In this document: positions 1 through 64,000 of the stretch, piece after piece
How the letters are laid out: every line of letters begins with the position of its first letter
Numbering within the stretch: the first letter of the stretch is position 1
Notes under the pieces: model-generated
What the model was told of the DNA's origin: nothing
What the model saw: the letters and a program-made list of their open reading frames with translations, nothing else
Database searches by the model: none
From: a bacterium
GTDB taxonomy: Bacteria; Patescibacteriota; Patescibacteriia; UBA1558; UBA10009
DNA length: 64,000 nucleotides
NCBI GenBank assembly: GCA_018672055.1
Contig: JABHGM010000001.1
Span: 72,884-136,883, forward strand
Direction of reading: 5' to 3'
Made by a program: the position numbers and the translations under genes

Positions 1-1778
1 GCTAATTTACTATCAGATAATTTACTTAATATACTCTTTTTATTATATGTATTAATATATTTATTAAATGATTTAGAATAGCCTTTTAAGAGCTTAGCAT
101 ATTTAATAAATAGATCCGGTTCTTTTTTTAATCTATTTAACACCCCTTCACCCACTCTTCTATGATCCTGCTTATCCATAAACACCCAAAAATTATTATT
201 CTGAAAAAATAAGGTAATCTCTTTATATGCATAACCAACTACATCTTTCATCTCTTTACAGATACATTCCATTGACATGTAATTAGGGAATGGGCTCATT
301 CTTTGTCTTTGACTAAGTTGTAATTTTTCCTTACATGGTTTTTTAAGTTCTCTGGCTACAATAGCAGCATGTGAAGTTATTCCACCAATATCAGTGACAA
401 AAGCTGAAGCTTTTTTCATTGCAGGTAATAAATCAGGATTAGTTTGAACAGAAACTATGACATCACCATGCTTAACTTTACTCATATCTTTTGATGAATT
501 AACTATTTTAACAGTACCTATAGCCTTGCCAAGAAAAGCACTCATGCCATGTATTAATGTTTTATCTTCTTGAATCTTTAAATCCCCTACTTTATCTTTA
601 AGATATTTCTTAGCTTTATCCCCGACTAAAAATTCTATATCTTTTCCCTTAATTAGAGTAATACATAATTTTCTTCTCTTTTCTATTAATAGTTTATTTA
701 TTACTTTCTTATTATTTAATAATTTAATTATCTCTTCAGTTGAAGCAAATCTTAAATCTTTAACTGTTAGATTAACTCTTTTAGAAATCTCTTTCAATAA
801 TTCATCTAAAACATAGAATAAGAAAAGTAATGAATCAAATCTTACTGTTTTATTATAACTAAAATTACGAGCTGTTTTAAATAATAGTTTTTCTTCTGAA
901 TTTAAATGTAGTTCTTTATTAAACTTAGCATGTAGTTTCTTTAATATATTACTTTCTTTAATTAATGATTTATACTCTTGATTATACTTATTAGTCTCAA
1001 GATATATCTTAATATCTTCTAAATATTCATTAAAAGTCTTGGTTGGTCCAAGTTGACCAAATGATAACCATTTATAGTTATCATATATTTTATTTATCTC
1101 TTTAAATATTAATGGATATTCATTAATTAATTTATTTTCTAATTTAGAAATACGCTCCTTAATAAATAATTGTTTTAATTTTCTATTTAAACTTATCTTT
1201 TTAACTAACTTTAATATAGTAATTTTCTCTTTATGAACTAAACCTCTATGTGTAGGCGTAATTAAAGGAGTGAAATAATAATTAATTTGTTTATTAATAT
1301 TATATTGATTTATTTTATCTTTAACTATTTCTTTAAGAAGTGTTGTAAGTATGGCATGTCTAAGATCAGGTATTACAGCTATCATGCCTAAATCACTAAT
1401 ATCTTTACCTAGCTGATATAATTTATCTAAGTTAGTTGCTAATTGTTTATTAGATAATTTACTTAAATCTTTTTTTAATATTTCATTTCCTAATTCATAT
1501 ATCTTCTTTGCTAATCTATCTATATCTTTAAGTAATTTAACACCATAATTTGAATCAGTTTTAACATCTTCAATAATCTTATTAGCTAATACTTTAAATT
1601 GATCCATATCACCATACCAATCAATACGATGACCATAAAAAACAACAAAAGAATCTTTAAAATGCATTGGTTTTAAATACTTATGATTTTTTTTAGTTTG
1701 ATGGAAGCCTCTGTGATTTATTCCTAAAGTTAAAGGAGAAACCGAGACTTCTTGATGTAATAATTCTATTTTACTCAT
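1..1778 (-). CDS. PEP-utilizing-enzyme swivel-domain protein, paralog 1 (3' end beyond window; C-terminal region atypical)
   Basis: Manual minus-strand translation from the ATG at 1778, which overlaps the paralog-2 stop as ATGA. The N-terminal ~480 aa are homologous to paralogs 2-4. The phosphohistidine motif GGITSHAAIVARELKKPC is present, but the frame then continues for >110 codons with no stop (KEKLQLSQRQRMSPF...) instead of ending in the VVGTK...DGDKVEVDA tail seen in the other three. Confidence 0.5.
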   Translation of the reverse strand, partial: MSKIELLHQEVSVSPLTLGINHRGFHQTKKNHKYLKPMHFKDSFVVFYGHRIDWYGDMDQFKVLANKIIEDVKTDSNYGVKLLKDIDRLAKKIYELGNEILKKDLSKLSNKQLATNLDKLYQLGKDISDLGMIAVIPDLRHAILTTLLKEIVKDKINQYNINKQINYYFTPLITPTHRGLVHKEKITILKLVKKISLNRKLKQLFIKERISKLENKLINEYPLIFKEINKIYDNYKWLSFGQLGPTKTFNEYLEDIKIYLETNKYNQEYKSLIKESNILKKLHAKFNKELHLNSEEKLLFKTARNFSYNKTVRFDSLLFLFYVLDELLKEISKRVNLTVKDLRFASTEEIIKLLNNKKVINKLLIEKRRKLCITLIKGKDIEFLVGDKAKKYLKDKVGDLKIQEDKTLIHGMSAFLGKAIGTVKIVNSSKDMSKVKHGDVIVSVQTNPDLLPAMKKASAFVTDIGGITSHAAIVARELKKPCKEKLQLSQRQRMSPFPNYMSMECICKEMKDVVGYAYKEITLFFQNNNFWVFMDKQDHRRVGEGVLNRLKKEPDLFIKYAKLLKGYSKSFNKYINTYNKKSILSKLSDSKL

Positions 1779-3214
1779 ATTTTTTTAATTATACCATTAG
1801 TAGCATCAACTTCAACTTTATCACCGTCTTTTAAGACTTTAGTAGCTATTTTAGTGCCAATAACACAAGGTATCTTTAATTCCCTAGATACTATTGCAGC
1901 GTGAGAAGTAATACCGCCTATATCGGTTATAATAGCAGATGCCTTATTCATGGCTGGTAATAATTCTGGCATAGTTTGTAGGCTAACCATAATCTCACCC
2001 TTTTTTATCTTACGAATCTCACTTACATGATTAATTATTCTGGTACGTCCAATTACTTTACCTGGGTAACCAACTCTACCTGATATTTCTGATGATTCTA
2101 CAATATTGGTTTCATTAAAATCAAGATGATCCTTAATATATTTATCAGCATTAATACCTATTATTATCTCCGTATTAAATACATCTTTAGGAATCCAAAC
2201 TGAAAGCTTACGACGTTTCATTAAAATATTTTTAGAAGGCAATTTATTTTTTTGTAAATAATCCAAACATTCTTCCATTGATAGATACATTAAATATTTC
2301 CTGTCTATACCAGTTTCTAATTGAATCTTTTTGGTCAATTTATTTAAAAAAGCATTAACACCATTACAGACTTGCTCTCTCATGCCTTTTAAATAAACAA
2401 AAATGCGACTCACCTCAAACATTCGACGCTCTTTGGCTGTTAAGCCTAATTTCTTTTCAATAGTTATCTGTTTCTTTGATATATTTTTAATACTTTTTAA
2501 GCGTATCTTACTATCTATTATTTTACTAACCTCTGTTCTAGACATGGCTGGTCCTAGATGACCAAAATTCAACCAGAACCATCTAGATAATACTCTATCA
2601 ATAAATTCCTTCCTTTTACTAGAATCTTTTTTTAATTTATACTGAATACTCTTTAATTCTATTTGTCGTTCATCAGATGGTAAATATTTAGTTGATGTAG
2701 TTAAGATATTAAAAATATGTCCAATGTCTAATCTAGTCTTTTTTAATCCAGGAGCTTCTTTAATAATATTTTCTAAAGTAGAAGTAAAAATACCATGTAC
2801 AGTGTCAGCAATTTGACCTAATTGAGAATATACACTTAGTAAAAAAGCGTTATATGATATAACTTTTAAATCTTCTGCTAATTTGTTGTTAGGGATTTCA
2901 TTAAAATCTGTTAGACCATATTCTTGAATAATCTTTATGGTTTGATTTTTAAGCTTATCAGACCTTACTACTAATCTGTTAAAAAACCCAGTTCCTCGTC
3001 CAGCTTTGTTAATTATTACCCAAGCTACTTTAGCCCAATAATTCAAATCCCAAAATATTTCTACTCCCTCATTTTTATATATACTAGCAAAAAAAATTGG
3101 CTTCATCTTTAATAACCTACCCATCTCTTGACTCGGATAACCATAATTTATTGATTGAGTAAGTGGAGTTACGCCAATTTCTGTATGTCCTCTTTTATAT
3201 ATTTTATTTCTCAT
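1775..3214 (-). CDS. PEP-utilizing-enzyme swivel-domain protein, paralog 2 (N-terminal domain of unknown function)
   Basis: C-terminal ~100 aa match the PEP-utilizers mobile domain: GYPGKVIGRTRII...GEIMVSLQTMPELLPAMNKASAIITDIGGITSHAAIVSRELKIPCVIGTK...DGDKVEVDATNGIIKKI. No ATP-grasp or TIM-barrel motifs seen in the N-terminal part. Start overlaps the upstream paralog stop by 4 nt. Confidence 0.6.
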   Translation of the reverse strand: MRNKIYKRGHTEIGVTPLTQSINYGYPSQEMGRLLKMKPIFFASIYKNEGVEIFWDLNYWAKVAWVIINKAGRGTGFFNRLVVRSDKLKNQTIKIIQEYGLTDFNEIPNNKLAEDLKVISYNAFLLSVYSQLGQIADTVHGIFTSTLENIIKEAPGLKKTRLDIGHIFNILTTSTKYLPSDERQIELKSIQYKLKKDSSKRKEFIDRVLSRWFWLNFGHLGPAMSRTEVSKIIDSKIRLKSIKNISKKQITIEKKLGLTAKERRMFEVSRIFVYLKGMREQVCNGVNAFLNKLTKKIQLETGIDRKYLMYLSMEECLDYLQKNKLPSKNILMKRRKLSVWIPKDVFNTEIIIGINADKYIKDHLDFNETNIVESSEISGRVGYPGKVIGRTRIINHVSEIRKIKKGEIMVSLQTMPELLPAMNKASAIITDIGGITSHAAIVSRELKIPCVIGTKIATKVLKDGDKVEVDATNGIIKKI

Positions 3215-4752
3215 ATCTTTTTAATCATTCCCTTTGCAGCATCTACCTCAACTTTATCACCATCTTTTAAAATCTTATTACATCCAAGTATTCCAACTAC
3301 ACATGGCACTTTTAATTCACGAGCTACTATAGAAGTATGGCAGGTTAAACCACCTGCACCACTAACTAAAGCTGATGCTTTTTTCATTGCTGGAACTAAA
3401 CTAGGATTAGTATTATGTGAAACCATAATATCTCCTTCTTTCATTTTAGGCATATCTTTAGGCACACTAATTACTTTGATAGTACCTTTTACTTTGCCCG
3501 GGTATGCACAAGTACCTTTTAATTCATTTGATACTTTTTTCTTAACTTGGAACTTTAAGTTTTTTAAAAACTTTTTAGCTTCACTACCTATTAATACTTT
3601 ATTATTTACTTTGTCATCCTGTACATACCAATAATCCAAAGCTAGTTTTAATCTATCATTTAACATGTCTGCTTTTACCTGTCCCGACTTTACCATCTCT
3701 AATATTTCCCAATATCTCATAGCTCTTACTTGATCTATGGTCAAATTAAAACGTTTGCCTAATTCTTTAAAAATCAATTCATAGTAATACATTGTAGTGT
3801 ATAAGACACTCTTCCTATAATCCTTAACATACATCATTTCTTGAGCTATTTTAATATATTTCTTTTCAAGAGAAGTTAGCTTAATTCTTTTTATTAACCC
3901 AAGTTGTTCTAATTTTTCTCTTTTTCTTTTAGCTTCTAGTTTCTTAAGTAAAACTCTGGCATCTAAGCCTTCTCTCATAAAAGCTTGTAATCTACCAATA
4001 TAATCTGATATAGGATAAGCTGGTCCCCTATATTGATATGTCATTGGAGAAAATATATTAAAATGTTTAATTATTAATTCAGACACTTCTTTATCTATAC
4101 TTGATAAACCATCAACTAATTCATCTAAATCAGATTGTATGAATGTTTCTTTAAGTTTAGTTTTGTTATCTAAAACTAAAGCAATATTTAAAAAACTTTC
4201 TTCTTCTCTTTCCATTACACTAACTTTTGTAGGAGTGCTTAATACTGTAAATACATCAATTAAACTCTTTTTTACTTTAGACCTCTTCCGAGCTCCATCT
4301 ACAATCTTTTTTATAGCTTTAGTGACTCTTTCCTTCTCAGCGTCTGCATGCCATGTTATTGAGGGACTCAAACTATGTTGTTTATAATGTATTTTAAATA
4401 AATTATTAAGCTTTCTATATATATCTTTATTAGACATTTTACTAAAATTCCATGTTTCTATTCTCTTAACTTCTTTTAATAGCTGGTCTGACCAAATAAT
4501 AATATTATTTAAAAAATCCAAAGTCCAATCAGGTTCATTAATTACTTTATTTGCTAAAAATTCAGCTTGCTGATCAAACTCGTCGGCAATGTATACCATC
4601 TGACTAAAATCACCTTGATGATATGTAAAATACTCAGATAACTTATCTCCTAAACCATGTTTAGGCCAATCGAAAAAACCTTTACAAGGATAACCCGTCA
4701 TAAATATTGTATTCTGTGGTATTTCTTCAACTATTTTCCAAGTTTTTTTCAT
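3211..4752 (-). CDS. PEP-utilizing-enzyme swivel-domain protein, paralog 3
   Basis: Same C-terminal swivel domain (AYPGKVKGTIKVI...GGLTCHTSIVARELKVPCVVG...DGDKVEVDAAKGMIKKI). 4-nt start/stop overlaps on both sides. Confidence 0.6.
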   Translation of the reverse strand: MKKTWKIVEEIPQNTIFMTGYPCKGFFDWPKHGLGDKLSEYFTYHQGDFSQMVYIADEFDQQAEFLANKVINEPDWTLDFLNNIIIWSDQLLKEVKRIETWNFSKMSNKDIYRKLNNLFKIHYKQHSLSPSITWHADAEKERVTKAIKKIVDGARKRSKVKKSLIDVFTVLSTPTKVSVMEREEESFLNIALVLDNKTKLKETFIQSDLDELVDGLSSIDKEVSELIIKHFNIFSPMTYQYRGPAYPISDYIGRLQAFMREGLDARVLLKKLEAKRKREKLEQLGLIKRIKLTSLEKKYIKIAQEMMYVKDYRKSVLYTTMYYYELIFKELGKRFNLTIDQVRAMRYWEILEMVKSGQVKADMLNDRLKLALDYWYVQDDKVNNKVLIGSEAKKFLKNLKFQVKKKVSNELKGTCAYPGKVKGTIKVISVPKDMPKMKEGDIMVSHNTNPSLVPAMKKASALVSGAGGLTCHTSIVARELKVPCVVGILGCNKILKDGDKVEVDAAKGMIKKI

Positions 4753-6251
4753 AATTTTTTAATTATCCCCTTAGTTGCATCTACTTCAACTTCATCACCA
4801 TCTTTTAATATTTTAGTTCCTATTTTAGTACCAACAACACAAGGTATTTTAAATTCTCTTGATACTATAGATGCATGACAGGTTAAACCACCTTCATCAG
4901 CTACAATAGCTCTAGCTTTGCGAATAGCAGGTACTATTGAAGGAGTTGTAGCAGTTGATACTATAATGTCCCCATCTTTCATTTTTATCATATCATCAGG
5001 TAAATCTATACGTTTAACTGTTCCTTTTACAATTCCAGGAAAAGCTGACTGACCAGTTATTATATTAGAGTTTTCTAAAATAATTTCTTCTTCTTTGATA
5101 TGCTCTTTTTCAAATTTATCCACCTCTTCCCCTTGATATATTTTTACTTCATTACCGATTGGTATAATTATATGTTTTTTATATCTTTCATTTATTAAAT
5201 CAATGTTTATCTCTTTACCATTTAAACCATCTTCAATTTCTTCTAATAAAGCAGAGCGCACTTGTGATAAGGACCAATTTAAACGTTTAGCTACTTCTTT
5301 TTGCAAAAATTCTAAATGATAATATGATTTAGATTGATAATCCTTTCGTCTTGGTTTTAAATAGACTGCTCTACTTACTATCTCAACATATTTTCTTTCT
5401 TCTTTATTCAAATTCAATTTTTTAAAATATTCTTCCCTCTTTTTAAAGACTTCTTTTCTTTCTTGCTCAAGTTGATTCAATTTATTTTGAGGATCAATAT
5501 CTTTCTTCTTATAATATTTCATGGTTTCAATAAAATCTCCTTCAGTAAAAGCAGGACCTGAATAAACATAAAAAACCCAAGTATATTTTAAAGTGTGCTC
5601 CTTAAGTAATTTGTATACTTCTGGATAATAATTTTCTAATTTTTCTAATATAGTGCTAGCATCTTCAGTTAAAAGTTCTTTATCAGGTAATTTACTATAT
5701 ACATTTAATATTGATTTTTCTTGCTCAAGTGCAAAGGAATCTTCAATGGGCTGAGTAAATACAAAATATGCTTTTTCCAATTCTTCTTTATCTAATTTAT
5801 TAGATAGTATTTCTTTCAATTTATCTTCTATAAAATGCAAATGACGAAAATCAAGTACTGGTACTAAAACTCCATAAGCATATTCTTTAATGTTATATTT
5901 AGTATGTAATTTATAGCTCTTAATTACTTTATTTGTTGAATACTTGGATAAATCATCAGTTAAAAACTGACTTGTAAACAAATTCATCTTTTCGCCATTA
6001 TTTACTGTTTCATCTAATATATTTTCTAAGACTGAAATATCTTTTTCAATTTGTTTTAATAAATTATTATGTGCATCCTCCCACGTACTAATTTTAGCAA
6101 TATAATCAATTTTTTTAGGATAACCTTTTATACCCATATATATCTGGGGTGTATCAGTTATCTTAGATTGATTTATTAAGCTTTTTGTCCAAATATAATT
6201 CCTCCAAAAAAATGAATTATAGTCTATAGCAATTTTTTCCCATTCCTTCAT
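4749..6251 (-). CDS. PEP-utilizing-enzyme swivel-domain protein, paralog 4
   Basis: Same C-terminal swivel domain (AFPGIVKGTVKRI...GGLTCHASIVSREFKIPCVVGTK...DGDEVEVDATKGIIKKL). Shares internal motifs with the paralogs (xGPA..., ...KDYR...). ATGA overlaps with neighbouring genes. Confidence 0.6.
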   Translation of the reverse strand: MKEWEKIAIDYNSFFWRNYIWTKSLINQSKITDTPQIYMGIKGYPKKIDYIAKISTWEDAHNNLLKQIEKDISVLENILDETVNNGEKMNLFTSQFLTDDLSKYSTNKVIKSYKLHTKYNIKEYAYGVLVPVLDFRHLHFIEDKLKEILSNKLDKEELEKAYFVFTQPIEDSFALEQEKSILNVYSKLPDKELLTEDASTILEKLENYYPEVYKLLKEHTLKYTWVFYVYSGPAFTEGDFIETMKYYKKKDIDPQNKLNQLEQERKEVFKKREEYFKKLNLNKEERKYVEIVSRAVYLKPRRKDYQSKSYYHLEFLQKEVAKRLNWSLSQVRSALLEEIEDGLNGKEINIDLINERYKKHIIIPIGNEVKIYQGEEVDKFEKEHIKEEEIILENSNIITGQSAFPGIVKGTVKRIDLPDDMIKMKDGDIIVSTATTPSIVPAIRKARAIVADEGGLTCHASIVSREFKIPCVVGTKIGTKILKDGDEVEVDATKGIIKKL

Positions 6252-7417
6252 ATTTTCTCAAATTTAAATATTTCTCTCTTTACTCTTTGCGTTTCTCTAG
6301 AATAAATTAAAGAACCGCGTTCAGTATCACTTGAACTAATTCTTTTAAAGCCTAAATTCTCAATATCCTCTAAAATATTACTCTCTTTGTTATCTATAAT
6401 AGGTAATATAAATATTACTATACCATTTTCTTTTAAGACTTTATGAAATTCTTTAAATGAATCTAAGTATAAATTAGATAATTCGGAAGTAACATTTTTA
6501 GTTGTCCTATGAGGTGGTCCTAAATATGGTTCCGTTATAATTGAATCAATTGAGTTATCATTAAATGATTTAGTTAAAGATTTAACATCTTGTTTCTTAA
6601 TTTCAACATTTGAAATATCTAAATCCAACTTAGTTTCTAACCAAGATATATTATTCTCTGTATCACGTACTGCCCTATCTGAAATATCTGAACCTTTAAT
6701 ATTATTAAAACCTAAAAGTAAAGCTTCTTGAATAATAGTACCGCTACCACAAAAAGGATCTAGAATAATTTTATCCAGTGAAGTGCCACTTAAATTAATC
6801 ATCATCTTAGCAAGCTTGGGTGGTAACATACCAGATTTATCATCACGTGAAGGTCTGCCATAATCACGATCTGAATATCCTGAAAAATCTTGAACTGTAA
6901 TACTATATCCTAAATAATAATTATCATTATCATTTATTATCACAACATCCAAACCTGAATCAATTAATTTTTCTTTTTTAACAATTACTGAAGACAGCTT
7001 AGTATCTTTGGAAGTTATGAATCTTACTTTAGCTCCATTATCTTTTAATTGACGTTTAATATTTAAACCTATTTTTTTAAAATCATTATTCCTTGATATA
7101 TCATATAGGCTAAAGCCAAAACGAAATTTTTCATCACCACACTTTTCTTCAGCTAATTTAAAAATTTCAGACTCTATACTAGGTTTAGAAACTGAATGAA
7201 TAATCTTAGCTATTTTAATAGTTCCACCTAATCTATCTTGTAATGTATTTACTTTAATCTCATTTAAAACATCTATTAAAAAAACAGAGCTAGTTGAATA
7301 TATCTCCTCATATTCAACACTAAATAGCTCTAAAACAGACTTTATCTCAGCTTTTGATAGATTAGGGTTATTACCTAAGAAAAAAGCATATTTACCCTTA
7401 TTTTGATTAATTGACAT
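6248..7417 (-). CDS. THUMP-like + class-I SAM-dependent RNA (guanine-N2) methyltransferase, Trm11/RlmL (UPF0020) family
   Basis: Motif I LDPFCGSGTIIQEA. Upstream GMLPPKLAKMMINL resembles the Trm11/RlmL pre-motif. A degenerate motif IV (TEPYLGPP) lies ~75 aa downstream. Translationally coupled (ATGA) to paralog 4. Confidence 0.55.
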   Translation of the reverse strand: MSINQNKGKYAFFLGNNPNLSKAEIKSVLELFSVEYEEIYSTSSVFLIDVLNEIKVNTLQDRLGGTIKIAKIIHSVSKPSIESEIFKLAEEKCGDEKFRFGFSLYDISRNNDFKKIGLNIKRQLKDNGAKVRFITSKDTKLSSVIVKKEKLIDSGLDVVIINDNDNYYLGYSITVQDFSGYSDRDYGRPSRDDKSGMLPPKLAKMMINLSGTSLDKIILDPFCGSGTIIQEALLLGFNNIKGSDISDRAVRDTENNISWLETKLDLDISNVEIKKQDVKSLTKSFNDNSIDSIITEPYLGPPHRTTKNVTSELSNLYLDSFKEFHKVLKENGIVIFILPIIDNKESNILEDIENLGFKRISSSDTERGSLIYSRETQRVKREIFKFEKI

Positions 7418-7458
7418 GCTATCTATGAGTTAGCTATAAGAAAAAAGAAATAGTTTAA

Positions 7459-8580
7459 TTACATAAACAGCTCAGATAAATAATGATCTGCTTGAACTAT
7501 TTTAATCTCACCTAAATCTTTTTCTCTTTTTAGAGTTTTCACTACTTGAACGGCTTTCAAATTATACTTATTAGAAAAATATCTTAAATTACTACTCAAC
7601 TTACTATCAGAAACTTTTGCTTCAATTATCTCTTCAATATTATTTTGCGAATCGACCAAGCTAAAATCCACTTCTTTACCATTTTTAGTTCTTAAATATT
7701 TCAATTGGTTATTCTCGCCCAAATAATCATTCCTAGATAGAACGTGTTTTAATAAAGAGATAGCTACAAAATTTTCAAACTTCTTTCCTTCATCACCCTC
7801 AACAAGTCCATTATCATAAAAATATATCTTAGGCTCTTTAAGAATCGATCTAGCGATATTTTTAGAATAAGGAGCTACTCTAAATACTATAAATAAAGCT
7901 TCAAGTATTTCTATGTATTTCTTTACAGTTATGGGTGAAAGTTCAACATCACGGGCAATTGAGTTAAAAGAAACTGGCGAACCCACTCTTCGTCTAAGTA
8001 ATTCAAAAATAGTCTGCATTACACGAATATCATGTATCTGTTCAAAGTCTAAAACATCATTTCTAATTAAACCATCAATATATTGTTTTTGCCATCTATT
8101 AACTTCAACAATATCATTTGATAAAAAAGGCTCAGGAAAACCACCTCTTTCAACAAGGCGATCAAGGACAGCCATTTTATTTCCTGATAATTCAGCCATT
8201 GAAAAAGGCATTAATCTATGAACATAAAATCTGCCAGCTAATGAATCGCCTGCCTGTCTAAATGTTTCTAATCTAGCACTACCAGTAACTAAAATTTTCA
8301 AATTTTTATCTTTAGTATCATAAACACCTTTAATATAATTTTTCCATTTAGTCATTTTATGCAATTCATCTAGAATTAGTAAATCAGTATCTTTTAACCA
8401 TTGTTCATTTTTAATAATCTCTCGATCTTCAAATCTATCATAATTAAGATAAACTACCTTTTTATACTCTTTGCCTATTTCTTTAGCTAACCATGTTTTA
8501 CCAACTTGCCTTGGACCAACAATAAAAACAACCTTTTTATTAAGATCTTTCATTATTTGTTTTATCTGTTTTCTATACAT
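7459..8580 (-). CDS. AAA_14 / DUF4143 family ATPase
   Basis: Walker A GPRQVGKTWLAKEI, Walker B LLILDELH. Overall architecture matches the COG1373-type ATPase. Confidence 0.7.
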   Translation of the reverse strand: MYRKQIKQIMKDLNKKVVFIVGPRQVGKTWLAKEIGKEYKKVVYLNYDRFEDREIIKNEQWLKDTDLLILDELHKMTKWKNYIKGVYDTKDKNLKILVTGSARLETFRQAGDSLAGRFYVHRLMPFSMAELSGNKMAVLDRLVERGGFPEPFLSNDIVEVNRWQKQYIDGLIRNDVLDFEQIHDIRVMQTIFELLRRRVGSPVSFNSIARDVELSPITVKKYIEILEALFIVFRVAPYSKNIARSILKEPKIYFYDNGLVEGDEGKKFENFVAISLLKHVLSRNDYLGENNQLKYLRTKNGKEVDFSLVDSQNNIEEIIEAKVSDSKLSSNLRYFSNKYNLKAVQVVKTLKREKDLGEIKIVQADHYLSELFM

Positions 8581-8652
8581 ATAGTACTATTATACATTAA
8601 AATATAAAATAGTCAAGACTATTATATATTACACTATAAAATAGTCTAAATA

Positions 8653-9390
8653 TTACTTCAATCTCTCTATTTCATCATTTAAAAACATTAAAGTTTCTTT
8701 TTTTATAACTAAGCGTAATTTTTTAAACTTATCATATTGTATTAAATGATTTATATCTTGATCAATAATTGTCTGAGTTATTTCTTTTTTAATAAATACT
8801 ACTAATTCTATTAAAAAATCAATTACTTTCTTCTGCCTTCTTTCCTTAATTACCTCGCTATTATAATCAAAACCATTAAAAAAGAAATGATGGATATCAT
8901 AAAGATCTCTGCCTGCTATCGATTTATTTTTTTCATATCTTTCTATTAAAGCTACTAACTTGTTAGCAAACATAGTTTCAATAGTTTGAGTTGTAATAAT
9001 ACGATCAATTTCTTTAAACCGTATAGTTTCATATTTATTACTCTTAGGAGCAGGGTAAGTAATATCAATTTTTAAAGTATTTCTTGCCCCTATCTTAGAC
9101 GGGTATCTTAAAAAATATTGAGGCACACTTAAACTCTTGTCCTTAATCTCTAAGCCAAGTTTTTTAAATATCTTTTCTAATTTTTTACTAGTTTCTTTTA
9201 TCTCAGTTTTTTTTCCAAGATAATCAAAGTCAAGATCAATCGAAAAACGATCTAAAAAACCACGCATAGCAGCTGAAGTACCCCCTTTAAAACATAATAC
9301 ACTAGCTAAATAAGGATCATTATAGATAGTGCTTAATAATCTATATAGCCAAGCTTTATGCTTAGCATCCTGTTTTTTTGGTAATATCAT
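8653..9390 (-). CDS. abiEii: AbiEii/AbiGii nucleotidyltransferase toxin (type IV TA system)
   Basis: N-terminal CFKGGTSAAMRGFLDRFSIDLDFDY matches the DUF1814/AbiEii signature. Lies directly downstream of an AbiEi-like gene. Confidence 0.7.
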   Translation of the reverse strand: MILPKKQDAKHKAWLYRLLSTIYNDPYLASVLCFKGGTSAAMRGFLDRFSIDLDFDYLGKKTEIKETSKKLEKIFKKLGLEIKDKSLSVPQYFLRYPSKIGARNTLKIDITYPAPKSNKYETIRFKEIDRIITTQTIETMFANKLVALIERYEKNKSIAGRDLYDIHHFFFNGFDYNSEVIKERRQKKVIDFLIELVVFIKKEITQTIIDQDINHLIQYDKFKKLRLVIKKETLMFLNDEIERLK

Positions 9391-9393
9391 ATT

Positions 9394-9954
9394 TTATTTA
9401 TAACCTATTATTTTTTGTAATTTTTTAACTTTATTCCAATTAATTAACCTATCAGCATCAAAATGATACTTTGGATTAAAATATAATAAATCAGCCACAG
9501 CTCTCTCTAAAGTAGCTAGCCTAATTCCATCTTTTTCAATAATACCTGCATCATTATATAGATAATCATCTTTAAGCTGTCTAACAATGTAATTATTATC
9601 TACAATAGTAAATCTTTTTGATGATGAAGAAATTAAAGTAATATAATCTGTCTTTTGGTTAATAATGCCTAAATCAAATAAAATTGACTCTGCACTAACA
9701 TATGAATATTTGTGTAAAGCCTTAATACCTAATAAGTAAGGGTTAACTTGAGAAATAGGTTTAATAGAATAAAAACCTCTATGGACTCTAAATAATAACC
9801 CTTTTTGGGTATAACGCTTTAAAGTAGTATATAACGTGTTTAAGTTAGTAATTCCCCATAGATTAGCTAAATCATTGAAATAAAAAACTACCTCATTCAA
9901 ACTAACTAACTGAGAAAATCTCTTAAGGGCTGTGTTATATTTTACTGTACTCAT
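9394..9954 (-). CDS. abiEi: AbiEi antitoxin / transcriptional regulator (type IV TA system)
   Basis: 186 aa with a winged-helix-like N-terminus. Encoded immediately upstream (3-nt gap) of the AbiEii toxin gene, the canonical AbiE operon order. Confidence 0.55.
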   Translation of the reverse strand: MSTVKYNTALKRFSQLVSLNEVVFYFNDLANLWGITNLNTLYTTLKRYTQKGLLFRVHRGFYSIKPISQVNPYLLGIKALHKYSYVSAESILFDLGIINQKTDYITLISSSSKRFTIVDNNYIVRQLKDDYLYNDAGIIEKDGIRLATLERAVADLLYFNPKYHFDADRLINWNKVKKLQKIIGYK

Positions 9955-10207
9955 ATGTACAGTATATCATAACATAAATTTTATGTCAAATATCAATATA
10001 AAGCTATTATACCTATATTACTAAATAGACCTGTCCCCTCTTTACTATAAAATTATATGAAGCTTAAATTCTAATATTTTTCACTATTTATTTAAAAAAT
10101 ATTAATCTTTAATAATACTTGACAAAAGACATTTTTTTTGCCAAAATACTATAACACTGAATAATCAGTGTAATTTAACCACGTACTTTCTTATTTTAAA
10201 GAAAGGC

Positions 10208-10230
10208 TCCTAAAAACATTGTTTTTAGGA
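10208..10230 (+). promoter_or_regulatory. Perfect 10-bp stem-loop in the rpsF 5' leader; possible S6:S18 autoregulatory element
   Basis: TCCTAAAAAC-att-GTTTTTAGGA sits 16 nt upstream of the rpsF ATG. rpsF operons in many bacteria carry an S6:S18-binding leader. Identity is inferred, not demonstrated. Confidence 0.3.
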
Positions 10231-10245
10231 TAAATTACTACAATT

Positions 10246-10734
10246 ATGAATACAGAATTAACTCATTATGAACTTACCTACATAATTCCAGGTAATGTTC
10301 CAGAGGATGAACATCCTAAAATCTTAGAAAAAGTAAATGAGCTTCTTACAAAATTTGAAGCTGAAGTTACTTCAAATGAAGATCTAGGCAGACGTAAATT
10401 TGCTTATCCAATTAATCACTTACGTCATGGTTTTTACCACACCCTAGAGTTTGATTTAGCTGCTTCTAATGTCAAGAAATTAGAAGATGAAATGAAGCTA
10501 GACTCCAATGTCTTGCGTTTTTTAATTATTAAAAAACGTTTAGTTACTGAAGAAGAGAAAAAAGAAGAAAAGAAAGTTATTGAAAAGATAGCTAAGACTA
10601 AAATAGCTAAAGTCGAGAAAAAAGAAGCTGACAAAGAAAAAGCTGATAAGCAACAAAAAGAAGATAAGAAAAAAATAAGTTTAGAAGACTTAGATAAAAA
10701 ACTTGATGAATTATTAGATGAAGAAGTAATATAA
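10246..10734 (+). CDS. rpsF: 30S ribosomal protein S6 with K/E-rich C-terminal extension
   Basis: YELTYIIPGNVPEDEHPKILEKVNELL...GRRKFAYPINHLRHGFYHTLEF. Position at the head of the rpsF-ssb-rpsR operon. Confidence 0.9.
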   Translation: MNTELTHYELTYIIPGNVPEDEHPKILEKVNELLTKFEAEVTSNEDLGRRKFAYPINHLRHGFYHTLEFDLAASNVKKLEDEMKLDSNVLRFLIIKKRLVTEEEKKEEKKVIEKIAKTKIAKVEKKEADKEKADKQQKEDKKKISLEDLDKKLDELLDEEVI

Positions 10735-10753
10735 CTATTAAATATTTAAAAAT

Positions 10754-11221
10754 ATGGATTTAAACAAAGCCATGATAATTGGCAACTTAACAAGAGACCC
10801 AGAGATAAAAACTACTCCTAATGGTCAAACTGTAGCTAACTTTGGTGTAGCTACTAACTTAACTTGGACTGATCAAAGTGGTCAGAAGCAAGAAAAAGCT
10901 GAATTCCATAATATTGTAGCTTGGAGAAAATTAGCTGAAATTATGGGTCAATACTTAAAAAAAGGTAGTAAAGTATATATTGAAGGTAGACTACAAACAA
11001 GATCATGGGAAGATCAGAATAGTGTAAAAAAATATAGGACTGAAATAATTGCAGATAATATGATTATGCTAGGTAGTAAACCTGGTGCTTCTGCCCCATC
11101 AGAAGGTGAACAAGCAGCTCCTAAACATGATTACGCTCAACCAGAACCAGAAGTAAGCAAGCCTGTTGAAACAAATAACCAAGCTGAAGAAGAAATTAAT
11201 GTTGAAGATATTCCCTTTTAA
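10754..11221 (+). CDS. ssb: Single-stranded DNA-binding protein
   Basis: OB-fold N-terminus (MIIGNLTRDPEIKTTPNGQTVANFGVATN...WRKLAEI...VYIEGRLQTRSWED), acidic tail ending DIPF. Sits between rpsF and rpsR. Confidence 0.9.
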   Translation: MDLNKAMIIGNLTRDPEIKTTPNGQTVANFGVATNLTWTDQSGQKQEKAEFHNIVAWRKLAEIMGQYLKKGSKVYIEGRLQTRSWEDQNSVKKYRTEIIADNMIMLGSKPGASAPSEGEQAAPKHDYAQPEPEVSKPVETNNQAEEEINVEDIPF

Positions 11222-11224
11222 TTA

Positions 11225-11473
11225 ATGAATAATAATACTATGACAAAACAATCTCAAAATCTATTAAATAAAAAACGTTATTGCTATTTCTGTGTAAACA
11301 TAACTAAAGATATGGATTACAAACAATGGCAACAATTACAACGTTTTACTTCATCTTACGGTAAAATTGTACCAAGAAGAAGAAGTGGTGTTTGCTTAAA
11401 GCACCAAAGAAAATTATCTAAAGCTTTAAAAAGAGCTAGATTCATGGCTCTCTTACCATATACAACTAGATAA
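11225..11473 (+). CDS. rpsR: 30S ribosomal protein S18
   Basis: YCYFC...DYKQWQQLQRFTSSYGKIVPRRRSGVCLKHQRKLSKALKRARFMALLPY. Confidence 0.9.
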   Translation: MNNNTMTKQSQNLLNKKRYCYFCVNITKDMDYKQWQQLQRFTSSYGKIVPRRRSGVCLKHQRKLSKALKRARFMALLPYTTR

Positions 11474-11475
11474 AT

Positions 11476-12033
11476 ATGTATTCAATTAGTGACTTAAAAG
11501 TTGGTACTATCATTTCTTATGATAACCAACCATACGTTATTGCCTCAGCACAACATATTAAAGTAGCCAGAGGTGGAGCTAACTTAAAAACTAAGCTTAA
11601 AAACTTAATAACTGGCTCAACATTAGATAAAACATTCAGTGGTGCTGATAAAATAGATGAAGCTGATATTGAAAGATCTAAAGCTAACTTTCTATATGCT
11701 TCAGGTTCAAATTATACTTTCATGGATAATCAATCATATGAACAATTTGAATTAGATAAAGAATTAATTGGGGCATCAGCTGAATTATTAAAAGACGGAC
11801 AAACTGTAGATGTAATGCTTTTTAAAGAGAAGCCAGTTATTGTTAAACTGCCAGTTAAAGTTGAATTAAAGGTTACTGAAAGCCCTCCAGGCGTTAAAGG
11901 TGATACAGCAGGCAGTGCTACTAAAATGATTACCTTAGAAACAGGTAAACGGATAAAAGCACCTTTATTTATAAATCAAAATGATTTAATAAGGGTAAAC
12001 ACAGAAACTGGCGAATACGTAGAAAGAGTATAA
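11476..12033 (+). CDS. efp: Elongation factor P
   Basis: SDLKVGTIISYDNQPYVIASAQHIKVARGGANLKTKLKNLITGS...GVKGDTAGSATKMITLETG. Confidence 0.9.
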   Translation: MYSISDLKVGTIISYDNQPYVIASAQHIKVARGGANLKTKLKNLITGSTLDKTFSGADKIDEADIERSKANFLYASGSNYTFMDNQSYEQFELDKELIGASAELLKDGQTVDVMLFKEKPVIVKLPVKVELKVTESPPGVKGDTAGSATKMITLETGKRIKAPLFINQNDLIRVNTETGEYVERV

Positions 12034-12057
12034 TATATAATTTAGCTATAATTAGCC

Positions 12058-12085
12058 TAAAAATGGTAGAAATACCATTTTTATG
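12058..12085 (+). terminator. Rho-independent terminator after efp
   Basis: AAAAATGGTA-gaaa-TACCATTTTT hairpin plus T-run. Confidence 0.6.
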
Positions 12086-12086
12086 A

Positions 12087-12115
12087 TTGACAAAATATAT
12101 AAAATATGCTATACT
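12087..12115 (+). promoter_or_regulatory. Sigma70-like promoter TTGACA-N17-TATACT
   Basis: Consensus -35 and -10 hexamers with 17-nt spacing, upstream of the 78-aa membrane protein gene. Confidence 0.5.
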
Positions 12116-12154
12116 TATATATCATTGTACATTATATATTTTCGTAATCTCCTC

Positions 12155-12206
12155 TTAAGTTAAGGCTAAAGCGTTTAAATCATTATGCCTTTTAGCCTTA
12201 ACTTAA
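12155..12206 (+). promoter_or_regulatory. Long perfect 16-bp stem-loop in the 5' UTR of the 12225 gene
   Basis: TTAAGTTAAGGCTAAA ... TTTAGCCTTAACTTAA with a 20-nt loop, followed by SD AAGGAG and ATG. Confidence 0.5.
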
Positions 12207-12224
12207 CAAACAAAGGAGAATCTC

Positions 12225-12461
12225 ATGTATGAGATAAATGATAATCAAACGCCATGGTGGGGGACTGAAAGGAGATGGAAAAATTGGTGGAGTAATTATC
12301 CTTGGATAATAATTTTTCCTATAGGTATTATATTAATGCTTATTCCTAATCCGATAAGTCTCTATATTGGAGCACACTTAGTTGGTTACACATTAATGAT
12401 ACTCGTAGGTATAGGTATAGCAATTTTAATATTTGCATTAATATGGAGAGTAAATAAATGA
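12225..12461 (+). CDS. Small Trp-rich two-TM membrane protein, hypothetical
   Basis: Strong SD (AAAGGAGA, 7-nt spacer), own promoter and downstream terminator. Two predicted hydrophobic helices. Confidence 0.5.
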   Translation: MYEINDNQTPWWGTERRWKNWWSNYPWIIIFPIGIILMLIPNPISLYIGAHLVGYTLMILVGIGIAILIFALIWRVNK

Positions 12462-12478
12462 CGACCCAAACATTAAAA

Positions 12479-12510
12479 CAGCCGGTTATTCAATGAATAA
12501 CCGGCTTTAA
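12479..12510. terminator. Bidirectional rho-independent terminator between convergent genes
   Basis: CAGCCGGTTATTCA-atgaataACCGGCTT; a perfect GC-containing stem flanked by A/T runs. Confidence 0.65.
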
Positions 12511-12528
12511 CTTTATATTAATTTTATT

Positions 12529-13797
12529 TTATTTCAAAACTAATTTTCCTTCTTCAGCTACTATATCTCTCCAATAAAAGTTATTATCTTTCAAATCAGC
12601 AAAAGTCAGCGATAAATATTTTTCTTCATTATGTTTTTTTAAAATATTTGCTAAATGAATCATGATTATGACACTATCATGATTTTTTAATGAAAAATTC
12701 TTATCAAATAACATCTTCAAAAACTGTCCATGCAATATAATACGTTGATCTTTATTAGATAAACTTAATGTGTCTAAACCTGCAAATCCTTTAATGAATT
12801 CTACTTGCCAAGTATTAAATATAGAAACCTTTTCAAGTAAACTAAATTTACTATTTTCTATTAAATTAAATAATAAATTCATTACTAATTTTATATCTTT
12901 TTCACTTATTGCCCTATCAAGTCTATTTATAATTTCTGAATCATCAAATATTGTTTTTGACTCGATATTAGCGAAATATTCACTTATTATTTTATTATAT
13001 GAATCTAAAAATTCATTTTTATTTTTTTCTTTATCTAAATCTTTACCAAATTCATCTTGTAATTCTGTTGTCTCTTCATCATCACTTACCTCATTAACAT
13101 CAAATATATATGGCTGCTTATAATAATTCCCATAATTTTCAGGGTTAGCAAATATATTAAACAGCTTTATAATTCTTTTTAAAGTTGTTTGATCTTCACT
13201 ATTAAGCTTCTTCACATCTTCATTATTTGATATATAACCTGATAATCCTAAACCATTCATTCGACTAGGCCTACCTTCCGTAAAAATTATATAATCATTA
13301 ACCCAATCTTTTATTAATGGAACAGATCTTCCTTTATTAACAGAATAAGAAACATTTTCAGATCCAAGCTTCTCTTCATTTTCCCTTATAGATCCAGTAA
13401 AAGCAGAAATATTAATATAAAAATCTTCTTTAAGCCATCTGGTATAACTAACAAGTAAAGTTAAAATTGGTAATTTATTCTTAAATATAAAAAGTAAATT
13501 ATCTTTTAGTATGTTCTTTATTTGATCTAAACTAAAATTAATTATGGATAATACTTCTAATTTTTTTAGTTCTACATGATACTTGTTATATAAATTTAAA
13601 TTTTGTTTCTTCAACTTACTATCATTTTTATCAAAAACTTCTTTCAATAATTTATATAATAAATAACTATCACCTGGCTCAAGAGAAATAATAAAATCAT
13701 CAACAAATGTTTTTATAAATTTTAAGTTATTGCTGTCTAAAAAATCAGTAATTTGCCAACTATCTATTTTAAGTTCTTCCATTCTTGATCCACTCAT
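12529..13797 (-). CDS. Hypothetical protein, last gene of the giant-protein operon
   Basis: 422-aa ORF with no recognisable motifs. 3-nt gap to the upstream 1084-aa gene. Confidence 0.5.
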   Translation of the reverse strand: MSGSRMEELKIDSWQITDFLDSNNLKFIKTFVDDFIISLEPGDSYLLYKLLKEVFDKNDSKLKKQNLNLYNKYHVELKKLEVLSIINFSLDQIKNILKDNLLFIFKNKLPILTLLVSYTRWLKEDFYINISAFTGSIRENEEKLGSENVSYSVNKGRSVPLIKDWVNDYIIFTEGRPSRMNGLGLSGYISNNEDVKKLNSEDQTTLKRIIKLFNIFANPENYGNYYKQPYIFDVNEVSDDEETTELQDEFGKDLDKEKNKNEFLDSYNKIISEYFANIESKTIFDDSEIINRLDRAISEKDIKLVMNLLFNLIENSKFSLLEKVSIFNTWQVEFIKGFAGLDTLSLSNKDQRIILHGQFLKMLFDKNFSLKNHDSVIIMIHLANILKKHNEEKYLSLTFADLKDNNFYWRDIVAEEGKLVLK

Positions 13798-13800
13798 ATT

Positions 13801-16800
13801 TTATTTTCTTTTATCATTAATAAATTCATCTATTGCCATTTTACCTGTATTGTTATCTTTAATTTTATCCTTAATATCATTTAAGCTATTTGTTAAATCC
13901 CCCATTAGAAAATTCATTACAGATCTATTTTCTCTAAATTGCTTTTTAATTTGTCTTTTTAGTATTTCAATAAATTCTAATCTGGCCATAGAACTTGCTC
14001 TCCAATCTTTTCCCTTCAATTGACCAATTTCGACCATAGAACTTTCTAAAACTAAACCTATAGAACCATTAACAAGCTGCTCTTTATTATTATTTTTAAC
14101 ACCTTTTTTAATATCTGTAACCTTCTGTTTACCAAAATCATCTAAAGTCATAGCAACTTTATCTAAACCATTAATTACATCTTGTATTGACTGGTTAACA
14201 TTGGCAGATTTTTCACCCTTCTCACCCTTCTCAGATTTTTCACCCTTCTCACCCTTCTCGCCCTTCTCAGATTTTTCACCCTTCTTACCCTTCTCAGATT
14301 TTTCACCCTTCTTACCATCTTTAGCCTTCTTACCCTTCTTAGGACTTCTTATTTCATCTTCCAAATCTTCTTCGCCAGGACCTCCATTAATATACATTCT
14401 ATGTTTTTCATAGCCATAATTTTTAACTGATTTTGCAATTTTATCACCAACTATAAATCTACTCTCACTGCCATCTTCAGAATCTACTTTTTCTACATCA
14501 TATACTGCCCCATTTGCAGCATTAATAGCTATCATTTTTCCCGTTATCTTAGACTTGCCGTCCTTATCTCTTATAAATTTACCATCTTTATCTTTTTCTT
14601 TTTCATCAAATTTAACAATCATAAAACCTGTTTTTGATCCTTGTCTTACTTCAATAGCAGCACCCTTAGCATAGTTTCTGTTAGCCTCTGAATTATCAGA
14701 TACAAATTGGGCGCCTGATTTATCATATGAAGCTATACCATTACGCATACTAGCATCTAAGACACTTAAAAATACTCTTAAATCGCTAACAGACTTATAA
14801 TCATGAGCTTTAGTATGTTCAGATTCGTCTTTGCTGAGTGGTGCTCCAAGAGCGCTACCACCAACATTAGTATTACCTGTTCTTGATTTTGTAGCACTAG
14901 CAACCTTATATATTTCATTACTATTACCAGACAATTCATGCATCCTTCTATATGATTCATCAATATCACAACTAGCATTAGTACCATCTCCCATTCTGGC
15001 ACTATACATATGAGCCTGACCTCTTTCTGGACCATCACGCTTAGAAGCTTCAGTTAAACGTTCTCTGGCTACTTCAGTTAATCCATTTTTATCTTTTATA
15101 GTATAATCTAATAACCTCTGTTTACCAGTTTCTGGGTCTGCCCTTACCCAGCCAACATCTTCCCAATGACCATTCGCCCATGCTGGCTCCTCTAAATCAT
15201 ACACAACATCCTTTCCAGCATCAGATTCATCTCCATTATGATCCATAATGATATATTCTTTGAAAAACTTACCCTTCTTTTTAGGTGGCTCTATCTCTAC
15301 ATGGCCATAAATTAATCTTTGTTCTGCTCCTGTGAGAACTTTATTTAATTTATCAAATTCCTTATCTTTTTCCTCTTTTGATAATCCTTTCCATTTTTGT
15401 TCCTTATCCGTTTCATTATATAAATCCTCTTCTCTTTTTTCATCATAGGCAATAGAAGCATTAGAAATTTCTACTTCTAAGTCCTCACCTTTAAAACCTT
15501 CATCTTCTTTTTTTTGCTTAATATCTTTAAGATAATAATATTTTTTTTCTTCTTCAGAACCCTTCTCCATTAAATCTTCCATTATCCTAGGTATGGACAT
15601 TAAATCATCAATCCAAGATTCTTTAGAAGCGTAAGCAAATAGTCCACGAATTACTCTATCTTTTTCGGTGCTAGGTTTCATATCTAATGCTAAATCAAAT
15701 TTAGCCATAACATCTTGCAAACCAGAGACATTCATATCCTCAACTTTAGTTTTTGCTATTCTTGATTCTGCAGTTGTTGCATGAGAAGTTTGTAATTTTC
15801 CACCAGTCATAATTTTATTATAAAAATCATAAGCTTGTGCTGAAGCAACTTGTCTTGATTCATCAAGCAAAACATCGCCACGCTTAGCGAGCCCTTCCCA
15901 ACCAGGTTTAGTCAAAAGCATTAAACTCTTTCTAAAAATACCTGCACCTTCGGCCGTTGCCGAATCCAATACCTTCCTTTCTACATACTTACCGCTTCTT
16001 TTAGCGACAGTTTTTGCCAAGAATCCTGCTCCCTTAAATGATGCTGTAATTGGAGCTAGACCTGCCTTTATAGATCCCTTGCCTATGTCTGATAACTTAG
16101 TTCCTATTTTCCCAGCTATAGTCCCAGCTGCTCCACTCGCTTTTTGACTAAACATTAAAGCCATCCATAATAGAGCTATTGAAACGATAAAAGTAAAAAG
16201 TTTTGGCGTTTCACTTATTGCTGAAACAGTAACTGAAAATTTTTCTTCACTTCCTTCTTTATATTCTATATCCTGCCCACTAACTTCTCCGTATTTAATA
16301 ACATTAGGATCATTAGAAAATTGATTTAATATTGCGCTATCACTTGTTATTGAAAGACTTAATATGGAAAGAGAAAGCCACATAAAAAAAGCTAAAACAA
16401 TACCAATAGTTATTTCTTTAAAAAAATGACCCCAGAATTCAGACCAATATTTTTGTAAATTTGGAAAAGTGTATGCAATAAAAGCAATTGGAGAGATTAT
16501 TACTAAAATCCATAATGTTAATATTCTAAATAAAAGTACTACGAAAAATGCAGCTATAGTAAAACAAGCCACGATTAATAATATTAAACCTAATAAAAGT
16601 CCGCCAAATGCTTCAAAACTTTCACCATCATCATTAACAGTCATACTCAAAATATGTTCAAGCCCAAACGCACTATTTAAATTAATTAAAAGAGCTCCTT
16701 TAAACCCATTTACAAAAGTAAGCATAACTACCTGACTAACATCAATTAAAAAACCAAGAATTGTTTTAGAAAAATTAATTAAAATAGCCATGATAATCAA

Positions 16801-17055
16801 CTTAAATAAAGTTGTCTTATAATGGTATACAGATATTTTTAAAATTGTACCAAAAGCAATAATTAATAATATTACTACCACCGTCATATTACAAACATCC
16901 CTAACTAATGGCCAACCTATTTGCACTGCTTCTGAACTTAAAAAATTATTGTATTGAAAAATAACAACCAATCGCTCCATAAACCAAGCAAGAAGTGTGG
17001 CAGTGAGACTGATAATCTCCATCAAAAGCCAATTTATCATGTTGAAAAAATCCAT
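13801..17055 (-). CDS. Large polytopic membrane protein (N-terminal ~7 TM, large hydrophilic C-terminal region with (GEKSEK)n repeat)
   Basis: N-terminal 330 aa are dominated by hydrophobic helices. Gly/Ala-rich linker. C-terminal KGEKSEKGKKGEKSEKGEKGEKGEKSEKGEKGEKS low-complexity tract. Immediately downstream of the giant secreted protein gene. Confidence 0.6.
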   Translation of the reverse strand: MDFFNMINWLLMEIISLTATLLAWFMERLVVIFQYNNFLSSEAVQIGWPLVRDVCNMTVVVILLIIAFGTILKISVYHYKTTLFKLIIMAILINFSKTILGFLIDVSQVVMLTFVNGFKGALLINLNSAFGLEHILSMTVNDDGESFEAFGGLLLGLILLIVACFTIAAFFVVLLFRILTLWILVIISPIAFIAYTFPNLQKYWSEFWGHFFKEITIGIVLAFFMWLSLSILSLSITSDSAILNQFSNDPNVIKYGEVSGQDIEYKEGSEEKFSVTVSAISETPKLFTFIVSIALLWMALMFSQKASGAAGTIAGKIGTKLSDIGKGSIKAGLAPITASFKGAGFLAKTVAKRSGKYVERKVLDSATAEGAGIFRKSLMLLTKPGWEGLAKRGDVLLDESRQVASAQAYDFYNKIMTGGKLQTSHATTAESRIAKTKVEDMNVSGLQDVMAKFDLALDMKPSTEKDRVIRGLFAYASKESWIDDLMSIPRIMEDLMEKGSEEEKKYYYLKDIKQKKEDEGFKGEDLEVEISNASIAYDEKREEDLYNETDKEQKWKGLSKEEKDKEFDKLNKVLTGAEQRLIYGHVEIEPPKKKGKFFKEYIIMDHNGDESDAGKDVVYDLEEPAWANGHWEDVGWVRADPETGKQRLLDYTIKDKNGLTEVARERLTEASKRDGPERGQAHMYSARMGDGTNASCDIDESYRRMHELSGNSNEIYKVASATKSRTGNTNVGGSALGAPLSKDESEHTKAHDYKSVSDLRVFLSVLDASMRNGIASYDKSGAQFVSDNSEANRNYAKGAAIEVRQGSKTGFMIVKFDEKEKDKDGKFIRDKDGKSKITGKMIAINAANGAVYDVEKVDSEDGSESRFIVGDKIAKSVKNYGYEKHRMYINGGPGEEDLEDEIRSPKKGKKAKDGKKGEKSEKGKKGEKSEKGEKGEKGEKSEKGEKGEKSANVNQSIQDVINGLDKVAMTLDDFGKQKVTDIKKGVKNNNKEQLVNGSIGLVLESSMVEIGQLKGKDWRASSMARLEFIEILKRQIKKQFRENRSVMNFLMGDLTNSLNDIKDKIKDNNTGKMAIDEFINDKRK
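14205..14345. repeat. Coding 9/18-nt tandem repeat (cacccttct / cagattttt units) encoding a (GEK/SEK)n tract
   Basis: Direct visual periodicity of ttcacccttctcagattttt units inside the 13801..17055 CDS. Confidence 0.7.
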
Positions 17056-17061
17056 ATATTA

Positions 17062-20000
17062 TTATCTAGGAATAATTTGTATTTGACCATTAAACTGAGG
17101 TGATGAACCTAAATCACATCTTTCATTACCGTAAATTCCACTACTACACCATCCCCAATGATCTTTAACTGAAATGGTTGGTCCAGAATAATAGCAAATA
17201 CCATCATCTGCATCAATCCAATTTTCTATGTTAGTATCCCAACATTTACTACATCTGTCCCCTTCAGTATTAGTTACACAACTATATACATGTTTAACTT
17301 TATGAGGACTGCTTTCTTGAGGTCTATTATTAATTGGACCTGAAAAACTTTGAATATCACTTGGACTTGGACCATCATTCCATTTAATTAATATTTCTTC
17401 TATAGGTAATTGATCTGGATTACCCATTATAGTATTAAAGCTAAGATTAACTGCTCCCCCTGGTGCAGTAAGTGTTATAACACCACTACTATCATTTAAT
17501 TCAATATTTGTAACTTGAGGAGCCACTCCTTCTTCCTCAACAACAGAAATCTTCCCATCAGCATCATCAAAATCATCTGTTACATCTTCATAATGTCCAT
17601 CTTCCCATTTATATACTCCATATACTTCAGCAAATAAATTTAATACCCTGTCTCTTAAAACATCTGCTAATTCTAAAGGCTCTCCAAGACAAACTGGATA
17701 AAGTGTTTGATTTAAACAATCTTGATTACCATTAGCTATATCACATGATGTATTATTAGTATTTCCATCTGCATTTGTACATAGAAAGCTGGATGTATCA
17801 GTCAGGTTACCACATGTTACATAATCTAGTTCTCCATCTTCAGTACATATATCATTATCTGCATTATCTTCACTATCAGCACACTCTGTATATTCAGTTT
17901 CACCGCTTGCATTTAAACAATATAAAACACCATTATTAGAGGATTGAATTTCACTACAAGTATTATACTCTTGAACTTGAGGACAATCTAAATCTGTAGC
18001 ACATATCTGATTATTAGTAACGCCAGAAGTTGAATCTGTATAACACATTCTATTTGTTGCTAGTATTGGTTTACGACAAGTTGGATATTTTGAATCAAAA
18101 CATTCTATACTAGCATTACAGGCTTGACCATTTGAAATATTAGCTGAGTTATAGCAATAATCTCCAACGCCAATACATATACCACTTAAATCAGCACCTG
18201 AATCATCTTCACATTCACTGCTATTAATACAAGTATTGCCTTCATTAAATCCGCCTAAGCATTCCCTATTTGAAACTGAATGTCCAGTATAAGTTGAAAA
18301 TGGTAAACCGCCTCTTGCAAAAATTTCTGGCTCATATGAACCATTAGGTATATTTGAATTAGAACCACTATGAATATTCAAAGGAACTGCTGGATTATCA
18401 ATGGAATTCCAACTATATGGATCACCTGCTGAAGGTTCAGAGACACTACCATATAAGTATGAATCTTCAACCATATTAGATTTCATATAACCCATTTCAT
18501 TTCCTTCATCAAAATCCCAGTTATTATTATATCTTGTAAACCAAGCTTTCTCTTTTTGACCACTCTCACTTGTATCTTTTACAGTTTTAACTAAATAACT
18601 ACATGATTCTTTCAAATGGAATATTAGTTGATATCCCCAAGTATCTTGATTATTACCATCGCCATCATCATCGTGACCATAATGTTCTATTTCTTCTATA
18701 TTTCCATTAATATCAAACTTGACTTTAACGCCTACCCTTTCTTCTCCTGAGCTATCACATGAACCATCTTCATTGTTCCATTTATCTGGATCTGTTTCAA
18801 CGCTATTTCTACAATATGCAAAGAATAGAGAATTATCATCAGACCATTCTAATAAGGTAAATGTTTCACCCGGATTTGGGAATTGCTTATCACCACCATT
18901 AGATATGGTTCTAGCTTCAATCTTATGAATATCTGATCGTTTTATATTCCATATTTCTTGATTATCACCATCTGTATAGAATGAAGTATAATCTTCCCCA
19001 GGGTAATACCACTCGTGTTCTTCATTTGAAACCTCAATATACTCAGTGCTCCATTCAAAACCATCATAACCACACTGCATATTACTTCCCCAGTTCCAAC
19101 ACTGATTACCATTATATATAGTCTCTTTGTAATGACTTGTACTTTCTAAACAGTAATAAAGAGGCATAGGACCAGTATAGTAGCTAGTAGCACTATCACC
19201 TAAAGATATTAATGATTCCCCAGATATATTATCTACTGGGTACCATTGTATACATGCTTCCTGGTTATTTGGATCATACTCTAAACAATAGCCATGCCAT
19301 CCATTATATTGCTTTAGATCGCTATAATTACAGCTAGGAGCATTATCAGTTGGATATAGTCTACAATCTTTAGTTAATAACTTATCATCAGAAACAAATA
19401 ATCCAGGTTCTATACTAAATTTATCAAACCAAACTAATCCAGTACCACCTGATTCTTCTGTTGTTGGTGCATCAATAGTAATACGAGCAGCCACAGCTCC
19501 GTCAGGAATAATTATTTCAGAATTTGATTCAGAAGGTTCATAAGAAATTAAGAATCTCTGCCAATTAACATTAGGTGTAAATATTTCTAAAGAATTAGAT
19601 AACTCATCACCAGATCCATCAAGCCAAGTAAGTCCAACCTTAATCTTTTGACTACCATTACTAGATTTTGCATAAAAACTTAAATTATATTGCATATTTG
19701 GATCAATACTAATCTGACTTTGATTTACAACTGAACAATTAAAATTACCATCTTCACCAACAACTGATTGTGATAAATCTACACTCAAACTATATGTACC
19801 ATCATAAACATTTAAATTATTATTTTCTATTCCATAATTACAATATTCTTCTTCACCAAACTGCCAACTTGATAATCCAGAAACTGAATCAATTAACTCA
19901 AAACTACTATTTGAAATAGCAACCGATCTACCTGTTTCTAACATTAATTCAGGTGGATAATAACCAGCTATAACCTTGTCAGTATTCCAAATTAAACCAG

Positions 20001-23000
20001 CTTTAGAATACCCTGATAAATTACGTATTCTTTCAACACCTTCAGGATTACCATTTAGATCTAAAAAGTTATATGTTTGTTCTGAATAATCTATACTGGT
20101 TTCTAATTTCAGGCAGTTATCCGGATTATTTGGATCAATCTTTGAACATCTGCCAATATCTAAACAAACCGACGTTGTAACTCCAAATTCATCTTGAACT
20201 TCTATCGAAGAAGTACAGAATAAAGTTTCAGAACATTCTCTGTCTTTAGCAACTTGAATAACTGTATTTGAATTACAATATGCTGAGTCAGAAAAATTAG
20301 TTAAACAACTTTCAGGAACTGTAGGCACATTACCATCTAAAGTTTGTTTAGAGCTATGAGAAATACTAGCTACACTTGTATCATTAAATGGTACACATCC
20401 AGATCCTCTGTCTACAATACCATCGTCGCAATATTCTACTGTATTTGCTTTAGTATAGTATGCTTGGCAAGCAATTGAATAAGTACAGCTACTAGAACCA
20501 GCCGGAGCATAACAAACAGTACTATCTTCTACTTTACAATATTCACCTTCAGTATTTGATATATCATCATCTAAGAAGCAAGTCCAATCATTTTCAGTAT
20601 AAGGGCATGGAATAATACCAAAATCATCACCTGGTAAATCTATAGCTTCGCAAACAAAATGATCAACTCCATTAATATTCTTTTGACAGTAAGTTTTCCC
20701 ATTTAAAGTAATATATTCTTCACTAGCTTCATCCCCACAAACACCCTTCATTTGAGGTGAAATTAAAGCATCACATTGCTGAACGCCATCAATATAAGGA
20801 TTCTCTGGATCTCTGTATTCAGTACAAGAAGAAGCGTAACTTTCACATGTGCCAACCCAACCTTCATAGCCTTCTTGATCAGAGCTTGGCATAAATTTAG
20901 ATGAGCTACATAAATCACCGGAAGAATTAAGCCATTTAGCTTGATTTAAATTATAGGTACAAGTTCTGTCAAAACCATCTTCACTTAAAGCTATTGGATC
21001 GAAATAATAATTCTGACCAGTAAAGTCTCCATTAAACTCTGTACAATAAAGAGCGCTCTCGCTACAAAGCTGTCTTGGATATTCATCAGGATCATTAATT
21101 AAATAAGAAGTATTAAAATCAGTAATATAATTTTCTAAATATGTTTCATAATCACCACCACTATAGTATTCGTTCTGTCTGTCTAAAACAGGTACCCCAA
21201 CCAAAGAGCAACCTTTTTCTGAACACTCTTTACTTGGATCATTAACGATGTATACGATTTCATCATTTTTAACTGTTATATTTTCATAACTACATGAAAA
21301 TTCTCCATCTTGAATTATACATTTCTCAACACCTCTTATACTACAAACATTATCTTCAACAATACCAACAGAACTATTACATAAAGCAGTAAAGACTTCT
21401 TCTTTTTGTTGTGAAGAGTTATGTGTATCTATAAATGCTTCACAACTAATATTATTCGGAGAACAAATATAGTCAAAAGATTTTAAATAATGTATCTCGT
21501 TGTCCCTGTCAGTATATTCTTGGCAATTAAGCTGAGTTCCAACAGTTGGTAAGTCACATATTGCTGGTGTATTCCAAGAATCTTTAACCATGAAAAATTT
21601 ATCACTATATTCTTCCAAAACAATTTCATCAATTACATAAGCCTCTCCTGAACCAATATTATTTATAGCAATACGTATAGTTGGATCTTGAATATTATTA
21701 TTTATTTGTATTGGACCTACTCTATATTCCTGCCAGTTAGAACCTATATCATTGAGTTCAAAATTAACATAATTGGAATAATCAGTATTGTCTACTATAT
21801 ATTTTTGCGAATCAAAAGGAATGCTCATAGCCCAGAAAGTAAGTTCATATTGTTTATTTTCAGAAAAGTTAATTCCATTCAATGTCTTAATTATTGAATT
21901 ATTATCAGTAGCAACAAATAATGAATGCTCACCTACATAAACAGTAGTATTTACATTTGAAAGTCCTTGATTACTATTATCAGTATTATTAAAATCTCCA
22001 ATTGAACCATCTTCAAAGCCATCTTCAAAAACATTAAATATATTATTACCACCACCACCTTTATATTCCTTACATTGATTAGCTAGAGCTGGACAACTTA
22101 CACCTTCAAATGGATCAGCATTAAATATCTGACCTGTTGAAGTTCTTCTATATGGATGACACTCTGAAGAAGCAGTAATAACATATCTTTGATCAATATA
22201 ATATGGATCACCTGAAGAAGTAATAAACTCACGGCAATTTAAATTACCTTCAGGACATGAACTTGACCAGGCTTCAATAGTTTCAGCTGTATCATCGCAA
22301 GTTTGATCAAAATTATTAGAATCATCTGATAAGTTTAAATGTGTACAAGGAGCGCCTGCGAATACACCTCCTGTAATATTATTATTTAACAACTGCCATT
22401 TCTTTAATTGAAAACCTGTAGTATCTGAACCTTCCCAAGTAAAATATGAGCTTATATTAGGACTTGCTTCAGATACACATTGTCTTAAGTATGAAAAATA
22501 TTCTAAACCTTCACCACCACTTGAAACCTCATCTAAATTAGTAAATTGTTCACAACCAACATGCTGGGCACTACATGATTTACCAGTTGATGGTATAAAA
22601 TTTTGAAATGATGACTCAAAAGTAGCATCTTCGATCTCTTCAAAATAAGTACCTAGTTCTAAAAAGTTTTCATAACCAACACATTGATTACTACAAATAT
22701 CTCCACTTGATAATTTTGCTGGAACCTCACTACCACCTAAAACCGGTGTATAGCCTTCACAACCAACGTCTGCTTGAGAACAATAATTTACATACTGGTC
22801 ACATTCAGGATTATCTGAGCTACAATCTAAATATTCAGGTTGCACTTTTAGACGGGTTGATGAATGAGCAGTAGTATCACTATATGCTGGAATATATTGA
22901 TCTGAATCAATACTATAACCTTCTGTATTATCCTCTACAATAGGTGATCTGAGTATTACTAATTGTATATCATCTAACTTAGTATTAGATGACGAACCTG

Positions 23001-25467
23001 AATTTAAACTAAAATCTAATTTAATAAACTTTGATGAAACAGCTAAGCTATTATTTGTTGCTGAGCCAATTTCATATTCTTTAGTAGTAAAATCATCTGA
23101 TACAGTAATAGCACCTGATGATAAATCAGTTGAACCATTAGATGAGCCTGGTTGACCACTAGCTAAAGCTACATATTCAGTTATTGATAAAGTAGATGTA
23201 ACTTCTTGATCTGACTTTATCTTGTAACTTACATGATATGCATATTCTGAACTAACTGGTATATAACCAGAATTAAATAATTGACAACTAGCGCCAGATA
23301 TATTCATCTGACCAGCTTCAACATTAAATAGACATTGATTGCCTGTTTCCCAGCCTGAAGATATACCAAAAGCGAAATTACCATTTTCAACTAAATTAAT
23401 ACCTGGCTTTAAAAGAATTAATTCCCGACAACCAGCATTACTTGGTGAGCATTGAGAAGCTTGATTATTTAAATATATACGATCAGTTTTTGACCACTCA
23501 TCTGCTACTTTATTTGTAGAATACCAAGAACATCCGGCCTCGCTCTGATCACATTCAAGTAAAGTATCCCTTAAATATGAAACACTTGTGTTAGTAGTAA
23601 CATTAGTAAAAGTTTCACATGAGTTATAATAATCTTCACATGATTCACCTTCAAATCTCCAAACTGATTTTTCTTCTACACAATAACCATAATTTTTACA
23701 GCTACCATCATCATTGTATGAAATACAACTCTTCCAATCACCACAATAATCCCCAGCTCTTATTACAGTTCTAACTGGAATATCAGGAAATTCTGCACCA
23801 GCATCACAATACGGAGTTTCGATTGGAGAATTATCTATATTAGTACCTACTACATTATTTTCTGAACACTGTATTTCATCTTGATATAGCTCAGTGCCAA
23901 AACCTTGTTTTTCACAATAAGTTTTAGGTGATTTCAAAACCCAATTTGGATCAACTAAATGATAGAATGGATTAAAATCAAAAACAAAAGATTCATCTAA
24001 ATCACCCTCTTCAAATAATCTATCTTCTGTATTAGGCCTCTGCCCATTACTATTTGTATCTTCTCTACAATCTTTTGGATAATGAGCATCATTAGGGTGT
24101 AGCGGATCTTCAAAACAATCAATTAAATAACTTAAATTAATAGTGTCTTTCTCACCGTACCTAGAATTGTACATAGCTGCTAATTCCCAACCAACAGGTA
24201 TTATTCTATGAGTTCTAAGGATTACTAAACTCCTGTATGGCAAACCTTCTCTATAGCTTGGCTGAGTTGTTTTATCACTATTAAAACCAAAGACAGCATC
24301 TTTGTTAATATCACCATCATTTATTGCTTGAATTAATGTCTTATTACCTCTAATTGCTCCAGCCATGCCATTAGTAATTACCTCAGCTGTAGGTCCTGCT
24401 ATATCTGTTATCTTAGGTAAAACTAATTTATCAATAACACTTACCTCACCAGATGTAAAACTTACTTCAGCTAATTCACCAAATTGTTTTTGTCCTCCAC
24501 CGCTATACCTACCCCCAGATCTAACTATAAAATTAGCAAAAGAAGTAACTCTGCTACCACTATCAAAACCTTTCTTAAATAGAGTATCCATCCACTTAGA
24601 CATTAAAGTGTTAGTGAAAGTTGATAAGAAAGCATCAACAATTTCACCAGTATAAGTAAGTTCTACTTCGCCTGTTTTTTCATCAACAGATCTAAAATGA
24701 TTACCTAGTAATACAGCAGGTGTTTTAATAGTTCTAGTTATAGGAGAAGTAATATCTTTTAAACCTTGATTAACAGTTCGTTCTAAAGCAGCATTAACTC
24801 TAGCTTCTTCTTGCTCTTCCAAAATATTTGTTTGTAAAGTTAAATAAATACCTAAATCATTTTGTTCTGGTTGAAACTGCGCTTTAATACCTGAAGTGAA
24901 TTGACTTGGATCTTCACCAACATCTCTAATCCATTGATCCCAATTATCCTTAATCTCTGACCATTTACATCGTGCTTTCGGTATATTAGTTCCTTCACCA
25001 GTTGTGGAACCAGGTCCCAATTCTCTAAATAATGAATAGTGAATATTAAATTTAACAGTAGGTCCTTGTAATCCTGCTGGATTACAAACATCAAAATCAG
25101 TCCAATCCTGAGTTAGCTCATCCATAAATGTGCCAAGAGCAGCATCACCAGCTGCACTGGTAGCATCTTGAAAATTCTTGCCTTCAAATAGAGGTTCTTG
25201 TCCTCTACCACCAGTAGCAATGTATGTTGCAGTATCATAGGCAACCTGACTTAAAAATACTTTAGCACCTTGCTTAAAAGCAGTACCAATAGCTGATTCT
25301 TTAAACCATTCAGCAAATTTTTGGACACTTTCTACAGTTCTTTGAGCAAAAGCAGGAAAATCAGTTACAGCTTGAGCTCTTGGAACATTACTAAAAATAA
25401 AAACTCCTAAAAATAAGATTAAAACACTTAGGAGTATAAATTTTTGAAATAATGTTTTTTTCATCAT
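17062..25467 (-). CDS. Giant (2801 aa) secreted Cys-rich surface protein
   Basis: Signal peptide (MMKKTLFQKFILLSVLILFLGVFIFSNVPRAQA). ~480-aa Cys-poor N-terminal domain, then >2000 aa with frequent paired Cys and Asn/Ser/Thr/Gly-rich segments. Single uninterrupted ORF of 8.4 kb. Confidence 0.7.
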   Translation of the reverse strand: MMKKTLFQKFILLSVLILFLGVFIFSNVPRAQAVTDFPAFAQRTVESVQKFAEWFKESAIGTAFKQGAKVFLSQVAYDTATYIATGGRGQEPLFEGKNFQDATSAAGDAALGTFMDELTQDWTDFDVCNPAGLQGPTVKFNIHYSLFRELGPGSTTGEGTNIPKARCKWSEIKDNWDQWIRDVGEDPSQFTSGIKAQFQPEQNDLGIYLTLQTNILEEQEEARVNAALERTVNQGLKDITSPITRTIKTPAVLLGNHFRSVDEKTGEVELTYTGEIVDAFLSTFTNTLMSKWMDTLFKKGFDSGSRVTSFANFIVRSGGRYSGGGQKQFGELAEVSFTSGEVSVIDKLVLPKITDIAGPTAEVITNGMAGAIRGNKTLIQAINDGDINKDAVFGFNSDKTTQPSYREGLPYRSLVILRTHRIIPVGWELAAMYNSRYGEKDTINLSYLIDCFEDPLHPNDAHYPKDCREDTNSNGQRPNTEDRLFEEGDLDESFVFDFNPFYHLVDPNWVLKSPKTYCEKQGFGTELYQDEIQCSENNVVGTNIDNSPIETPYCDAGAEFPDIPVRTVIRAGDYCGDWKSCISYNDDGSCKNYGYCVEEKSVWRFEGESCEDYYNSCETFTNVTTNTSVSYLRDTLLECDQSEAGCSWYSTNKVADEWSKTDRIYLNNQASQCSPSNAGCRELILLKPGINLVENGNFAFGISSGWETGNQCLFNVEAGQMNISGASCQLFNSGYIPVSSEYAYHVSYKIKSDQEVTSTLSITEYVALASGQPGSSNGSTDLSSGAITVSDDFTTKEYEIGSATNNSLAVSSKFIKLDFSLNSGSSSNTKLDDIQLVILRSPIVEDNTEGYSIDSDQYIPAYSDTTAHSSTRLKVQPEYLDCSSDNPECDQYVNYCSQADVGCEGYTPVLGGSEVPAKLSSGDICSNQCVGYENFLELGTYFEEIEDATFESSFQNFIPSTGKSCSAQHVGCEQFTNLDEVSSGGEGLEYFSYLRQCVSEASPNISSYFTWEGSDTTGFQLKKWQLLNNNITGGVFAGAPCTHLNLSDDSNNFDQTCDDTAETIEAWSSSCPEGNLNCREFITSSGDPYYIDQRYVITASSECHPYRRTSTGQIFNADPFEGVSCPALANQCKEYKGGGGNNIFNVFEDGFEDGSIGDFNNTDNSNQGLSNVNTTVYVGEHSLFVATDNNSIIKTLNGINFSENKQYELTFWAMSIPFDSQKYIVDNTDYSNYVNFELNDIGSNWQEYRVGPIQINNNIQDPTIRIAINNIGSGEAYVIDEIVLEEYSDKFFMVKDSWNTPAICDLPTVGTQLNCQEYTDRDNEIHYLKSFDYICSPNNISCEAFIDTHNSSQQKEEVFTALCNSSVGIVEDNVCSIRGVEKCIIQDGEFSCSYENITVKNDEIVYIVNDPSKECSEKGCSLVGVPVLDRQNEYYSGGDYETYLENYITDFNTSYLINDPDEYPRQLCSESALYCTEFNGDFTGQNYYFDPIALSEDGFDRTCTYNLNQAKWLNSSGDLCSSSKFMPSSDQEGYEGWVGTCESYASSCTEYRDPENPYIDGVQQCDALISPQMKGVCGDEASEEYITLNGKTYCQKNINGVDHFVCEAIDLPGDDFGIIPCPYTENDWTCFLDDDISNTEGEYCKVEDSTVCYAPAGSSSCTYSIACQAYYTKANTVEYCDDGIVDRGSGCVPFNDTSVASISHSSKQTLDGNVPTVPESCLTNFSDSAYCNSNTVIQVAKDRECSETLFCTSSIEVQDEFGVTTSVCLDIGRCSKIDPNNPDNCLKLETSIDYSEQTYNFLDLNGNPEGVERIRNLSGYSKAGLIWNTDKVIAGYYPPELMLETGRSVAISNSSFELIDSVSGLSSWQFGEEEYCNYGIENNNLNVYDGTYSLSVDLSQSVVGEDGNFNCSVVNQSQISIDPNMQYNLSFYAKSSNGSQKIKVGLTWLDGSGDELSNSLEIFTPNVNWQRFLISYEPSESNSEIIIPDGAVAARITIDAPTTEESGGTGLVWFDKFSIEPGLFVSDDKLLTKDCRLYPTDNAPSCNYSDLKQYNGWHGYCLEYDPNNQEACIQWYPVDNISGESLISLGDSATSYYTGPMPLYYCLESTSHYKETIYNGNQCWNWGSNMQCGYDGFEWSTEYIEVSNEEHEWYYPGEDYTSFYTDGDNQEIWNIKRSDIHKIEARTISNGGDKQFPNPGETFTLLEWSDDNSLFFAYCRNSVETDPDKWNNEDGSCDSSGEERVGVKVKFDINGNIEEIEHYGHDDDGDGNNQDTWGYQLIFHLKESCSYLVKTVKDTSESGQKEKAWFTRYNNNWDFDEGNEMGYMKSNMVEDSYLYGSVSEPSAGDPYSWNSIDNPAVPLNIHSGSNSNIPNGSYEPEIFARGGLPFSTYTGHSVSNRECLGGFNEGNTCINSSECEDDSGADLSGICIGVGDYCYNSANISNGQACNASIECFDSKYPTCRKPILATNRMCYTDSTSGVTNNQICATDLDCPQVQEYNTCSEIQSSNNGVLYCLNASGETEYTECADSEDNADNDICTEDGELDYVTCGNLTDTSSFLCTNADGNTNNTSCDIANGNQDCLNQTLYPVCLGEPLELADVLRDRVLNLFAEVYGVYKWEDGHYEDVTDDFDDADGKISVVEEEGVAPQVTNIELNDSSGVITLTAPGGAVNLSFNTIMGNPDQLPIEEILIKWNDGPSPSDIQSFSGPINNRPQESSPHKVKHVYSCVTNTEGDRCSKCWDTNIENWIDADDGICYYSGPTISVKDHWGWCSSGIYGNERCDLGSSPQFNGQIQIIPR

Positions 25468-25468
25468 G

Positions 25469-26275
25469 TTATTGATTTAACAATGTTTGAGTTTCGCCTA
25501 AAGCTTCTTGCCAAATTAAAGTTAATTCTTCATCAGTTAATTGATTCACTTCCTCTGGATTAATACCTTGATCTATTAAAACCTGCTTTATTTCATCTGG
25601 ACTCAAATCCATACTATAACCAGAAATTAAGTTTGAAAACTGATCACCTTGATCAATACTACCAAGTGTTTGTTCAAAAGTTTCACGTAAAGTTCTGTCA
25701 TCAAGTGAAGCTACTTGTTCAGGTGACGCTCCTTGTTGAATGAGCAAAGCTCTAAGCTCTTCATTGGTTAAATTCGTTAAATCTTCAGATAAAGTTTCTT
25801 CTGAAGCAACCGGCGAACTACAAACAGCTCCTCTTGGACAATTTGGATCATAACCATTAGTAATTTCCTCAGAATCATTAAAACCATCGGAGTCAGTATC
25901 TTCTAAATAAGGTGATGTATTATATAAATAAAGCTCATCATAATCTGATAAACCATCAAAATCAGTATCTTGAACTTGCAGTTGAACTAAATCTTGAACA
26001 TCATCACTAACTTCACCAGTAACAGCAATTTTATCTGTATCATTAATTAAAAATGGCAGCTTTATACTATTTGCCCATTGCATGGCTGAAGCAACTACAG
26101 CTATGAGTGCAAAAACTGCCAGCAAAAGGAAGATTCCAACTGGTTTTTTTTCTTCTTTTTTTTCAATAATTTGAGGTTCTAAAAAAGAAATATCATCACT
26201 GTGCTTATCCTGATTTTCATCAAAATCTGCACGATAATTTTCTGTATTTTCGGGCATAAAATTAGTCAATTTCAT
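25469..26275 (-). CDS. Membrane-anchored protein with thrombospondin-type-3-like Ca-binding repeats
   Basis: Single TM (GIFLLLAVFALIAVVASAM). DTDFDGLSDYDE and DTDSDGFNDSEE DxDxDG motifs. 1-nt gap to the giant gene. Confidence 0.55.
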   Translation of the reverse strand: MKLTNFMPENTENYRADFDENQDKHSDDISFLEPQIIEKKEEKKPVGIFLLLAVFALIAVVASAMQWANSIKLPFLINDTDKIAVTGEVSDDVQDLVQLQVQDTDFDGLSDYDELYLYNTSPYLEDTDSDGFNDSEEITNGYDPNCPRGAVCSSPVASEETLSEDLTNLTNEELRALLIQQGASPEQVASLDDRTLRETFEQTLGSIDQGDQFSNLISGYSMDLSPDEIKQVLIDQGINPEEVNQLTDEELTLIWQEALGETQTLLNQ

Positions 26276-26296
26276 AACTAATTATATCAGAATTTG

Positions 26297-27142
26297 CTAC
26301 TTATCGTCAATAAATAACTCTTGATAACTTTTAGCTAATTTTAGCCAATCACCTATCTTTAAATCCTGAGCCCTAATTTTTTTACTGAGACATGATTTAT
26401 TAAAAATCTTACTAGTTAATTCATCACTTACATGTAAGCTATTCTTAATATTATTATGTAATTGTTTTCGTTTTGCACTAAAACCAGATTTAACAACTTG
26501 CCAAAAAACTTTCTCTGAAACTATATCTTCAAATTCATACTTTCTGATATTTTTTATATGTAAAATAGCCGAATCAATCTTAGGTACTGGATAAAAACTA
26601 TCTTTTTGTACAATTTCTTCTATTGTAGGATCGCCATAAAGTTGAATGGAAATAGCCAATAAACTCATACTTCCAGGTTTAGCTACTATTCTTTCAGCTA
26701 CTTCTTTTTGAATTAAAACAGTAATAGTAGTAGGTTTTAACTCTAAGTTCAAAAAGATTTTAAAAAATCTTGAAGTAATACTATATGGTAAATTAGCAAC
26801 TATCTTGTAATCAGTAGATTTTAAATCATTTAGATCAAGTTTTAAAATATCTTTATTTATTATCTCTAGATTATTATGAAGTTTAGCAAATTCATTCAAA
26901 GGTTTAATTAAATTAGTATCAAGTTCAACTGCTACAACTCTTTTTACTTTCTTAAGAAGCTCTAATGTTAGAAAGCCAAAACCAGGACCTGCTTCTAAAA
27001 CTAAATCATCTTTCTCTAACTGAGCCACTTCAACCATTCTATCTAAAACATTTTGATCAATACAAAAATTCTGTCCTTTTAATTTATTAGGTCTTACATG
27101 ATTTACTTTTAATAAGTAATCTAATTCATCGAGTAAACTCAT
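26297..27142 (-). CDS. rsmA: 16S rRNA (adenine1518/1519-N6)-dimethyltransferase
   Basis: GQNFCIDQNVLDRMV and EAGPGFGFLT motifs (KsgA family). Confidence 0.85.
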   Translation of the reverse strand: MSLLDELDYLLKVNHVRPNKLKGQNFCIDQNVLDRMVEVAQLEKDDLVLEAGPGFGFLTLELLKKVKRVVAVELDTNLIKPLNEFAKLHNNLEIINKDILKLDLNDLKSTDYKIVANLPYSITSRFFKIFLNLELKPTTITVLIQKEVAERIVAKPGSMSLLAISIQLYGDPTIEEIVQKDSFYPVPKIDSAILHIKNIRKYEFEDIVSEKVFWQVVKSGFSAKRKQLHNNIKNSLHVSDELTSKIFNKSCLSKKIRAQDLKIGDWLKLAKSYQELFIDDK

Positions 27143-27717
27143 AATTTAATTGCTCCTCTTCTTAATATTTTAAGCTTGTTATCTACAGAAACGATTGTAG
27201 AAACTTTTGATTTCTTAAGTGACCCTGCATCAATAATTAAATCAGGTTTAATCCTATTATTCTTAAATTGTTTAATAATATCATCTACTTTAAAACAATT
27301 AGTTTTTCCAGAAATATTAGCACTAGTTGATATTATAGGGACTTTAAGTTTTTTAACTAAAGACAGAGTAAATTTATTTGAAGTTTTTCTTAAAGCTAAA
27401 GTCTTTCCTTGTTTAGTCTCTAAAACTAAAGTTAAAGGTCCTGGCCAATACTTACGAGCTAATTTTAAGGCTAATTTATTAAATTTAACATATTCTTTAG
27501 CCATACTAAGACTACTAACGATAATTGGTAATTCTTTACTAGATCCCCTGCCCTTTATCTTATATATCTTATTTGTAGCTTTTTTATTTAAAAAATCAGC
27601 CCCTAATGCGTAAGCTGTTTCAGTAGGATAAACTATAACCCCACCTTTTTTTAAAATAGAAATAGCTTGTTTAATTATTTCCGCTTGATTGTTCTTATCT
27701 AATACTAGCCTTTTCAT
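27139..27717 (-). CDS. tsaC: L-threonylcarbamoyladenylate synthase (TsaC/YrdC/Sua5 family)
   Basis: YPTETAYALGAD motif and YrdC-like fold length (192 aa). Confidence 0.8.
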   Translation of the reverse strand: MKRLVLDKNNQAEIIKQAISILKKGGVIVYPTETAYALGADFLNKKATNKIYKIKGRGSSKELPIIVSSLSMAKEYVKFNKLALKLARKYWPGPLTLVLETKQGKTLALRKTSNKFTLSLVKKLKVPIISTSANISGKTNCFKVDDIIKQFKNNRIKPDLIIDAGSLKKSKVSTIVSVDNKLKILRRGAIKL

Positions 27718-28888
27718 GTAAACTATTTTTAGGAAGTAAATTAACTAATAATGAAGCCATAGCAGCTAAGAAGAAGGCAACATTAATTGAGACAAAATTA
27801 AGCATTATTAATATTAAAATCATAATAATTACTCTGCCAGTTTGTAAATACATTTCACGAAGGGTTGAATACTCATCGACAAAATGACCAGCATCTGCAG
27901 CTTTTTCATACATAAGTGCATCAAAAGGAGTTCTAAGAATTATTAAGGCAAAGTTATGATAAGTAGAGGCTAAAAATATATGAAAAGCTGAGGTAATAAA
28001 TATTTTTACAATCCAGCCAAAAGAATATAATATAGAACCAATTTTCATTAATTTTCTCTTGCTAAATTTATCAGTAAAATCACCCATGACTAGCCTGACA
28101 ACAACAGCAACTAAAGTAACAAGTGAAGCAATAAGACCAACTGATAAATACTCACCATTTAAAAGTTGCCACATAAAGATAGGCCATAAAACAGCTCCAA
28201 CAAAATTCTCTGCTCCATCACCCATATAGGCTATCATCATTTTACGATTATCTTTCTTAAAAAATTCTTTCCAACATTGTTTATGAGACCAAGTAAATTT
28301 TACATTGATTTTTGGTACAAAAAGGAGTGGTATAATACCAACTAATATTAAAATAATTACAATAATAAATACCATTTGAAAACCAAATGATTTAATAAGT
28401 AGAGCAGAAACAAATGGAATAATAATACCAAGTAGTGAAGTAAATGAATCTAGAATACTAATTTGTTTACCTCTATTTTTTTTATCTGATAACTTAGTAA
28501 ATTCAGTATGATATGGTACCCAATAAAGCATCCTGTATACAGTAATAAAAAGAAGAGACAAAACTGTAAATACAACAATATCAGTTTCAAAAAAGTATAA
28601 ACTAGCGAAATAACCAGCTAGAAATGGAAAGGCCCAAATAATAGAATTGCGTATTCCAATATAATTCATAAATATAGCACCAGGAGTAGCTGTAAATATG
28701 TATAAACCAAAAGATATTAAATAATATACAATAACTTTTTCTAAACTTTGATATTGAATTAACAAATAAACTGGTAAAAATAATCCTACAAAACCACCAG
28801 CAATTAGTAATATAGATCGTGAGGTATATAAAGAAGCTAAACCAGGAGGTAATAAATGACCTTTCTTATAATCCTCTATTATTTTCAT
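27695..28888 (-). CDS. Polytopic membrane transporter (MFS-like), hypothetical
   Basis: ~12 hydrophobic segments over 397 aa. No diagnostic motif recognised. Confidence 0.4.
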   Translation of the reverse strand: MKIIEDYKKGHLLPPGLASLYTSRSILLIAGGFVGLFLPVYLLIQYQSLEKVIVYYLISFGLYIFTATPGAIFMNYIGIRNSIIWAFPFLAGYFASLYFFETDIVVFTVLSLLFITVYRMLYWVPYHTEFTKLSDKKNRGKQISILDSFTSLLGIIIPFVSALLIKSFGFQMVFIIVIILILVGIIPLLFVPKINVKFTWSHKQCWKEFFKKDNRKMMIAYMGDGAENFVGAVLWPIFMWQLLNGEYLSVGLIASLVTLVAVVVRLVMGDFTDKFSKRKLMKIGSILYSFGWIVKIFITSAFHIFLASTYHNFALIILRTPFDALMYEKAADAGHFVDEYSTLREMYLQTGRVIIMILILIMLNFVSINVAFFLAAMASLLVNLLPKNSLHEKASIR

Positions 28889-31266
28889 ACTACTAAGTTT
28901 ATTAATTTATTAGGAACATATATAAACTTTTTAATTTCATTACCATCAATAAACTTTTTAATCTTAGGTAAATCTAAAGCTTGTTTTTTAATATCTTTTT
29001 CAGAAATACCTCTATTTACAATAATCGTATCTCTTAACTTACCATTAACTTGGATAGCAATAGTAATTTTATCATCAATAATTAACTTCTCATCATACTT
29101 AGGCCACTTATTATTAAAAATTGTTTCTTTATTACCAATTTCTTCATTTATTTCTTCACATATATGCGGAGCAAAAGGAGCAAGTAATATTAAAAACTTA
29201 TTTAAACTATCCTTAGTTATATTTAACTTAGTAACTGTATTCATAAATTCCATCATTGAAGCAATGGCTGTATTAAAACTTAAATTCTCAATGTCTTCAG
29301 TAACCTTTTTAATAGTTTTATGTAATATCTTAGTAACTTCTTCATCATCTTTATCTGCTTCTTTCAAATTAGTACTATACTTATAAACTTTTTCTAAAAA
29401 TCTTCTAATACCAATAATGCCTCTCTTATTCCAAGGCTTAGAATCTTCTAAAGGTCCCATAAACATTTCATACATTCTCAAAGTATCAGCGCCAAATTCA
29501 TCAACTACATCATCTGGATTAATTACATTACCCCAACGCTTACTCATCTTACGAGAATCTTCAGCAAGTATTAATCCTTGATTTCTTATCTTAGTAAAAG
29601 GTTCATCAAAATTTAAATAGCCTTGATCTCTTAAAAACTTAGTAATAAATCTAGAATAAATTAAATGACCTACTGCATGTTCCATACCACCTATATATAA
29701 ATCAACTGGTAGCCAATACTTTAAACTTTTTTTACTAAAAGGTTCTTTATTATTACTAGCATCACAATATCTTAAAAAATACCAAGAAGAACAAACAAAT
29801 GTATCCATGGTATCTACCTCTCTCTTAGCCTTATCACCACATTTAGGACATTTAACATCGTGAAATGTTTTAGAATCAACTAACGGAGACTGACCAGTTG
29901 GCTTAAAATCAACGTCATCTGGTAATATAACTGGTAAATTCTTTTCGGGAACAGGTACAGTGCCACAGGCATCACAATAAATAATAGGTATAGGTGAACC
30001 CCAATATCTTTGCCTAGAAACTAACCAATCACGTATCTTATATTGTGTCTCTAAATAGCCATCTACCTTATTAGTTATTTTTTTAATAGCTTCACTAGAA
30101 GTTAAGCCATCAAATTTATCACTATTTATTAATATACCATCTCCAGTAAATAATTCTTCTTTATTATCGTCTGACTTAATTACATCAATAATTTCTAAAT
30201 TATATTTCTTGGCAAATTCATAATCGCGCTCATCATGAGCTGGAACTGCCATAATAGCTCCTGTACCATAATTTGTTAATACATAATCTGCAATATATAT
30301 AGGTATTTCTTTGTCATTTGCAGGATTTATAGCAATCAAACCTTTTAATTTAATGCCTGATTTTTCTTTATTCAGATCCGTTCTCTCTAAATTACTTTTT
30401 GATTTAGATTTTTCTATATATTTTTCTACTTCTTTAAAATTTTCTATGTTACCTTTTAACTTATTTACTAATTCATGCTCTGGAGCTAAAACCATATAGG
30501 TTGCCCCAAATAGAGTATCGGGTCTAGTTGTAAAAACTTCAATTTGATCATCGGTTGTTAATACTTTAAATTTAAGTCTAGCGCCTTCTGACTTACCTAT
30601 CCAATTTTTTTGAGTCGTCTTTAAAGCTTGTGACCAATCTAGGCCATCTATCTTTTCTAAAAGCTCTTCAACATATTCTGTTGTTTTAAAAAACCATTGA
30701 TTTAAATCTTTTTGAATAACATCATTTTCGCATCTTTCACATTTACCCTGAACTACTTGTTCATTAGCTAAAACCGTCTTACAAGAATCACACCAATTAA
30801 CAGGTGCTTTCTTTTTATAAGCTAAATCTTTTTCATAAAGCTTAAGAAATAACCATTGAGTCCATTTATAATAATCAGGTGATGAAGTATTTACTTCACG
30901 ACTCCAATCATATGAAAAACCTAAAGATTTAATTTGTCTTTTAAATGTTTTGATATTTTCTTTAGTCTTTTCTCTTGGATGAACGCCTTCTTTAATTGCA
31001 AAGTTTTCAGCAGGTAAACCAAAAGAATCCCAACCCATTGGTTGCAATACATTAAAACCTTGAAACCTATAATACCTACTAGCTATATCAGTAGCTGTAT
31101 AACCTTCTGGATGTCCAACATGAAGACCATCACCTGAAGGATATGGAAACATACCAAGAATATACTTCTTCTTACCTTTGCCATTTTCAACTCGATTAAT
31201 TTCTAGTTGATCCCACTTAGCTTGCCATTTTTTCTCTATTTTTTGATGATTGTAATATGTAGTCAT
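28885..31266 (-). CDS. leuS: Leucyl-tRNA synthetase
   Basis: MFPYPSGDGLHVGHPEGY (HIGH-like) and KMSKRWGN (KMSKS) motifs. Overall LeuRS N-terminal signature WQAKW. Confidence 0.9.
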   Translation of the reverse strand: MTTYYNHQKIEKKWQAKWDQLEINRVENGKGKKKYILGMFPYPSGDGLHVGHPEGYTATDIASRYYRFQGFNVLQPMGWDSFGLPAENFAIKEGVHPREKTKENIKTFKRQIKSLGFSYDWSREVNTSSPDYYKWTQWLFLKLYEKDLAYKKKAPVNWCDSCKTVLANEQVVQGKCERCENDVIQKDLNQWFFKTTEYVEELLEKIDGLDWSQALKTTQKNWIGKSEGARLKFKVLTTDDQIEVFTTRPDTLFGATYMVLAPEHELVNKLKGNIENFKEVEKYIEKSKSKSNLERTDLNKEKSGIKLKGLIAINPANDKEIPIYIADYVLTNYGTGAIMAVPAHDERDYEFAKKYNLEIIDVIKSDDNKEELFTGDGILINSDKFDGLTSSEAIKKITNKVDGYLETQYKIRDWLVSRQRYWGSPIPIIYCDACGTVPVPEKNLPVILPDDVDFKPTGQSPLVDSKTFHDVKCPKCGDKAKREVDTMDTFVCSSWYFLRYCDASNNKEPFSKKSLKYWLPVDLYIGGMEHAVGHLIYSRFITKFLRDQGYLNFDEPFTKIRNQGLILAEDSRKMSKRWGNVINPDDVVDEFGADTLRMYEMFMGPLEDSKPWNKRGIIGIRRFLEKVYKYSTNLKEADKDDEEVTKILHKTIKKVTEDIENLSFNTAIASMMEFMNTVTKLNITKDSLNKFLILLAPFAPHICEEINEEIGNKETIFNNKWPKYDEKLIIDDKITIAIQVNGKLRDTIIVNRGISEKDIKKQALDLPKIKKFIDGNEIKKFIYVPNKLINLVV

Positions 31267-31626
31267 ATTTACTTTATTCTAGCTAAAAATCAAGATAATT
31301 TCAAGACAAGCTTATTAAATTATAAATTGACCAAAACAGCATATTATGGTACTTTTAAAACCAGTTAAAAAATTAACTAAAAACATATATCCTCTGAATT
31401 AAAACAGAAAGTATTAACTGGCATAGTTAAAGCCATAAAAAGCTTAACTAATCTAAAAAGCCCTTTTAAAATATTAGGTAAGTTACTTATTAAACCTTTT
31501 TTAGTTATTTATAAGATATTCTTTCATATAATAATACTGCCTTTATATAAAATAAAAAGATTATTTAAAAAGAAAAAAGATGTAGTTAAAGAAGATAAAT
31601 TAATTAGCTATAACTACTCTCTTTAC

Positions 31627-32712
31627 TTGCCTTTAATTATTATACTATTAATTAGTTCAACCGGCTTTATTTCAAATTTAAAAGCTAAAGAAGTTAGACC
31701 AGAAAACTATGGTAAAACCAATATTCTATTTAATATGATAGCCCAAGATGAACTTTTCTTAGAAGATGAAGAATCATATGAAGAAATAATAGAAGGTCCT
31801 CTACCTCAAGAAACTACACAAACTTCTTATTTAGAAGGTGAAGTATTAATATCAGATAACGAAGTTTTAGAAGAAGATGAAGGTATTGATACTTTAGTAA
31901 CCACAACTTCGGATTCAGCTAGTTTAATTTCACCTGAAATTACAGATCCTGAAGTAGTTACTAAAAAGCGCGATAAGGTTATTGATTACGTAGTTCAAAT
32001 TGGTGATACTATAAGTACTATTGCTCAAAAATTTAGTATTTCTACCAATTCCATACTTTGGGAAAATAGCTTAAGCTACTATTCAACAATTAAACCTGGT
32101 CAAACTTTAAAAATATTACCTACCTCTGGTATTAATTACAAAATAAAAAGTGGAGACACTATACAAAAGATAGTTAAAAAATATGGCGGTAGCACTAAAG
32201 AAATTATTGAATTCAATAAATTAACAGATGCTTCAGATATAGTAATAGGTCAAGAAATAATAATTCCTAGTGGTAAAAAACCAGTTAGTTACCCAGTTCG
32301 ACCTTCTAATCCAACTAATACATCTTTTTCTCAGGCAACCACAGTTAGTAATGCTAAATTACAATGGCCAACTAATTCATCTAGAATTACTCAATATTAT
32401 GGTTGGCGACATACTGGTTTAGATATTGGTAATAAGACAGGTCAGCCAATTTATGCATCTGAGTCTGGTAAAATTACCAAAGCCGGTTGGAATAGAGGTG
32501 GCTATGGTTATTATATTATGATTAATCATGGCGGTGGACTTGAAACACTATATGCTCATTTATCAAGAATAGATGTTAAGATAGGTCAAAACGTAAGTCG
32601 TGGACAAGTAATTGGTGGTATTGGCTCTACAGGTAGATCAACTGGACCACATATTCACTTTGAAGTTAGAGTTAATAATAGAAGAAGTAACCCGCTTAGT
32701 TATATAAGATAA
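31627..32712 (+). CDS. LysM-domain M23 family peptidase (start codon uncertain; TTG called)
   Basis: Two LysM motifs (YVVQIGDTISTIAQKF, YKIKSGDTIQKIVKKYG). C-terminal M23 signature GLDIGNKTGQPIYASESGKI...HLSRIDVKIGQNVSRGQVIGGIGSTGRSTGPHIHFEVR. Confidence 0.8.
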   Translation: MPLIIILLISSTGFISNLKAKEVRPENYGKTNILFNMIAQDELFLEDEESYEEIIEGPLPQETTQTSYLEGEVLISDNEVLEEDEGIDTLVTTTSDSASLISPEITDPEVVTKKRDKVIDYVVQIGDTISTIAQKFSISTNSILWENSLSYYSTIKPGQTLKILPTSGINYKIKSGDTIQKIVKKYGGSTKEIIEFNKLTDASDIVIGQEIIIPSGKKPVSYPVRPSNPTNTSFSQATTVSNAKLQWPTNSSRITQYYGWRHTGLDIGNKTGQPIYASESGKITKAGWNRGGYGYYIMINHGGGLETLYAHLSRIDVKIGQNVSRGQVIGGIGSTGRSTGPHIHFEVRVNNRRSNPLSYIR

Positions 32713-32787
32713 GCCCCTGTGGTGAAATGGATATCACGTTTGGCTTCGGACCAAAAATTTTAGGTTCAACTCCTGACGGGGGCACCA
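32713..32787 (+). tRNA. tRNA-Arg (anticodon TCG), CCA encoded
   Basis: Manual fold: acceptor GCCCCTG/CGGGGGC, D stem GTGA/TCAC, anticodon stem TTTGG/CCAAA with loop CTTCGGA, T-loop TTCAACT, 3' ACCA. Confidence 0.8.
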
Positions 32788-32809
32788 AATTAATAAAATA
32801 AAAAAATAT

Positions 32810-33001
32810 ATGAAAAAAATTATATTTTCCCTACTATTACTTTTACCAACTATGGTAAAAGCTCATACTAATATAAATGAAGTTCATGATCATTTTCATA
32901 GATACTTAAATCATTCCGTACTTGGTATTGAACACATTATTTTATTAGTTGCTCTTAGTTTATCGCTAATTGTTATATATAAAAAAATAGTAAAAAATTA
33001 G
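32810..33001 (+). CDS. Small His-rich membrane-anchored protein, hypothetical
   Basis: Signal peptide. HTNINEVHDHFHRYLNHSVLGIEH His-rich segment. C-terminal TM helix. Confidence 0.4.
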   Translation: MKKIIFSLLLLLPTMVKAHTNINEVHDHFHRYLNHSVLGIEHIILLVALSLSLIVIYKKIVKN

Positions 33002-33006
33002 ATATA

Positions 33007-33047
33007 AAAAAATTCGCTATTTAGTAAAGTAACGAATTTTTTATTTA
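33007..33047. terminator. Bidirectional terminator between the 63-aa ORF and pilT
   Basis: AAATTCG ... CGAATTT stem flanked by A and T runs. Confidence 0.5.
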
Positions 33048-33049
33048 TC

Positions 33050-34084
33050 TTATATTTTAGGTAAATTCTGGGTATAATAATTTGCTGTTTCTTCATTAAT
33101 TATTTCATCTTTTAAAAGTCTAGTTAAATCTTGTTCTAAAGTAATCATCCCATCATCAGCACTAGTTTGAATGGCTGTTTTAATTTGAGGTATCTTATTC
33201 TCACGAATAATATTTGATATAGCTGGTGTATTAATTAATATTTCACGAGCAGCAACTCTTCCACCACCAATGCTAGGTAATAATTGTTGACTAATCACTC
33301 CATTCAAAGACATAGAAAGTTGTAACCTGACCTGATTCTGTTGATAGGGAGGAAAAACATCTACAATACGATCGATAGTTTGTCCTGCATTATGTGTATG
33401 CAAAGTAGCAATTACTAAATGACCTGTTTCAGCTAGAGTTAATGTAGCGGCTATTGTTTCTAAGTCCCTCATCTCACCTATCATTATAACATTTGGATCT
33501 TGTCTTAAAACATGTTTTAATGCAGATTCAAAACTAACCATATCTGTACCCAACTGTCTTTGCCTAATAATACTTTTTTCAGGAGTAAAAATAAATTCAA
33601 TGGGATCTTCTAAAGTTATAATATTAGCTACTCTTTCAGAGTTTATTAAATTAATCATAGCAGCTAAAGAAGTAGACTTACCACAACCAGTTGGACCTGT
33701 CACTAAAATTAAACCTTGATGAGCTCTAGTCATTTCATAGACTACTTGAGGCATACTAAGCTCATCCATACTTGGCATTTCTGCATTAATAATACGAGCA
33801 GCTAAAGATAAATTATCTTTCTCTTTAAAAACGTTTACCCTAAACCTTGAACCATCTTCCGTTTCATATGAAAAATCTAAATCTTTTTTTACAAGAAATT
33901 TTTCTTTTTGTTCAGGAGTAAGTAAACTTAATATACTTTTTTCAACATCTTGCTTATTAAGCTCTGTACCTTTTATTGGTTTAAGTTCACCATCAATTCT
34001 AAGCATTACTGGCTTATCAACTATTAAGTGAATATCTGAAGCTTTTTTAGCTACTGCATTTTTAAACTGTTCATTTATATTCAT
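33050..34084 (-). CDS. pilT: Type IV pilus retraction ATPase PilT
   Basis: GPTGCGKSTSLAAMIN (Walker A), IITLEDPIEF, DPNVIMIGEMRDLET, TLHTHNAGQTIDRI. Confidence 0.85.
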   Translation of the reverse strand: MNINEQFKNAVAKKASDIHLIVDKPVMLRIDGELKPIKGTELNKQDVEKSILSLLTPEQKEKFLVKKDLDFSYETEDGSRFRVNVFKEKDNLSLAARIINAEMPSMDELSMPQVVYEMTRAHQGLILVTGPTGCGKSTSLAAMINLINSERVANIITLEDPIEFIFTPEKSIIRQRQLGTDMVSFESALKHVLRQDPNVIMIGEMRDLETIAATLTLAETGHLVIATLHTHNAGQTIDRIVDVFPPYQQNQVRLQLSMSLNGVISQQLLPSIGGGRVAAREILINTPAISNIIRENKIPQIKTAIQTSADDGMITLEQDLTRLLKDEIINEETANYYTQNLPKI

Positions 34085-34138
34085 AATTATTAAATAAAGT
34101 ATTAGTATTTAAATTATAGCATAAATAGTAAAAAACGT

Positions 34139-34167
34139 CTTGACTTTTTGCTTTAAGTGTGCTATAC
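34139..34167 (+). promoter_or_regulatory. Sigma70-like promoter TTGACT-N17-TATACT
   Basis: Consensus hexamers upstream of the 34231 ORF, followed by a 7-bp 5' UTR hairpin ACATACC/GGTATGT. Confidence 0.5.
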
Positions 34168-34230
34168 TGTATTTATGACATACCAAAAAGAGGTATGTTT
34201 TCATATATATAAAATAAAAACAAAAAAATT

Positions 34231-34650
34231 ATGCGAAATTTTAAAAAGTCATGTCAGAAGTCATGCAAAAAGTGTAAAAAATATTTATGCCAAGAAATCA
34301 AGTTTAATCTTGATAAATGTCATGAGTATTTATTACGTAGTACTTATGTATTATGTGCCTGCTTAGTAGTATATTCACTACTTATGCTCAACGGCGTACT
34401 AGCTACAAGTAATGAGAGCTTTGTCTCTAAAACAAATAACTATATAGCTTATGCCGCAGAAGACATATGGATGGATACAGTTATCTTCTCTGAAAAAACC
34501 GGAGAAGCATATAATAAGCTACAGAGCATAACAATTAATACAGCAGTCCGTAGCATGACTAAACTAATAGTTAAAACTGGAGACATTCTAGCTGAAATTC
34601 CTGATATTCTAACAGCTCCTCCACCCCAAGTAATGGCCCGAGGCTCATAA
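34231..34650 (+). CDS. Hypothetical small secreted/membrane protein (Cys/Lys-rich N-terminus, hydrophobic anchor)
   Basis: 139-aa ORF behind a strong promoter. An alternative overlapping frame (34157..34366) exists; chosen on length only. Confidence 0.35.
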   Translation: MRNFKKSCQKSCKKCKKYLCQEIKFNLDKCHEYLLRSTYVLCACLVVYSLLMLNGVLATSNESFVSKTNNYIAYAAEDIWMDTVIFSEKTGEAYNKLQSITINTAVRSMTKLIVKTGDILAEIPDILTAPPPQVMARGS

Positions 34651-34679
34651 TTGACTTTAACTACAATTTAACATATACT
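34651..34679 (+). promoter_or_regulatory. Sigma70-like promoter TTGACT-N17-TATACT driving the valS T-box leader
   Basis: Consensus hexamers with 17-nt spacer immediately after the stop of the upstream ORF. Confidence 0.55.
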
Positions 34680-34685
34680 GAGGAT

Positions 34686-34876
34686 ACAACTTACAAAAGT
34701 GTATCCTCTTTTTATAGGATAGCTTTGAGAATAATGTCACTCAAAGAAACTGCTAAAAGAAACCAAATAAATGGAAGTAGACTTAGCCGGGTTCGCCCGT
34801 AATAGCGAAGACTTAAGTAAAAGTTAAGGTGGTACCGCCAGAGATGGCCCTTTAAACAGAAGGGCTTTTTATTTAT
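34686..34876 (+). promoter_or_regulatory. T-box riboswitch leader, valine specifier (GUC), with terminator/antiterminator
   Basis: T-box core AAGTTAAGGTGGTACCGCC (34821-34839). Specifier-loop hairpin CTTTGAG-aataatGTCa-CTCAAAG with GTC followed by A (34736-34738). Terminator GGCCCTT-taaacag-AAGGGCT plus T-run (34846-34876), ending 15 nt before the valS ATG. Confidence 0.8.
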
Positions 34877-34890
34877 CTTAAAATAACTAT

Positions 34891-37800
34891 ATGAAAGATT
34901 TACCAAAAATATATAATTCAAAAAGTTTTGAAGACAAAATATACTTGAAATGGGAAGAGTCTGGATTTTTTAATCCAGATAATTTACCAGAAAGAAATAA
35001 AAAATCTTTCACTATTTCTCTACCACCACCTAATGTAACGGGTCAGTTACATTTAGGTCACGCTGCTATGCTCGCCTATCAAGATACTATGACTAGATAT
35101 CATAGATTAATTGGTGATAAAACATTATGGTTGCCAGGCATGGATCATGCAGCCATAGCTACTCAATCTGTTGTAGAAAAAAAATTAAATAAAAAGAAAA
35201 AAACAAGACATGATTTAGGTAGAGAAAAATTCTTGAAAGAAGTAAATAATTTTGCTGAAGACTCTAAAAAAACAATTAGAAACCAAATCAAAAAGATGGG
35301 TTCTTCTTTAGACTGGTCTAGAGAACACTTTACCTTAGATGAAGACCTTTCAATTGCGGTCAAAACTGTTTTTAAAAAAATGTATGATGATGGATTAATA
35401 TATAAAGGTGATCGAGTAGTTAATTGGTGCCCTACGTGTCAATCAACTTTAGCTGATGATGAAGTAGAATATGTCGAGAAAAAAGCACCTTTCTATTATT
35501 TTAAATATGGTCCAGTAATAATTGGTACAGCACGTCCTGAAACTAAATTTAGTGACAAAGTAATAATAGTTCACCCTAAAGATAAGAGATATAAAGATAT
35601 AATAGGTAAAGAATTTAACGTTGAATGGATTGAAGGCAAAATTAAAGCTAAAGTAATTGCTGATATAATTGCTGATATGGAAATTGGTACTGGTGCTATG
35701 ACCATTACTCCAGCTCACAGTATGGTTGATTTTGAACTAGCACAGAAATATGATCTAAAAGTTGAAAAAATTATTGATAAAGATGGTAAGTTAACATCTG
35801 CTGCTGGCTCTATGGCTGGCCTGGACGTTGAAAAAGCTAGAAAAAAAGTAGTTGAAATACTAGATAAAAAAGGTTTAGTTCATGAAATAGATAATAACTA
35901 TACTCATAACCTGTCAATCTGCTATAGATGTTCTACTCCCATAGAACCACTCCCCTCCAAACAATGGTTTGTTGATGTAAATAAGAAAGTACCTGGTAGA
36001 AATAAATCACTCAAACAATTAGCTTCAGAAGTAGTAGAAAGCGGGGAAATTAAAATGATACCTAATAGATTTAATAAAACATATTTCCAATGGATGGATA
36101 ATTTAAGAGATTGGTGTATTAGTAGACAAATCTGGTATGGTCACAGAATCCCTGTTTGGTATAAAGAGCCAATAGAGATAACATACTTTGTTCATGGTAC
36201 AACCCCTGATAATGAAAAAAGTATAGCCACTGGTCTAAATGATGTAAGTCTTTCTGAATTAGGCATAAAACAATCAAAAGAACTTAAAAAAACTTTAAAA
36301 GATAAGAAGTTTGATGTAATAATAACTTCTGATCTAAAAAGAGCTACTGAATCAGCGAATTATGCTTTTGGTAAAGATTATATAACTGATAAACGTTTAA
36401 GAGAAATTAATTATGGTGATATGACAGGTAAGTCTTCTAAGGAAGTATATGATTTAAAGAAAGAAACTATTAATGAACCTTACCCTAACGGAGAAAGTCA
36501 TAAAAATGTTGAAAAAAGAATGCGAGATTTAATAGATGATATTTCTAAAAAATATAAAGGTAAAAAAATAGCTATTATAGCTCATCAAGCAACTCAACAA
36601 GCTCTAGATGTTATACTGAAAGGAAAAACCTGGAAACAGGCCTTTGATGAAGATTGGAGAAACACAAAAGCTTGGCAACCAGGCTGGAAATATAAAATAG
36701 AAACTGATGATGAAACATATGTTGGTTTAGAAACTCCAAAAGGAAAAGATTGGATTCAAGATGAAGACACGCTAGATACTTGGTTTTCTTCTTCATTATG
36801 GACGTTTAGTACTTTAGGCTGGCCAGAAAAAACAAATGATTTAAAAACATTCCATCCTACTCAAGTAATGGAAACTGGTTATGATATACTATTTTTCTGG
36901 GTAGCTCGTATGATAATCATGTCTACTTATGTATTAGAAGAAATACCATTTCATAATGTTTACTTACACGGTTTAATCAGAGATAAAGAAGGTAAAAAAA
37001 TGTCTAAGAGCCTAGGAAATGGTATTGACCCTCTTGAAATGATAGATAAATATGGAGCTGATGCCTTAAGACTCTCTATGATTGTTGGTAGCACTCCTGG
37101 TAATGATTTAAGATTATATGAAGAAAAGATTCAAGGTTATAGGAATTTCATAAATAAACTATGGAATATTTCTAGATATATACTAACTACTGTTAAAAAG
37201 GTAGAACAAATTAAAAAAGAAGATCTTGAACCTCAAACAATGGCTGATTATTGGATTCTAAATCAATTAAATAATATAATTGATAATACTACGGATAATT
37301 TAGAAAATTTCAAATTTTCTCAAGCTGGCGAAGAATTATATGAATTTACTTGGAATAAACTAGCTAATTGGTATATAGAAATAGCTAAGATAGAAGGAAA
37401 TAAAGATAAAATATTATTATATATCCTAGAAAAACTATTAATCCTATGGCACCCAATGTGTCCCTTTATTAGTGAAGTAATTTGGGAACAATTTAATAGT
37501 AAAGAATTACTTATAATAAGTAACTGGCCAAATAAATTAAAATTAAAAGAAAAAGAAGTAAAAGAATTTGATTTGATTCAAGAAATTATTAGTGCTATAA
37601 GAAATGCTAGGGCTGAACATAAAGCTAATACTAAAAAAACATACAGTTGCTCTATTTCAACAAAAAATCAAAAGCTAATTGAAGATAATAAAGAAATAAT
37701 TGAAAAACTAGGAAAAGTAAAAATTACACCTAAATCACCAGGTATAAAATTAAATGTAAATAATGTGGATATAATACTAGATATTAATGAAAGTCCTGAA

Positions 37801-37971
37801 GTAAAAAAGAATAAAGAAAAAAGTATTATTAATTTAGAAAGATATATTGGAATTCAAGAAAATAAATTAAAAAATAAATCTTTTTCTAAAAATGCACCCC
37901 CAGATGTAATATTAAAAGAAGAAGAAAAGTTAAAACAAGCAAAAGTAGAATTAGAAAAACTAACTAGTTAA
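34891..37971 (+). CDS. valS: Valyl-tRNA synthetase with ~190-aa inserted histidine-phosphatase-like domain
   Basis: PPNVTGQLHLGHA, WCPTCQSTLADDEVE, WCISRQIWYGHRIPVWY, DTWFSSSLWTFSTLGWP, KMSKSLGN. Insertion at ~aa 425-625 carries YFVHGTTPDN, SDLKRATESA, PNGESHKNVEKR and IAIIAHQATQQAL motifs. Confidence 0.9.
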   Translation: MKDLPKIYNSKSFEDKIYLKWEESGFFNPDNLPERNKKSFTISLPPPNVTGQLHLGHAAMLAYQDTMTRYHRLIGDKTLWLPGMDHAAIATQSVVEKKLNKKKKTRHDLGREKFLKEVNNFAEDSKKTIRNQIKKMGSSLDWSREHFTLDEDLSIAVKTVFKKMYDDGLIYKGDRVVNWCPTCQSTLADDEVEYVEKKAPFYYFKYGPVIIGTARPETKFSDKVIIVHPKDKRYKDIIGKEFNVEWIEGKIKAKVIADIIADMEIGTGAMTITPAHSMVDFELAQKYDLKVEKIIDKDGKLTSAAGSMAGLDVEKARKKVVEILDKKGLVHEIDNNYTHNLSICYRCSTPIEPLPSKQWFVDVNKKVPGRNKSLKQLASEVVESGEIKMIPNRFNKTYFQWMDNLRDWCISRQIWYGHRIPVWYKEPIEITYFVHGTTPDNEKSIATGLNDVSLSELGIKQSKELKKTLKDKKFDVIITSDLKRATESANYAFGKDYITDKRLREINYGDMTGKSSKEVYDLKKETINEPYPNGESHKNVEKRMRDLIDDISKKYKGKKIAIIAHQATQQALDVILKGKTWKQAFDEDWRNTKAWQPGWKYKIETDDETYVGLETPKGKDWIQDEDTLDTWFSSSLWTFSTLGWPEKTNDLKTFHPTQVMETGYDILFFWVARMIIMSTYVLEEIPFHNVYLHGLIRDKEGKKMSKSLGNGIDPLEMIDKYGADALRLSMIVGSTPGNDLRLYEEKIQGYRNFINKLWNISRYILTTVKKVEQIKKEDLEPQTMADYWILNQLNNIIDNTTDNLENFKFSQAGEELYEFTWNKLANWYIEIAKIEGNKDKILLYILEKLLILWHPMCPFISEVIWEQFNSKELLIISNWPNKLKLKEKEVKEFDLIQEIISAIRNARAEHKANTKKTYSCSISTKNQKLIEDNKEIIEKLGKVKITPKSPGIKLNVNNVDIILDINESPEVKKNKEKSIINLERYIGIQENKLKNKSFSKNAPPDVILKEEEKLKQAKVELEKLTS

Positions 37972-37982
37972 TATAATACAAA

Positions 37983-38008
37983 AATCCAGAGTTAAATCTC
38001 TGGATTTT
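37983..38008. terminator. Bidirectional terminator between valS and pilB (convergent)
   Basis: AAATCCAGAG-ttaaat-CTCTGGATTT, a perfect 10-bp stem with flanking T/A runs. Confidence 0.7.
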
Positions 38009-38018
38009 ATAATATATA

Positions 38019-39707
38019 TTATTCAGCAACTTTAAATACTTCTTCAACCGAAGTTAATCCATCTATAGCTTTAAGTAATCCGTCTTGTACCATGGTAACC
38101 ATGCCGTTATTGATAGCGATTTCTTGAATTTCAAATTCAGATACTTTTTCAGATAAAATAACTTTCTCTATTTCAGGATTCATAGTCATTATTTCGAAGA
38201 TACCAATTCTTCCAGAATAACCTAGGTTATGACACTTAGAGCAACCCTTGCCTTTATAAAATTTTAAATTACTTAATACTTCTTCTTCTAAACGTTCAGC
38301 TGATTTAATGGGTATTTTATTTAATATATTTAAAATCTTAGTCATAGCATCATTATCAATTGGATCTTCTACTTTACAGCTCTCACATATCTTTCTCACT
38401 AAACGTTGACCAATAACAGCATTTAAAGCAGGTGAAAGTAAAAAGGGTTTAACTCCCATAGCTAAAAACCTAGGAATAGCACCTGAAGCACTATTTGTAT
38501 GAATAGTAGATATAACTAAATGACCAGTTAATGCAGCATTTAATGATACATCAGCTGTTTCTAAATCCCTTATTTCTCCAACCATTATCACATCGGGATC
38601 TTGCCTAACAATTGATTTTAAACCTTTGGCAAAGGTATAATCTTTTGAATGATCTATCTGACTCTGATTTATACCTTCTAACCTATATTCAATAGGATCT
38701 TCTAAAGAAATAATTTTAGTCTCAGGTTTATTTAATTTATTCAAAATAGCGTAAAGTGTAGTAGTCTTACCAGAACCAGTTGGACCAGTAGATATAATCA
38801 TACCATTAGGTCTTTGTATTTCATGTTTTAAATCAACAAATGACTTACCTCTTAAACCTATATCACTAAATTCTAAACCAGCTGCTGAAGATCTAAGTAA
38901 TCTCATAACAACACTCTCCCCATACGATGTAGGTACTGTAGAAACTCTAACGTCTACTTTGTCTTCAGTTAAATCTATAGTAAAACGACCATCTTGAGGC
39001 TTTTTATCTACATTTATCTTAAGACCAGCTAATAATTTAATACGAGAAATTATTTTAGGCCAATTCTCTAGCTTTATAATAGCCACTGTGTTTAATATGC
39101 CATCAATTCTAAATCTAACTTTTACATCTTTTTCTTCAGCTTCAACATGAATATCGGAAGATTTTGTTTTTAAAGCAGAAGCAATTAAAAGAGTAACTAA
39201 TTCAGAAATATTAACTGTATTAACTTTCTCTTGTAAATCATCAAAATCACCAACTTCAACTTGAAAATTATCAACATCTGATTGAGTTATTTCTACCGTA
39301 CCAACAACCTCTTTATACTTAGGTACTTTTGCATATAATTCTAAAGCAAAATTTAAGCTGTCATCAGAAATAAGATATATTTTAACATTCACATGCTTTT
39401 TTTCTTTTAACTCATCTGAAATTAACTTTACTTGAGGACTCATTGGTTCACTAGTACCAACTCTTACTTCTTTACCAGAATAGAAAAAACAAACTACGTG
39501 ATCTTGCTTAGCTGTTTCTTCAGGAATTAAAGCAATAGCACCAATAGATACAGGAAAGCCATGAAGATCAATATATGGCATGCCTAGAGATTCTGCCTTT
39601 GCTTCGATATCTTTTTCCTTGCCTTTAGCATCCAATTGACCTAGCTTATCACTTAAGTCTTGTGATGTTTTATCTGATGAAATGTTTGGTAAATTTGTAT
39701 TTTCCAT
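38019..39707 (-). CDS. pilB: Type IV pilus assembly ATPase PilB (GspE family)
   Basis: GPTGSGKTTTLYAIL (Walker A), ISLEDPIEY, DPDVIMVGEIRDLETA, TIHTNSASGAIPR. C-terminal CxxC...CxxC zinc motif. Confidence 0.85.
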   Translation of the reverse strand: MENTNLPNISSDKTSQDLSDKLGQLDAKGKEKDIEAKAESLGMPYIDLHGFPVSIGAIALIPEETAKQDHVVCFFYSGKEVRVGTSEPMSPQVKLISDELKEKKHVNVKIYLISDDSLNFALELYAKVPKYKEVVGTVEITQSDVDNFQVEVGDFDDLQEKVNTVNISELVTLLIASALKTKSSDIHVEAEEKDVKVRFRIDGILNTVAIIKLENWPKIISRIKLLAGLKINVDKKPQDGRFTIDLTEDKVDVRVSTVPTSYGESVVMRLLRSSAAGLEFSDIGLRGKSFVDLKHEIQRPNGMIISTGPTGSGKTTTLYAILNKLNKPETKIISLEDPIEYRLEGINQSQIDHSKDYTFAKGLKSIVRQDPDVIMVGEIRDLETADVSLNAALTGHLVISTIHTNSASGAIPRFLAMGVKPFLLSPALNAVIGQRLVRKICESCKVEDPIDNDAMTKILNILNKIPIKSAERLEEEVLSNLKFYKGKGCSKCHNLGYSGRIGIFEIMTMNPEIEKVILSEKVSEFEIQEIAINNGMVTMVQDGLLKAIDGLTSVEEVFKVAE

Positions 39708-39784
39708 ATAACAATATTTTACTCAATTTTATGGATTAAAACAACCCTCTAAAAAATAAAGGGTTGTATTTTTATATAAATCAC

Positions 39785-40774
39785 TTACTGTCTAGGTTTT
39801 AATTTACTAGGTAGTACGGCTGCCCATCTTACCAGTTTACTATATGCTTTCCTGCCTTCAGTTAACCTTAAATAGAGCAAAGTCCATGAATTAACTTGAA
39901 AAGTAGCCAATAATGAACCAATGAATATAAAGAGAAGTATTATTATAATCACTGGAATCATAATAATAGTCCAGAAAATACCAGGTGAAGCAAAACTACT
40001 AGATATACCAACAAAGAAAAATGGTGAAAATATTAAGAAGAAAGCTGCTAGTACTACTAAGCTAATACAGAAATTTATGAATAAGAGGATAGCTGCCATT
40101 TCTAAACTAATTAACCAATTTGCAGAAAATAATCTCCAACCATTTTTAAAAGCGTCCCACATTTTTTGACCTTCTAAAACGACATATGCTGAAGCAAAAC
40201 GTGTTACAAATGAAACAATAATTGAAAGTGGTACAAAAATTAAAAATGTTAAGAATATAATAAATACATTTAATGATTCATTTTGTTGAGCAAAAGTAGC
40301 TAACATAATTGGCGTTAAAATTAAAACTAATATGCCATATACTATAACCTTAGCAATCAAGAAAAGTAAAAAAACAGGCTTAAAGTTTTTTCTACCTGTA
40401 GTTAATAAACCAAAGAAAGTTTTTCTTTCTTTTTTATCAGCTGAAGCGCATCCTTGAATTAAACCAGCCATTGAAGAAATAATTAACCAAATAATTAAAT
40501 ATATTATTCCTAAAATGAAAAGAACAAATAAAGCTAATAAAAAACCTCTTACTATAGTTAAATCCCAATCTTGAAAGATTGAAGTATTAAACCATTCACT
40601 TAAACTAAAAATAGTTTCTGGTTGTAAATTAACTCGTTCGATTTGACGAGATAACATTTGATATTCACCACCATTACCTAAAAAAGCCACAAAAAAACCT
40701 AATGGCCATAAATAATAATGCTTTTTAGTAATTAACCAAGCATTGGTTAATATTTTACGATATAAACTAGTCAT
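39785..40774 (-). CDS. Polytopic membrane protein, hypothetical
   Basis: 329 aa with ~7 hydrophobic helices. No T2SS-F/PilC motif recognised. Confidence 0.4.
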   Translation of the reverse strand: MTSLYRKILTNAWLITKKHYYLWPLGFFVAFLGNGGEYQMLSRQIERVNLQPETIFSLSEWFNTSIFQDWDLTIVRGFLLALFVLFILGIIYLIIWLIISSMAGLIQGCASADKKERKTFFGLLTTGRKNFKPVFLLFLIAKVIVYGILVLILTPIMLATFAQQNESLNVFIIFLTFLIFVPLSIIVSFVTRFASAYVVLEGQKMWDAFKNGWRLFSANWLISLEMAAILLFINFCISLVVLAAFFLIFSPFFFVGISSSFASPGIFWTIIMIPVIIIILLFIFIGSLLATFQVNSWTLLYLRLTEGRKAYSKLVRWAAVLPSKLKPRQ

Positions 40775-40834
40775 GGGGTTTCTAGCTTAATAATTAAATT
40801 ATATTTGAGCTGTCTTGTGTTATTATACTATATT

Positions 40835-42676
40835 TTACTGAGTTTTGAAAAGGGCTTCAAATTCTTCCTTTTCTAAAGTCTCCTTAACTAAGAGTTCATC
40901 AGATATCTTATCTAAATAGTTTTTATGTTTAGTAATTATTTCTTTAGCAGTCTTACTAGCTTCATGAATAAAATTAGATACTTCATTATCAATAGCTTCG
41001 GCTGTCTTTTCACTATAATCTCTTCTTTCATGTAATTCTTTGCCTAGAAAAACCATGCCTTCGCCTTCACCAAAAGTACGTGGTCCTAGCTTTTCACTCA
41101 TACCATATTGAGTTATAAGTTGCTTGGCAAGTTGAGTAGCTTTCCTAAGATCACTAGAAGCACCAGTTGTTACATCACCAAAAACTTCTTTCTCAGTAAC
41201 ATGCCCTGCTAATAAAACAGCGAGTTCATCAATAAATTCTCTTCTATTATGTAAATTCTTATCTTCCAAGGGTAACTTCATAGTATAACCAGCAGCTCTA
41301 CCACGAGATATAATAGATACTTTATGAACAGGATCAGCATCAGGTAACATATGAGCAACTAAAGCATGACCAGCTTCATGATAAGCTGTAATCTTCTTTT
41401 CTTTTTCAGATAATACATGACTCTTTCTCTCAGGTCCTAACATTACTTTTTCAATACTATTAATTAAGTCATCCATTGTAATTTTTTTACGATTTTGCTT
41501 AGCAGCTAGTATAGCTGCTTCATTTAATAAATTAGCTAAATCTGCTCCTGAAAAACCAGGAGTACGTTGAGCAATAGTTTTAAGCTTTGCATCACTATCA
41601 AATGGTTTATTCTTAGCATGAACTTCTAAGATAGCATTTCTTTCTTTAATGTCAGGTAAATCAATTACTACCTGCCTATCAAATCTACCAGGTCTTAAAA
41701 GTGCTGGATCTAAAACATCAGGTCTATTAGTAGCCGCAATAACAATTACATTTGTATCAGTTTCAAAACCATCCATCTCAGTTAAAATTTGATTTAGAGT
41801 TTGTTCACGTTCATCATGTGATCCACCGAGTCCAGAACCACGTTGTCTACCAACAGCATCAATCTCATCTACAAATACAATAGCTGGGGCTGCCTTTTTA
41901 GCTTTCTTAAATAAATCTCTAACTCTGGAAGCACCAACACCAACAAACATTTCAACGAATTCAGAACCAGAAATATGGAAATATGGAACTTTAGCTTCAC
42001 CAGCAACTGCTCTAGCCATTAAAGTCTTACCAGTACCAGGTGAACCTAAAAGTAAAACGCCTTTTGGAATCTTAGCGCCCATTGATAAAAATTTACGAGG
42101 ATTCTTTAAAAAATCAACAATTTCTGAAAGCTCTTCTTTTGCTTCATGAGATCCTGCCACATCTTTAAAGGTAGTCTTATTCTTAGTATCTTGATTAATC
42201 ATTTTAGCACTTGATTGTCCAAAAGACATAGCTCTATTATTTGCACCTTGTGCCTGACGCATCATAAACCAAATAAATAATCCAATAAATAAAAATGGTA
42301 TTAAAAATGGTAATAATGAAGTAAGCCAAACAGTGCTAGTAGAATCTTGTTTAACTTTCATTTCAATTCTACTCATTTTATTTGCTTCAACACTAAAATT
42401 ACTTAAGAGTTCAGTTAATGATTGATTAGGTTCTTTAAATATAACGAAAATACTATCATCATTTAAAGTAGTTAAAAGTTTTGAGTTTTCAATTTCAATA
42501 TTCTTAACTTCTTCATTATTAATATGCTCTACTAACTGGTTAATACCTATCTCTTGAGGCTTCTCATTAACAGCAGAATCATACATACTAAAAACACTGG
42601 CAATGAATATAAAAACCAGTAAAAATATAGCGAAATTTTTGAATAATTGATTTTGTTTCTTTTTAGATTTTTTCAT
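40835..42676 (-). CDS. ftsH: ATP-dependent zinc metalloprotease FtsH (likely start MKKSKKK at 42676; track start 42724)
   Basis: [68 protein letters not shown] zinc motif. Confidence 0.9.
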
Positions 42677-42749
42677 ATAGTTTAATAATACACAATTTTT
42701 TAAGTAAAAGCTATTATAATACAAATTACATATTTAAGCAAGGGCTTAA

Positions 42750-42790
42750 TAAAAAGAGTAGAAATATTAATATTTTCTACTCTTTTCAAT
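42750..42790. terminator. Terminator after rpsA (near-perfect 14-bp palindrome)
   Basis: AAAAGAGTAGAAATATT-a-AATATTTTCTACTCTTTT. Confidence 0.55.
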
Positions 42791-42803
42791 ATTTTAAATT
42801 ATA

Positions 42804-44048
42804 TTATTTCTTTGCTTTTTTTGGTTTCTCTACTTCTGGCTTTACTTCAGCTTTTTTCTTAACTTCAGCTTCTTCTTCAGACTTCTCTTCTTTTACTTTC
42901 TTCTCTTTTTTAGGAGCCACCTTTTTAACTGTACCGTGAGCTAAACCAAGTCTATGATCTTTAGGATCAAGTGAAATAATTGTAAATTCATAATCCTTAC
43001 CTTCTTCCAACATATCTTTTGGATGATTTATGTCTTTACCTAGCTCAGAGATATGAGCTAAACCATGAATATCCTTATCTAATTCTACAAAAGCACCAAA
43101 TGGATTAATCTTTAAAACCTTACCCTTAACCTTTTGATTTACTTTATATTTTTTAGCAACCTTAGCCCAAGGATCTTCTAATAACTTCTTCATAGATAAT
43201 GATACACGAGAACCTTCAACTGAAATTATTTCAGCCTTTATCTTATCACCTACTTTTACTATAGTATTTGGATCATCAATTCTTTGCCAAGCTAATTCAG
43301 AAATATGTACTAAGCCTTCTAAGCCTTGCCCGAATTCAATGAAAGCACCAAAATCAACGACAGCTGTAATTGTACCTTCTATAACATTACCAAGTTTAAA
43401 TCCTTCCATTGCACTTTGTTGTTTTTCTTCCCAAGCAGCACGTTCTGAAACAATTAATTTTTCTTCAGCTTCATTTACATCAATAATTTTTACTTTATGT
43501 GCTTGTCCAATAAATTTCTTAAGTGCTACAAGTATTTTACTTCTATCACCACCTTCAACACGTGGATAATGTTCTGTATTAAGTTGTGAAACAGGTAAAA
43601 ATCCCATTACGTTACCAACTTTAGTCATTAAACCACCTTTATTAGCATCAACAATTTTAGCATCAACAATTTCTTCATCTTTCATCAACTTTTCTAAACG
43701 TTCCCAAGCTTTTTGATGACCAGCGTATCTAAAAGAAAGTTCCAATCTACCTTTCTCGTTTTCGAGTTCTAAAACGGTAGCTGAAACTTTATCGCCTGTT
43801 TTAATTTTTGAATATTCGCCAGATTCATCATAAATCTCTTTACCGCGAATAGTACCTATTGTTAAGCCTTCGATATCGAGTAAAACTTCATTCTTAGAAA
43901 CACTAAGTATTTTACCCTCAACCAAATCACCAATAGCTGGAATAGCTTTAGCTATGCCTTGAGATAATAAATTATCCATTAGATTTTCTTTTTTGGATTT
44001 TTTACTAACCTCTTTCAATTTATCTTTTACTTCACTAATTACTGTCAT
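42804..44048 (-). CDS. rpsA: 30S ribosomal protein S1 (four S1 domains, K/E-rich tail)
   Basis: Repeated S1-domain motifs (GDLVEGKILSV..., GDKVSATVLE..., GNVIEGTITAVVDFGAFIEF..., VKGKVLKINPFGAFVEL...). Confidence 0.8.
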   Translation of the reverse strand: MTVISEVKDKLKEVSKKSKKENLMDNLLSQGIAKAIPAIGDLVEGKILSVSKNEVLLDIEGLTIGTIRGKEIYDESGEYSKIKTGDKVSATVLELENEKGRLELSFRYAGHQKAWERLEKLMKDEEIVDAKIVDANKGGLMTKVGNVMGFLPVSQLNTEHYPRVEGGDRSKILVALKKFIGQAHKVKIIDVNEAEEKLIVSERAAWEEKQQSAMEGFKLGNVIEGTITAVVDFGAFIEFGQGLEGLVHISELAWQRIDDPNTIVKVGDKIKAEIISVEGSRVSLSMKKLLEDPWAKVAKKYKVNQKVKGKVLKINPFGAFVELDKDIHGLAHISELGKDINHPKDMLEEGKDYEFTIISLDPKDHRLGLAHGTVKKVAPKKEKKVKEEKSEEEAEVKKKAEVKPEVEKPKKAKK

Positions 44049-44236
44049 ATTAGTTAATTAAATTAACCCTATAAATAGAGTGTCTTGCTGACCTTAAAGC
44101 AAGAAATTGTTTAAAAGTCTTGAATATATTAACATATTGCCTATTTTATGTCAATTACCTATTGACATTATATTTAAAAAATTGTAGTATAGTATATATC
44201 GTTTTTTATATATAACCAACCCCTAGGAGAACCTAA

Positions 44237-44455
44237 ATGACTAAGATTAGAAAAATTGAAGAAGTACAAAACATTATAGATAATTGCTCAGATCTAATAA
44301 ATGGTGAAAGGAAAACCTTCCCTCTTGCTCGAGACATTGACACAGATTGTTTTATAAAGCTATCTGGTCTCATACACAATAAAAATAATAATCGAACTAT
44401 TGATATTTCGCTCAGTAATAATAATCTAATTATAGAATGTCCTAAACAATTCTAG
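44237..44455 (+). CDS. Small stand-alone hypothetical protein (72 aa, 4 Cys)
   Basis: Own promoter (TTGACA...TAGTAT), strong SD AGGAGA-N7-ATG, and terminator GGCAGTGAATTTACTGCC plus T-run at 44476-44510. Confidence 0.45.
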   Translation: MTKIRKIEEVQNIIDNCSDLINGERKTFPLARDIDTDCFIKLSGLIHNKNNNRTIDISLSNNNLIIECPKQF

Positions 44456-44511
44456 TCATAAATAAAGTATTCTAAAAGGCAGTAAATTCACTGCCTTTTT
44501 TTATTTATCTC

Positions 44512-45183
44512 TTAAACTCCGTATTCTTCTAAATACTTATCTATTTCTTTTGCTTTTTCTTTATTCAAATAAACTGTTCCATCAATTTCTCTTTCAATTA
44601 AATAATCACGTATTTCATTAATAGTAACTATAGCTTTAACTGGAAATTTTAATTTCTCTTCAATATTTAAAAATGCATCAAGACCATCTTTAGTTTTTTC
44701 TCTTCTATTAACAGCTACCACTAAACCAACGTACTTTACTTGAGCTAACTTATTAATTAACTCAACAGTTTCAAATTTAGTACCGCCATCTGTTACTACA
44801 TCATCTATCATTATTAAACGATCATTGTCTTCTAAAACATGGCCTACTAATATTTTTTTATCACCGTGATCTTTTATTTCTTTCCTATTAAACGAATAAT
44901 ACTTATCCATATCATAATCCTTATTTAAAGAAATGGTAGTAGTTACAGCTAAAGAAATGCCTTTGTAAGCAGGACCAAATACTACATCAAACTCTTCATT
45001 AAATTCATCTTTAATTAAAGAAGCAAAAAAATAGCCTAATCTATCAATAGCCATACCTGTTTCAAAAACGCCGGTATTAATAAAATATGGAGATACTCTA
45101 CCGCTTTTTAAAGTAAATTCACCAAACTGTAAAGCATTATTCTTTACTAAAAATTCAATAAACTCTTTTTTATAATCTTGCAT
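44512..45183 (-). CDS. pyrE: Orotate phosphoribosyltransferase (probable start MQDYKK at 45183)
   Basis: QFGEFTLKSGRVSPYFINTG and PRPP-binding LIMIDDVVTDGGT motifs. Confidence 0.85.
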   Translation of the reverse strand: MQDYKKEFIEFLVKNNALQFGEFTLKSGRVSPYFINTGVFETGMAIDRLGYFFASLIKDEFNEEFDVVFGPAYKGISLAVTTTISLNKDYDMDKYYSFNRKEIKDHGDKKILVGHVLEDNDRLIMIDDVVTDGGTKFETVELINKLAQVKYVGLVVAVNRREKTKDGLDAFLNIEEKLKFPVKAIVTINEIRDYLIEREIDGTVYLNKEKAKEIDKYLEEYGV

Positions 45184-45184
45184 A

Positions 45185-45976
45185 TTATTTAAAATTAACT
45201 TTAGCTCCACTACCATCTCTATAGTATTCACCAAATTCAGATATATTATTAGCAAAGGTTGCATTAACTACAGGACCAGCTTGGCATAAACAAATTCCTA
45301 AAGGATCAACGCAACATGAACCGCAAACACCTATACCGCATTTCATATATCTTTCTAAAGAAACTTGGCATTTAGTCTTTTTCTCTATGGATAAATCAAC
45401 TATTTTTTTTAAAAGAAGTTCTGGACCACAAGCATACCAAGAATCATAATTATTACTAGATAATTCTTTAAACATGTCCCAAGCTCTTTCATGATTATTT
45501 TTTTTAAATCTATGAATAACATTAATACCTTGATCTTCTAACCATTTTTCATAAACAATGCTTTTTTTATCTTTAGCTGCTATTAAAAAATCAACTTCAA
45601 TATTATTTTCTCTAGCTCTTTGGGCAAGGTAAGTAACCGAGGCAATGCCAGAGCCTCCACCTAATATTAGAATCTTTTTTTTGTCTTCAAAATTATAGCT
45701 GGTACCATAAGGTCCTGTAAAACCAAGTTTATCACCTTTTTTTAATTTAAATAGCTCTTTAGTATAAGGGCCTACTTTTATAACCCCAATAGCAAATTCA
45801 TTTTCTTTTTGCCAAGCAACTGAAAAAGGTTTTGAATCGACACCAGGAAGCCAAACCATTAAAAATTGACCCGGCTTTGCATCTAAAGGATAATCTAAAA
45901 CAAAAGTCTTGAAATTACTAGACTCTTTTATAACTTCCTTAACAGTAACAATTGTAGGTTGTTCAATATGTTGCAT
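45185..45976 (-). CDS. pyrK: Dihydroorotate dehydrogenase electron-transfer subunit
   Basis: FAD/NAD-binding LILGGGSGIASV. C-terminal 2Fe-2S Cys cluster CGIGVCGSCC. Confidence 0.8.
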   Translation of the reverse strand: MQHIEQPTIVTVKEVIKESSNFKTFVLDYPLDAKPGQFLMVWLPGVDSKPFSVAWQKENEFAIGVIKVGPYTKELFKLKKGDKLGFTGPYGTSYNFEDKKKILILGGGSGIASVTYLAQRARENNIEVDFLIAAKDKKSIVYEKWLEDQGINVIHRFKKNNHERAWDMFKELSSNNYDSWYACGPELLLKKIVDLSIEKKTKCQVSLERYMKCGIGVCGSCCVDPLGICLCQAGPVVNATFANNISEFGEYYRDGSGAKVNFK

Positions 45977-45977
45977 A

Positions 45978-46889
45978 TTACTTATGAGTCAAACCAATTA
46001 TATCCTCTATCTTTTTAAAATCATTTTCTTTTAACCACTCTTCAGTTTCTTTCATGATCTGAGAAAATACATTAACACTTCTATCTAAAACAGCTGTGCC
46101 TACACCAATGCCAGTGGCTCCAGCCATCATCATTTCAATTAGATCACGCCCTGTTGTAACACCACCACAGCCAATAATTGGCACCTTAACTGCTTTATAT
46201 AGGTCAAAGACACATCTAACAGCAATAGGTCTAAGAGCAGGTCCAGAAACGCCGCCCATACCAAAACCTAAAACAGGTTTATAGGTATCAATATCTATTA
46301 TCATGCCAGGTCCCATAGTATTCCCCGCTACAATAGCGTCAGCACCAGCAGCTTCAGCTGCTTTGCCTACTTCAACTAAATTCTCATTCGGTGATAATTT
46401 AATCCAAATTGGCAAATCTGTTATTTCTTTTAAAGTTTTAGTTATTTTAGTAGCCATCTCTGGAGTATGTTGACCACCCATAGTGCCATAACCTGGAGTA
46501 TGAGGACATGACAAAGGAACTTCAATAGCCTTAAAATTACAATTTTTTAATTCATTATATACTGCTTTAAAATCATCTTCTTTTTGACCAATAATACTTA
46601 AAATAACCGGGGCTTCTATATCAGCTACGTTAGAAAATTCTTGAGACGCTTTAATTGAACCTTGATTAGGATAACCCACAGCATTTAACATACCTTCTTC
46701 ATAGGTAGCTATAATTGGTGAAGGATGTCCTTTACGAGGTTCTTTAGAAATTGACTTAGTAACTACAGCTCCAGCTCCATTACGAACTACATTATTTAAA
46801 GAAGCTGAACTAACGCCTAAAATACCCGATGCCAAAATGGTCGGGTTTTTTAGTTTTAAATTATTTATCTTAATCTCTAAATTTATCAT
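45978..46889 (-). CDS. pyrD: Dihydroorotate dehydrogenase catalytic subunit (class 1B)
   Basis: NPTILASGILGVS, FMN-binding GAGAVVTKSI, IIGCGGVTTGRD motifs. Confidence 0.85.
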   Translation of the reverse strand: MINLEIKINNLKLKNPTILASGILGVSSASLNNVVRNGAGAVVTKSISKEPRKGHPSPIIATYEEGMLNAVGYPNQGSIKASQEFSNVADIEAPVILSIIGQKEDDFKAVYNELKNCNFKAIEVPLSCPHTPGYGTMGGQHTPEMATKITKTLKEITDLPIWIKLSPNENLVEVGKAAEAAGADAIVAGNTMGPGMIIDIDTYKPVLGFGMGGVSGPALRPIAVRCVFDLYKAVKVPIIGCGGVTTGRDLIEMMMAGATGIGVGTAVLDRSVNVFSQIMKETEEWLKENDFKKIEDIIGLTHK

Positions 46890-48176
46890 TTATAATGATT
46901 TATCTAATTTATATGAATTTAGCATAAGATTACCAGGTGCACCTAATGAATTAATTTCTTTCAAAGCTTTAACTGGATCACCTACTTCTAAATCATCAAG
47001 TTCTTCTTTAACTTTCTGGTAAGCCTCTCTAAATGTCATGCCTTTTTTAACTAAATTATTCGCTTCTATAGTAGCAAATAACTCAGGGGAAAGCGAATTC
47101 ATTAATACTTCTTTATTTGGTTTAATACCACTCATTACTAAGACCATAACTTCTAAACTACGTCTGGTAATACCCATGCCTTTTATTAAAGGTTCTTTAG
47201 TTAACTGGGTATCTCTATTATATCCAGAAATTAAACTCTTACAAACATCTTTAATTTGAGTCTGCAAACCAACTATTACATTAACGTTACCTCTAACAAG
47301 TTCAAATACGTCAGGATTTCTTTTTTGAGGCATTATTGATGAACCAGTGGTATATTCCCAAGGTAAATTAAAATAATTAAATTCAGGCGTAGTATACCAA
47401 ATCATTTCATTAGCCAATCTACCTAATATCATCATTATCTGAGTACAAACAGCTAAAATATAGCTTTCTGTTTTACCACGAGAATTAACAGCATAAAGTG
47501 AATTAATTTGAGTTTTCTGAAATCCCATTAACTTAGTTGTTAACTTTCTATCTAAATTAAAGTTAACGCCAAAACCAGCAGCAGCACCTAAAGGATTCTG
47601 ATCATTCAGCTCGTAAGCTGAAACAAGTAACTTATGATCATTAATTAAATCTTCTAAATAAGCAGCAGCCCAATGCCCTATGGAAGAAGGCATAGCTCGT
47701 CTTGTATGAGTATAGCCAGGTAATGGCATATATTCATATTTCTTAGCCATATCAAGAAATACTTTTTCTAGCTTAACCATTTCTGCACTAATTTGTTTTA
47801 ACTTCTTTCTTGAATAAAGACGTGTAGCAACTAGTACTTGATCGTTTCTTGATCTTCCGGTATGTATTTTTTTACCAAGAGGTCCATACTTTTTTATTAA
47901 ATAGTTTTCTATAGCTGTATGACAATCCTCATCTTCAAGCCTAATCTTAAACTTACCTTGTTTAAACAACTTCATTATTTCATTCAAACCTTGATTCAAT
48001 TTAGTAAACTCAGCAGGCTTTAAAACTTTAATTTTAACTAAAGCTTTAGCGTGAGCTCGTGATGCTTCAATATCATAAGGTAATAACCTTTTATCTAACT
48101 TATGATCATTACCTACTGTATATTTCTCTACCATTGGATGAAGAGAAGTTGATTTTGATTTCCAAATTTTTGGCAT
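46890..48176 (-). CDS. argH: Argininosuccinate lyase-like (fumarase/aspartase superfamily)
   Basis: HTGRSRNDQV, GYTHTRRAMPSSIGHW, GSSIMPQKRNPDVFELVRG signatures. Confidence 0.7.
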   Translation of the reverse strand: MPKIWKSKSTSLHPMVEKYTVGNDHKLDKRLLPYDIEASRAHAKALVKIKVLKPAEFTKLNQGLNEIMKLFKQGKFKIRLEDEDCHTAIENYLIKKYGPLGKKIHTGRSRNDQVLVATRLYSRKKLKQISAEMVKLEKVFLDMAKKYEYMPLPGYTHTRRAMPSSIGHWAAAYLEDLINDHKLLVSAYELNDQNPLGAAAGFGVNFNLDRKLTTKLMGFQKTQINSLYAVNSRGKTESYILAVCTQIMMILGRLANEMIWYTTPEFNYFNLPWEYTTGSSIMPQKRNPDVFELVRGNVNVIVGLQTQIKDVCKSLISGYNRDTQLTKEPLIKGMGITRRSLEVMVLVMSGIKPNKEVLMNSLSPELFATIEANNLVKKGMTFREAYQKVKEELDDLEVGDPVKALKEINSLGAPGNLMLNSYKLDKSL

Positions 48177-48190
48177 ATTTTTTATTTAAA

Positions 48191-49159
48191 TTAATTTGAT
48201 AATATTTTTTTACCATTCGCGCAAGCTATCTTAACTAAATCTTCGTAGTTATAGTATCTACAAGCTTCTTGAAGCATTCTCATCTCAAGCCACATATCCG
48301 CATCAACAAAAGGTTGATAGAAATCATATACATTATCTACACCTAAACCTACTACTACACCAGCTTCCAACATTTCTGGAACATTTGCTATGGAATTATG
48401 AACTGGAGAAGTAAATTCATCTAACTGACGCATAGCTAAAGCCGCAGATGGACAAACAACAGCGCTCATACCAATACTAGCCATCTCTTTATATATTTTC
48501 ATTCTATAACTTTTAGGTTGAGCAGAAACTGACAAGACATGAATCCCTACTGTCTTATCTCCATAATTATGTTTCTTAGCATATTCAAGCAATACTTCTG
48601 TATCTTTTTCATTAGGATTATTTTCTTGATCAATATGGACATGTACTTTTTTACCTAAGTTCTTAGCAATGGAAAATAGATGATCATAGTTTTCCTTATC
48701 ATCAGGCCTATCTTTTGAAGGTAGACCTCCAGCTATATCTGCTTTTGCTGTAATCTCTTCATATAATTTACGTGCCTCCGAATCATTTAAACCACCCAGA
48801 GGCTGAGTAATAGTTAAAAATTCTATTTTATCCTTATACTCTTCTTTAACTACGTTGGCTGCATCAATTGCTTTATGACCAACTGCTTGATAGGCATCAA
48901 TAAAGGAAGCAGTTAATTTACAACCCTGTTCAACTAAAGTATCCAAAGCCCAACGTATTCTTTGTTCAATTTCTTCTTGAGTTGAACTTCTTTTTATATC
49001 ATCACTCATATTCCATTTAGCTTCCATGTCTACCATAGTTTTATCTAAACCTTCTTTATCTATGTAATATGCTTTATCAAAATGAGCATGACAATTTACA
49101 AAACCACCTTCTTTCTTAATTGAAGTTAGCATTTCATCTTTTAAATTCCATTTTTCCAT
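48191..49159 (-). CDS. Amidohydrolase-superfamily metallohydrolase (possible pyrimidine-related hydrolase/deaminase)
   Basis: N-terminal HAH (VNCHAHFDKA), internal VHVHID and GLGVDNV metal-ligand-like motifs. First gene of the pyr cluster. Confidence 0.35.
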   Translation of the reverse strand: MEKWNLKDEMLTSIKKEGGFVNCHAHFDKAYYIDKEGLDKTMVDMEAKWNMSDDIKRSSTQEEIEQRIRWALDTLVEQGCKLTASFIDAYQAVGHKAIDAANVVKEEYKDKIEFLTITQPLGGLNDSEARKLYEEITAKADIAGGLPSKDRPDDKENYDHLFSIAKNLGKKVHVHIDQENNPNEKDTEVLLEYAKKHNYGDKTVGIHVLSVSAQPKSYRMKIYKEMASIGMSAVVCPSAALAMRQLDEFTSPVHNSIANVPEMLEAGVVVGLGVDNVYDFYQPFVDADMWLEMRMLQEACRYYNYEDLVKIACANGKKILSN

Positions 49160-49269
49160 ATAATATATTTTAGTTATAAAAAAATAACTCCATTACTGGA
49201 GCTAAAATGAGAAAAACCTTGCCTTCTTATATTTTCTAAGGCAGAATTTGTCCATGCGAATTGTCCAAA

Positions 49270-49300
49270 CTTTTTCTAACATTTTTACTAGTATATACCT
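49270..49300 (-). promoter_or_regulatory. Sigma70-like promoter TTGACC-N17-TATACT for the pyr cluster
   Basis: Read on the minus strand, downstream of a terminator hairpin. ~130-nt leader follows. Confidence 0.45.
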
Positions 49301-49329
49301 TTTAGAATAAGTGGTCAACAAAGAAAAAA

Positions 49330-49362
49330 GAGGTCTTTGTAAGTAAAAAACCTCCTATAATT
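49330..49362 (-). terminator. Terminator after the 49365..49922 gene
   Basis: GAGGT-tttttacttacaaag-ACCTC followed by TTTTTTCTTT on the minus strand. Confidence 0.5.
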
Positions 49363-49364
49363 AT

Positions 49365-49922
49365 TTATGCAACTAAAGATGCATTTTTATTTTTAACAAA
49401 TAAACCATAGATATAATCTCTATAACAATCATCGCTCCTCTCCTTTGGTGGCCTATAAATCAAAATATTGCTTTCATAAGGAAATACCCAGTTTGAACGA
49501 CTTTTTATACAAAAAACTACATAGTCAAGTATTTCAAAATCCTCTATAGCTTGATGAATCTGGCTTAAGAGTTCTATTTTATCATTAAAATATTCAATTT
49601 GTTTAACTTTAGAATGCCTACCTTCCGTTGAAGTCTTTATCCATGTATCACATGACATAGTAGTATTTTTCAAAAAACTGGTATTAAAGATTGACTCCTC
49701 AGCATAGTCAACAATAATATTCGTATACTCATGATGTTGGATTGGCATAATAGCCCATAGCCATGGAAAGTCCTTAATCATGTTATTATATGCTCTTATA
49801 CTCTTACGATCTGTATTCATCTCTGAACTCCGTTCTTTGAGCCCTCCGGGCTCTGATTTGAATGTACATTTGCACCAACTTAGTGCTTTTAGTGCTAAAA
49901 CCATATTTTCAGCATTATCCAT
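49365..49922 (-). CDS. Hypothetical protein (start uncertain; alternative M35 at 49820)
   Basis: 185-aa ORF. A GC-rich hairpin GAGCCCTCCGGGCTC (49839-49853) lies in the annotated N-terminal codons. Confidence 0.4.
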   Translation of the reverse strand: MDNAENMVLALKALSWCKCTFKSEPGGLKERSSEMNTDRKSIRAYNNMIKDFPWLWAIMPIQHHEYTNIIVDYAEESIFNTSFLKNTTMSCDTWIKTSTEGRHSKVKQIEYFNDKIELLSQIHQAIEDFEILDYVVFCIKSRSNWVFPYESNILIYRPPKERSDDCYRDYIYGLFVKNKNASLVA

Positions 49923-49964
49923 AATATACTATATATTATATTATTTATCAATTATGATCTTTAA

Positions 49965-49990
49965 TCAAAAAACTCCTCTTCTCGAGGAGC
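49965..49990 (-). terminator. Terminator after rnc
   Basis: CTCCTC-gagaa-GAGGAG plus TTTTTT on the minus strand. Confidence 0.5.
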
Positions 49991-50013
49991 TATTTTAATT
50001 ACTAATATAAACC

Positions 50014-50706
50014 TTATTCCCAACCTTTGGCTAATAAGCCTTCTTTAGCTGCATCCATTTGAGCTTCTTGCTTAGAAGTACCTTTACCTTCAGCAACTAT
50101 CTCATTTTTAATATATACACCCATTTTAAAATATTTATTATGGTCAGGGCCTGTTTCTTTTAAAACTCTGTAATTTGGCGTAACACTAAATATTTCTTGT
50201 GACTTTTCTTGAAATCTACTTTTTGGATCTAAGTATAGATTATTTTCTAAAATATTTGGTAATTTATCTAAAACGTTATTTGTAATAAACTCTTTAGCCA
50301 TATCATAACCTTGATCTAAATAAATAGCTCCAATAACCGCTTCCATAGCATTAGCTAGAATATAGTTACGAGCTTTAGGATTTACATCTTTAGCTTCACC
50401 TTTACTCATATAAAGATAATCTTCTATTTCTAAAGATTTAGCGATGTCTGCTAAAATTTTAGCATTTACTAAAGCTGCTCTCCAGTTAGTAAGCTCCCCT
50501 TCTGGATTTGGATAATTATTATATAAATAATCTGTTACTATAAGTTCCAAAACAGCGTCACCTAAAAATTCAAGTCTTTCGTTATGATCTAATTTAAAAC
50601 TTTTATGCTCATTTAAATATGATCTATGAACAACTGAAGACTTTAATAAATCTTGGTTCTTAAATTTAACTCCTAATATTTTTTCAAACTTTTTAAAAGT
50701 TTTCAT
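50014..50706 (-). CDS. rnc: Ribonuclease III
   Basis: ERLEFLGDAVLELIVTDYLY catalytic signature. C-terminal dsRBD (KGTSKQEAQMDAAKEGL). Confidence 0.9.
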   Translation of the reverse strand: MKTFKKFEKILGVKFKNQDLLKSSVVHRSYLNEHKSFKLDHNERLEFLGDAVLELIVTDYLYNNYPNPEGELTNWRAALVNAKILADIAKSLEIEDYLYMSKGEAKDVNPKARNYILANAMEAVIGAIYLDQGYDMAKEFITNNVLDKLPNILENNLYLDPKSRFQEKSQEIFSVTPNYRVLKETGPDHNKYFKMGVYIKNEIVAEGKGTSKQEAQMDAAKEGLLAKGWE

Positions 50707-50707
50707 C

Positions 50708-51571
50708 TTATTTAAGTTTTAATATTTCTAAAGCTTTAACAAATATTTCTTTAGCATTCTCGTAACCTATTGTTTCAAGTAATTGTTCCATATCTAACCA
50801 CTTAACATCTTGAACTCCTGGCTCATCAGGTATCTTTAAATCTATATCTGTTGTTTCGAATAGATAATAATGAACTGTTTTAGGTACAGCTCTTTTATTA
50901 GGTTCATTTACTTTAATATCAATACTGCCTAAATATCCTTTATTATCTAATTTTTTAACGCCTACTTCTTCGCTTACCTCACGAACAGCTGCTTTTTCTT
51001 GATCTTCATTTTCTTCAATATGTCCTTTAGGAAAAGTCCATTTATCATAGGCATCATAAATCATTACAAACTTATAATCATCACCTTCTTTTCTATAGAC
51101 TACGCCACCAGCACTATATTCACGAACTGGCTCTTTTTCTAATTCTTTCTTCTCGCCTTTTTCTTGCATATCTTTGTAAATGCTACCAAGCACTCCATTA
51201 ATAAACTTCCCAGCAGAAATACCACTATATGTTTTAGCAAGTTCAATTGATTCATTAATTGCTACTTTAGGCGGAATATCTTGAGCGTATTTTAACTCAT
51301 AGATACCTATTCTTAAAACATTTCTATCAACTGGAGTTATTTGATCTAAGGGCCATTCAGGAGCATATTTTATAATAAGAGCATCAATATCTTTAATTTT
51401 ACTTATTAATTCTTCAACTAAGTGATCAGCAAATCCCTGATCATCAAAATCAGGAGCAAATTCACTCTTATTAAATTCTAAAAGTTTTTTTAAATTCTCT
51501 TTTTGTTGGTTAAAATCCCATTGAAAGAGACTTTGTAGAACTAAAGTTCTAGCTAGATGTCTATTGGACAT
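50708..51571 (-). CDS. nusB: NusB antitermination factor fused to a C-terminal Nudix hydrolase
   Basis: aa 1-135 NusB-like (LARTLVLQSLFQWDF ... DRNVLRIGIYEL ... AINESIELAKTYSGISAGKFINGVLG). aa ~150-287 Nudix with intact box GHIEENEDQEKAAVREVSEEVGV. Confidence 0.8.
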   Translation of the reverse strand: MSNRHLARTLVLQSLFQWDFNQQKENLKKLLEFNKSEFAPDFDDQGFADHLVEELISKIKDIDALIIKYAPEWPLDQITPVDRNVLRIGIYELKYAQDIPPKVAINESIELAKTYSGISAGKFINGVLGSIYKDMQEKGEKKELEKEPVREYSAGGVVYRKEGDDYKFVMIYDAYDKWTFPKGHIEENEDQEKAAVREVSEEVGVKKLDNKGYLGSIDIKVNEPNKRAVPKTVHYYLFETTDIDLKIPDEPGVQDVKWLDMEQLLETIGYENAKEIFVKALEILKLK

Positions 51572-51573
51572 AT

Positions 51574-51774
51574 TTATTTTTTATTTTTATCTAATTTAGT
51601 TTTTTTCTTAACAACTTCTTTACCTTTGTAAAAACCACAATTATCACAAACCATATGTGGCATAACTGGTTTTTCACAATTACTACATTTCATATGATTA
51701 GCTTTATTTAAAGCAAAATGAGAAGCTCTTCTCTTTTTAGATGCTTTAGTTCTTTTCTGTGTAGGTGTTCCCAT
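51574..51774 (-). CDS. rpmF: 50S ribosomal protein L32
   Basis: MGTPTQKRTKASKKRRASH N-terminus and CxxC...CxxC zinc ribbon (CSNCEK...CDNCGFYKG). Confidence 0.8.
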   Translation of the reverse strand: MGTPTQKRTKASKKRRASHFALNKANHMKCSNCEKPVMPHMVCDNCGFYKGKEVVKKKTKLDKNKK

Positions 51775-51807
51775 ACTTTTTATTTATTATTGATTAATTT
51801 AAGCTCT

Positions 51808-51836
51808 ATCTTACACAATTACTTATTATATGTCAA
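51808..51836 (-). promoter_or_regulatory. Sigma70-like promoter TTGACA-N17-TAAGAT for the rpmF-nusB/nudix-rnc operon
   Basis: Read on the minus strand ~30 nt upstream of rpmF. Confidence 0.45.
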
Positions 51837-51900
51837 ATATTTAGTATTTATCTATTTAGCTAATATTAGCCAAATATTTCTATATTATCGACCCTATCTC

Positions 51901-51928
51901 TTGACAAATATCTAGCATCTGATATACT
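51901..51928 (+). promoter_or_regulatory. Sigma70-like promoter TTGACA-N16-TATACT for the candidate ncRNA
   Basis: Consensus hexamers. No protein-coding ORF downstream on the plus strand. Confidence 0.5.
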
Positions 51929-51935
51929 GGAATAT

Positions 51936-52085
51936 CCCTTAACTGATCTAAGTTTGCTTCTGCGTCCACGACAAGCATGGGGATTATTGCTAGCGCCACT
52001 TATCTGGCTTACGAGTTTACTTGTTTGCTTGATCGGTGCTTACAATAATTTTCTTGGACGCAGTAATAAGCTTAGGTCTTTTTTG
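51936..52085 (+). ncRNA. Candidate ~150-nt structured small RNA (long irregular hairpin; 6S-like or unknown class)
   Basis: Locally GC-enriched. ~23-bp closing helix AUCUAAGUUUGCUUCUGCGUCCA / UGGACGCAGUAAUAAGCUUAGGU, internal helices (CAAGCA/UGCUUG, GCCA/UGGC), 3' U-run. No SRP, tmRNA or RNase P motifs recognised. Confidence 0.35.
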
Positions 52086-53930
52086 TTACTCTAAAATTTC
52101 ATCAGTTGAAGTAGATAATTCTTCAACACCAATTAAACATCTAGCCGGCCAAGCCACATAATGGGAACTAAAACGTTCTTCCTGAATATTACCATCTGGA
52201 TAAGTTACTTTGTAATCAAAGTAGGCATCTGCTCCATTATGAGCACTTTCTGTACAATTAGTTTTCCCTACTTCAAGTTCAGTAGTTTCAATATACTGAA
52301 TAGGTCCAGGTGAGGTAATATTATATATTGTAGGATCAGTTCTTTCAGATACTCTACCATCAGTCGTTCCCCAAAAATCAAAATATAAATCATCACCTTC
52401 AATACGATACTGAATTAAAACATTATTCTCAGTATCGTTTTTAAATTTAAAATCAGGATAAGGATCATAAATAGTAGCATCAGTACCAGCTGGTTCATAG
52501 TATGAAACTCTATATGAATGATTACGTCTAGCAGTAACGGGTAAACCAGAACCTAAAACTGCTCTAAAAACTGTAGTTCCAATCTGGCATAAACCACCAC
52601 CGTATTCTGGAATTGTCTTATTACCTTTAATAACTAATTCTTGTAAATAACCAGTAGCTCCATTTATATCCCCTAAGGCATCAATTAAAGAAAATTCTTC
52701 ACCTGGTGATATTAATAATCCAGAGATACTCTCAGCACCTATCCGTATATTATGTCTCCTATTTCTAGGACTACCTGAAAAATTAGAATGACCAGTACCT
52801 ATTATTTCAGTAATACCCATATCATTAACTTCACCAGTTTCAATTTTAGCTTTAGTTTCAATTACTACAAGATCAATTTCTGATATTTTATTTATTAAAA
52901 AATCTTCTTCTATTTTCTCTAAGCTTCTTAAATTATCTAACTCCAAACCATCTTGACTACCTACAAATTCAACTACCCTGCCATCAACTATTTCAAATTT
53001 AGCATCAAGTGTTGGTTGATATATATTAGGTGCTACATAGGTATCTAAATAATTAAAAGTAGAAGATGCTTTAAAACCATAACCTATTTTATCATCATGC
53101 TTTTTAAAGATTAACCAATCTTTAAAAATAGAATTAGTAATAGCCCAATTATCATCATTATATACAAGCATAAAAGTAGAAGTAGCGATTATTTCTTCCA
53201 AGCCATTTAGTACTTCTTGATTAATATCATTTTCTAAAATTAAGGGTTCATCAATTGCTAAACTTAGATTAATTGTATCTAAACTTAGATTATTAATTCT
53301 TTCAATAGTGCTTGTTAAAATTAAATCATAATCAAAAGTAGTACCTGCTTGTTCAGGTAAAATAGATATTTCAAAAATATCATTTATAACTGGTCTTGCT
53401 TCTTTTTTAGGTTTAGAAAATTGTTTAAAATTATCTTCTAATATATTAAGAAGTTCTTCCTTATTTAATTCATAATTAAGAGAAATATTTTTACCAAAAG
53501 TAAGAGCCCACATTTGTTTAAAGAAGTTAAGATGATAGCCTTCTTCTCTGCCTATTAAATATGCTTCATTTATAGTATCTTCAATATTAAAATTAATTAA
53601 ACTATACGAAGCATCAGGATCAGAAGTAGCAGGTAATGTTGGATAAATAACTATTTCCTGATCTTGATAGTTATATACTAAACCTTGTTTTAAAAACTCA
53701 TCAACTTGTTTTTGAAACTTAGTAATAGCTACTTGTTTATTTAAACCTTTTAATTCTTGATTATTAATAGTAACTCCTTTAAAAAAAGTAAATGAATGTG
53801 CTTTATTATATGTTAAAGCAAACATAATAACTAAAGTAGCTGTAATTAAAAAAATGGTTGCTATATAAAGGAACCATTTCATAATTTGAAAGCCTAGTTT
53901 ATTATTTTCACTTTTTAATATTTTCTGCAT
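52086..53930 (-). CDS. VanW-domain protein (N-terminal TM anchor)
   Basis: GGGLCQIGTTVFRAVLGSGLPVTARRNHSYRVSYY VanW signature. N-terminal hydrophobic anchor. Confidence 0.7.
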   Translation of the reverse strand: MQKILKSENNKLGFQIMKWFLYIATIFLITATLVIMFALTYNKAHSFTFFKGVTINNQELKGLNKQVAITKFQKQVDEFLKQGLVYNYQDQEIVIYPTLPATSDPDASYSLINFNIEDTINEAYLIGREEGYHLNFFKQMWALTFGKNISLNYELNKEELLNILEDNFKQFSKPKKEARPVINDIFEISILPEQAGTTFDYDLILTSTIERINNLSLDTINLSLAIDEPLILENDINQEVLNGLEEIIATSTFMLVYNDDNWAITNSIFKDWLIFKKHDDKIGYGFKASSTFNYLDTYVAPNIYQPTLDAKFEIVDGRVVEFVGSQDGLELDNLRSLEKIEEDFLINKISEIDLVVIETKAKIETGEVNDMGITEIIGTGHSNFSGSPRNRRHNIRIGAESISGLLISPGEEFSLIDALGDINGATGYLQELVIKGNKTIPEYGGGLCQIGTTVFRAVLGSGLPVTARRNHSYRVSYYEPAGTDATIYDPYPDFKFKNDTENNVLIQYRIEGDDLYFDFWGTTDGRVSERTDPTIYNITSPGPIQYIETTELEVGKTNCTESAHNGADAYFDYKVTYPDGNIQEERFSSHYVAWPARCLIGVEELSTSTDEILE

Positions 53931-54147
53931 TTAAAATATTATTTAACATTATTCTAGCCATTTCTTCTTTATCAGCTAACTCATTATTATTAGTTGATAA
54001 AGTAATTCTAACTCTAGTATTTACTGTAACTTCTTCACTTAAATTTTTAATGGGCCAAAGAACATGACTCTTATCATCTAATGATATATCTGCGTGTTTA
54101 TCTTGAAATCCTTCTATCACGCCCTTAACAGTAGATGAGCTTTCCAT
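53908..54147 (-). CDS. Small hypothetical protein co-transcribed with hsp20
   Basis: 79-aa ORF between hsp20 and the VanW-like gene. Overlaps the VanW start by 23 nt. Confidence 0.35.
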   Translation of the reverse strand: MESSSTVKGVIEGFQDKHADISLDDKSHVLWPIKNLSEEVTVNTRVRITLSTNNNELADKEEMARIMLNNILNAENIKK

Positions 54148-54148
54148 A

Positions 54149-54634
54149 TTATTTATCTTCTTTAACTTTTATAGATACAGATTTAGCTTTAACATTTGTA
54201 ACCTTTGGTAAAGTAACAGTTAAAACGCCATTTTTTAAAGCAGCGTCTACTCTATCAGCTTTAATTTCAACAGGTAAAATAATTGATCTAGAAAAACCAC
54301 CCCAATAGCATTCTTGATAGAAATAATCGTCTTCATTAACCTGATGCTCAAACTCTCTTCTACCACGTATAGTAACCATATCGTTATTTATAGCAATATC
54401 AATATCTTCTGGTTTTACCCCAGCAATAGTAGATTTAATAACAATAGCTTCATCTGTTTGAAAAACATCAACACTAAGCTGACCTTCTTCATAATTATCA
54501 TCCATCCATGATTCATCTTCAGCATCACCTGATGTAGTAACTTCTGTTTCTTTATTACTATCACTTGTTAAAAAGAAATCTTCTTCTTCGCTTTGATTCT
54601 TTTTTTTAGACTTACCTTTAGTAAAAATCTTCAT
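54149..54634 (-). CDS. Small heat-shock protein (Hsp20/alpha-crystallin family)
   Basis: Alpha-crystallin domain (VDVFQTDEAIVIKSTIAGVKPEDIDIAI...GVLTVTLPK). Confidence 0.85.
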   Translation of the reverse strand: MKIFTKGKSKKKNQSEEEDFFLTSDSNKETEVTTSGDAEDESWMDDNYEEGQLSVDVFQTDEAIVIKSTIAGVKPEDIDIAINNDMVTIRGRREFEHQVNEDDYFYQECYWGGFSRSIILPVEIKADRVDAALKNGVLTVTLPKVTNVKAKSVSIKVKEDK

Positions 54635-54657
54635 ATTTATATATATTTAATGCATTA

Positions 54658-54688
54658 ATTATACAAGATTTTAGAGTAATAGTAAATA
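54658..54688 (-). promoter_or_regulatory. Promoter for hsp20 (TTTACT-N17-TgTATAAT extended -10)
   Basis: Read on the minus strand ~25 nt upstream of the hsp20 ATG. Confidence 0.4.
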
Positions 54689-54714
54689 AATAGCTGTGGA
54701 TTATATATATTAAT

Positions 54715-54742
54715 AAAAGCAGTACCGAAGTACTGCTTTTTA
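54715..54742. terminator. UUCG-tetraloop hairpin terminator (bidirectional)
   Basis: GCAGTAC-CGAA-GTACTGC, a perfect 7-bp stem; on the minus strand the loop reads UUCG. Flanked by A5 and T5 runs. Confidence 0.6.
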
Positions 54743-54862
54743 TTGGGATGAGATTACATATCAACAATAAATTTTCAACCAAAATTTAATAATAATGACC
54801 GTTATTTATTCTTATGTATCTTTATGTGCAGTATGACTAATTAATAGCCATATTAATATTAG

Positions 54863-55006
54863 CTAAGTGAATCCACTATTTGCAATACACCATGTTGTGT
54901 GTAGTGTCCGCGGGATGCAACGCTGTTTACAAATACCGAGTTTTTCCAGTCGTGAATTCAACTTAACAAGGATATATGTGTATGGATAAATTAAATTATC
55001 ATTCAT
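54863..55006 (-). CDS. Small stand-alone ORF (47 aa) with perfect Shine-Dalgarno; hypothetical Cys-containing peptide
   Basis: Not in the ORF track (<60 aa). Minus strand: AGGAGG-N7-ATG. Translation MNDNLIYPYTYILVKLNSRLEKLGICKQRCIPRTLHTTWCIANSGFT, stop TAG. Own promoter (55039-55067) and the UUCG terminator downstream. Confidence 0.45.
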   Translation of the reverse strand: MNDNLIYPYTYILVKLNSRLEKLGICKQRCIPRTLHTTWCIANSGFT

Positions 55007-55038
55007 ACTTTTTCCTCCTAAAGTTAAATTGCTTAACT

Positions 55039-55067
55039 AATATATACCTATGTTATAAATAAGTCAA
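55039..55067 (-). promoter_or_regulatory. Sigma70-like promoter TTGACT-N17-TATATT for the 47-aa ORF
   Basis: Read on the minus strand between the upstream gene terminator and the SD. Confidence 0.45.
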
Positions 55068-55073
55068 GAAATG

Positions 55074-55111
55074 AAATAAAAAAGGCATAATCTATATTTA
55101 AGAAAATGCCT
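55074..55111 (-). terminator. Terminator after the 55142..55834 gene
   Basis: AGGCAT-tttcttaaatatagattATGCCT plus T-run on the minus strand. Confidence 0.5.
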
Positions 55112-55141
55112 TATTAATAAAGCCTAGATAGCTTCAATTTT

Positions 55142-55834
55142 TTATTGTGTCATCATTTCTGCTCCACCAAGCAATACTTCTTTAAGTGCTTCACTTTCAT
55201 CTTTTTTATCAGAGACAATAATGTCAACCTTAGAATATTGCTCTCTAACAATCAAATAAAAACTATCACCATCTAATACAGCGCTCTGTAATTTCAAAGC
55301 AAATTCAATATGATGTTTCCAAAGTTTATTAAAAGCATCTCTATCAATAAACCAAAATTCCTTTTCACTATTCATTAATCTTTTATATGCTTCAATCACT
55401 TCTGGATGCAATTCATCAGGCCCAACTTTTTTGTTCCTAGTCACCCATGTTTCGTGTGTTGCTATCGGATGAATGAAATCAAAACCTGAATGCGTTTCCT
55501 CATGGTAATAATCAGGATCAAATCTGGTATTATCTAATGCAAGTGAAATAATAGAAAAAGTAAAATAAGTTTTTTTAATTAATTCTCCATTTTCTATCAC
55601 ATTTTCGCGAAACATTTTACAACTATTGAATCCTTGGCAGGTCAATAAACAAAAACTAGGTAATTCGTCTGGAAAAGTAACTTTTCCATATATACGATTA
55701 TCTATAACCACTGGTAAGTTATCTCCTTTTTCTATACCAACTGATTTAGCAGTCTCGCCATGCAAAGAACATTGTGAAAAAAATCTAGTTTTAAATTTGT
55801 CTCTACTACAAATTGATATAATTTTAGATTCCAC
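55142..55834 (-). CDS. Hypothetical cytoplasmic protein (GTG start, strong SD AAGGAG)
   Basis: 230-aa ORF with several Cys/His near the N-terminus. Preceded by two perfect palindromes. Confidence 0.45.
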   Translation of the reverse strand: MESKIISICSRDKFKTRFFSQCSLHGETAKSVGIEKGDNLPVVIDNRIYGKVTFPDELPSFCLLTCQGFNSCKMFRENVIENGELIKKTYFTFSIISLALDNTRFDPDYYHEETHSGFDFIHPIATHETWVTRNKKVGPDELHPEVIEAYKRLMNSEKEFWFIDRDAFNKLWKHHIEFALKLQSAVLDGDSFYLIVREQYSKVDIIVSDKKDESEALKEVLLGGAEMMTQ

Positions 55835-55878
55835 TTTAAATCTCCTTATTTATTTTCAAGTTACTATTGCTTTTTTAA

Positions 55879-55929
55879 CACTATATAGTGTATAAGTCAA
55901 GAACTTAAAGGTAATACCTTTAAGTTCTT
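55879..55929. promoter_or_regulatory. Two adjacent perfect palindromes (12-bp CACTATATAGTG; 13-bp IR AAGAACTTAAAGG-taata-CCTTTAAGTTCTT), putative operator/terminator
   Basis: Direct inspection. The IR right arm overlaps a TTGACT -35-like hexamer for the 55142..55834 gene. The IR is followed by a T-run on the plus strand. Confidence 0.4.
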
Positions 55930-55953
55930 TTATCTTAAATTTATTTTTATCTA

Positions 55954-56676
55954 TTACTGTCCGAGTATAATTAAGACTTCTGCTTCACTTTCTAATTCAC
56001 CTTCTGGAAAACCTTCAACTAATTCCAAGCCTAATGTTTGAGCAAAAACAGCTATTGCATCTTGCTTCTCACCTTCTGTTAAATCATAAATTACAGTTGT
56101 AGCATAATCTTTTTTATTAGCATCACCTACATTAACAACTTCAAATAATTCAACAGCTCTAATTTGATCAGCTAGAATACCTGCTTGACCAGCAACTGTT
56201 GTACCATTTCTAATATCAAAAGTAAGAGATACGTCTGATAAAGGTTCTGCTGCTTCTTCAGTTTGAACAGCGCCTACTTTTATTATCATATCTGTACTTG
56301 GTCTGTAAATTATAGCTTGATCAGAATAAACAATTAATTGATCATCATTATTAGCTAAAGCAAAAAATGGTTGCTGTTGTTTTAAAGTTTCTACATCTTC
56401 AATAACTATTATATTAGATTCACCATCTGGTAAGACCATATGCTTAGATAACATGCTTAAAACATCAATAGGAGCATCTGATAGCTGATCTTCAGCTATA
56501 TTCTCGTCTGTATTTTGCGTATTTAAATAAGAAAGTCCATAAACTATAGCTGCGACTACAATAATAGCTATAACTATTGCTATAATCCAGCCTGTTATAC
56601 CCTTCTCTTTTCCATTATTTTCAGTCTTTTTTATTTTTATTATTGGTTTTTTTTCATCTGATTTTGATTGTTGCAT
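55954..56676 (-). CDS. LytR_C-domain membrane-anchored protein
   Basis: N-terminal TM (GWIIAIVIAIIVVAAIVYGL). C-terminal LytR_C-like VSLTFDIRNGTTVAGQAGILADQIRAVELFEVVNVGDANKKDYATTVIY. Confidence 0.55.
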   Translation of the reverse strand: MQQSKSDEKKPIIKIKKTENNGKEKGITGWIIAIVIAIIVVAAIVYGLSYLNTQNTDENIAEDQLSDAPIDVLSMLSKHMVLPDGESNIIVIEDVETLKQQQPFFALANNDDQLIVYSDQAIIYRPSTDMIIKVGAVQTEEAAEPLSDVSLTFDIRNGTTVAGQAGILADQIRAVELFEVVNVGDANKKDYATTVIYDLTEGEKQDAIAVFAQTLGLELVEGFPEGELESEAEVLIILGQ

Positions 56677-56728
56677 ATATTTATTTAAATATTTAGTGAA
56701 TATATCTTAACATAATCAAATTATGAGT

Positions 56729-56765
56729 CAAATAAAAAACATCATATATATTATATGGTGTTTTT
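56729..56765. terminator. Terminator after tRNA-Glu
   Basis: AACATCATATA-tat-TATATGGTGTT hairpin (one G·U) with T-runs on both strands. Confidence 0.5.
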
Positions 56766-56766
56766 A

Positions 56767-56841
56767 TGGTACCGCCACGGGGAATCGAACCCCGGTCTCC
56801 AGGATGAAAACCTGGTGTCCTAACCACTAGACGATGGCGGC
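56767..56841 (-). tRNA. tRNA-Glu (anticodon TTC), CCA encoded
   Basis: Manual fold of the reverse complement: acceptor GCCGCCA/TGGCGGT, D stem GTCT/GGAC with GG in loop, anticodon stem CCAGG/CCTGG with loop TTTTCAT, T-loop GGTTCGATTCC, 3' ACCA. Confidence 0.8.
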
Positions 56842-56854
56842 GTAACAATTGATA

Positions 56855-56882
56855 ATTATACGGATTTTTTAATAAAAGTCAA
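56855..56882 (-). promoter_or_regulatory. Sigma70 promoter TTGACT-N16-TATAAT for tRNA-Glu
   Basis: Consensus hexamers 13 nt upstream of the tRNA 5' end, read on the minus strand. Confidence 0.55.
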
Positions 56883-56925
56883 GACTCTTTTATTAATATC
56901 AAAAAGTGCTACAATAGTAACTAAT

Positions 56926-58143
56926 ATGAAACTATCAAAAAGAGCTGAAAATATGCCAGAAAGTCCAATTAGAAAATTGGCTGAGTATGGAATCAAAGCT
57001 CAAAAAAAAGGTATTAAAATCTATCATTTAAATATTGGTCAACCAGACTTAGGTCCGCCACCAATTGTTTATGATTATTTAAATAAATATGATGATAAAT
57101 GTATAGCCTATAGTCATTCTAAGGGTGAGCAAGAGTATTTAGATGCTTTAGTAAAATACTATCATGACTTAGGACATACTGATTTAAGTTCAAATAACTT
57201 TATTGCTACTCTAGGTGGCAGTGAAGCAATTCTCTGGTCTATAATGACAGTAGCAGATCCAGGAGATGAAATTTTAACTTTTGAACCTTTCTATACTAAC
57301 TACCATAGTTACTGCACTATGGCTGATATAAAACTAGTGCCAATTGAAACAAAAATTGAAACTGGGTTTCATTTACCAAGTAAAGAGGAGATTATAAAAA
57401 AGATTAGTAATAAAACAAAAGCCATATTAATTTGTAATCCTAATAATCCTACTGGAACAATTTATAATCATAAAGAATTAACTATGGTTTACGATATCTG
57501 TAAAGAAAATAATATACTTCTTTTAAGTGATGAAGTATATCGCGAATTTAGTTATGATGGTCATGAAGTTATCTCTGCTCTAACTATTGAAAAAGAATTA
57601 GAACCAAATACAGATGATAGTAGAGTAATAATACTAGATAGTTTTTCAAAAAGATTTTCTTTATGTGGAGCTAGAATAGGTTTTGCTTGCTCTAGGAATC
57701 AAAAAATTATGGATGTTATGCTTAGATATGGTCAATCACGTTTAGCTGCTTCCTCCATAATTCAACAAATGACTACAGAAGCAATTAATAAAAATATTGA
57801 TTATATAAAAAAAGTAGTTGATAAATTTTCTGAACAAAGACAAGCCTTAATCAATGGATTAAAAAAAATAGACGGAGTAATTTTTCAAGAACCAGAAGGT
57901 GCTTTTTATATAATAGCTAAGCTGCCAGTTGATGATGCTGAAAAATTTTCTAAATGGTTACTTACAGATTATAATGATAAGAATGAAACAATTATGTTAG
58001 CTCCAGCTAATGGCTTCTATCTAACTGAAGGTTTGGGTAAGGATGAAGTTAGAATAGCTTATGTTTTGAAAAAAGATGATTTAGTAAGAGCTATGGAAAT
58101 ACTTAATTTAGCCATTTCAAAATGGAAAACAATTAATCATTAA
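56926..58143 (+). CDS. Pyridoxal-phosphate-dependent aminotransferase, class I (aspartate aminotransferase family)
   Basis: NIGQPDLGPPP, ILICNPNNPTGT, and the SFSKRFSLCGARIG PLP-lysine motif. Confidence 0.8.
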   Translation: MKLSKRAENMPESPIRKLAEYGIKAQKKGIKIYHLNIGQPDLGPPPIVYDYLNKYDDKCIAYSHSKGEQEYLDALVKYYHDLGHTDLSSNNFIATLGGSEAILWSIMTVADPGDEILTFEPFYTNYHSYCTMADIKLVPIETKIETGFHLPSKEEIIKKISNKTKAILICNPNNPTGTIYNHKELTMVYDICKENNILLLSDEVYREFSYDGHEVISALTIEKELEPNTDDSRVIILDSFSKRFSLCGARIGFACSRNQKIMDVMLRYGQSRLAASSIIQQMTTEAINKNIDYIKKVVDKFSEQRQALINGLKKIDGVIFQEPEGAFYIIAKLPVDDAEKFSKWLLTDYNDKNETIMLAPANGFYLTEGLGKDEVRIAYVLKKDDLVRAMEILNLAISKWKTINH

Positions 58144-58155
58144 TCATACATTAAT

Positions 58156-58260
58156 ATGGAAGATGCAAAATGTTCATGCGAGTGTGAAGCTTGCGGCTCA
58201 GGAAGCTGTAATAAATGTGAATCATGTAATGGTTGTAAATGTGCTAGTTGTAAGTGCTAA
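58156..58260 (+). CDS. Metallothionein-like Cys-rich peptide (34 aa, 12 Cys)
   Basis: Not in the ORF track. MEDAKCSCECEACGSGSCNKCESCNGCKCASCKC. Followed by a perfect terminator AGACTTAAGTTT-ttaa-AAACTTAAGTCT plus T-run (58268-58300). Confidence 0.45.
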   Translation: MEDAKCSCECEACGSGSCNKCESCNGCKCASCKC

Positions 58261-58267
58261 GATATAA

Positions 58268-58300
58268 AAAAGACTTAAGTTTTTAAACTTAAGTCTTTTT
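58268..58300 (+). terminator. Rho-independent terminator after the Cys-rich peptide gene
   Basis: 12-bp perfect inverted repeat plus TTTTT. Confidence 0.65.
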
Positions 58301-58340
58301 AATTTGATATTTTTTAAATTAAAGATATAATACAAGATAT

Positions 58341-59333
58341 ATGAAAATACTTGGAATCGAAACATCATGCGATGAAACAGCTGCTTCTTTAATAGAAGTA
58401 GATGATAAAAAGATTAAGATAATAAATAATCTTGTTTTGTCACAGATTGATATACATAATAAATATGGCGGTATAGTACCAGAAGTAGCAGCCAGAAAAC
58501 ACGTTGAAGCTATAATACCCATAATAGAAGAGTCTATTGGTAATAATAAGATAGATTTAATTTCGGTTACTCAAGGTCCCGGACTTATCACCTCTCTTCA
58601 AGTAGGCCTACAAACAGCTAAAACCCTATCATACGCTAAACATATACCTTTGGTTGGTATTAATCACTTAGAAGCTCATTTATGGAGTTTTAAGCTAACT
58701 AATTATGTAGATATTAAACTACCTGCACTTGGTTTAATAGTATCAGGTGGTCATACAGAACTAATACTAATTAAAAAAATGGGTAAATATGAATTAATCG
58801 GTAGAACTAGAGATGATGCAGTTGGTGAAGCCTTTGATAAAGTAGCTAAGCTTTTAAATCTAGGTTTCCCTGGTGGGCCAATAATAAGCAAATTAGCTTT
58901 AAAAGGTAATTCAGATGAAATAGAATTACCAAGACCCATGATGCATTCAAAAGATTTTGATTTTAGTTTCTCTGGACTTAAAACATCTGTAAAGTATCTA
59001 ATAAAAGAAAATCCTAAAATTAATGTAAATAATTTATGTAGCTCTTTTGAACAAGCAGCAGTTGATGTCTTAACTCATAAAACATTTAAAGCTGCCTCTA
59101 AATACAAAGTTAAATCAATAATAATTGGTGGTGGTGTAAGTGCTAATAATAGATTAAGAGAAGAATTAAAAAATAAAGCTTTAAAATTTAAATACAACTT
59201 CTATTCTCCAGAAATAGAACATACCGGTGATAATGCAGCTATGGTAGCCTATGCAGGTTATATAAATAAAAAAGCAGCTAGCTTAAAATCATATAAAAAG
59301 CTGACTGCTCAATCAAATATGAAATTAGTTTAA
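58341..59333 (+). CDS. tsaD: tRNA N6-adenosine threonylcarbamoyltransferase TsaD (Kae1/YgjD family)
   Basis: MKILGIETSCDETAASL hallmark and metal-binding HLEAH motif. Confidence 0.85.
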   Translation: MKILGIETSCDETAASLIEVDDKKIKIINNLVLSQIDIHNKYGGIVPEVAARKHVEAIIPIIEESIGNNKIDLISVTQGPGLITSLQVGLQTAKTLSYAKHIPLVGINHLEAHLWSFKLTNYVDIKLPALGLIVSGGHTELILIKKMGKYELIGRTRDDAVGEAFDKVAKLLNLGFPGGPIISKLALKGNSDEIELPRPMMHSKDFDFSFSGLKTSVKYLIKENPKINVNNLCSSFEQAAVDVLTHKTFKAASKYKVKSIIIGGGVSANNRLREELKNKALKFKYNFYSPEIEHTGDNAAMVAYAGYINKKAASLKSYKKLTAQSNMKLV

Positions 59334-59460
59334 AACTCTATAATCAATTAAAACCTTGACAAAAACTCATACTTATGATACTCTATTTTGATGCTCGTTG
59401 ACATTAAATACATCAAAGTATTTTAAATTAAACTGAAACAAACCCCAAAGGAGGGACAAA

Positions 59461-61746
59461 ATGAATAATAATGAATCAATTGAAGCTACTGAAGCTATCA
59501 ATGAACTAAACAGGGAATTCAAGGATAAATCCAAAAAAGTGAGATCTCGCATTCAGAAAACTATGATAAGTTTTTACTATCCCGAATCTCAAGAAACACT
59601 CAAAGAATTAATTCTCTCTGCTCTAGTCTTGTGGCGCTTTGCCCTTAATACTCTTACTAACCACTCTTGGGAAATCCGCAGAAAATTTTTAAGTCAATTT
59701 ATTGATCATGAAAATTACGGCATACGGCTGGTAGCACAAATTGAATCGTTACCAACTTCAATCTGGAGAAAAATACTATGGAAGCAAAATATCGATTTTG
59801 TTACCTTTGAATCATTCTTAAGAAGAATAAGTTCTTTAAGTGCCGATGCAATAAATAATAATTATTCTGATTTAATGTCAGGAAAATTACCAAGCATTCT
59901 CAATAAAGTAGCTATCTCCTTTAAGAAAATCACTGTTGACAAGTTATTGAATGAACCGCTTAATCTAGATAAGAGATATATGAGTAAGAATTCAATGTCT
60001 TACAATTTACTCAGTCTAGATTTCGGATTCAATGCTTACCCCAAAGGACCTGATGATGATACTAAAGTATTAGAGATAAGTCCATTACGATTCATCTCCA
60101 AAAAGAAACATGTTGATGACTTCGTGGTTAACAAAGAAGACGGAAAATACTGGTGGCTATATCGAACAGCTCGCAGTAACTATGTCGTAAATTCAAAAAA
60201 AGAAGTTAAATTAAATACTCATATCTGCCCTGGCTTCTCGTATACATTAATCATCCATTCTCTATTCTGGATAGTATCACCTATTGCCTTTGTTATTTTC
60301 CTAATAATGTTTATGACTCAAGGCATGCTAGATTCAAATATTTGGATTATTGTTGGACTTATATCTTCTGGAATGATTACTCCTCTCTGGCTAATCAGCG
60401 CTGTATTAAAACCGATTATGATATTTATTAGCAAATACATGCCTAATTATGAAATCTCAAAAGAACAAAAAAAGAAGATAGGAGTAATAACTAACTGGGT
60501 ACTTATTGCTACCAGCAGTTTATCAGCACTCTGCCTTATATTTTTTAACTTTTACCATATAATAGATTTTATAACCACATGCTTCTATTATTTTGGAATG
60601 GTACCAGTTCTTGCAGTGCTTTTGCTTTTGACTGTTTATATTGGGTATAAGATATACTACTATAATACAACTTCTCATTATCATCCAGAACTGTCTGATT
60701 ACCCATTGATAATACAATTAATCATGGTAGCTATTGTAACACCATTCGTTATAAATTTCTTTACGATTTATAATACATGGCTATGGAGCATTGTTGTAAC
60801 TTGTTACACATATATTCTCCATATAATTACAATAGCATTGACAGTATTGCTCAATATCATAGCAATATTCGGTATAGCTTCATTGATATTCGTTCTGCCT
60901 ATTATCTTATCACTAATGCTTGTATTCTTTAGTCGACTTGATGAAGAAAAACAAATTAAACTAGCTCAGTTTGCTGAAAAAGCTTTCTTCTATTCTTACT
61001 TTGTTATACTCTTTATCGGTATCTGTTCGTTATCATACACTATTTATTTACGCAGTGGTCTAATAGGTAAAGACATGATTTATGTGATAAGCACATTACT
61101 AACTATTGGATTGTTCTCTTGGATAATGAAAATGGTAAGCTTCCGTATGAATCCAAGGATAAAAATGATCATACAAGATGCTAAAGATGCTGTCTATGTA
61201 AGTATGATTTCTAATTACGAAAGAATCAAGTACACTCCAAACTACAAAGACATATTAAAGAATGAATGGTTAATTTCAATGGATAGTAATAAAAGGTCTA
61301 AAGCAATAAACAAAATAATCTATGATTTCATACATATCTTCATAAAAAAAGATAATGCATTTAGCTGCTGTAACGCATCTATGCCATACATCAACGCTAA
61401 ATCATTAAATCTAATCTTAAAACACGCAGACGACCTTATATTTCTTATGAATGATAGATTACGTCATTATACTATTTCATATATAGTTATAGATGGTGAA
61501 GAGTTTGAAGAAGCAATGAAACGTGGCAAGGAAGATCTAAAAATTTATGATAAAACGATTTTAACATTAAAGAATATAGGTAAACTTGCAGCTGTCATCC
61601 CTAACCTTATTCTGTTATTCATCAAGGCTATCATATCTGGAATATTATGGATTTGGAATGCAATAAAAACTCTCTATCGGCTCTACGAATTATTCCAAGA
61701 GCGATGTCCGTACGTTGCAAAACCTAAAACTCTGTACATTAAATAA
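59461..61746 (+). CDS. Large hypothetical membrane protein (cytoplasmic N-domain, central multi-TM region)
   Basis: 761-aa ORF with a strong SD (AAGGAGG-N6-ATG). ≥8 hydrophobic helices between aa ~260 and 560. No diagnostic motif. Confidence 0.45.
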   Translation: MNNNESIEATEAINELNREFKDKSKKVRSRIQKTMISFYYPESQETLKELILSALVLWRFALNTLTNHSWEIRRKFLSQFIDHENYGIRLVAQIESLPTSIWRKILWKQNIDFVTFESFLRRISSLSADAINNNYSDLMSGKLPSILNKVAISFKKITVDKLLNEPLNLDKRYMSKNSMSYNLLSLDFGFNAYPKGPDDDTKVLEISPLRFISKKKHVDDFVVNKEDGKYWWLYRTARSNYVVNSKKEVKLNTHICPGFSYTLIIHSLFWIVSPIAFVIFLIMFMTQGMLDSNIWIIVGLISSGMITPLWLISAVLKPIMIFISKYMPNYEISKEQKKKIGVITNWVLIATSSLSALCLIFFNFYHIIDFITTCFYYFGMVPVLAVLLLLTVYIGYKIYYYNTTSHYHPELSDYPLIIQLIMVAIVTPFVINFFTIYNTWLWSIVVTCYTYILHIITIALTVLLNIIAIFGIASLIFVLPIILSLMLVFFSRLDEEKQIKLAQFAEKAFFYSYFVILFIGICSLSYTIYLRSGLIGKDMIYVISTLLTIGLFSWIMKMVSFRMNPRIKMIIQDAKDAVYVSMISNYERIKYTPNYKDILKNEWLISMDSNKRSKAINKIIYDFIHIFIKKDNAFSCCNASMPYINAKSLNLILKHADDLIFLMNDRLRHYTISYIVIDGEEFEEAMKRGKEDLKIYDKTILTLKNIGKLAAVIPNLILLFIKAIISGILWIWNAIKTLYRLYELFQERCPYVAKPKTLYIK

Positions 61747-61825
61747 TATACGAAAAGTATTAACACAGGCTGAGAATTTATTCTCAGCCTTTTTTTAATT
61801 CTGATTAATCGTTAATTTAAACTCA

Positions 61826-62194
61826 TCAATTTACATTAAAATACATAACTACTAAACCAGCAAAAAGTAAAATACCAAGTACTAACATTAAATAGAGTTT
61901 TAATTTTTGTTCTTTTGAATCAAGATCATTCCATCTAACACGATTAGCTTCCCATTTACTCTTGTTAGCAAGACCAACAACTAGAAATACTAAACCTATA
62001 ATAAATAAGCTACTTAACTCATATTCTCTTCTAAATAATGAAGGAAGACCTATTATAGTCCAGATTAAACCTATTATAAAAAAGTTATAATAATCAGGTG
62101 GTCTTTTATTCTTTTTTGATACGAATATTGCTACTATGCCAAATACTACAAGTAGTATAGCAACAGCAACTAAAATCCAAGGTATTTGACCCAT
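61826..62194 (-). CDS. Small membrane protein, hypothetical
   Basis: 122 aa with 4 predicted TM helices. Confidence 0.4.
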   Translation of the reverse strand: MGQIPWILVAVAILLVVFGIVAIFVSKKNKRPPDYYNFFIIGLIWTIIGLPSLFRREYELSSLFIIGLVFLVVGLANKSKWEANRVRWNDLDSKEQKLKLYLMLVLGILLFAGLVVMYFNVN

Positions 62195-62206
62195 AAATTT
62201 AAATGA

Positions 62207-62425
62207 TTAGTTTATTAAATAAAAAGCAATAAAAGTATGGACTAGTACTGAAGTAAAGAATAACCACCATAACTGGCAATGTTTAAGATGTAACCACATA
62301 AACCACTTATATCTTGATAAGAATAAAGCTAACTTACCATTAGTTAAGCACCGACAACTAAGCAGGATTAGTAAAATGAAAAATATATTTAAAATACCAG
62401 CTATTATTAATATGTTACTAAGCAT
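62207..62425 (-). CDS. Small membrane protein, hypothetical (Cys/His/Trp-containing)
   Basis: 72 aa with 2 TM helices and CRC...HC motifs. Between the cupredoxin gene and the 122-aa membrane protein. Confidence 0.35.
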   Translation of the reverse strand: MLSNILIIAGILNIFFILLILLSCRCLTNGKLALFLSRYKWFMWLHLKHCQLWWLFFTSVLVHTFIAFYLIN

Positions 62426-62432
62426 AATATAT

Positions 62433-62876
62433 TTATTTAATAATTAGAGTTCCTGTCATATCTATGTGACCTGAACCGCAATAGATAGAACATGTAAAGC
62501 TAAAGGTGCCTACCTTATCTGCTTCAAATATTACTTCAACTTCTTCATTTACATTTAAATCTACATTTATATCAAAATCAGGAATAGCAATACCATGATC
62601 AACATCAATGCTAGTTATCTTCAATTTAACCATGTCTCCCTCATTTACAGTTATAACTGATGGTTCAAATTCCCATTTCTTAGCAATAAGTGAAAACTCT
62701 TTCATTTCAGAATTATCTGAATCATCATTCATTTCATCTTCATCTAAAGCTTCGATTTGATTATCTGAATCATGAGATTCAGCTGACATTGAGTCTTGAG
62801 AAGCTTTATTATCTAAGCAACCACTTAGTAAAATTACTAAAGGTAACATAAATAATGATAATATTATTTTATTCAT
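62433..62876 (-). CDS. Cupredoxin-fold lipoprotein (CuA/blue-copper-like ligand set)
   Basis: Lipobox LLSGC. C-terminal FTCSIYCGSGHIDMTG matches the CxxxCGxxHxxM copper-site pattern. The upstream His (VDHG) also fits a cupredoxin ligand. Confidence 0.6.
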   Translation of the reverse strand: MNKIILSLFMLPLVILLSGCLDNKASQDSMSAESHDSDNQIEALDEDEMNDDSDNSEMKEFSLIAKKWEFEPSVITVNEGDMVKLKITSIDVDHGIAIPDFDINVDLNVNEEVEVIFEADKVGTFSFTCSIYCGSGHIDMTGTLIIK

Positions 62877-62938
62877 ATAATATATTGTTAATAATCTATA
62901 TTAACATTTTACCTAATATAGGTTAATATGTAAATAAT

Positions 62939-63361
62939 ATGTCAGATATAATAACTAATTCACAAGAAGAGACTATTAACTTAGCTAAAGAATATATTAC
63001 TACCTTAAAAGGTAATGTTTTAGGCTTAATTGGTGATCTAGGTACTGGTAAGACTGTCTTTACTCAAGGCTTAGCTAAAGAGCTAGGAGTTAAAGAAATA
63101 GTTAATTCCCCTACCTTTGTCTTAATGAAAGTATATGATACAAATCATAAAGTAATTAAAAAGTTAGTTCATGTTGATGCCTATAGATTAACTAACGCTC
63201 AAGAATTAATTGATATTGGTTTAACAGAATATTTAAATAAAAAAGATACTTTAGTAGTTATTGAATGGGCAGATAAAGTAAAAGATTTTTTACCAAAAGA
63301 AACAATTATGATAAATTTTAAAGAAGGTAATAATATTAATCAAAGAATAATAAATATATGA
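62939..63361 (+). CDS. tsaE: tRNA threonylcarbamoyladenosine biosynthesis ATPase TsaE (YjeE)
   Basis: GDLGTGKTVFTQGLAKELGV (P-loop) and SPTFVLMKVY motifs. Confidence 0.8.
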   Translation: MSDIITNSQEETINLAKEYITTLKGNVLGLIGDLGTGKTVFTQGLAKELGVKEIVNSPTFVLMKVYDTNHKVIKKLVHVDAYRLTNAQELIDIGLTEYLNKKDTLVVIEWADKVKDFLPKETIMINFKEGNNINQRIINI

Positions 63362-64000
63362 AATATAAAGAAAGAGCAGAATTAACAGATAATAAGGTAG
63401 CCAAAACATTATTTGAATTAATGGATCAAAAAGAAACCAATCTATGCGTTGCTGCTGATCTTACTGATTTTAGTGAATTAATAGAATTGATAAATAAAAT
63501 AGGTAATGAGATTTGTATTTTAAAAACACATATTGATATTATTGAAAATTTACCAGATGACTTTGCTAAACAATTACTTGAGCTTAAAGAAAAGTATAAC
63601 TTTTTAATATTTGAAGATAGAAAATTTGCAGATATTGGTAATACAGTTAAAATGCAATATCAAAAAGGCATGTATCATATTGTTGAATGGGCAGATATTA
63701 CTAATTGTCACTCAGTTCCAGGCCCAGGTATTATAGAAGGATTAAAAGAAGTAGCAGATGGTAAAGAAAGAGGCTTATTACTCTTAGCTCAAATGAGTAG
63801 CCAAGATAACTTAGCTCAAGGTAAATACACAGAGAAAACTATAGAAATGGCTAAAAAATATGATGACTTTGTAATAGGTTTTATTGGTATGAAAAAACTA
63901 GTTGAAGATAATAAGTTTATTACCATGACACCAGGTGTTAAATTAGTTGAAGGTACTGATAATTTAAAACAACAATATAATACACCAGAAAAAGTAATAA
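63358..64000 (+). CDS. pyrF: Orotidine-5'-phosphate decarboxylase (3' end beyond window)
   Basis: ATG overlaps the tsaE stop (ATGA). FEDRKFADIGNTV OMPdecase signature. Open to the window end. Confidence 0.75.
   Translation, partial: MKYKERAELTDNKVAKTLFELMDQKETNLCVAADLTDFSELIELINKIGNEICILKTHIDIIENLPDDFAKQLLELKEKYNFLIFEDRKFADIGNTVKMQYQKGMYHIVEWADITNCHSVPGPGIIEGLKEVADGKERGLLLLAQMSSQDNLAQGKYTEKTIEMAKKYDDFVIGFIGMKKLVEDNKFITMTPGVKLVEGTDNLKQQYNTPEKVI

Follow-up and report, generated by a model that had tools for sequence, protein, structure and literature searches.

What is the function of tandem genes that follow an RNA methyltransferase gene in this patescibacterial genome and that each end in a phosphohistidine swivel domain? 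[quoted passage not shown] The cassette probably belongs to a split small-molecule dikinase related to rifampin phosphotransferase (RPH), for which it would supply the acceptor ('H') subunits, with a stand-alone ATP-grasp ('I') subunit encoded nearby.

The operon and its probable acceptor modules

Five consecutive minus-strand genes are joined by four overlaps, each reading ATGA on the minus strand (6248–6251, 4749–4752, 3211–3214, and 1775–1778), exactly at the junctions first annotated. Four-nucleotide gene overlaps are frequent in compact AT-rich genomes; hence, those observed here point to an operon and to nothing exceptional. The first gene (6248–7417, 389 aa) encodes a SAM-dependent RNA N2-guanine methyltransferase of the Trm11 family (THUMP-type). 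The protein matches PF01170/UPF0020 (1e-16), contains DPFCGSGT, and aligns with TIGR01177 over residues 11–339 (6e-29), with 101 bits against a cut-off of 316. A PDB profile search retrieves archaeal Trm11 (6zxv, 3e-14) over the catalytic domain only, and in Foldseek the AF2 model (pLDDT 92.6) matches 6zxv over its full length (E 5e-27, TMt 0.81), supporting the earlier Trm11/RlmL-type proposal as a Trm11/THUMP-type fold. Archaeal Trm11, a tRNA m2G10/m2,2G10 methyltransferase (6ZXV, 5E71), shares with gene 1 the full-length fold, the N-terminal THUMP-type module, and a class I methyltransferase domain with the D-P-F-C-G-S-G-T motif. However, the two are only ~21% identical, gene 1 lies below the TIGR01177 cut-off, and Pfam THUMP is undetected by sequence in its product.

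In all four genes after the methyltransferase, a PF00391 swivel domain with GG[IL]T[SC]H is located at the C-terminus (E 5e-16 to 2e-24), which upholds their initial description as paralogs with a helical N-domain and a C-terminal PEP-utilizer swivel domain. The proposed size of ~480–590 aa fits three of them; the fourth is instead a 978-aa in-frame fusion of two modules on the parent contig (L001:11437–14373), so the array comprises five modules, each of which contains a swivel domain and its catalytic His. In paralog 1 (4749–6251, minus strand, 500 aa; N-domain HMM 3.5e-84), the helical substrate-binding domain, into which the PigC and PRK06241 models align, occupies about 5097–6251 and contains the KxxR lysine codon (5355–5357), while the swivel domain (4767–4979; PF00391 3e-23 at residues 425–495) carries the catalytic His459 (codon 4875–4877). 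Paralog 2 (3211–4752, minus strand, 513 aa) has its swivel domain at 3229–3441, with the codons of His472 and K310 at 3337–3339 and 3823–3825, respectively. Paralog 3 (1775–3214, minus strand, 479 aa; N-domain HMM 2.7e-63) has its swivel domain at 1793–2008 (PF00391 2e-24), with the His438 codon at 1901–1903.

The last open frame (1–1778, minus strand) continues past the window start. By its translation, it contains module 4 (333–1778), an N-domain followed by a swivel domain that stops after 'ARELKKPC' (PF00391 positions 2–48 of 72). This swivel domain keeps His470 (codon 369–371) without about the last 29 residues, and module 4 may therefore be inactive. Beyond the junction (333–335, after residue 482), the first ~110 N-domain residues of module 5 (1–332) give a second N-domain HMM match at residues 490–594 of the window ORF, and the complete swivel domain of module 5 (PF00391 4e-14) lies beyond the window start.

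The N-domain, originally called uncharacterised, does have relatives: its fold is that of the RPH rifampin-binding domain (RIF-BD), with which it is also partly alignable by sequence. Such a domain also occurs in ligases of the PigC type and in the H subunits that two-component dikinases possess. Within the family, K310 and R313 are invariant and K314 is near-invariant; K310 and K314 align with the phosphotransfer-site basic residues Arg666 and Lys670 of RPH, where mutation of Arg666 abolishes phosphotransfer to rifampin (PMC4844700). The residue matching RPH Glu667 is not conserved.

Among the five modules, the N-domains are on average ~20% identical, compared with ~47% for the swivel domains, and different substrate specificities are proposed for the modules on this basis. 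Furthermore, paralogs 1, 2, and 5 have orthologs in other genomes at 51–62% identity (61–62% for paralog 1 in L087 and L088) but are only 27–37% identical among themselves, indicating ancient, separately conserved lineages.

The ATP-grasp partner and the proposed mechanism

A domain search finds neither PPDK_N nor PEP-utilizers_C anywhere in the 64-kb window. Both an ATP-grasp and a TIM-barrel partner had been judged missing; the TIM barrel is indeed absent, but the apparent lack of an ATP-grasp domain is an artefact of the window edge, because a stand-alone full-length PPDK_N gene (323 aa, L001:15366–16337) lies close by on the parent contig, ~1 kb beyond the array and outside the window. [quoted passage not shown] The ATP-grasp gene is separated from the array by a 119-aa opposite-strand gene; it lies outside the array operon and is the first gene of a type IV secretion system (T4SS)-like operon.

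Tandem arrays recur across CPR (Candidate Phyla Radiation) bacteria and DPANN archaea, and a single locus may hold as many as 9 full family genes. Of the 79 GTDB loci, 24 have a stand-alone PPDK_N gene next to the array, typically a single one for each array, at ratios from 2:1 to about 10:1. Where the flanking sequence extends for 3 kb or more in both directions, only 10 of 28 loci have a PPDK_N gene within 3 kb; hence, the partnership often has to act in trans. Rosetta-stone homologs fused in the order PPDK_N, N-domain, and swivel occur as P0107, P0108, P0110, P0113 (architecture confirmed by Pfam), P0115, and P0117, and at loci L037, L050, L056, and L076.

The mechanism proposed here is modelled on RPH, PpsAB, and HpeHI, which are homologous enzymes. 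ATP would be presented by the ATP-grasp subunit, and the histidine of the swivel GGxT[SC]H motif would attack the beta-phosphate, with the gamma-phosphate leaving as Pi together with AMP. The swivel would then return to its own helical domain, where a bound substrate with a hydroxyl group would take over the phosphate with the help of the invariant KxxR residues. In this locus, a single ATP-grasp subunit may serve five acceptor modules differing in substrate specificity. HAD or histidine phosphatases (His_Phos_1) are often encoded beside the arrays, so a plain kinase role would look futile unless phosphorylation merely serves to activate the substrate or the phosphate is passed on. Several features speak against a split dikinase, namely the position of the ATP-grasp gene outside the array operon, the many flanked loci with no PPDK_N gene within 3 kb, the unconserved Glu667 equivalent, the truncated swivel domain of module 4, the phosphatase neighbours, and the tight methyltransferase–array junction conserved in relatives.

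Comparison with known systems

In PpsA and PPDK, homologous ATP-grasp and swivel domains exist, and the window swivels are most similar to PpsA, but the third domain is a PEP/pyruvate-binding TIM barrel where the window proteins have the helical RIF-BD-like domain. In PigC-type ligases, phosphate derived from ATP activates a substrate that is then condensed; the phosphate can thus serve as an activating group only. In the case of the prodiginine ligases PigC, RedH, and HapC, the NCBIfam PigC model aligns over up to 320 residues (193–511 against PigC 551–880), taking in both the substrate domain and the swivel domain of the window proteins. However, PigC, at about 880 aa, carries an ATP-grasp domain in the same polypeptide and is encoded in secondary-metabolite gene clusters, and the window proteins reach 62–74 bits against a cut-off of 1300.

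RPH (5FBS/5FBT/5HV1) likewise combines an ATP-grasp domain, a helical substrate-binding domain, and a His swivel domain, in the order that the fused CPR homologs also show. Unlike the window proteins, which contain no ATP-grasp domain, RPH is a single polypeptide. The identity to RPH is only 17% over the aligned structure, the scores lie far below the RPH family cut-off, Glu667 is not conserved, and nothing points to rifamycins as the substrate of the window proteins.

The split architecture itself is found in HpeHI (Rhodococcus), CreHI (Corynebacterium), and the phenylphosphate synthase PpsAB (Thauera), a likeness of architecture. In their H/A subunit, a helical substrate domain resembling RIF-BD precedes a C-terminal swivel, and their I/B subunit is a separate ATP-grasp protein of about 320–340 aa, as here (PMC12167813). 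RPH is the sole PDB structure spanning the whole H subunit, both for HpeH (PMC12167813) and for the protein modelled here. There are, however, differences. These systems have one H per I in adjacent genes, whereas the array has five modules (up to 9 genes elsewhere) and at most one nearby I gene, which here heads a T4SS-like operon. The array swivel motif, GGxT[SC]H, resembles that of PEP synthase; its Thr is replaced by Met in HpeH and RPH. Moreover, the known systems start phenolic breakdown in free-living bacteria, whereas the arrays belong to CPR/DPANN symbionts without aromatic catabolism.

Alternative readings and the meaning of the arrays

The same chemistry might be defensive, with an RPH-like phosphotransferase battery inactivating antibiotics or toxins of hosts or competitors. 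RPH is the closest solved structure, the N-domains are divergent, and a published survey counts rph-like genes of CPR genomes as antibiotic-resistance-like (PMC8651080). The region is also an insertion hotspot for toxin-antitoxin and abortive-infection-type genes, and the accessory neighbourhood noted at first is real, with an AAA_14/DUF4143 gene and an AbiEi/AbiEii pair adjoining the operon. Nevertheless, this role is unlikely, since the curated RPH model scores 54–62 bits against a cut-off of 999 and the co-occurring phosphatases would reverse an inactivation. Individual paralogs are kept as orthologs across distant genomes and the family extends to DPANN archaea, both of which suit conserved metabolites better than shifting antibiotics.

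It is quite improbable that the methyltransferase and the swivel proteins form one unit acting on RNA or nucleotides, e.g., by phosphorylation coupled to m2G methylation. Such a unit would agree with the ATGA overlap that joins the methyltransferase gene to paralog 1, and with the tight junction (1-nt gaps) in L088 and L089 at 50–53% methyltransferase identity; the adjacency is looser in L087 and L090, and in L091 the ATP-grasp gene directly follows the methyltransferase. The link is lineage-specific, persisting in relatives whose methyltransferase is at least 50% identical, and the reported coupling to an RNA methylase stands for the window's own clade but not elsewhere, as none of the 79 array loci from GTDB genomes contains a methyltransferase homolog. 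Conversely, homologs of about 390–415 aa number >3600 across CPR; in L093 the methyltransferase stays opposite rpsF-ssb-rpsR-efp with no array nearby, and L092 is also array-free. In relatives, methyltransferase and array can be set apart by toxin-antitoxin, HTH, and Fic genes, and the full-length fold is that of the tRNA m2G10 enzyme. The methyltransferase is probably a housekeeping tRNA methyltransferase outside the dikinase system, most likely transcribed together with the array solely in this lineage.

No more plausible is an action of the swivel proteins without an ATP-grasp subunit, as a phosphoryl-exchange relay or as accessories of the neighbouring T4SS. To our knowledge, wherever a swivel domain family has been described, its phosphate comes from an ATP-grasp or PEP-binding domain, which argues against this, as do the fused proteins, which favour joint action. 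On the other side, about two thirds of the fully flanked loci are without an ATP-grasp gene within 3 kb, and HpeH alone catalyses phosphotransfer between a phospho-substrate and a substrate (PMC12167813). The gene order ATP-grasp, unknown protein, PrgI, TraC, and VirB4 recurs in seven loci, with arrays just upstream in six, but this may be mere inherited gene order. Finally, ordinary PEP synthase/PPDK in fragmented or degenerate form has a negligible probability: public names such as 'phosphoenolpyruvate synthase/pyruvate phosphate dikinase' and the similarity of the swivels to PEP synthase (8a8e, 3e-43) notwithstanding, the domain analysis refutes it, in line with the first-pass annotation, as the TIM barrel is absent from the window and the parent locus, the N-domain is helical and RIF-BD-like and no degenerate ATP-grasp, the score is 118 bits against the PpsA cut-off of 598, and the ORFs are intact and conserved as orthologs.

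For the split dikinase, the favoured substrates would be small metabolites scavenged by reduced symbionts and trapped or activated through phosphorylation. No description of tandem arrays of H-type genes was found in the literature, and it is unusual that such long arrays are kept by tiny symbiotic bacteria and archaea.

Operon layout and domain composition of the H subunits

Five consecutive minus-strand genes are joined by overlaps, and all four junctions (6248–6251, 4749–4752, 3211–3214 and 1775–1778) read ATGA, as the first-pass annotation had described. The run comprises a methyltransferase of 389 aa (6248–7417), three complete swivel-domain paralogs of 500 aa (4749–6251), 513 aa (3211–4752) and 479 aa (1775–3214), and a last frame (1–1778) that is open up to the window edge. 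On the 416,887-bp parent metagenomic contig, this last frame belongs to a single 978-aa in-frame fusion gene holding modules 4 and 5 (L001:11437–14373, where L001 denotes the parent-contig locus around the window). The swivel domain of module 4 ends after ARELKKPC (window 333–335), with approximately its last 29 residues missing, and the junction enters module 5, which is complete, at its residue 2 or 3. A deletion of approximately 90 nt accounts for the fusion, having taken away the swivel end of module 4 along with its stop codon and the start codon that followed; the truncated first swivel domain of the fusion may be non-folding. Four swivel-bearing genes are present, as had been claimed, but the fourth is a two-module fusion, and the operon therefore carries five modules instead of four paralogs. 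A promoter and terminator scan of this AT-rich DNA gave 79 matches against 67 expected, which is chance level and does not define the transcription unit, and Rfam and tRNA scans of window 1–12000 gave no match.

All four array genes carry PF00391 at the C-terminus (E-values from 5e-16 to 2e-24), and beyond it Pfam detects no other significant domain in the four proteins. The catalytic swivel histidine is invariant among 52 family members and kept in all five modules. The NCBIfam models of PigC, the PRK06241 'PEP synthase' subfamilies and rifampin phosphotransferase (RPH) align with the swivel domain and continue for as many as 320 residues ahead of it, and the alignments always fall on the C-terminal part of these enzymes of approximately 870 aa. 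In the same manner, the 52-member family profile aligns with residues 611–866 of Listeria RPH (E = 2e-28), a stretch that spans the final third of its rifampin-binding domain (RIF-BD) together with the swivel domain. The substrate-binding helical N-domain of the H subunit (N-domain plus swivel) shares the RIF-BD fold. Near the phosphotransfer site, only Lys310 and Arg313 are invariant in the N-domain across the family alignment, and Lys314 is nearly so. The resulting KxxR motif is present in all five modules, and the alignment places Lys310 and Lys314 at the putative equivalents of RPH Arg666 and Lys670, respectively, while the position of RPH Glu667 is occupied by D, P, G, T or E across the modules and is not conserved. 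In RPH, Arg666 touches the phosphate of phospho-rifampin, and mutants at this residue no longer carry out the second phosphotransfer (PMC4844700).

Three conventional assignments were rejected. Against an identity as RPH, the array proteins score only 26–62 bits with NF041857 (cut-off 999), and their chains lack an ATP-grasp. Membership in PEP synthase or PPDK is contradicted by a PpsA model score of 118 bits, where the cut-off is 598, and by the lack of PEP-utilizers_C and PPDK_N in the array genes and anywhere in the window; the earlier statement that these are not ordinary PpsA or PPDK proteins is borne out, the array genes having neither a TIM barrel nor an ATP-grasp in the same chain. A degenerate ATP-grasp in the N-domain is excluded, since neither Pfam nor NCBIfam finds a PPDK_N match there and the domain is all-helical and RIF-BD-like. 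The names 'PEP synthase' and 'rph' should be dropped from the annotation of these genes.

The probable ATP-grasp partner

A search of all frames of the 64-kb window with an HMM built from more than 30 PPDK_N homologs gave no ATP-grasp match, so the observation that none is visible holds for the window. The apparent lack of an ATP-grasp partner is an edge artefact, because a 323-aa ATP-grasp protein (L001:15366–16337), the putative I subunit, is encoded outside the window, approximately 1 kb past the array and separated from it by one 119-aa gene on the opposite strand. This protein is a complete PPDK_N (PF01326, 9e-94) and matches 5hv6, the isolated ATP-grasp domain of RPH, over its full length (1.6e-55), as well as PEP synthase 8a8e end to end (1.5e-66). 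Furthermore, fused homologs of the window proteins, 790–886 aa in length, exist; in one of them, P0113, the Pfam domain order is ATP-grasp, a middle domain of approximately 440 aa and swivel, which is the RPH order, and the same fusion occurs in the loci L037, L050, L056 and L076.

By architecture, the H and I proteins resemble the known pairs HpeHI, CreHI and PpsAB, with the swivel histidine, the RIF-BD-like fold and a separate, nearby PPDK_N gene all present. The pairwise identity of HpeH, CreH and PpsA is approximately 45%. [quoted passage not shown] The window family differs from these known dikinases in that an I gene is accompanied by many H genes, modules can be fused into longer chains, and the swivel motif, GGxT[SC]H, resembles that of PEP synthase; it is almost entirely restricted to, and expanded in, the Candidate Phyla Radiation (CPR) and DPANN, and it has phosphatase partners beside its arrays.

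Distribution and genomic neighbourhood of the arrays

Homologs of the 513-aa paralog belong almost entirely to CPR/Patescibacteria and DPANN archaea. HMMs made for this analysis were run over 79 loci of GTDB species representatives and revealed at least two family genes in 39 loci and at least four in 17, the largest array having 9 full family genes; locus L057 contains 14 swivel-bearing ORFs within 21 kb. A PPDK_N gene is present in 29 of the 79 loci (24 stand-alone, 6 fused, one locus with both), typically one per array; of the 28 loci flanked by 3 kb or more on each side, 10 have such a gene within 3 kb. A HAD hydrolase gene accompanies 13 of the 79. The search with the N-domain alone retrieved 2,892 cluster representatives among 1.84 billion (50% identity clusters), including chains with two to four N-domains and up to 2,309 aa (four N-domains in P0244).

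Window paralogs 1, 2 and 5 share 51–62% identity with orthologs elsewhere, compared with 27–37% with each other, and the mean identity across the five modules is 20% for the N-domains and 47% for the swivel domains. The paralogs therefore go back to old duplications, with every lineage maintained, and the conserved portion, the swivel, is the one that would have to dock on a common partner. The conservation of each paralog lineage across distant genomes points to several distinct and important substrates. A literature search on PEP-utilizing, swivel and RPH-like genes in CPR, Patescibacteria and DPANN found no account of such arrays; the only related item was a survey listing CPR rph-like genes among resistance-like genes (PMC8651080).

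The methyltransferase at the head of the operon matches the UPF0020/RMKL-like family (PF01170, 1e-16) and has a class I SAM methyltransferase domain, in whose DPFCGSGT motif D220, F222, C223, G224, S225, G226 and T227 are invariant in 29 homologs, with P221 nearly so. Pfam does not detect THUMP by sequence, and the sequence-level match to archaeal Trm11 covers the catalytic domain alone. When modelled at full length by AF2 (pLDDT 92.6), the protein nevertheless superposes on Trm11 (6zxv_A; E = 5e-27, TMt 0.81, 388 alignment columns), followed by Trm14, TrmN and RlmL, and this predicted structure therefore supports the N-terminal THUMP-type RNA-binding module and the earlier THUMP-like Trm11/RlmL-type call. 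TIGR01177 gives 101 bits, below the curated cut-off of 316.55, so the protein represents a distant, CPR-specific branch; more than 3,600 homologs of about 390–415 aa are found across CPR, and several carry the name Trm11 in their source annotation.

The coupling of methyltransferase and array, proposed as one cassette, is held in the clade of the window but not beyond it, since none of the 79 GTDB array loci contains a homolog of the window methyltransferase. The linkage was estimated from the neighbourhoods of seven homologs, and thus from few genomes. In L088 (53% identity) and L089 (50%), the array follows the methyltransferase after a 1-nt gap. In L087 (74%), inserted toxin–antitoxin-type genes intervene, and in L090 (51%), inserted HTH and nucleotidyltransferase genes precede the array, which itself contains a Fic gene. 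The array is absent from L091 (48%), where the ATP-grasp gene and the T4SS operon follow directly, and from L092 and L093 (both 43%). The methyltransferase lies opposite the rpsF-ssb-rpsR-efp operon in L093, not in L092. The oldest conserved feature is the methyltransferase divergent from the rpsF operon, and the downstream array is a property of one clade only; the enzyme is therefore read as a housekeeping tRNA methyltransferase that shares a transcript with the array in the window lineage. A functional link between the two is possible but unlikely.

The reported AAA_14/AbiE neighbourhood is present, with an AAA_14/DUF4143 ATPase and an AbiEi/AbiEii pair at window 7459–9954 (minus strand), inserted between the divergent rpsF-ssb-rpsR-efp operon and the methyltransferase. 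This insertion occurs only in the window contig and its closest relative, L087, and the rpsF operon abuts the methyltransferase directly in L088–L090 and L093. PADLOC matches at the locus are confined to the neighbouring AAA_14 (PDC-S01, 7e-60) and AbiEi/AbiEii; neither the ATP-grasp protein nor any of the three complete H paralogs gives one, and the dikinase components were rejected as a known anti-phage defence system. Other toxin–antitoxin-type genes have been acquired in the methyltransferase–array region of L087 (10920–14201) and L090 (9325–10518 and 13647–14711), comprising AbiEii, PhdYeFM/ParE, an HTH protein with a DUF6036 nucleotidyltransferase, and Fic. The array thus seems to tolerate insertions and to be a hotspot for them.

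In addition, the I gene heads a tightly spaced T4SS-like operon (L001:15366–20474) in the order ATP-grasp, a 354–496-aa protein, PrgI, a TraC-like protein and a VirB4/TraG P-loop ATPase. This ATP-grasp-first order, which further distinguishes the window family from the known two-component dikinases, recurs in at least seven loci of different CPR lineages, with H arrays immediately upstream in six, and a published survey of patescibacterial T4SS makes no mention of it. Besides L001, the loci concerned are L087, L091, L008, L025, L082, L073 and L020, and in a DPANN (Iainarchaeum) locus the H and I genes lie approximately 3 kb from TraC/VirB4-like genes. On the other side of the block, window 12529–25467 (minus strand) encodes proteins of 422, 1084 and 2801 aa that are syntenic in L087–L090. 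An L090 homolog of approximately 1000 aa has a weak match to TrbL_3 (VirB6-like), and T4SS-related genes may therefore flank the rpsF/methyltransferase/dikinase block on both sides.

Proposed reaction and biological significance

By homology, the H and I proteins would catalyze a dikinase reaction, ATP + substrate + H2O -> AMP + Pi + phospho-substrate, with steps modelled on RPH, PpsAB and HpeHI (PMC4844700; PMC12167813). ATP would be bound by the I subunit and its beta-phosphate attacked by the swivel histidine, with the gamma-phosphate departing as Pi and AMP being released. The phospho-histidine domain would then swing back to the helical domain of its own module; there, the KxxR residues would position the phosphate for transfer to the bound acceptor. 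One I subunit would serve five H modules of differing specificity, an arrangement proposed because of the gene ratios, the contrast between swivel and N-domain conservation, and the fused forms.

Histidine-phosphatase-family genes are, besides HAD, the second recurrent neighbour of the arrays. The loci with HAD or histidine-phosphatase-superfamily genes are L006:20498–21524, L073:4238–6502, L004, L002, L016, L021–L023, L033, L036, L042, L065 and L082, together with L089 from 17162 onward, L090 from 16906 onward and L037:12818–13726; HAD adjoins the arrays and is fused to H modules in L006/L007 and L073. Phosphomutases, and not only phosphatases, belong to both superfamilies. The recurrence of these genes beside the arrays suggests that the phosphate is subsequently transferred or taken off; in PigC-type enzymes the phosphate can act purely as an activating group, and the same may apply here. 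In L002 (4713–11916), window paralog 2 has an ortholog (51% identity) that lies within a nucleotide and NAD salvage cluster with four phosphoribosyltransferases, PRPP synthase, a LOG-family protein, a carbohydrate kinase and an NAPRTase_C fragment, a setting that may hint at nucleobase or nucleotide-related substrates. The authors of the HpeHI study suggested that such dikinases are scavenging systems trapping diffusible compounds (PMC12167813), an idea that would fit organisms importing most of their building blocks.

Although less exotic than first proposed, the array is genuine and represents a widespread, unexplained trait of ultrasmall symbionts. [quoted passage not shown] The identities of the substrates could reveal which host molecules are captured or activated by the symbionts, a central question of their lifestyle. 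Knowing them would also carry the two-component dikinase subfamily well beyond aromatic catabolism, and the arrays would offer a natural set of divergent substrate-binding domains working with one common ATP-grasp subunit. A tentative and, in our judgement, rather improbable reading is that CPR and DPANN share a modular 'one ATP-grasp, many acceptors' phosphorylation platform, in which the arrays of anciently diverged H modules, often with HAD, histidine-phosphatase or mutase genes, trap or activate host-derived metabolites. If so, the platform would form a core element of the host-dependent life of ultrasmall symbionts, and a functional tie to T4SS-mediated exchange would be possible.

Follow-up and report, generated by a model that had tools for sequence, protein, structure and literature searches.

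The window, by which we mean the whole 64,000-nucleotide stretch of DNA analysed here, comes from an ultra-small bacterium of the CPR (Patescibacteria) and contains four open reading frames on the minus strand, separated by intergenic gaps of only 1, 6 and 3 nt. The genes, their flanking signals and the parts of their products are as follows.

26281-26310, minus strand: sigma-70-like promoter candidate, within the 3' end of rsmA and directly upstream of the T3 gene
25469-26275, minus strand: T3 gene (268 aa)
17062-25467, minus strand: gene of the giant protein (2801 aa)
25369-25467, minus strand: signal peptide of the giant, with the only hydrophobic segment of the protein (residues 10-28)
24058-25368, minus strand: N-terminal head of the giant (residues 34-470), conserved, mostly alpha-helical and Cys-poor
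22948-23397, minus strand: J1, first CBM_4_9-like jelly-roll (residues 691-840; hhalign to J3: probability 97.4%, E=1.3e-11)
21598-22032, minus strand: J2, second CBM_4_9-like module (residues 1146-1290; Pfam CBM_4_9 and hhalign)
19408-19917, minus strand: J3, third CBM_4_9 module (residues 1851-2020; Pfam CBM_4_9 E=1.4e-8, 35.7 bits, over the cut-off)
17065-19170, minus strand: variable C-terminal region of the giant (residues 2100-2801), aligning in only 5-47% of homologues
13801-17055, minus strand: extended VirB6/TrbL-like gene (1084 aa)
16066-17055, minus strand: conserved VirB6-like domain, polytopic (residues 1-330; an alignment of 68 sequences has 24 invariant positions)
14205-14351, minus strand: GEK(S)EK low-complexity tract, a 9/27/36-nt DNA tandem repeat
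12529-13797, minus strand: X gene (422 aa)
12480-12506, both strands: bidirectional terminator-like hairpin (12-bp stem, 6 G-C pairs)

The promoter candidate (TTGACG, 18 nt, TG-TATAAT) is a pattern match that agrees with the consensus at 11 of 12 positions and includes an extended -10 TG. The hairpin was called on both strands, against 0.2 expected from shuffled sequences, and is common to the cassette and a convergent 78-aa ORF. Where the transcription unit begins upstream is uncertain, because rsmA ends only 21 nt before the start of the T3 gene and shares its strand with the cassette, as do tsaC, the gene of a 397-aa membrane protein, and leuS. The housekeeping gene rsmA is likewise retained as a neighbour in 27 of 45 loci, so that genes kept adjacent in these genomes need not share a function.

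An earlier note on this DNA had described the four genes with their gaps and bidirectional terminator, and had characterised their products as a membrane protein with TSP3-like Ca repeats, a giant with a signal peptide, a Cys-poor head and a Cys-rich remainder, a 1084-aa protein with N-terminal TM helices and a GEK(S)EK tract, and a 422-aa cytoplasmic protein. All of this is borne out, including the gene coordinates. It saw no assignable family for any of them, but this does not hold for three, in which VirB6/TrbL-like, CBM_4_9 and TSP3_bac sequences are recognisable.

The giant protein begins with an N-terminal signal peptide (residues 1-33, ending AQA/V) and has neither a C-terminal TM helix nor an LPXTG motif. 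It is strongly acidic (426 D+E versus 169 K+R) and contains 108 Cys, only two of them within the first 450 residues; in a comparison of 30 homologues, 54 of the 108 positions are kept in 80% of them or more. Among 119 homologues, 70-100% can be aligned over residues 50-2100, while the C-terminal region is swapped in homologues for other modules (dockerin, PA14, LamG and VWA in Pfam). The head carries invariant motifs such as AYDTAxxxxxGxxGQ and R-x2-R-I-x-P-V-x-W-E-x-A-A. A profile search with it retrieved 2348 protein clusters at E<=1e-3, of which 1129 at E<=1e-30, and its position is constant at about residues 50-500 of proteins of 2300-3800 aa. The AF2 model of the head is poor (pLDDT 53.5), and with this low-confidence model no match in the PDB was obtained by fold, nor was one obtained by sequence.

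The three jelly-roll modules are mutually homologous. J1 has no direct Pfam match, and J2 falls just under the 25.9-bit cut-off of Pfam CBM_4_9 (E=9e-5, 23.3 bits) and aligns to J3 in hhalign with a probability of 96.2%; the full-length giant reaches 42.5 bits against CBM_4_9 (PF02018; cut-off 25.9). They differ from the typical CBM_4_9 context in being embedded in a non-enzymatic, Cys-rich scaffold. A sugar-binding capacity of the giant is predicted from these modules. CBM-like jelly rolls can also be purely structural.

T3 is a single-pass membrane protein (TM helix at residues 46-64) with two bacterial TSP3 Ca-binding repeats of the form DxDxDGxxDxxE at residues 103-137, scoring 26.2 bits against Pfam TSP3_bac (PF18884; cut-off 25). 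Also conserved is a DPNCPxGxxC pair, and a helical repeat, LTxxELRxLLIxQG..., occurs twice. In 20 of the 21 genome loci that could be evaluated, and in 39 of 57 metagenome loci, the gene immediately preceding that of the giant belongs to the T3 family. At the other end of the cassette, X is soluble and Cys-free, lacks TM helices and a signal peptide, and matches nothing in Pfam or the PDB. In 66 of 67 loci the gene that directly follows virB6 is a member of the X/Y family, and jackhmmer from the window's X recovers all 63 of 63 genes at the X position.

The 1084-aa protein is an extended VirB6/TrbL-like subunit of a very large CPR family, present in at least 578 species genomes and with at least 357 homologues, every one from Patescibacteria. 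Its approximately 6-8 TM helices are all confined to residues 1-304 and are followed by a C-terminal region of about 750 aa that is hydrophilic, rich in K and E, and probably cytoplasmic. Some homologues carry PF04610 or PF19590, one has the JGI name 'VirB6-like', and Pfam TrbL is matched by 3 of 21 homologues (best E=1.1e-5). The comparison with VirB6/TrbL that the earlier note had proposed was the right check: in a Foldseek search of the PDB with the AF2 model of residues 1-420 (pLDDT 80.9), the seven top-ranking structures are without exception TrwI/VirB6 chains from R388, with E-values of 0.014-0.37, probabilities reaching 1.00 and TM-scores, normalised to the target, reaching 0.45, and those ranked after them are unrelated, with probabilities of at most 0.16. 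The E-values are weak, none being <=0.001. The likeness to VirB6/TrbL (PF04610, PF19590) thus lies in the polytopic N-terminal helical domain, for which TrwI/VirB6 provides the best and only specific PDB fold matches, and in the fact that the family is likewise encoded beside VirB3/VirB4. By contrast, the window's own protein has no Pfam TrbL match even at E<=1, the family profile does not find TrwI among PDB sequences, and the C-terminal 750 residues are lineage-specific, with the GEK repeat and no recognised domain. A long hydrophilic C-terminal extension is shared with the extended VirB6 proteins of PMC12857230 and with SEML1_0013 (1088 aa) of Southlakia epibionticum.

The order T3, giant, VirB6, X, Y, VirB3, TrsD, VirB4 is usual in related CPR genomes and conserved across divergent CPR lineages. 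Giant and VirB6 prove linked whichever of the two is taken as the starting point: of 58 VirB6-centred genome loci, 52 have a giant homologue upstream in the same orientation, and of 28 giant-centred metagenome loci, 26 have a VirB6-like gene downstream. Co-conservation of the partners with giants elsewhere, on which the reading of the earlier note hinged, was thus found. In 22 of 58 loci the giant gene and virB6 are neighbours separated by <300 nt. In 38 of 50 related loci VirB4 occurs within 7-10 kb, contiguous with the cassette; in the other 12 it was not found within the available 7-10 kb, all sampled loci being those of the query's closest relatives, mostly ABY1-type lineages, rather than a random sample of CPR. 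In the loci L004 and L006, VirB6 is followed by genes that Pfam annotates as PrgI, TraC-like, DUF87/AAA_10/P-loop_TraG and T4SS_pilin.

In the genome studied here the T4SS locus is split into two blocks by about 15.6 kb of inserted genes. Y (E=1.6e-74), VirB3/PrgI (2.9e-60), TrsD (4.5e-106), VirB4 (1179 bits) and p200 (1.5e-37) follow about 15.6 kb downstream of the cassette on the same strand and the same contig, just beyond the window's left edge; the contig with this block overlaps the window by 3214 nt and matches it there without a difference.

We consider it, on balance, probable that the cassette represents the surface and membrane-channel half of a chromosomal Patescibacteria-type (MPF-FATA-like) T4SS, the energising half of which (Y, VirB3/PrgI, TrsD, VirB4 and p200) has become detached by the inserted genes. 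The giant may be the missing host-contact part of this T4SS, and its sequence features suggest a role as an adhesin or host-contact element. T3 and the giant would be exported by Sec, and the helical head of the giant would dock either from outside the cell onto the VirB6 platform or onto T3 as its anchor; given the pLDDT of the head, its docking on VirB6 is conjecture. The disulfide-stapled body, about 2,000 residues with the three CBM_4_9-like modules, would project from the cell surface, and the variable C-terminal region of about 700 residues would confer specificity for the (glycan) surface of the host and thereby dock the channel or pilus of the secretion system onto the host cell. The VirB6 domain would serve as membrane platform for VirB3/VirB4, with its cytoplasmic tail and X acting on the cytoplasmic side. 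The link between the giant and the T4SS is purely genomic. The earlier note had seen in the cassette a dedicated giant-adhesin or host-interaction module; a conserved, tightly linked cassette around an exported Cys-rich giant and a polytopic membrane partner is indeed present, but rather than free-standing it appears as the front part of a Patescibacteria T4SS locus.

However, we also have to consider that T3 and the giant form a general envelope or attachment structure, S-layer-like or a free-standing adhesin, which is independent of the T4SS and merely inherited its adjacency to virB6. Large Cys-rich extracellular proteins are general in CPR and have been noted without a T4SS link (PMC4736985), and the conserved neighbourhood of rsmA points in the same direction. 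With its own promoter-like site and terminator, its distance of 15.6 kb from virB4 and the 12 loci with no VirB4 in the 7-10 kb available, the cassette could therefore act alone. We nevertheless regard this explanation as unlikely, as the adjacency is kept in both directions although the giants are only 24-35% identical, the other flanking genes differ across the lineages that keep it, and the gaps measure a few nt in many loci. The single architecture of the giant family, with its constrained length (2300-3800 aa) and highly conserved head, is likewise unlike that of fast-evolving generic adhesins.

The compactness of the four-gene unit, the 6 nt between the giant gene and virB6, their proximity in other loci and the loci with no VirB4 within reach would also agree with a reading that builds on the idea of the earlier note of a dedicated export or anchoring factor, in which the VirB6-like protein together with X serves the giant in this way and works without VirB4. 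This is highly doubtful. The Sec signal peptide of the giant is of the classical kind and its Cys pairs are conserved, so the VirB6-like protein is not needed for its export. The membrane protein itself has the VirB6 fold, and VirB3, TrsD and VirB4 come after it in most loci, this genome included. No VirB6 protein is known to act without VirB4.

It is quite improbable, too, that the giant is a secreted effector or enzyme scaffold directed against the host envelope polysaccharide, for CBM-guided lysis or nutrient scavenging, instead of a machine-attached adhesin. The three CBM_4_9-like modules, the absence of a membrane or sortase anchor in the giant, the dockerin modules of some homologues, as in polysaccharide-degrading complexes, and the essential T4SS-linked lysozymes of Southlakia would suit such a function, but Pfam detects no catalytic domain in any of ten tiles of the giant even at E<=1, a conserved non-enzymatic Cys-rich scaffold of about 2,000 residues is atypical of an enzyme, and the coupling to membrane-anchored T3 (20 of 21 loci) suggests that the giant is kept on the cell surface. 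An artefact of assembly or annotation, by collapsed repeats (a test raised by the earlier note) or gene fusion, is rejected outright, since 17062-25467 contains no tandem or dispersed DNA repeats, the identical 2800/2801-aa product occurs on at least 75 contigs of independent assemblies (NCBI, JGI, Logan, ENA), more than 100 full-length homologues have the same domain order, and an 8.4-kb open frame in DNA of 30% G+C cannot arise by chance.

If the cassette is indeed the front half of a T4SS, the giant would be a functional, non-homologous counterpart of the adhesins encoded upstream of Gram-positive conjugative T4SS channel genes. Like PrgB, the aggregation substance of pCF10, it is large, Sec-exported and encoded upstream of and co-oriented with T4SS channel genes, in a monoderm-type system and with a presumed role in target-cell contact. 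It differs from PrgB in lacking an LPXTG anchor and any sequence or domain similarity, in being about twice the size and Cys-rich, and in being a conserved single-copy core gene over the whole radiation, whereas PrgB is plasmid cargo. VirB5 (TrwJ/TraC), a protein of about 220 aa, forms the stalk and pilus tip on the VirB6 pentamer. The giant is likewise Sec-exported, encoded beside virB6 and, in its head domain only, predominantly alpha-helical, and no other VirB5 candidate has been reported for the CPR clade in the literature; the head, with its low-confidence model, yields no sequence or fold match. A resemblance between the two is a conjecture.

The CPR T4SS itself has already been described; it is essential in Southlakia and has no relaxase (PMC10633639, Wang et al. 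2023), and its role has been called 'completely unknown' (PMC11665869). The present locus resembles the Patescibacteria T4SS (PMC10633639, PMC12102498) in its chromosomal location with VirB6 nearby, in a DUF87/AAA_10-type VirB4 preceded by TrsD (TraC-like) and PrgI/VirB3, and in the T4SS_pilin genes of related loci. It departs from them in its division into two blocks, and the giant Cys-rich CBM protein, the TSP3 anchor and X/Y are absent from the described components. No comparable giant Cys-rich protein is listed for the Southlakia T4SS (SEML1_0006-0019), the only one studied experimentally in CPR, and for Patescibacteria T4SS it was stated that 'No adhesins, such as PrgB, were detected' (PMC12102498, Quinonero-Coronel et al. 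2025). In the literature we found no paper describing a link of the CPR T4SS to the giant family. Large Cys-rich signal-peptide proteins of unknown function in Peregrinibacteria/CPR, for which a part in attachment was proposed (Anantharaman et al. 2016, PMC4736985), are comparable by description to the giant in size, signal peptide and Cys content; their cluster comprises 14 genes, with 7.2% Cys and a mean length of 1,655 aa, and no T4SS link was drawn.

Matches of the 1084-aa protein to collagen and tail fibres were rejected as artefacts of the GEK(S)EK tract. In one strain variant this tract is shorter by 9 aa.

The cassette consists of four minus-strand open reading frames which, in a mechanical ORF list, coincide to the nucleotide with those of an earlier note on this DNA and are separated by gaps of 1, 6 and 3 nt. 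The strong bidirectional terminator described there is likewise present as a hairpin called on both strands, and the architecture is a real feature of the window:

26310->26281, minus strand: sigma-70-like site with extended -10, 11/12 matches, immediately upstream of T3
26275-25469, minus strand: T3, the TSP3-repeat anchor, 268 aa
25467-17062, minus strand: giant, the Cys-rich protein, 2801 aa
17055-13801, minus strand: VirB6-like protein, 1084 aa
13797-12529, minus strand: X, 422 aa
12480-12506, both strands: terminator-like hairpin, 12-bp stem, 0.2 expected in shuffles

A 78-aa ORF with two hydrophobic segments (12226-12462, plus strand) converges on the terminator, which it has in common with the cassette, and small ORFs occupy its position in relatives (98 aa in locus L002, 101 aa in L007).

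The VirB6-like gene occurs in at least 578 genomes in a scan of species-representative genomes. Around its distant homologues the order is one or more giant CBM_4_9 proteins, the VirB6-like gene, a protein of ~450 aa, further genes and PrgI (VirB3), followed by a TraC-like gene (TrsD), a DUF87/AAA_10/P-loop_TraG gene (VirB4), further genes and T4SS_pilin. ORFs were called on 81 non-redundant VirB6-centred loci and given labels with phmmer. Of the 58 loci whose upstream sequence extends for at least 9 kb, 52 have a giant homologue upstream of VirB6 on the same strand; in 20 of 21 evaluable loci the gene immediately upstream of the giant is T3. VirB6 is followed by a member of the X/Y family in 66 of 67 loci, and by VirB4 within the available 7-10 kb downstream in 38 of 50. 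Reciprocally, among 69 non-redundant metagenome loci retrieved with the giant's head (residues 34-470), 28 giant genes are complete and have 1.5 kb or more of sequence downstream, and 26 of these are followed by a VirB6-like gene 3 to 2480 nt away. The T3-giant-VirB6 order is thus conserved whether approached from the giant or from VirB6, in sampled loci that are biased to relatives of the query and mostly represent ABY1-type lineages. Co-conservation of the partners with giants in other genomes, on which the earlier note had made its proposal depend, is borne out by these counts. PF18895 pilin genes are present in the related loci L004 and L006.

Unannotated, lineage-specific members extend the locus in two sub-lineages, one (L021, L026, L034, L052, L067 and others) with three to four conserved genes (~410, 550 and 270-405 aa) between the giant and virB6, the other (L023, L030, L039, L058) with three genes (~320, 418 and 384 aa) after X. 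The gene rsmA/ksgA (26297-27142, minus strand), two genes upstream of the giant, encodes a housekeeping rRNA methyltransferase, yet is a conserved neighbour of this front module of the T4SS (type IV secretion system): the order rsmA, T3, giant also occurs in 27 of the 45 giant-centred metagenome loci (L088-L167) with enough upstream sequence.

A six-frame HMM search of the window found none of Y, VirB3, TrsD, VirB4, p200 or pilin. The window's leftmost complete ORF leads to L087, a contig of the same genome that is identical to the window over the shared 3214 nt and runs past its left edge, where it carries, on the cassette strand, Y (E=1.6e-74), PrgI/VirB3 (2.9e-60), TrsD (4.5e-106), VirB4 (1179 bits) and p200 (1.5e-37), with Pfam matches to PF12666 PrgI, PF26593 TraC-like and DUF87/AAA_10/P-loop_TraG. 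The gene set expected of a Patescibacteria-type (MPF-FATA-like) system, a VirB4 ATPase next to TrsD-like and PrgI/VirB3 genes, is thus encoded here, outside the window, and VirB6 is encoded with VirB3 and VirB4 not only in the related loci but on the same contig here, ~15.6 kb apart. Since these genes lie downstream on the same contig and strand, we interpret the cassette as the front half of a split T4SS locus whose two parts lie ~15.6 kb from each other, and the earlier view of a dedicated, free-standing module has to be abandoned. Neither a relaxase nor a coupling protein turned up in the annotated neighbourhood, which takes in part of the window's ORFs. For annotators, the lesson is that T4SS loci in CPR bacteria can be split: with VirB6 ~15.6 kb from VirB4, surveys searching only near virB4 may miss virB6 and its partners.

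A convergent operon (S6-SSB-S18-EFP), an island with AbiEii, AAA_14 and methyltransferase genes and several PEP-utilizers genes in a row lie in the inserted ~15.6 kb. The island (6248-9954, minus strand), small, of defence or mobile-element type and flanked by the ribosomal-protein operon on one side and the PEP-utilizers genes on the other, is part of the splitting DNA and encodes a 186-aa ORF without Pfam match, AbiEii (PF08843), AAA_14/DUF4143 and an N6_N4 DNA methyltransferase. Four consecutive ORFs of 500, 513, 479 and 978 aa matching PEP-utilizers (PF00391) only extend from 1775-6251 (minus strand) into L087 11437-16337; they are followed by an opposite-strand 119-aa ORF and a 323-aa ORF matching PPDK_N only, which adjoins Y, VirB3, TrsD and VirB4 upstream; a PPDK_N ORF precedes Y in L002 too. 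This run beside the T4SS has the look of a PPDK-like gene set that is fragmented or multiplied. A relative that shares the split layout, L002/L003, has a gene of the bAvd/23S_rRNA_IVP type (119 aa; 15210-15569, minus strand) inside the ribosomal-protein operon adjoining the cassette. Genes of this kind often accompany diversity-generating retroelements as accessories. For the 119-aa ORF at L087 14463-14822 there is no Pfam match.

The functional links between the cassette genes and the T4SS are all genomic, and on these the cassette is very probably part of a T4SS. That T3 and the giant form an independent envelope protein or adhesin, lying beside virB6 by inherited synteny, would account for the same gene order, and we regard it as rather unlikely given how regularly the two are found with VirB6 from either direction.

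The earlier note had suggested comparing the membrane partner with VirB6/TrbL, and this comparison identifies it as VirB6-like. At least 357 Patescibacteria proteins were recovered as homologues; what they conserve is an N-terminal polytopic domain of ~330 residues with 24 invariant positions in 68 sequences, and a hydropathy scan of the window's protein finds six segments in residues 14-304, in line with the at least five transmembrane helices expected of a VirB6. The AF2 model of residues 1-420 is a long-helix bundle (pLDDT 80.9). In a Foldseek search of 350,542 PDB chains its top seven matches are all chains of TrwI/VirB6 from the T4SS of R388, with E-values of 0.014-0.37, probabilities reaching 1.00 and target-normalised TM-scores no higher than 0.45; the next are unrelated helical proteins with probability of at most 0.16. 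Weak as these E-values are, the specificity is striking, and the modelled fold is similar to that of the solved VirB6. At the sequence level, Pfam TrbL is matched by 3 of 21 scanned homologues (best E=1.1e-5), precomputed PF04610 (TrbL) and PF19590 annotations occur on two and four, respectively, among 120 listed homologues, and one homologue bears the JGI name "VirB6-like"; the window's own protein has no match to Pfam TrbL at E<=1, and the family profile did not find TrwI among PDB sequences.

The C-terminal ~750 residues are hydrophilic, K/E-rich and lineage-specific, and are probably cytoplasmic because the segment past the last transmembrane helix is K/R-rich. This architecture is that of the "extended VirB6" (PMC12857230), and it is matched by Southlakia SEML1_0013 (1088 aa, annotated TrbL/VirB6-like). 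The only tandem repeat in the cassette, of 9/27/36 nt, encodes the GEK(S)EK tract (14205-14351, minus strand), whose length varies between strains, one variant (P0373) being 9 aa shorter. Matches of the protein to collagen, Scl adhesin and tail fibres (Pfam, NCBIfam, PHROG, PDB) were rejected as low-complexity artefacts because all of them map onto this tract.

Protein X is soluble and lacks Cys. It has no match in Pfam, NCBIfam or PHROGs, nor its family profile in the PDB. A word-indexed homologue search returned only four close relatives; jackhmmer started from the window's X recovers all 63 of 63 X-position genes. By hhalign, X and Y show no global homology (probability 0.18), and an N-terminal module of ~90 aa is common to Y and only a subset of X. 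The proposal of the earlier note, that the membrane partner could be a dedicated exporter or anchor for the giant, agrees with the tight gene order; with the remaining T4SS genes on the same strand of the same contig, we give it little probability.

T3 has one transmembrane helix (residues 46-64) and two DxDxDGxxDxxE repeats at residues 103 and 126, and it scores 26.2 bits against Pfam TSP3_bac (PF18884; cut-off 25). It also has a DPNCPxGxxC pair, after which come two copies of a helical repeat, and helix, TSP3 repeats, pair and helical repeat are all conserved in the family. The helical repeat of ~35 aa (residues ~160-268; 25469-25800, minus strand), with the copies ELRALLIQQGASPEQVASLDDRTLRETFEQTLG and EIKQVLIDQGINPEEVNQLTDEELTLIWQEALG, is kept in one to two copies throughout the T3 family and yields just weak LEM/HhH-like matches in Pfam.

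The giant is very acidic, contains 108 Cys, and its sole hydrophobic segment is a signal peptide ending AQA|V. As a whole it matches Pfam CBM_4_9 (PF02018) with 42.5 bits (gathering threshold 25.9), and tiling placed the match at residues 1146-1250 (module J2, 23.3 bits) and 1851-1981 (J3, 35.7 bits). A third, Cys-free segment (J1, ~691-840) is homologous to both (hhalign probability 96-97%, E 1e-9 to 1e-11). Binding of carbohydrate through these jelly-roll modules is predicted. With CBM_4_9 in the giant, TSP3_bac in T3 and a VirB6-like partner, the earlier statement that no family could be assigned no longer stands.

The giant is not repetitive filler. In a set of 119 homologues, 70-100% align over residues 50-2100 and only 5-47% over residues 2100-2800. 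At half of the Cys positions (54/108) the Cys is kept by at least 80% of 30 homologues with an overall identity of only 24-55%; many of these positions fall in C-x6-C pairs, of which there are 13 where 4.0 are expected. The Cys-rich spacers show only weak internal similarity (hhalign probability <=71%). Its homologues, all from Patescibacteria and uniformly 2300-3600 aa long, include some with dockerin, PA14, LamG or VWA modules. The head occupies a constant position (~residues 50-500 of 2300-3800-aa proteins), and a search of 1.84 billion representatives with its profile retrieves 2348 clusters at E<=1e-3 and 1129 at E<=1e-30, a family size of ~1,100 to 2,300 in terms of clusters at 50% identity. 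The giants form a single length-constrained family of exported Cys-rich proteins with CBM modules. The carbohydrate-binding modules and the occasional dockerin would also suit a CBM-guided secreted enzyme scaffold, an explanation that seems quite improbable. An artefact has next to no probability: an 8.4-kb open frame at the window's ~30% G+C is not due to chance, and the repeat collapse or frameshift that the earlier note had feared is disposed of by the lack of tandem or dispersed DNA repeats within the ORF and by an identical 2800/2801-aa product on at least 75 contigs from independent NCBI, JGI, Logan and ENA assemblies.

For the cassette as a T4SS part we propose the following mechanism. 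T3 and the giant would be exported by Sec, and the conserved head would keep the giant at the surface, on the outer face of VirB6 or on T3. The giant's conserved disulfide-rich core and three CBM-like modules may form a projecting body, and the variable C-terminal third could confer specificity for the host surface, so that the T4SS is docked on the host. VirB6 would serve as the membrane platform for VirB3/VirB4, its tail and X acting in the cytoplasm. That the giant is the host-contact element of the T4SS we consider an even matter, and the combined reading, a T4SS cassette with the giant as host-contact element, is slightly favoured.

In Patescibacteria the T4SS is chromosomal and widespread. 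Epibiotic growth requires it in Southlakia, the only species tested, where it lacks a relaxase and has pilin arrays (PMC10633639). Phylogenetically it is MPF-FATA-like, and its role has been called "completely unknown" (PMC11665869). A published survey detected no adhesin (PMC12102498), and large Cys-rich extracellular proteins of Peregrinibacteria were considered possible attachment factors in 2016 with no link to a T4SS (PMC4736985). A giant, Cys-rich or CBM protein in a CPR T4SS locus is not mentioned in PMC10633639, PMC11665869, PMC12102498 or the 2025 review PMC12857230, the Southlakia T4SS gene table lists none, and a full-text search, with subscription journals mostly outside its coverage, found no literature linking such a protein to the CPR T4SS. 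Thus the CPR T4SS is known, and the set of T3, giant CBM/Cys-rich protein and X beside VirB6 was not found described. With its TSP3 membrane anchor and a cytoplasmic partner, the giant is locked beside virB6 in many CPR lineages, and its family is a concrete candidate for the T4SS part that meets the host.

By analogy, the giant may work like the PrgB-type T4SS adhesins. Its C-terminus (...FNGQIQIIPR) has no LPXTG and no transmembrane helix, and no PrgB/antigen I/II-type adhesin domain was matched in Pfam or NCBIfam; the giant is therefore at most an analogue of PrgB, not a member of that group. An attractive conjecture, and distinctly doubtful, is that the head is the CPR counterpart of VirB5, assembling on VirB6 and carried at the tip of a VirB2-like T4SS pilus, with the giant as the host-contact component. 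The head was not recognised as the small helical bundle of VirB5 (TraC/TrwJ): it has no match in Pfam, nor its profile among PDB sequences, and is predicted helical from an AF2 model (pLDDT 53.5, 19-sequence alignment) whose Foldseek search found nothing in the PDB (best E=0.93), the model being too poor for a true fold negative. If the VirB5-like reading were true, the ~300-kDa disulfide-stapled body would be a pilus-tip or stalk-tip device whose CBM modules and variable C-terminus recognise the host envelope, and which bridges or breaches it. The giant would then be a structural part of the conduit between symbiont and host, not a simple adhesin, and would be the missing host-contact component of an essential and functionally unexplained T4SS.

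Other genes of the window include type IV pilus ATPases 7-12 kb from the cassette, one PilT-like (T2SSE) and one PilB-like (T2SSE and MshEN):

31627-32712, plus strand: LysM and Peptidase_M23 protein (Pfam)
33050-34084 and 38019-39707, minus strand: type IV pilus ATPases (Pfam)

At E<=1e-3, Pfam gives nothing for the 761-aa ORF at 59461-61746 (plus strand) or the 329-aa ORF at 39785-40774 (minus strand). A class I aminoacyl-tRNA synthetase of 1026 aa (34891-37971, plus strand; tRNA-synt_1, Anticodon_1, Val_tRNA-synt_C) carries a His_Phos_1 histidine-phosphatase domain at residues 435-592 (E=2.4e-31), which appears to be inserted within the synthetase core, as the tRNA-synt_1 match falls into two stretches (best 17-437).

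Follow-up and report, generated by a model that had tools for sequence, protein, structure and literature searches.

A putative histidine phosphatase nested within the valyl-tRNA synthetase of a patescibacterium

Few enzymes are as conserved as the aminoacyl-tRNA synthetases, and to our knowledge the recruitment of new catalytic domains into the synthetase core is rare, the cases known to us (CP1, INS) being proofreading modules. In the window, i.e. the whole 64-kb stretch of patescibacterial DNA analysed here, the valS gene carries a long additional segment between the GHRIPVWY and DTWF blocks of valyl-tRNA synthetase (ValRS). A preliminary description had read this segment as a branch-1 histidine phosphatase inserted in frame into an otherwise intact synthetase. 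The locus poses the question of whether a second enzyme has been accommodated in the core of ValRS and, if so, which role it fulfils there. The answer that we favour, with moderate confidence, is a bifunctional protein whose predicted phosphatase is autonomous and resides at a permissive hotspot of the synthetase fold.

The valS gene and the borders of its insert

The reading frame of valS is continuous (Table 1), and by its sequence the product is a valine--tRNA ligase: it exceeds the cut-offs of the NCBIfam equivalogs NF004349 (960 bits, cut-off 704) and TIGR00422 (910 bits, cut-off 612), and it features the HIGH motif (here HLGH), the KMSKS motif, the CP1 editing domain and an anticodon-binding domain, which bears out the earlier view of a single intact ORF for a complete ValRS. 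The N-terminal part comprises the first Rossmann half, CP1, CP2, the WCISRQ/GHRIP linker and the first strand of the CP3 hairpin, while the C-terminal part consists of the CP3 return strand (ETYVG), DTWFSS, the second Rossmann half, the anticodon-binding domain and a C-terminal coiled coil. Accordingly placed are the Pfam matches, with tRNA-synt_1 divided into two stretches on either side of the insert, the N-terminal one covering aa 17-437; Anticodon_1 (aa 786-917) and the editing-domain family pass their gathering scores, and Val_tRNA-synt_C gives a weak match of 20.2 bits, under its gathering score of 25.9. The AF2 model of the full-length product (pLDDT 93, pTM 0.82) contains no low-confidence segment and finds its best PDB match in the ValRS of Thermus thermophilus, 1GAX (Foldseek E 1.6e-67, TM 0.86, target-normalised). 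No other ValRS-like ORF and no second His_Phos match were found in the window, the sole other class I match being a LeuRS at 28885-31266.

Table 1. Features of the valS locus in window coordinates
Feature	Position	Strand	Basis
T-box-like leader	34706..34872	+	Rfam, sequence, conservation in L001/L003
valS ORF, ValRS with nested histidine phosphatase	34891..37971	+	1026 aa; NCBIfam, AF2, Foldseek
ValRS N-terminal part, aa 1-425	34891..36165	+	Pfam, motif positions, alignment to L001
HLGH motif, aa 54-57	35050-35061	+	motif positions
Inserted histidine phosphatase (predicted)	36166..36707	+	180 codons, border ambiguous by one codon; absent from L001, L021
Val434-His435, 'RHG' position with Val for Arg, predicted nucleophile His435	36190..36195	+	alignments, column profile
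Arg484, SDLKRA motif, putative phosphate-pocket arginine	36340..36342	+	conservation
Arg502-Leu-Arg504-Glu505 (RLRE)	36394..36405	+	conservation; putative roles from family knowledge
His565, second active-site histidine (predicted)	36583..36585	+	conservation; aligns with second His of 9mmh, 4ij5
ValRS C-terminal part	36708..37971	+	Pfam, motif positions, alignment to L001
KMSKS motif, aa 703-707	36997-37011	+	motif positions

The gene had also been placed under the control of a Val T-box, a claim for which the upstream region provides mixed evidence. In favour of it, a T-box core, AAGGUGGUACCGCC at 34826-34839, is followed by a GC terminator hairpin with a U-run (34846-34872) that ends ~20 nt ahead of the valS start codon (ATG), and a short leader hairpin (34723-34746) exposes a GUC-A loop (GTC at 34736-34738) which is invariant in the related loci L001 and L003, the homologous leader segment of L001 being 83% identical. 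On the other hand, a T-box was not detected upstream of valS at the Rfam gathering threshold, since RF00230 reaches 26.6 bits where 93 are demanded (E ~1e-3 when 1 kb is searched); the Rfam alignment would put ACU, from a stretch unconserved in L001, at the canonical specifier position instead of the GUC-A, and Stem I is far shorter than in the model. Judged from these sequence features, a Val T-box upstream of valS is plausible, though less than clear.

The extent of the insert becomes apparent by comparison with two syntenic relatives, L001 and L021, which share ~80% DNA identity with the window and both lack it. The alignment to L001 breaks off at 36166 and continues from 36708, with nucleotide identities within valS of 82% upstream of the insert and 79% downstream of it, leaving a clean in-frame difference of 540 nt or 180 codons; at the insertion point the relative reads WYKG-DKTYV. 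The formerly proposed span, 36163-36765, captures the insert but overshoots its end by ~19 codons into the CP3 return strand of ValRS. Between GHRIPVWY and DTWF the window protein has 207 residues versus 26-44 in insert-free relatives, so that the segment was rightly described as far longer than in ordinary ValRS, and a known ValRS subdomain universal in bacteria is ruled out. In T. thermophilus this region is a short zinc-binding segment, and in Escherichia coli it comprises ~34 residues.

The phosphatase interrupts the first beta-hairpin of CP3 at its turn. CP3 is the variable subdomain joining CP2 to the second Rossmann half, and the insertion point lies ~8 residues past the CP2-CP3 linker (WCISRQ..GHRIP). 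In the AF2 model, strands 422-425 and 428-434 on one side and 599-603 and 609-611 on the other bracket the phosphatase domain. Class Ia enzymes are known to differ in the topology of their CP3 (PMC7191050).

Could the fused gene result from chimeric assembly or from two ORFs called as one, or does it contain an intein-like element that the protein loses by splicing? The size of the insert is exactly that of the free-standing phosphatase gene, and Patescibacteria genomes carry introns and inteins. However, a contig from an independent assembly (ENA ERZ4200980) covers the whole fused gene with 99.94% identity over 3547 nt, which together with the clean 180-codon difference from L001 argues that the gene is not a chimera. 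Moreover, the frame passes through the insert without a stop, and dozens of homologous fused genes stem from many samples and assemblers. As to an intein, the Pfam results contain no intein family, the junction residues (K/E...D/D within K-E...T-D-D) are neither Cys/Ser/Thr nor His-Asn, and the phosphatase fold fills the whole insert, so that a Hint splicing domain would find no space. An artefact or removable element is effectively refuted, in agreement with the initial view of an in-frame domain insertion.

Fold and active-site residues of the inserted domain

The Pfam family His_Phos_1 (PF00300) matches aa 435-592 (nt 36193-36666) with 109 bits (E 2.4e-31), well above its gathering score of 21.7; the segment 36163-36765 on its own yields E 8e-33, and scores range from 109 to 114 bits. 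Both enzymes are modelled confidently by AF2, and the insert alone, with a pLDDT of 96, is assigned by Foldseek with a probability of 1.00 to many solved members of branch 1, among them iPSP1, HFP, GpgP, PhoE and CobC. None of the specific-phosphatase equivalogs of NCBIfam reaches its cut-off (given in brackets) with the whole protein: TIGR03162, the model for the alpha-ribazole phosphatase CobC, scores 82.8 (162.9), dPGM_arch 56.6 (225), the phosphoserine phosphatase PspA 51 (350) and GpmB 37 (261), and the insert alone, at 87.7, 61.9, 54.9 and 41.8, likewise stays far under all four. Because all these scores are sub-cut-off, no substrate can be transferred from the known phosphatases.

All four histidine-phosphatase motifs noted earlier align with the canonical motifs of solved phosphatases, and the same alignments confirm that the catalytic histidine is kept as His435, while the arginine which precedes it in the RHG motif is replaced by Val434. 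Throughout the column profile the nucleophile histidine is invariant. Arg484 corresponds to arginine in 120/120 free-standing and 55/57 fused sequences, the other two being gapped, non-phosphatase inserts, and the column of His565 holds histidine in 120/120 free-standing and 56/57 fused sequences, the remaining one being gapped. Over all 177 aligned sequences His435, Arg484, Glu505 and His565 are invariant or nearly so. In the numbering of the insert, His14, Arg63, Arg81, Arg83, Glu84, Arg122 and His144 are invariant among the 120 free-standing proteins, with Glu114 present in 119 of them; the 55 phosphatase-type ValRS inserts without exception keep His14, Arg63, Glu84, Glu114 and His144, and 54 keep Arg122 (one Lys).

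Within the histidine phosphatase superfamily, an RHG motif that lacks its arginine is unusual, and catalysis could be altered or abolished by the loss. The insert might represent a dead pseudo-phosphatase that serves ValRS as a structural, ligand-sensing or protein-docking module. This option draws on Val434, which occupies the place of one of the four canonical phosphate-pocket residues, as well as on positions that are near-invariant in free-standing proteins and relaxed in fused copies, for instance the Trp that follows Gly448, and Tyr537, where the window protein has His. Nevertheless, we regard it as quite improbable. With Val preceding the nucleophile in 114/120 free-standing proteins, valine is the rule among them, and Val434 does not reflect degeneration of the window copy; across the whole subfamily the norm is Val, Ala or Pro, and elsewhere conservation is extreme, with 24 columns invariant throughout 117 sequences. 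In addition, every phosphatase-type insert retains the nucleophile and the second histidine along with the Arg and the two Glu, and inserts of another class (class B) at the same site possess a canonical RHG. The conserved arginines of the RLRE motif could fill the pocket instead: inserts with VHG (class A) carry Arg at both positions, apart from 1/30 with Asn at the second, whereas class B1 inserts, which have RHG, usually show a non-basic residue at one or both. Arg502 and Arg504 may therefore compensate for the absent RHG arginine.

Distribution of the fusion and relatives of the phosphatase

The preliminary description knew of no other phosphatase-fold domain within an aminoacyl-tRNA synthetase, but the architecture is not a singular event. 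An insert of >140 aa at the CP3 site is present in 57/120 best ValRS matches, 55 of which display the phosphatase motifs. Likewise, among the best 150 cluster representatives (50% identity), 29 match the insert together with the downstream ValRS flank in a single stretch, 21 of these 29 also including the upstream flank, and the fused architecture occurs in 13/80 GTDB species representatives, whose valS loci each derive from a separate assembly. Fused sequences are already contained in public records, for instance under the name 'class I tRNA ligase family protein'.

The content of the site in related bacteria is diverse and ranges from no insert through this class of phosphatase, the second phosphatase class and an ASCH domain to tandem arrays of up to ~700 aa with a serine-hydrolase domain in the adjacent CP3 loop. 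ASCH, a fold that is often RNA-linked, is supported for the type represented by P0182 (26.2 bits) and its clear homologues P0189 and P0231 only; a ~128-aa middle module of the long inserts, which by eye had appeared ASCH/PUA-like, gave no significant Pfam or PDB sequence match.

Comparison with ValRS of related CPR genomes, which had been proposed for dating the insertion, reveals a patchy presence. The closest ValRS cores, with 83-67% identity to that of the window, are devoid of an insert, and a core of 70.5% identity harbours a class B insert that is only 30% identical to the window insert. Moreover, loci of different insert state lie scattered among one another on the tree of ValRS cores, and the identity of the core is only weakly correlated with that of the insert (Spearman 0.21-0.29). 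A single ancient insertion followed by strict vertical descent is not supported by these data. Most likely, the CP3 hairpin constitutes a permissive hotspot whose insert state switches between close relatives.

Outside of ValRS, the domain is commonly found as a separate protein. The insert is ~60% identical (57-63%) to free-standing proteins of 176-190 aa, aligning from their residue ~3 to the C-terminus, and this form, typically of ~181 aa, is common in Patescibacteria and DPANN archaea. By sequence, it belongs to a subfamily specific to Patescibacteria and DPANN, which consists mostly of such free-standing 181-aa proteins and is distinguished by [V/A/P]HGTT in place of RHG and by a Trp-rich C-terminus, DWR..W.PGW.Y. 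In 7 representative clusters the same phosphatase furthermore precedes FtsY as an N-terminal fusion, and it is also situated inside an IleRS-like protein; these two associations weaken any ValRS-specific reading of the domain.

The neighbourhoods of three free-standing phosphatase genes are variable. The class I synthetase adjoining P0101 appears LeuRS-like by eye and aligns only locally to the window ValRS (~27% identity). Across 80 GTDB loci, no free-standing phosphatase gene was found within 10 kb of valS. A neighbour-joining tree of fused and free-standing class A domains leaves their monophyly unsettled, and a class B1 insert used as a query retrieves only 13 free-standing proteins of 32-38% identity, which says little on its origin.

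Proposed function and comparison with known systems

In the explanation that we prefer, valS would encode a protein of two enzymes, a complete class Ia ValRS and a whole branch-1 histidine phosphatase of ~180 residues that is lodged in the turn of the first CP3 hairpin. Since the first and last strands of the phosphatase prolong both strands of the hairpin in the model, each enzyme should be able to fold independently. By analogy with the family, His435 would attack a phosphomonoester to form a phospho-histidine intermediate with Glu505 as the presumed general acid, while the phosphate would be held by Arg484, His565 and probably Arg502/Arg504. We infer from these likenesses that the domain is catalytically active and autonomous and that its task equals that of the free-standing paralogues, the substrate being a small phosphorylated metabolite that may derive from a nucleotide; it would be tethered to and co-expressed with ValRS without taking part in aminoacylation. 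Autonomy is favoured by the nearest solved structures, all of which are small-molecule phosphatases, and, in conjunction with a permissive site, by the fusions to FtsY and the IleRS-like protein, by the close relatives without insert and by the other domains occurring at the same position.

Conversely, the phosphatase might act on tRNA or on an intermediate of aminoacylation, for example by stripping a 3'- or 2'-phosphate from a damaged CCA end or by hydrolysing a phosphorylated by-product, and would then equip ValRS with an accessory or repair module of a new kind, comparable to the CP1 editing domain. The location of the insert lends itself to such a role: in yeast IleRS, the CP2-CP3 linker contributes to the pocket in which the tRNA 3'-end is bound (PMC7955072), and with the insertion only a few residues beyond the homologous linker a functional connection to tRNA is possible. 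In addition, the RNA-associated ASCH fold and a serine hydrolase, possibly an esterase, are co-inserted in this region, the phosphatase recurs in an IleRS-like class I synthetase, and the catalytic residues are strictly kept in ValRS inserts of both classes. Yet the domain is also attached to the N-terminus of FtsY and is far commoner as a free-standing protein, the closest ValRS relatives function without it, its nearest solved structures are exclusively small-molecule enzymes, and free-standing copies are missing from the vicinity of valS in the GTDB loci. Furthermore, we know of no histidine phosphatase that acts on RNA ends. On balance, a tRNA-directed activity is unlikely, though the association of the phosphatase with ValRS, the IleRS-like protein and FtsY and the occurrence of ASCH at the same site hint at more than passive tethering.

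Regardless of the substrate, the locus presents a complete second enzyme, as predicted, in the core of ValRS within a large and poorly understood radiation of ultra-small bacteria, at a site where whole domains come, go or are exchanged from one close relative to the next, and it draws attention to an abundant and highly conserved CPR/DPANN subfamily of phosphatases without the canonical RHG arginine. If the phosphatase is merely tethered, it provides a natural case of tolerated domain insertion that is useful for protein engineering and informs how reduced genomes assemble multifunctional proteins. If it targets tRNA or translation-derived nucleotides, a new quality-control or salvage step would be at hand. 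As a tentative and rather speculative extension, the CP3 hairpin of patescibacterial ValRS could be an exchangeable 'cassette' site for the recruitment of small hydrolases which, together with the attachments to the IleRS-like protein and FtsY, would point to an undescribed, CPR/DPANN-specific activity coupled to translation, such as the mending of phosphorylated or damaged tRNA 3'-ends or a local salvage of RNA-derived nucleotides where they are used.

A full-text literature search found no description of the ValRS-phosphatase architecture, and in CPR bacteria domain fusion and swapping have been described for TyrRS only (Mukai et al. 2017, PMC5370408). Several known systems share one or the other aspect of it. 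With 1GAX of T. thermophilus and ordinary bacterial ValRS, the window enzyme has all domains and motifs in common, differing in that the stretch from GHRIP.WY to DTWF forms a predicted second enzyme. The CP1 editing domain resembles the insert as an extra enzyme domain nested in a class Ia connective peptide of the Rossmann fold; however, CP1 occurs universally and its function is known to be directed at tRNA, whereas the insert is patchy in its distribution, of the phosphatase type and located in the CP3 hairpin. The same principle, with another type of domain and another site, is realized in NF040702, 'isoleucine--tRNA ligase, N-acetyltransferase domain-containing', of which the window protein is not a member (202.9 bits, cut-off 1999). 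Rv2228c-type RNase H/acid phosphatases (NF005567) also join a branch-1 histidine phosphatase to a nucleic-acid enzyme, but they are end-to-end fusions with another partner, while the window insert is nested and matches this family weakly (59-63 bits, cut-off 326).

Regarding the phosphatase itself, iPSP1 of Hydrogenobacter (4IJ5/4IJ6), HFP of riboflavin synthesis (9MMH), PhoE (1H2E), GpgP Rv2419c (4PZ9) and CobC (6NRU/6E4B) exhibit the fold of the insert at a similar size (TM 0.74-0.79, query-normalised; rmsd 2.3-3.2 A) and the same positions of the catalytic His/Arg/Glu/His, from which the insert deviates by an identity of ~25% and by Val in place of the RHG arginine. The closest counterparts are the free-standing VHG phosphatases, such as P0051 of Candidatus Magasanikbacteria GW2011_GWC2_40_17, which is annotated as 'Phosphoglycerate mutase', and P0049 of a Woesearchaeota MAG. 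They match the insert over the whole domain and have in common with it VHGTT, the invariant set of Arg, Glu and His residues and the Trp-rich C-terminus; they are encoded by separate genes, whereas the window domain is nested in ValRS with a few near-invariant positions relaxed.

The nested phosphatase domain of ValRS

The valS product is recognized as a valyl-tRNA synthetase (ValRS) by the two main valine--tRNA ligase equivalogs of NCBIfam (960 bits against a cut-off of 704 and 910 bits against a cut-off of 612), both of which match in two segments interrupted near residue 440. In a Pfam search, tRNA-synt_1 is likewise split in two, the anticodon-binding domain is recovered, and the ValRS C-terminal arm is matched weakly, below its gathering score. 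A histidine phosphatase embedded in ValRS, as proposed in the preliminary description, is borne out by a His_Phos_1 match far above chance between the ValRS halves (see table), and translation of 36163-36765 alone is matched with an E-value of 8e-33. In alignment with solved histidine phosphatases, FVHGTT of the insert corresponds to the RHG motif, SDLKRA to the second arginine motif, AHQA to the second histidine and both RLRE and GES to the acidic motifs. The synthetase signatures are preserved, with HLGH at aa 54 and KMSKS at aa 703. Given these equivalog and Pfam scores, aligned motifs and intact signatures, the nested phosphatase is real, well past chance expectation.

Features of the valS region and of proteins carrying related domains
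Feature	Position	Strand	Description
valS ORF	34891-37971	+	1026 aa, one unbroken frame
His_Phos_1 (PF00300)	aa 435-592		between the ValRS halves; Pfam, E 2.4e-31
Short leader hairpin	34723-34746		10-nt terminal loop AAUAAUGUCA, GUC Val codon then A
FtsY fusions			P0260, P0263, P0265, P0266, P0277, P0252, P0270
P0134, P0191			class A + ~128-aa module
P0133			class A + ~128-aa module + class B
P0140			as P0133, + serine hydrolase (PF06821)
P0207			as P0134, + serine hydrolase
P0182			class A + ASCH (PF04266, 26 bits)
P0189, P0231			ASCH-like module alone
P0181			class A + second phosphatase domain

The insertion point is defined by comparison with related contigs (L001, L002, L003 and L021, a GTDB species representative), which share the downstream gene order of the window, namely a PilB-like ATPase, a 329-aa membrane protein and FtsH. 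At a DNA identity of about 80%, the valS alignment of L001 stops at 36166 and restarts at 36708; the intervening 540 nt (180 codons) of the window have no counterpart in L001. Where the relative's protein forms a tight beta-hairpin (...GHRIPVWY-KG-DKTYV...), the window protein reads ...GHRIPVWY-KE-[phosphatase]-DDETYVG.... In class Ia nomenclature, WCISRQ..WYG represents the CP2-CP3 linker, downstream of which lies the CP3 subdomain, whose topology differs among species (PMC7955072, PMC7191050).

An assembly artefact is rejected: the ENA contig L004, assembled independently, matches the window at 99.94% identity over 3547 nt and yields the same 1026-aa protein, and base composition is constant across the insert. 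An intein is equally rejected, since the Pfam search found no Hint domain in the valS product and the junctions lack splice-site residues.

The full-length AlphaFold2 model, built from a 118-sequence alignment, is confident (mean pLDDT 93, pTM 0.82, zero segments below 50) and as a whole matches ValRS of T. thermophilus (1GAX). The chain enters the phosphatase through strands 422-425 and 428-434 and leaves it through strands 599-603 and 609-611. Modelled by itself, the insert reaches a pLDDT of 96, and its best structural matches, at about 25% identity, are the small-molecule histidine phosphatases iPSP1, HFP, GpgP, PhoE and CobC.

Relatives, classes and turnover of the insert

The top database matches of the insert are not synthetases but free-standing proteins, 176-190 aa long, encoded by Patescibacteria (Magasanikbacteria, Buchananbacteria, Taylorbacteria) and DPANN archaea (Woesearchaeota, Nanoarchaeota), to which it is 57-63% identical from their residue ~3 to the C-terminus. 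This subfamily is highly conserved, with 24 invariant columns in 117 sequences. The replacement of Arg by Val in the RHG motif, noted in the preliminary description, is indeed present; because Val precedes the nucleophile His in 114 of 120 members, it is by sequence comparison a trait of the subfamily rather than decay. Alpha/beta hydrolase-phosphatase fusions likewise exist as free-standing proteins (P0013, P0055, P0064). Gene neighbourhoods of the free-standing relatives are variable, for which reason the location of one of them in a locus of Magasanikbacteria GW2011_GWC2_40_17 (L005, 2654-3073 and 1-1020), ~2 kb from the aminoacyl-tRNA deacylase-like tRNA-Thr_ED and ~4 kb from cysS, is probably coincidental.

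Among the 120 best ValRS matches, every named source of which is patescibacterial, the two anchor motifs are separated by more than 140 residues in 57 and by 26-68 in the others. Insert and downstream ValRS flank are covered in one stretch by 29 of the 150 best cluster representatives (50% identity), 21 of which also cover the upstream flank, and a His_Phos domain lies within valS in 13 of 80 GTDB species representatives. Many metagenome-assembled genomes among the GTDB species representatives with a Patescibacteria-type valS (L013, L016-L019, L021 and others) are titled 'uncultured Gammaproteobacteria bacterium', which appears to be a generic or mistaken name given to these third-party assemblies.

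Two classes of phosphatase insert are distinguished. Class A (n=30) features [V/A/P]HG.. and DWR..W.PGW.Y, as do the window copy and the free-standing proteins, while class B (n=25, two subclades) has the canonical RHG and only ~30% identity to class A. All 55 inserts retain the nucleophile His, Arg63, Glu84, Glu114 and His144 (insert numbering), and 54 retain Arg122, which is replaced once by Lys; this conservation of catalytic residues speaks against a pseudo-enzyme, which is thus unlikely. Since class A keeps both arginines of RLRE (Asn at the second position in 1/30), while in RHG-bearing class B1 one or both positions are usually non-basic, we infer that the RLRE arginines may compensate for the absent RHG arginine.

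ValRS with a class A insert, with a class B insert and with none are interspersed in a neighbour-joining tree built from 828 columns of the ValRS core. The window core is 83% identical to insert-free P0122 and 73-67% to the other nearest insert-free ValRS (P0123, P0127, P0129, P0130 and the P0138-P0143 group). Its identity is 70.5% to the core of P0124, whose class B insert shares only 30% with the window's, and only ~61% to the closest class A proteins of full length. Core and insert identity correlate weakly (Spearman 0.21-0.29). The same CP3 site accommodates inserts of 150-720 aa (P0133, P0134, P0140, P0181, P0182, P0191, P0207, P0189, P0231); these include two phosphatase domains in tandem, the unassigned ~128-aa module has no match in Pfam or PDB, and the serine hydrolase of P0140 and P0207 occupies an adjacent loop after YVG.EPP. 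The insert state thus clearly turns over faster than the ValRS core, whether by gain, loss or cassette swap.

In seven representative clusters, FtsY, the SRP receptor (SRP54_N and SRP54 GTPase), also bears the class A domain at its N-terminus, in P0270 preceded by a Ser_hydrolase domain. In P0253 (1281 aa), an IleRS-like class I synthetase with tRNA-synt_1, Anticodon_1 and DUF5915, the phosphatase (aa 798-932) lies between catalytic and anticodon-binding domains, a site different from that in ValRS.

The valS leader and gene neighbourhood

The preliminary description placed valS under a Val T-box. The leader does contain the core sequence of a T-box, AAGGUGGUACCGCC, a terminator stem-loop whose U-run ends ~20 nt upstream of the ATG and a GUC-bearing hairpin, but an Rfam search found no T-box at the gathering threshold in the region, and under permissive settings 34706-34855 reached 26.6 bits where the gathering score is 93. 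L001 shares 83% identity with the leader segment and, like L003, retains the hairpin loop without change, unlike the canonical specifier stretch aligned by Rfam, which is not conserved. The hairpin may represent an unusually short Stem I, and a valine T-box of this kind is plausible, not established. In the closest relatives, L001 (311-1300) and L003 (397-1386), an adenosine-deaminase-family gene (PF00962) lies between the T-box-like leader and valS, apparently forming one operon; it is absent from that place in the window (34646-34890).

Homology of the window to L001 starts only at 34646. The ~800-nt pilT-valS gap harbours a 139-aa candidate ORF (34231-34650, +) with a Cys/Lys-rich N-terminus and no Pfam match. 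Elsewhere, two very large ORFs stand in tandem (17062-25467, -, 2801 aa; 13801-17055, -, 1084 aa).

Possible function and precedents

The data are read most economically as a bifunctional tethered protein, in which ValRS and a predicted active, autonomous phosphatase would form two enzymes in one chain, the latter housed in a permissive hairpin at the surface and expressed together with ValRS. Fold-space neighbours of the insert act on small phosphorylated metabolites, and the insert scores below every cut-off of the specific NCBIfam phosphatase equivalogs. In the insert-free genomes among the 80 GTDB loci, no free-standing phosphatase gene was found closer than 10 kb to valS. Passive tethering is the simplest explanation, and the data give no chemical link between the phosphatase and valine activation. 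A coupled role, e.g. in tRNA 3'-end repair or salvage of RNA-derived nucleotides, appears rather improbable; in its favour, the insertion is close to the CP2-CP3 linker, which in yeast IleRS lines the pocket for the tRNA 3' end (PMC7955072), partner domains include the RNA-associated ASCH fold and a possible esterase, and the hosts ValRS, IleRS-like protein and FtsY all serve translation or protein targeting.

A full-text literature search found no synthetase, ValRS included, described as containing a histidine phosphatase, the nearest CPR precedent being domain fusion and swapping in TyrRS (PMC5370408). The fused sequences are already public under such generic names as 'valyl-tRNA synthetase' and 'class I tRNA ligase family protein'. 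A specialist would be surprised by the architecture and how widespread it is, by the hotspot behaviour and by the parallels in FtsY and the IleRS-like protein, all of which are directly testable. A precedent in kind is provided by class Ia synthetases bearing extra domains nested in the connective peptide.
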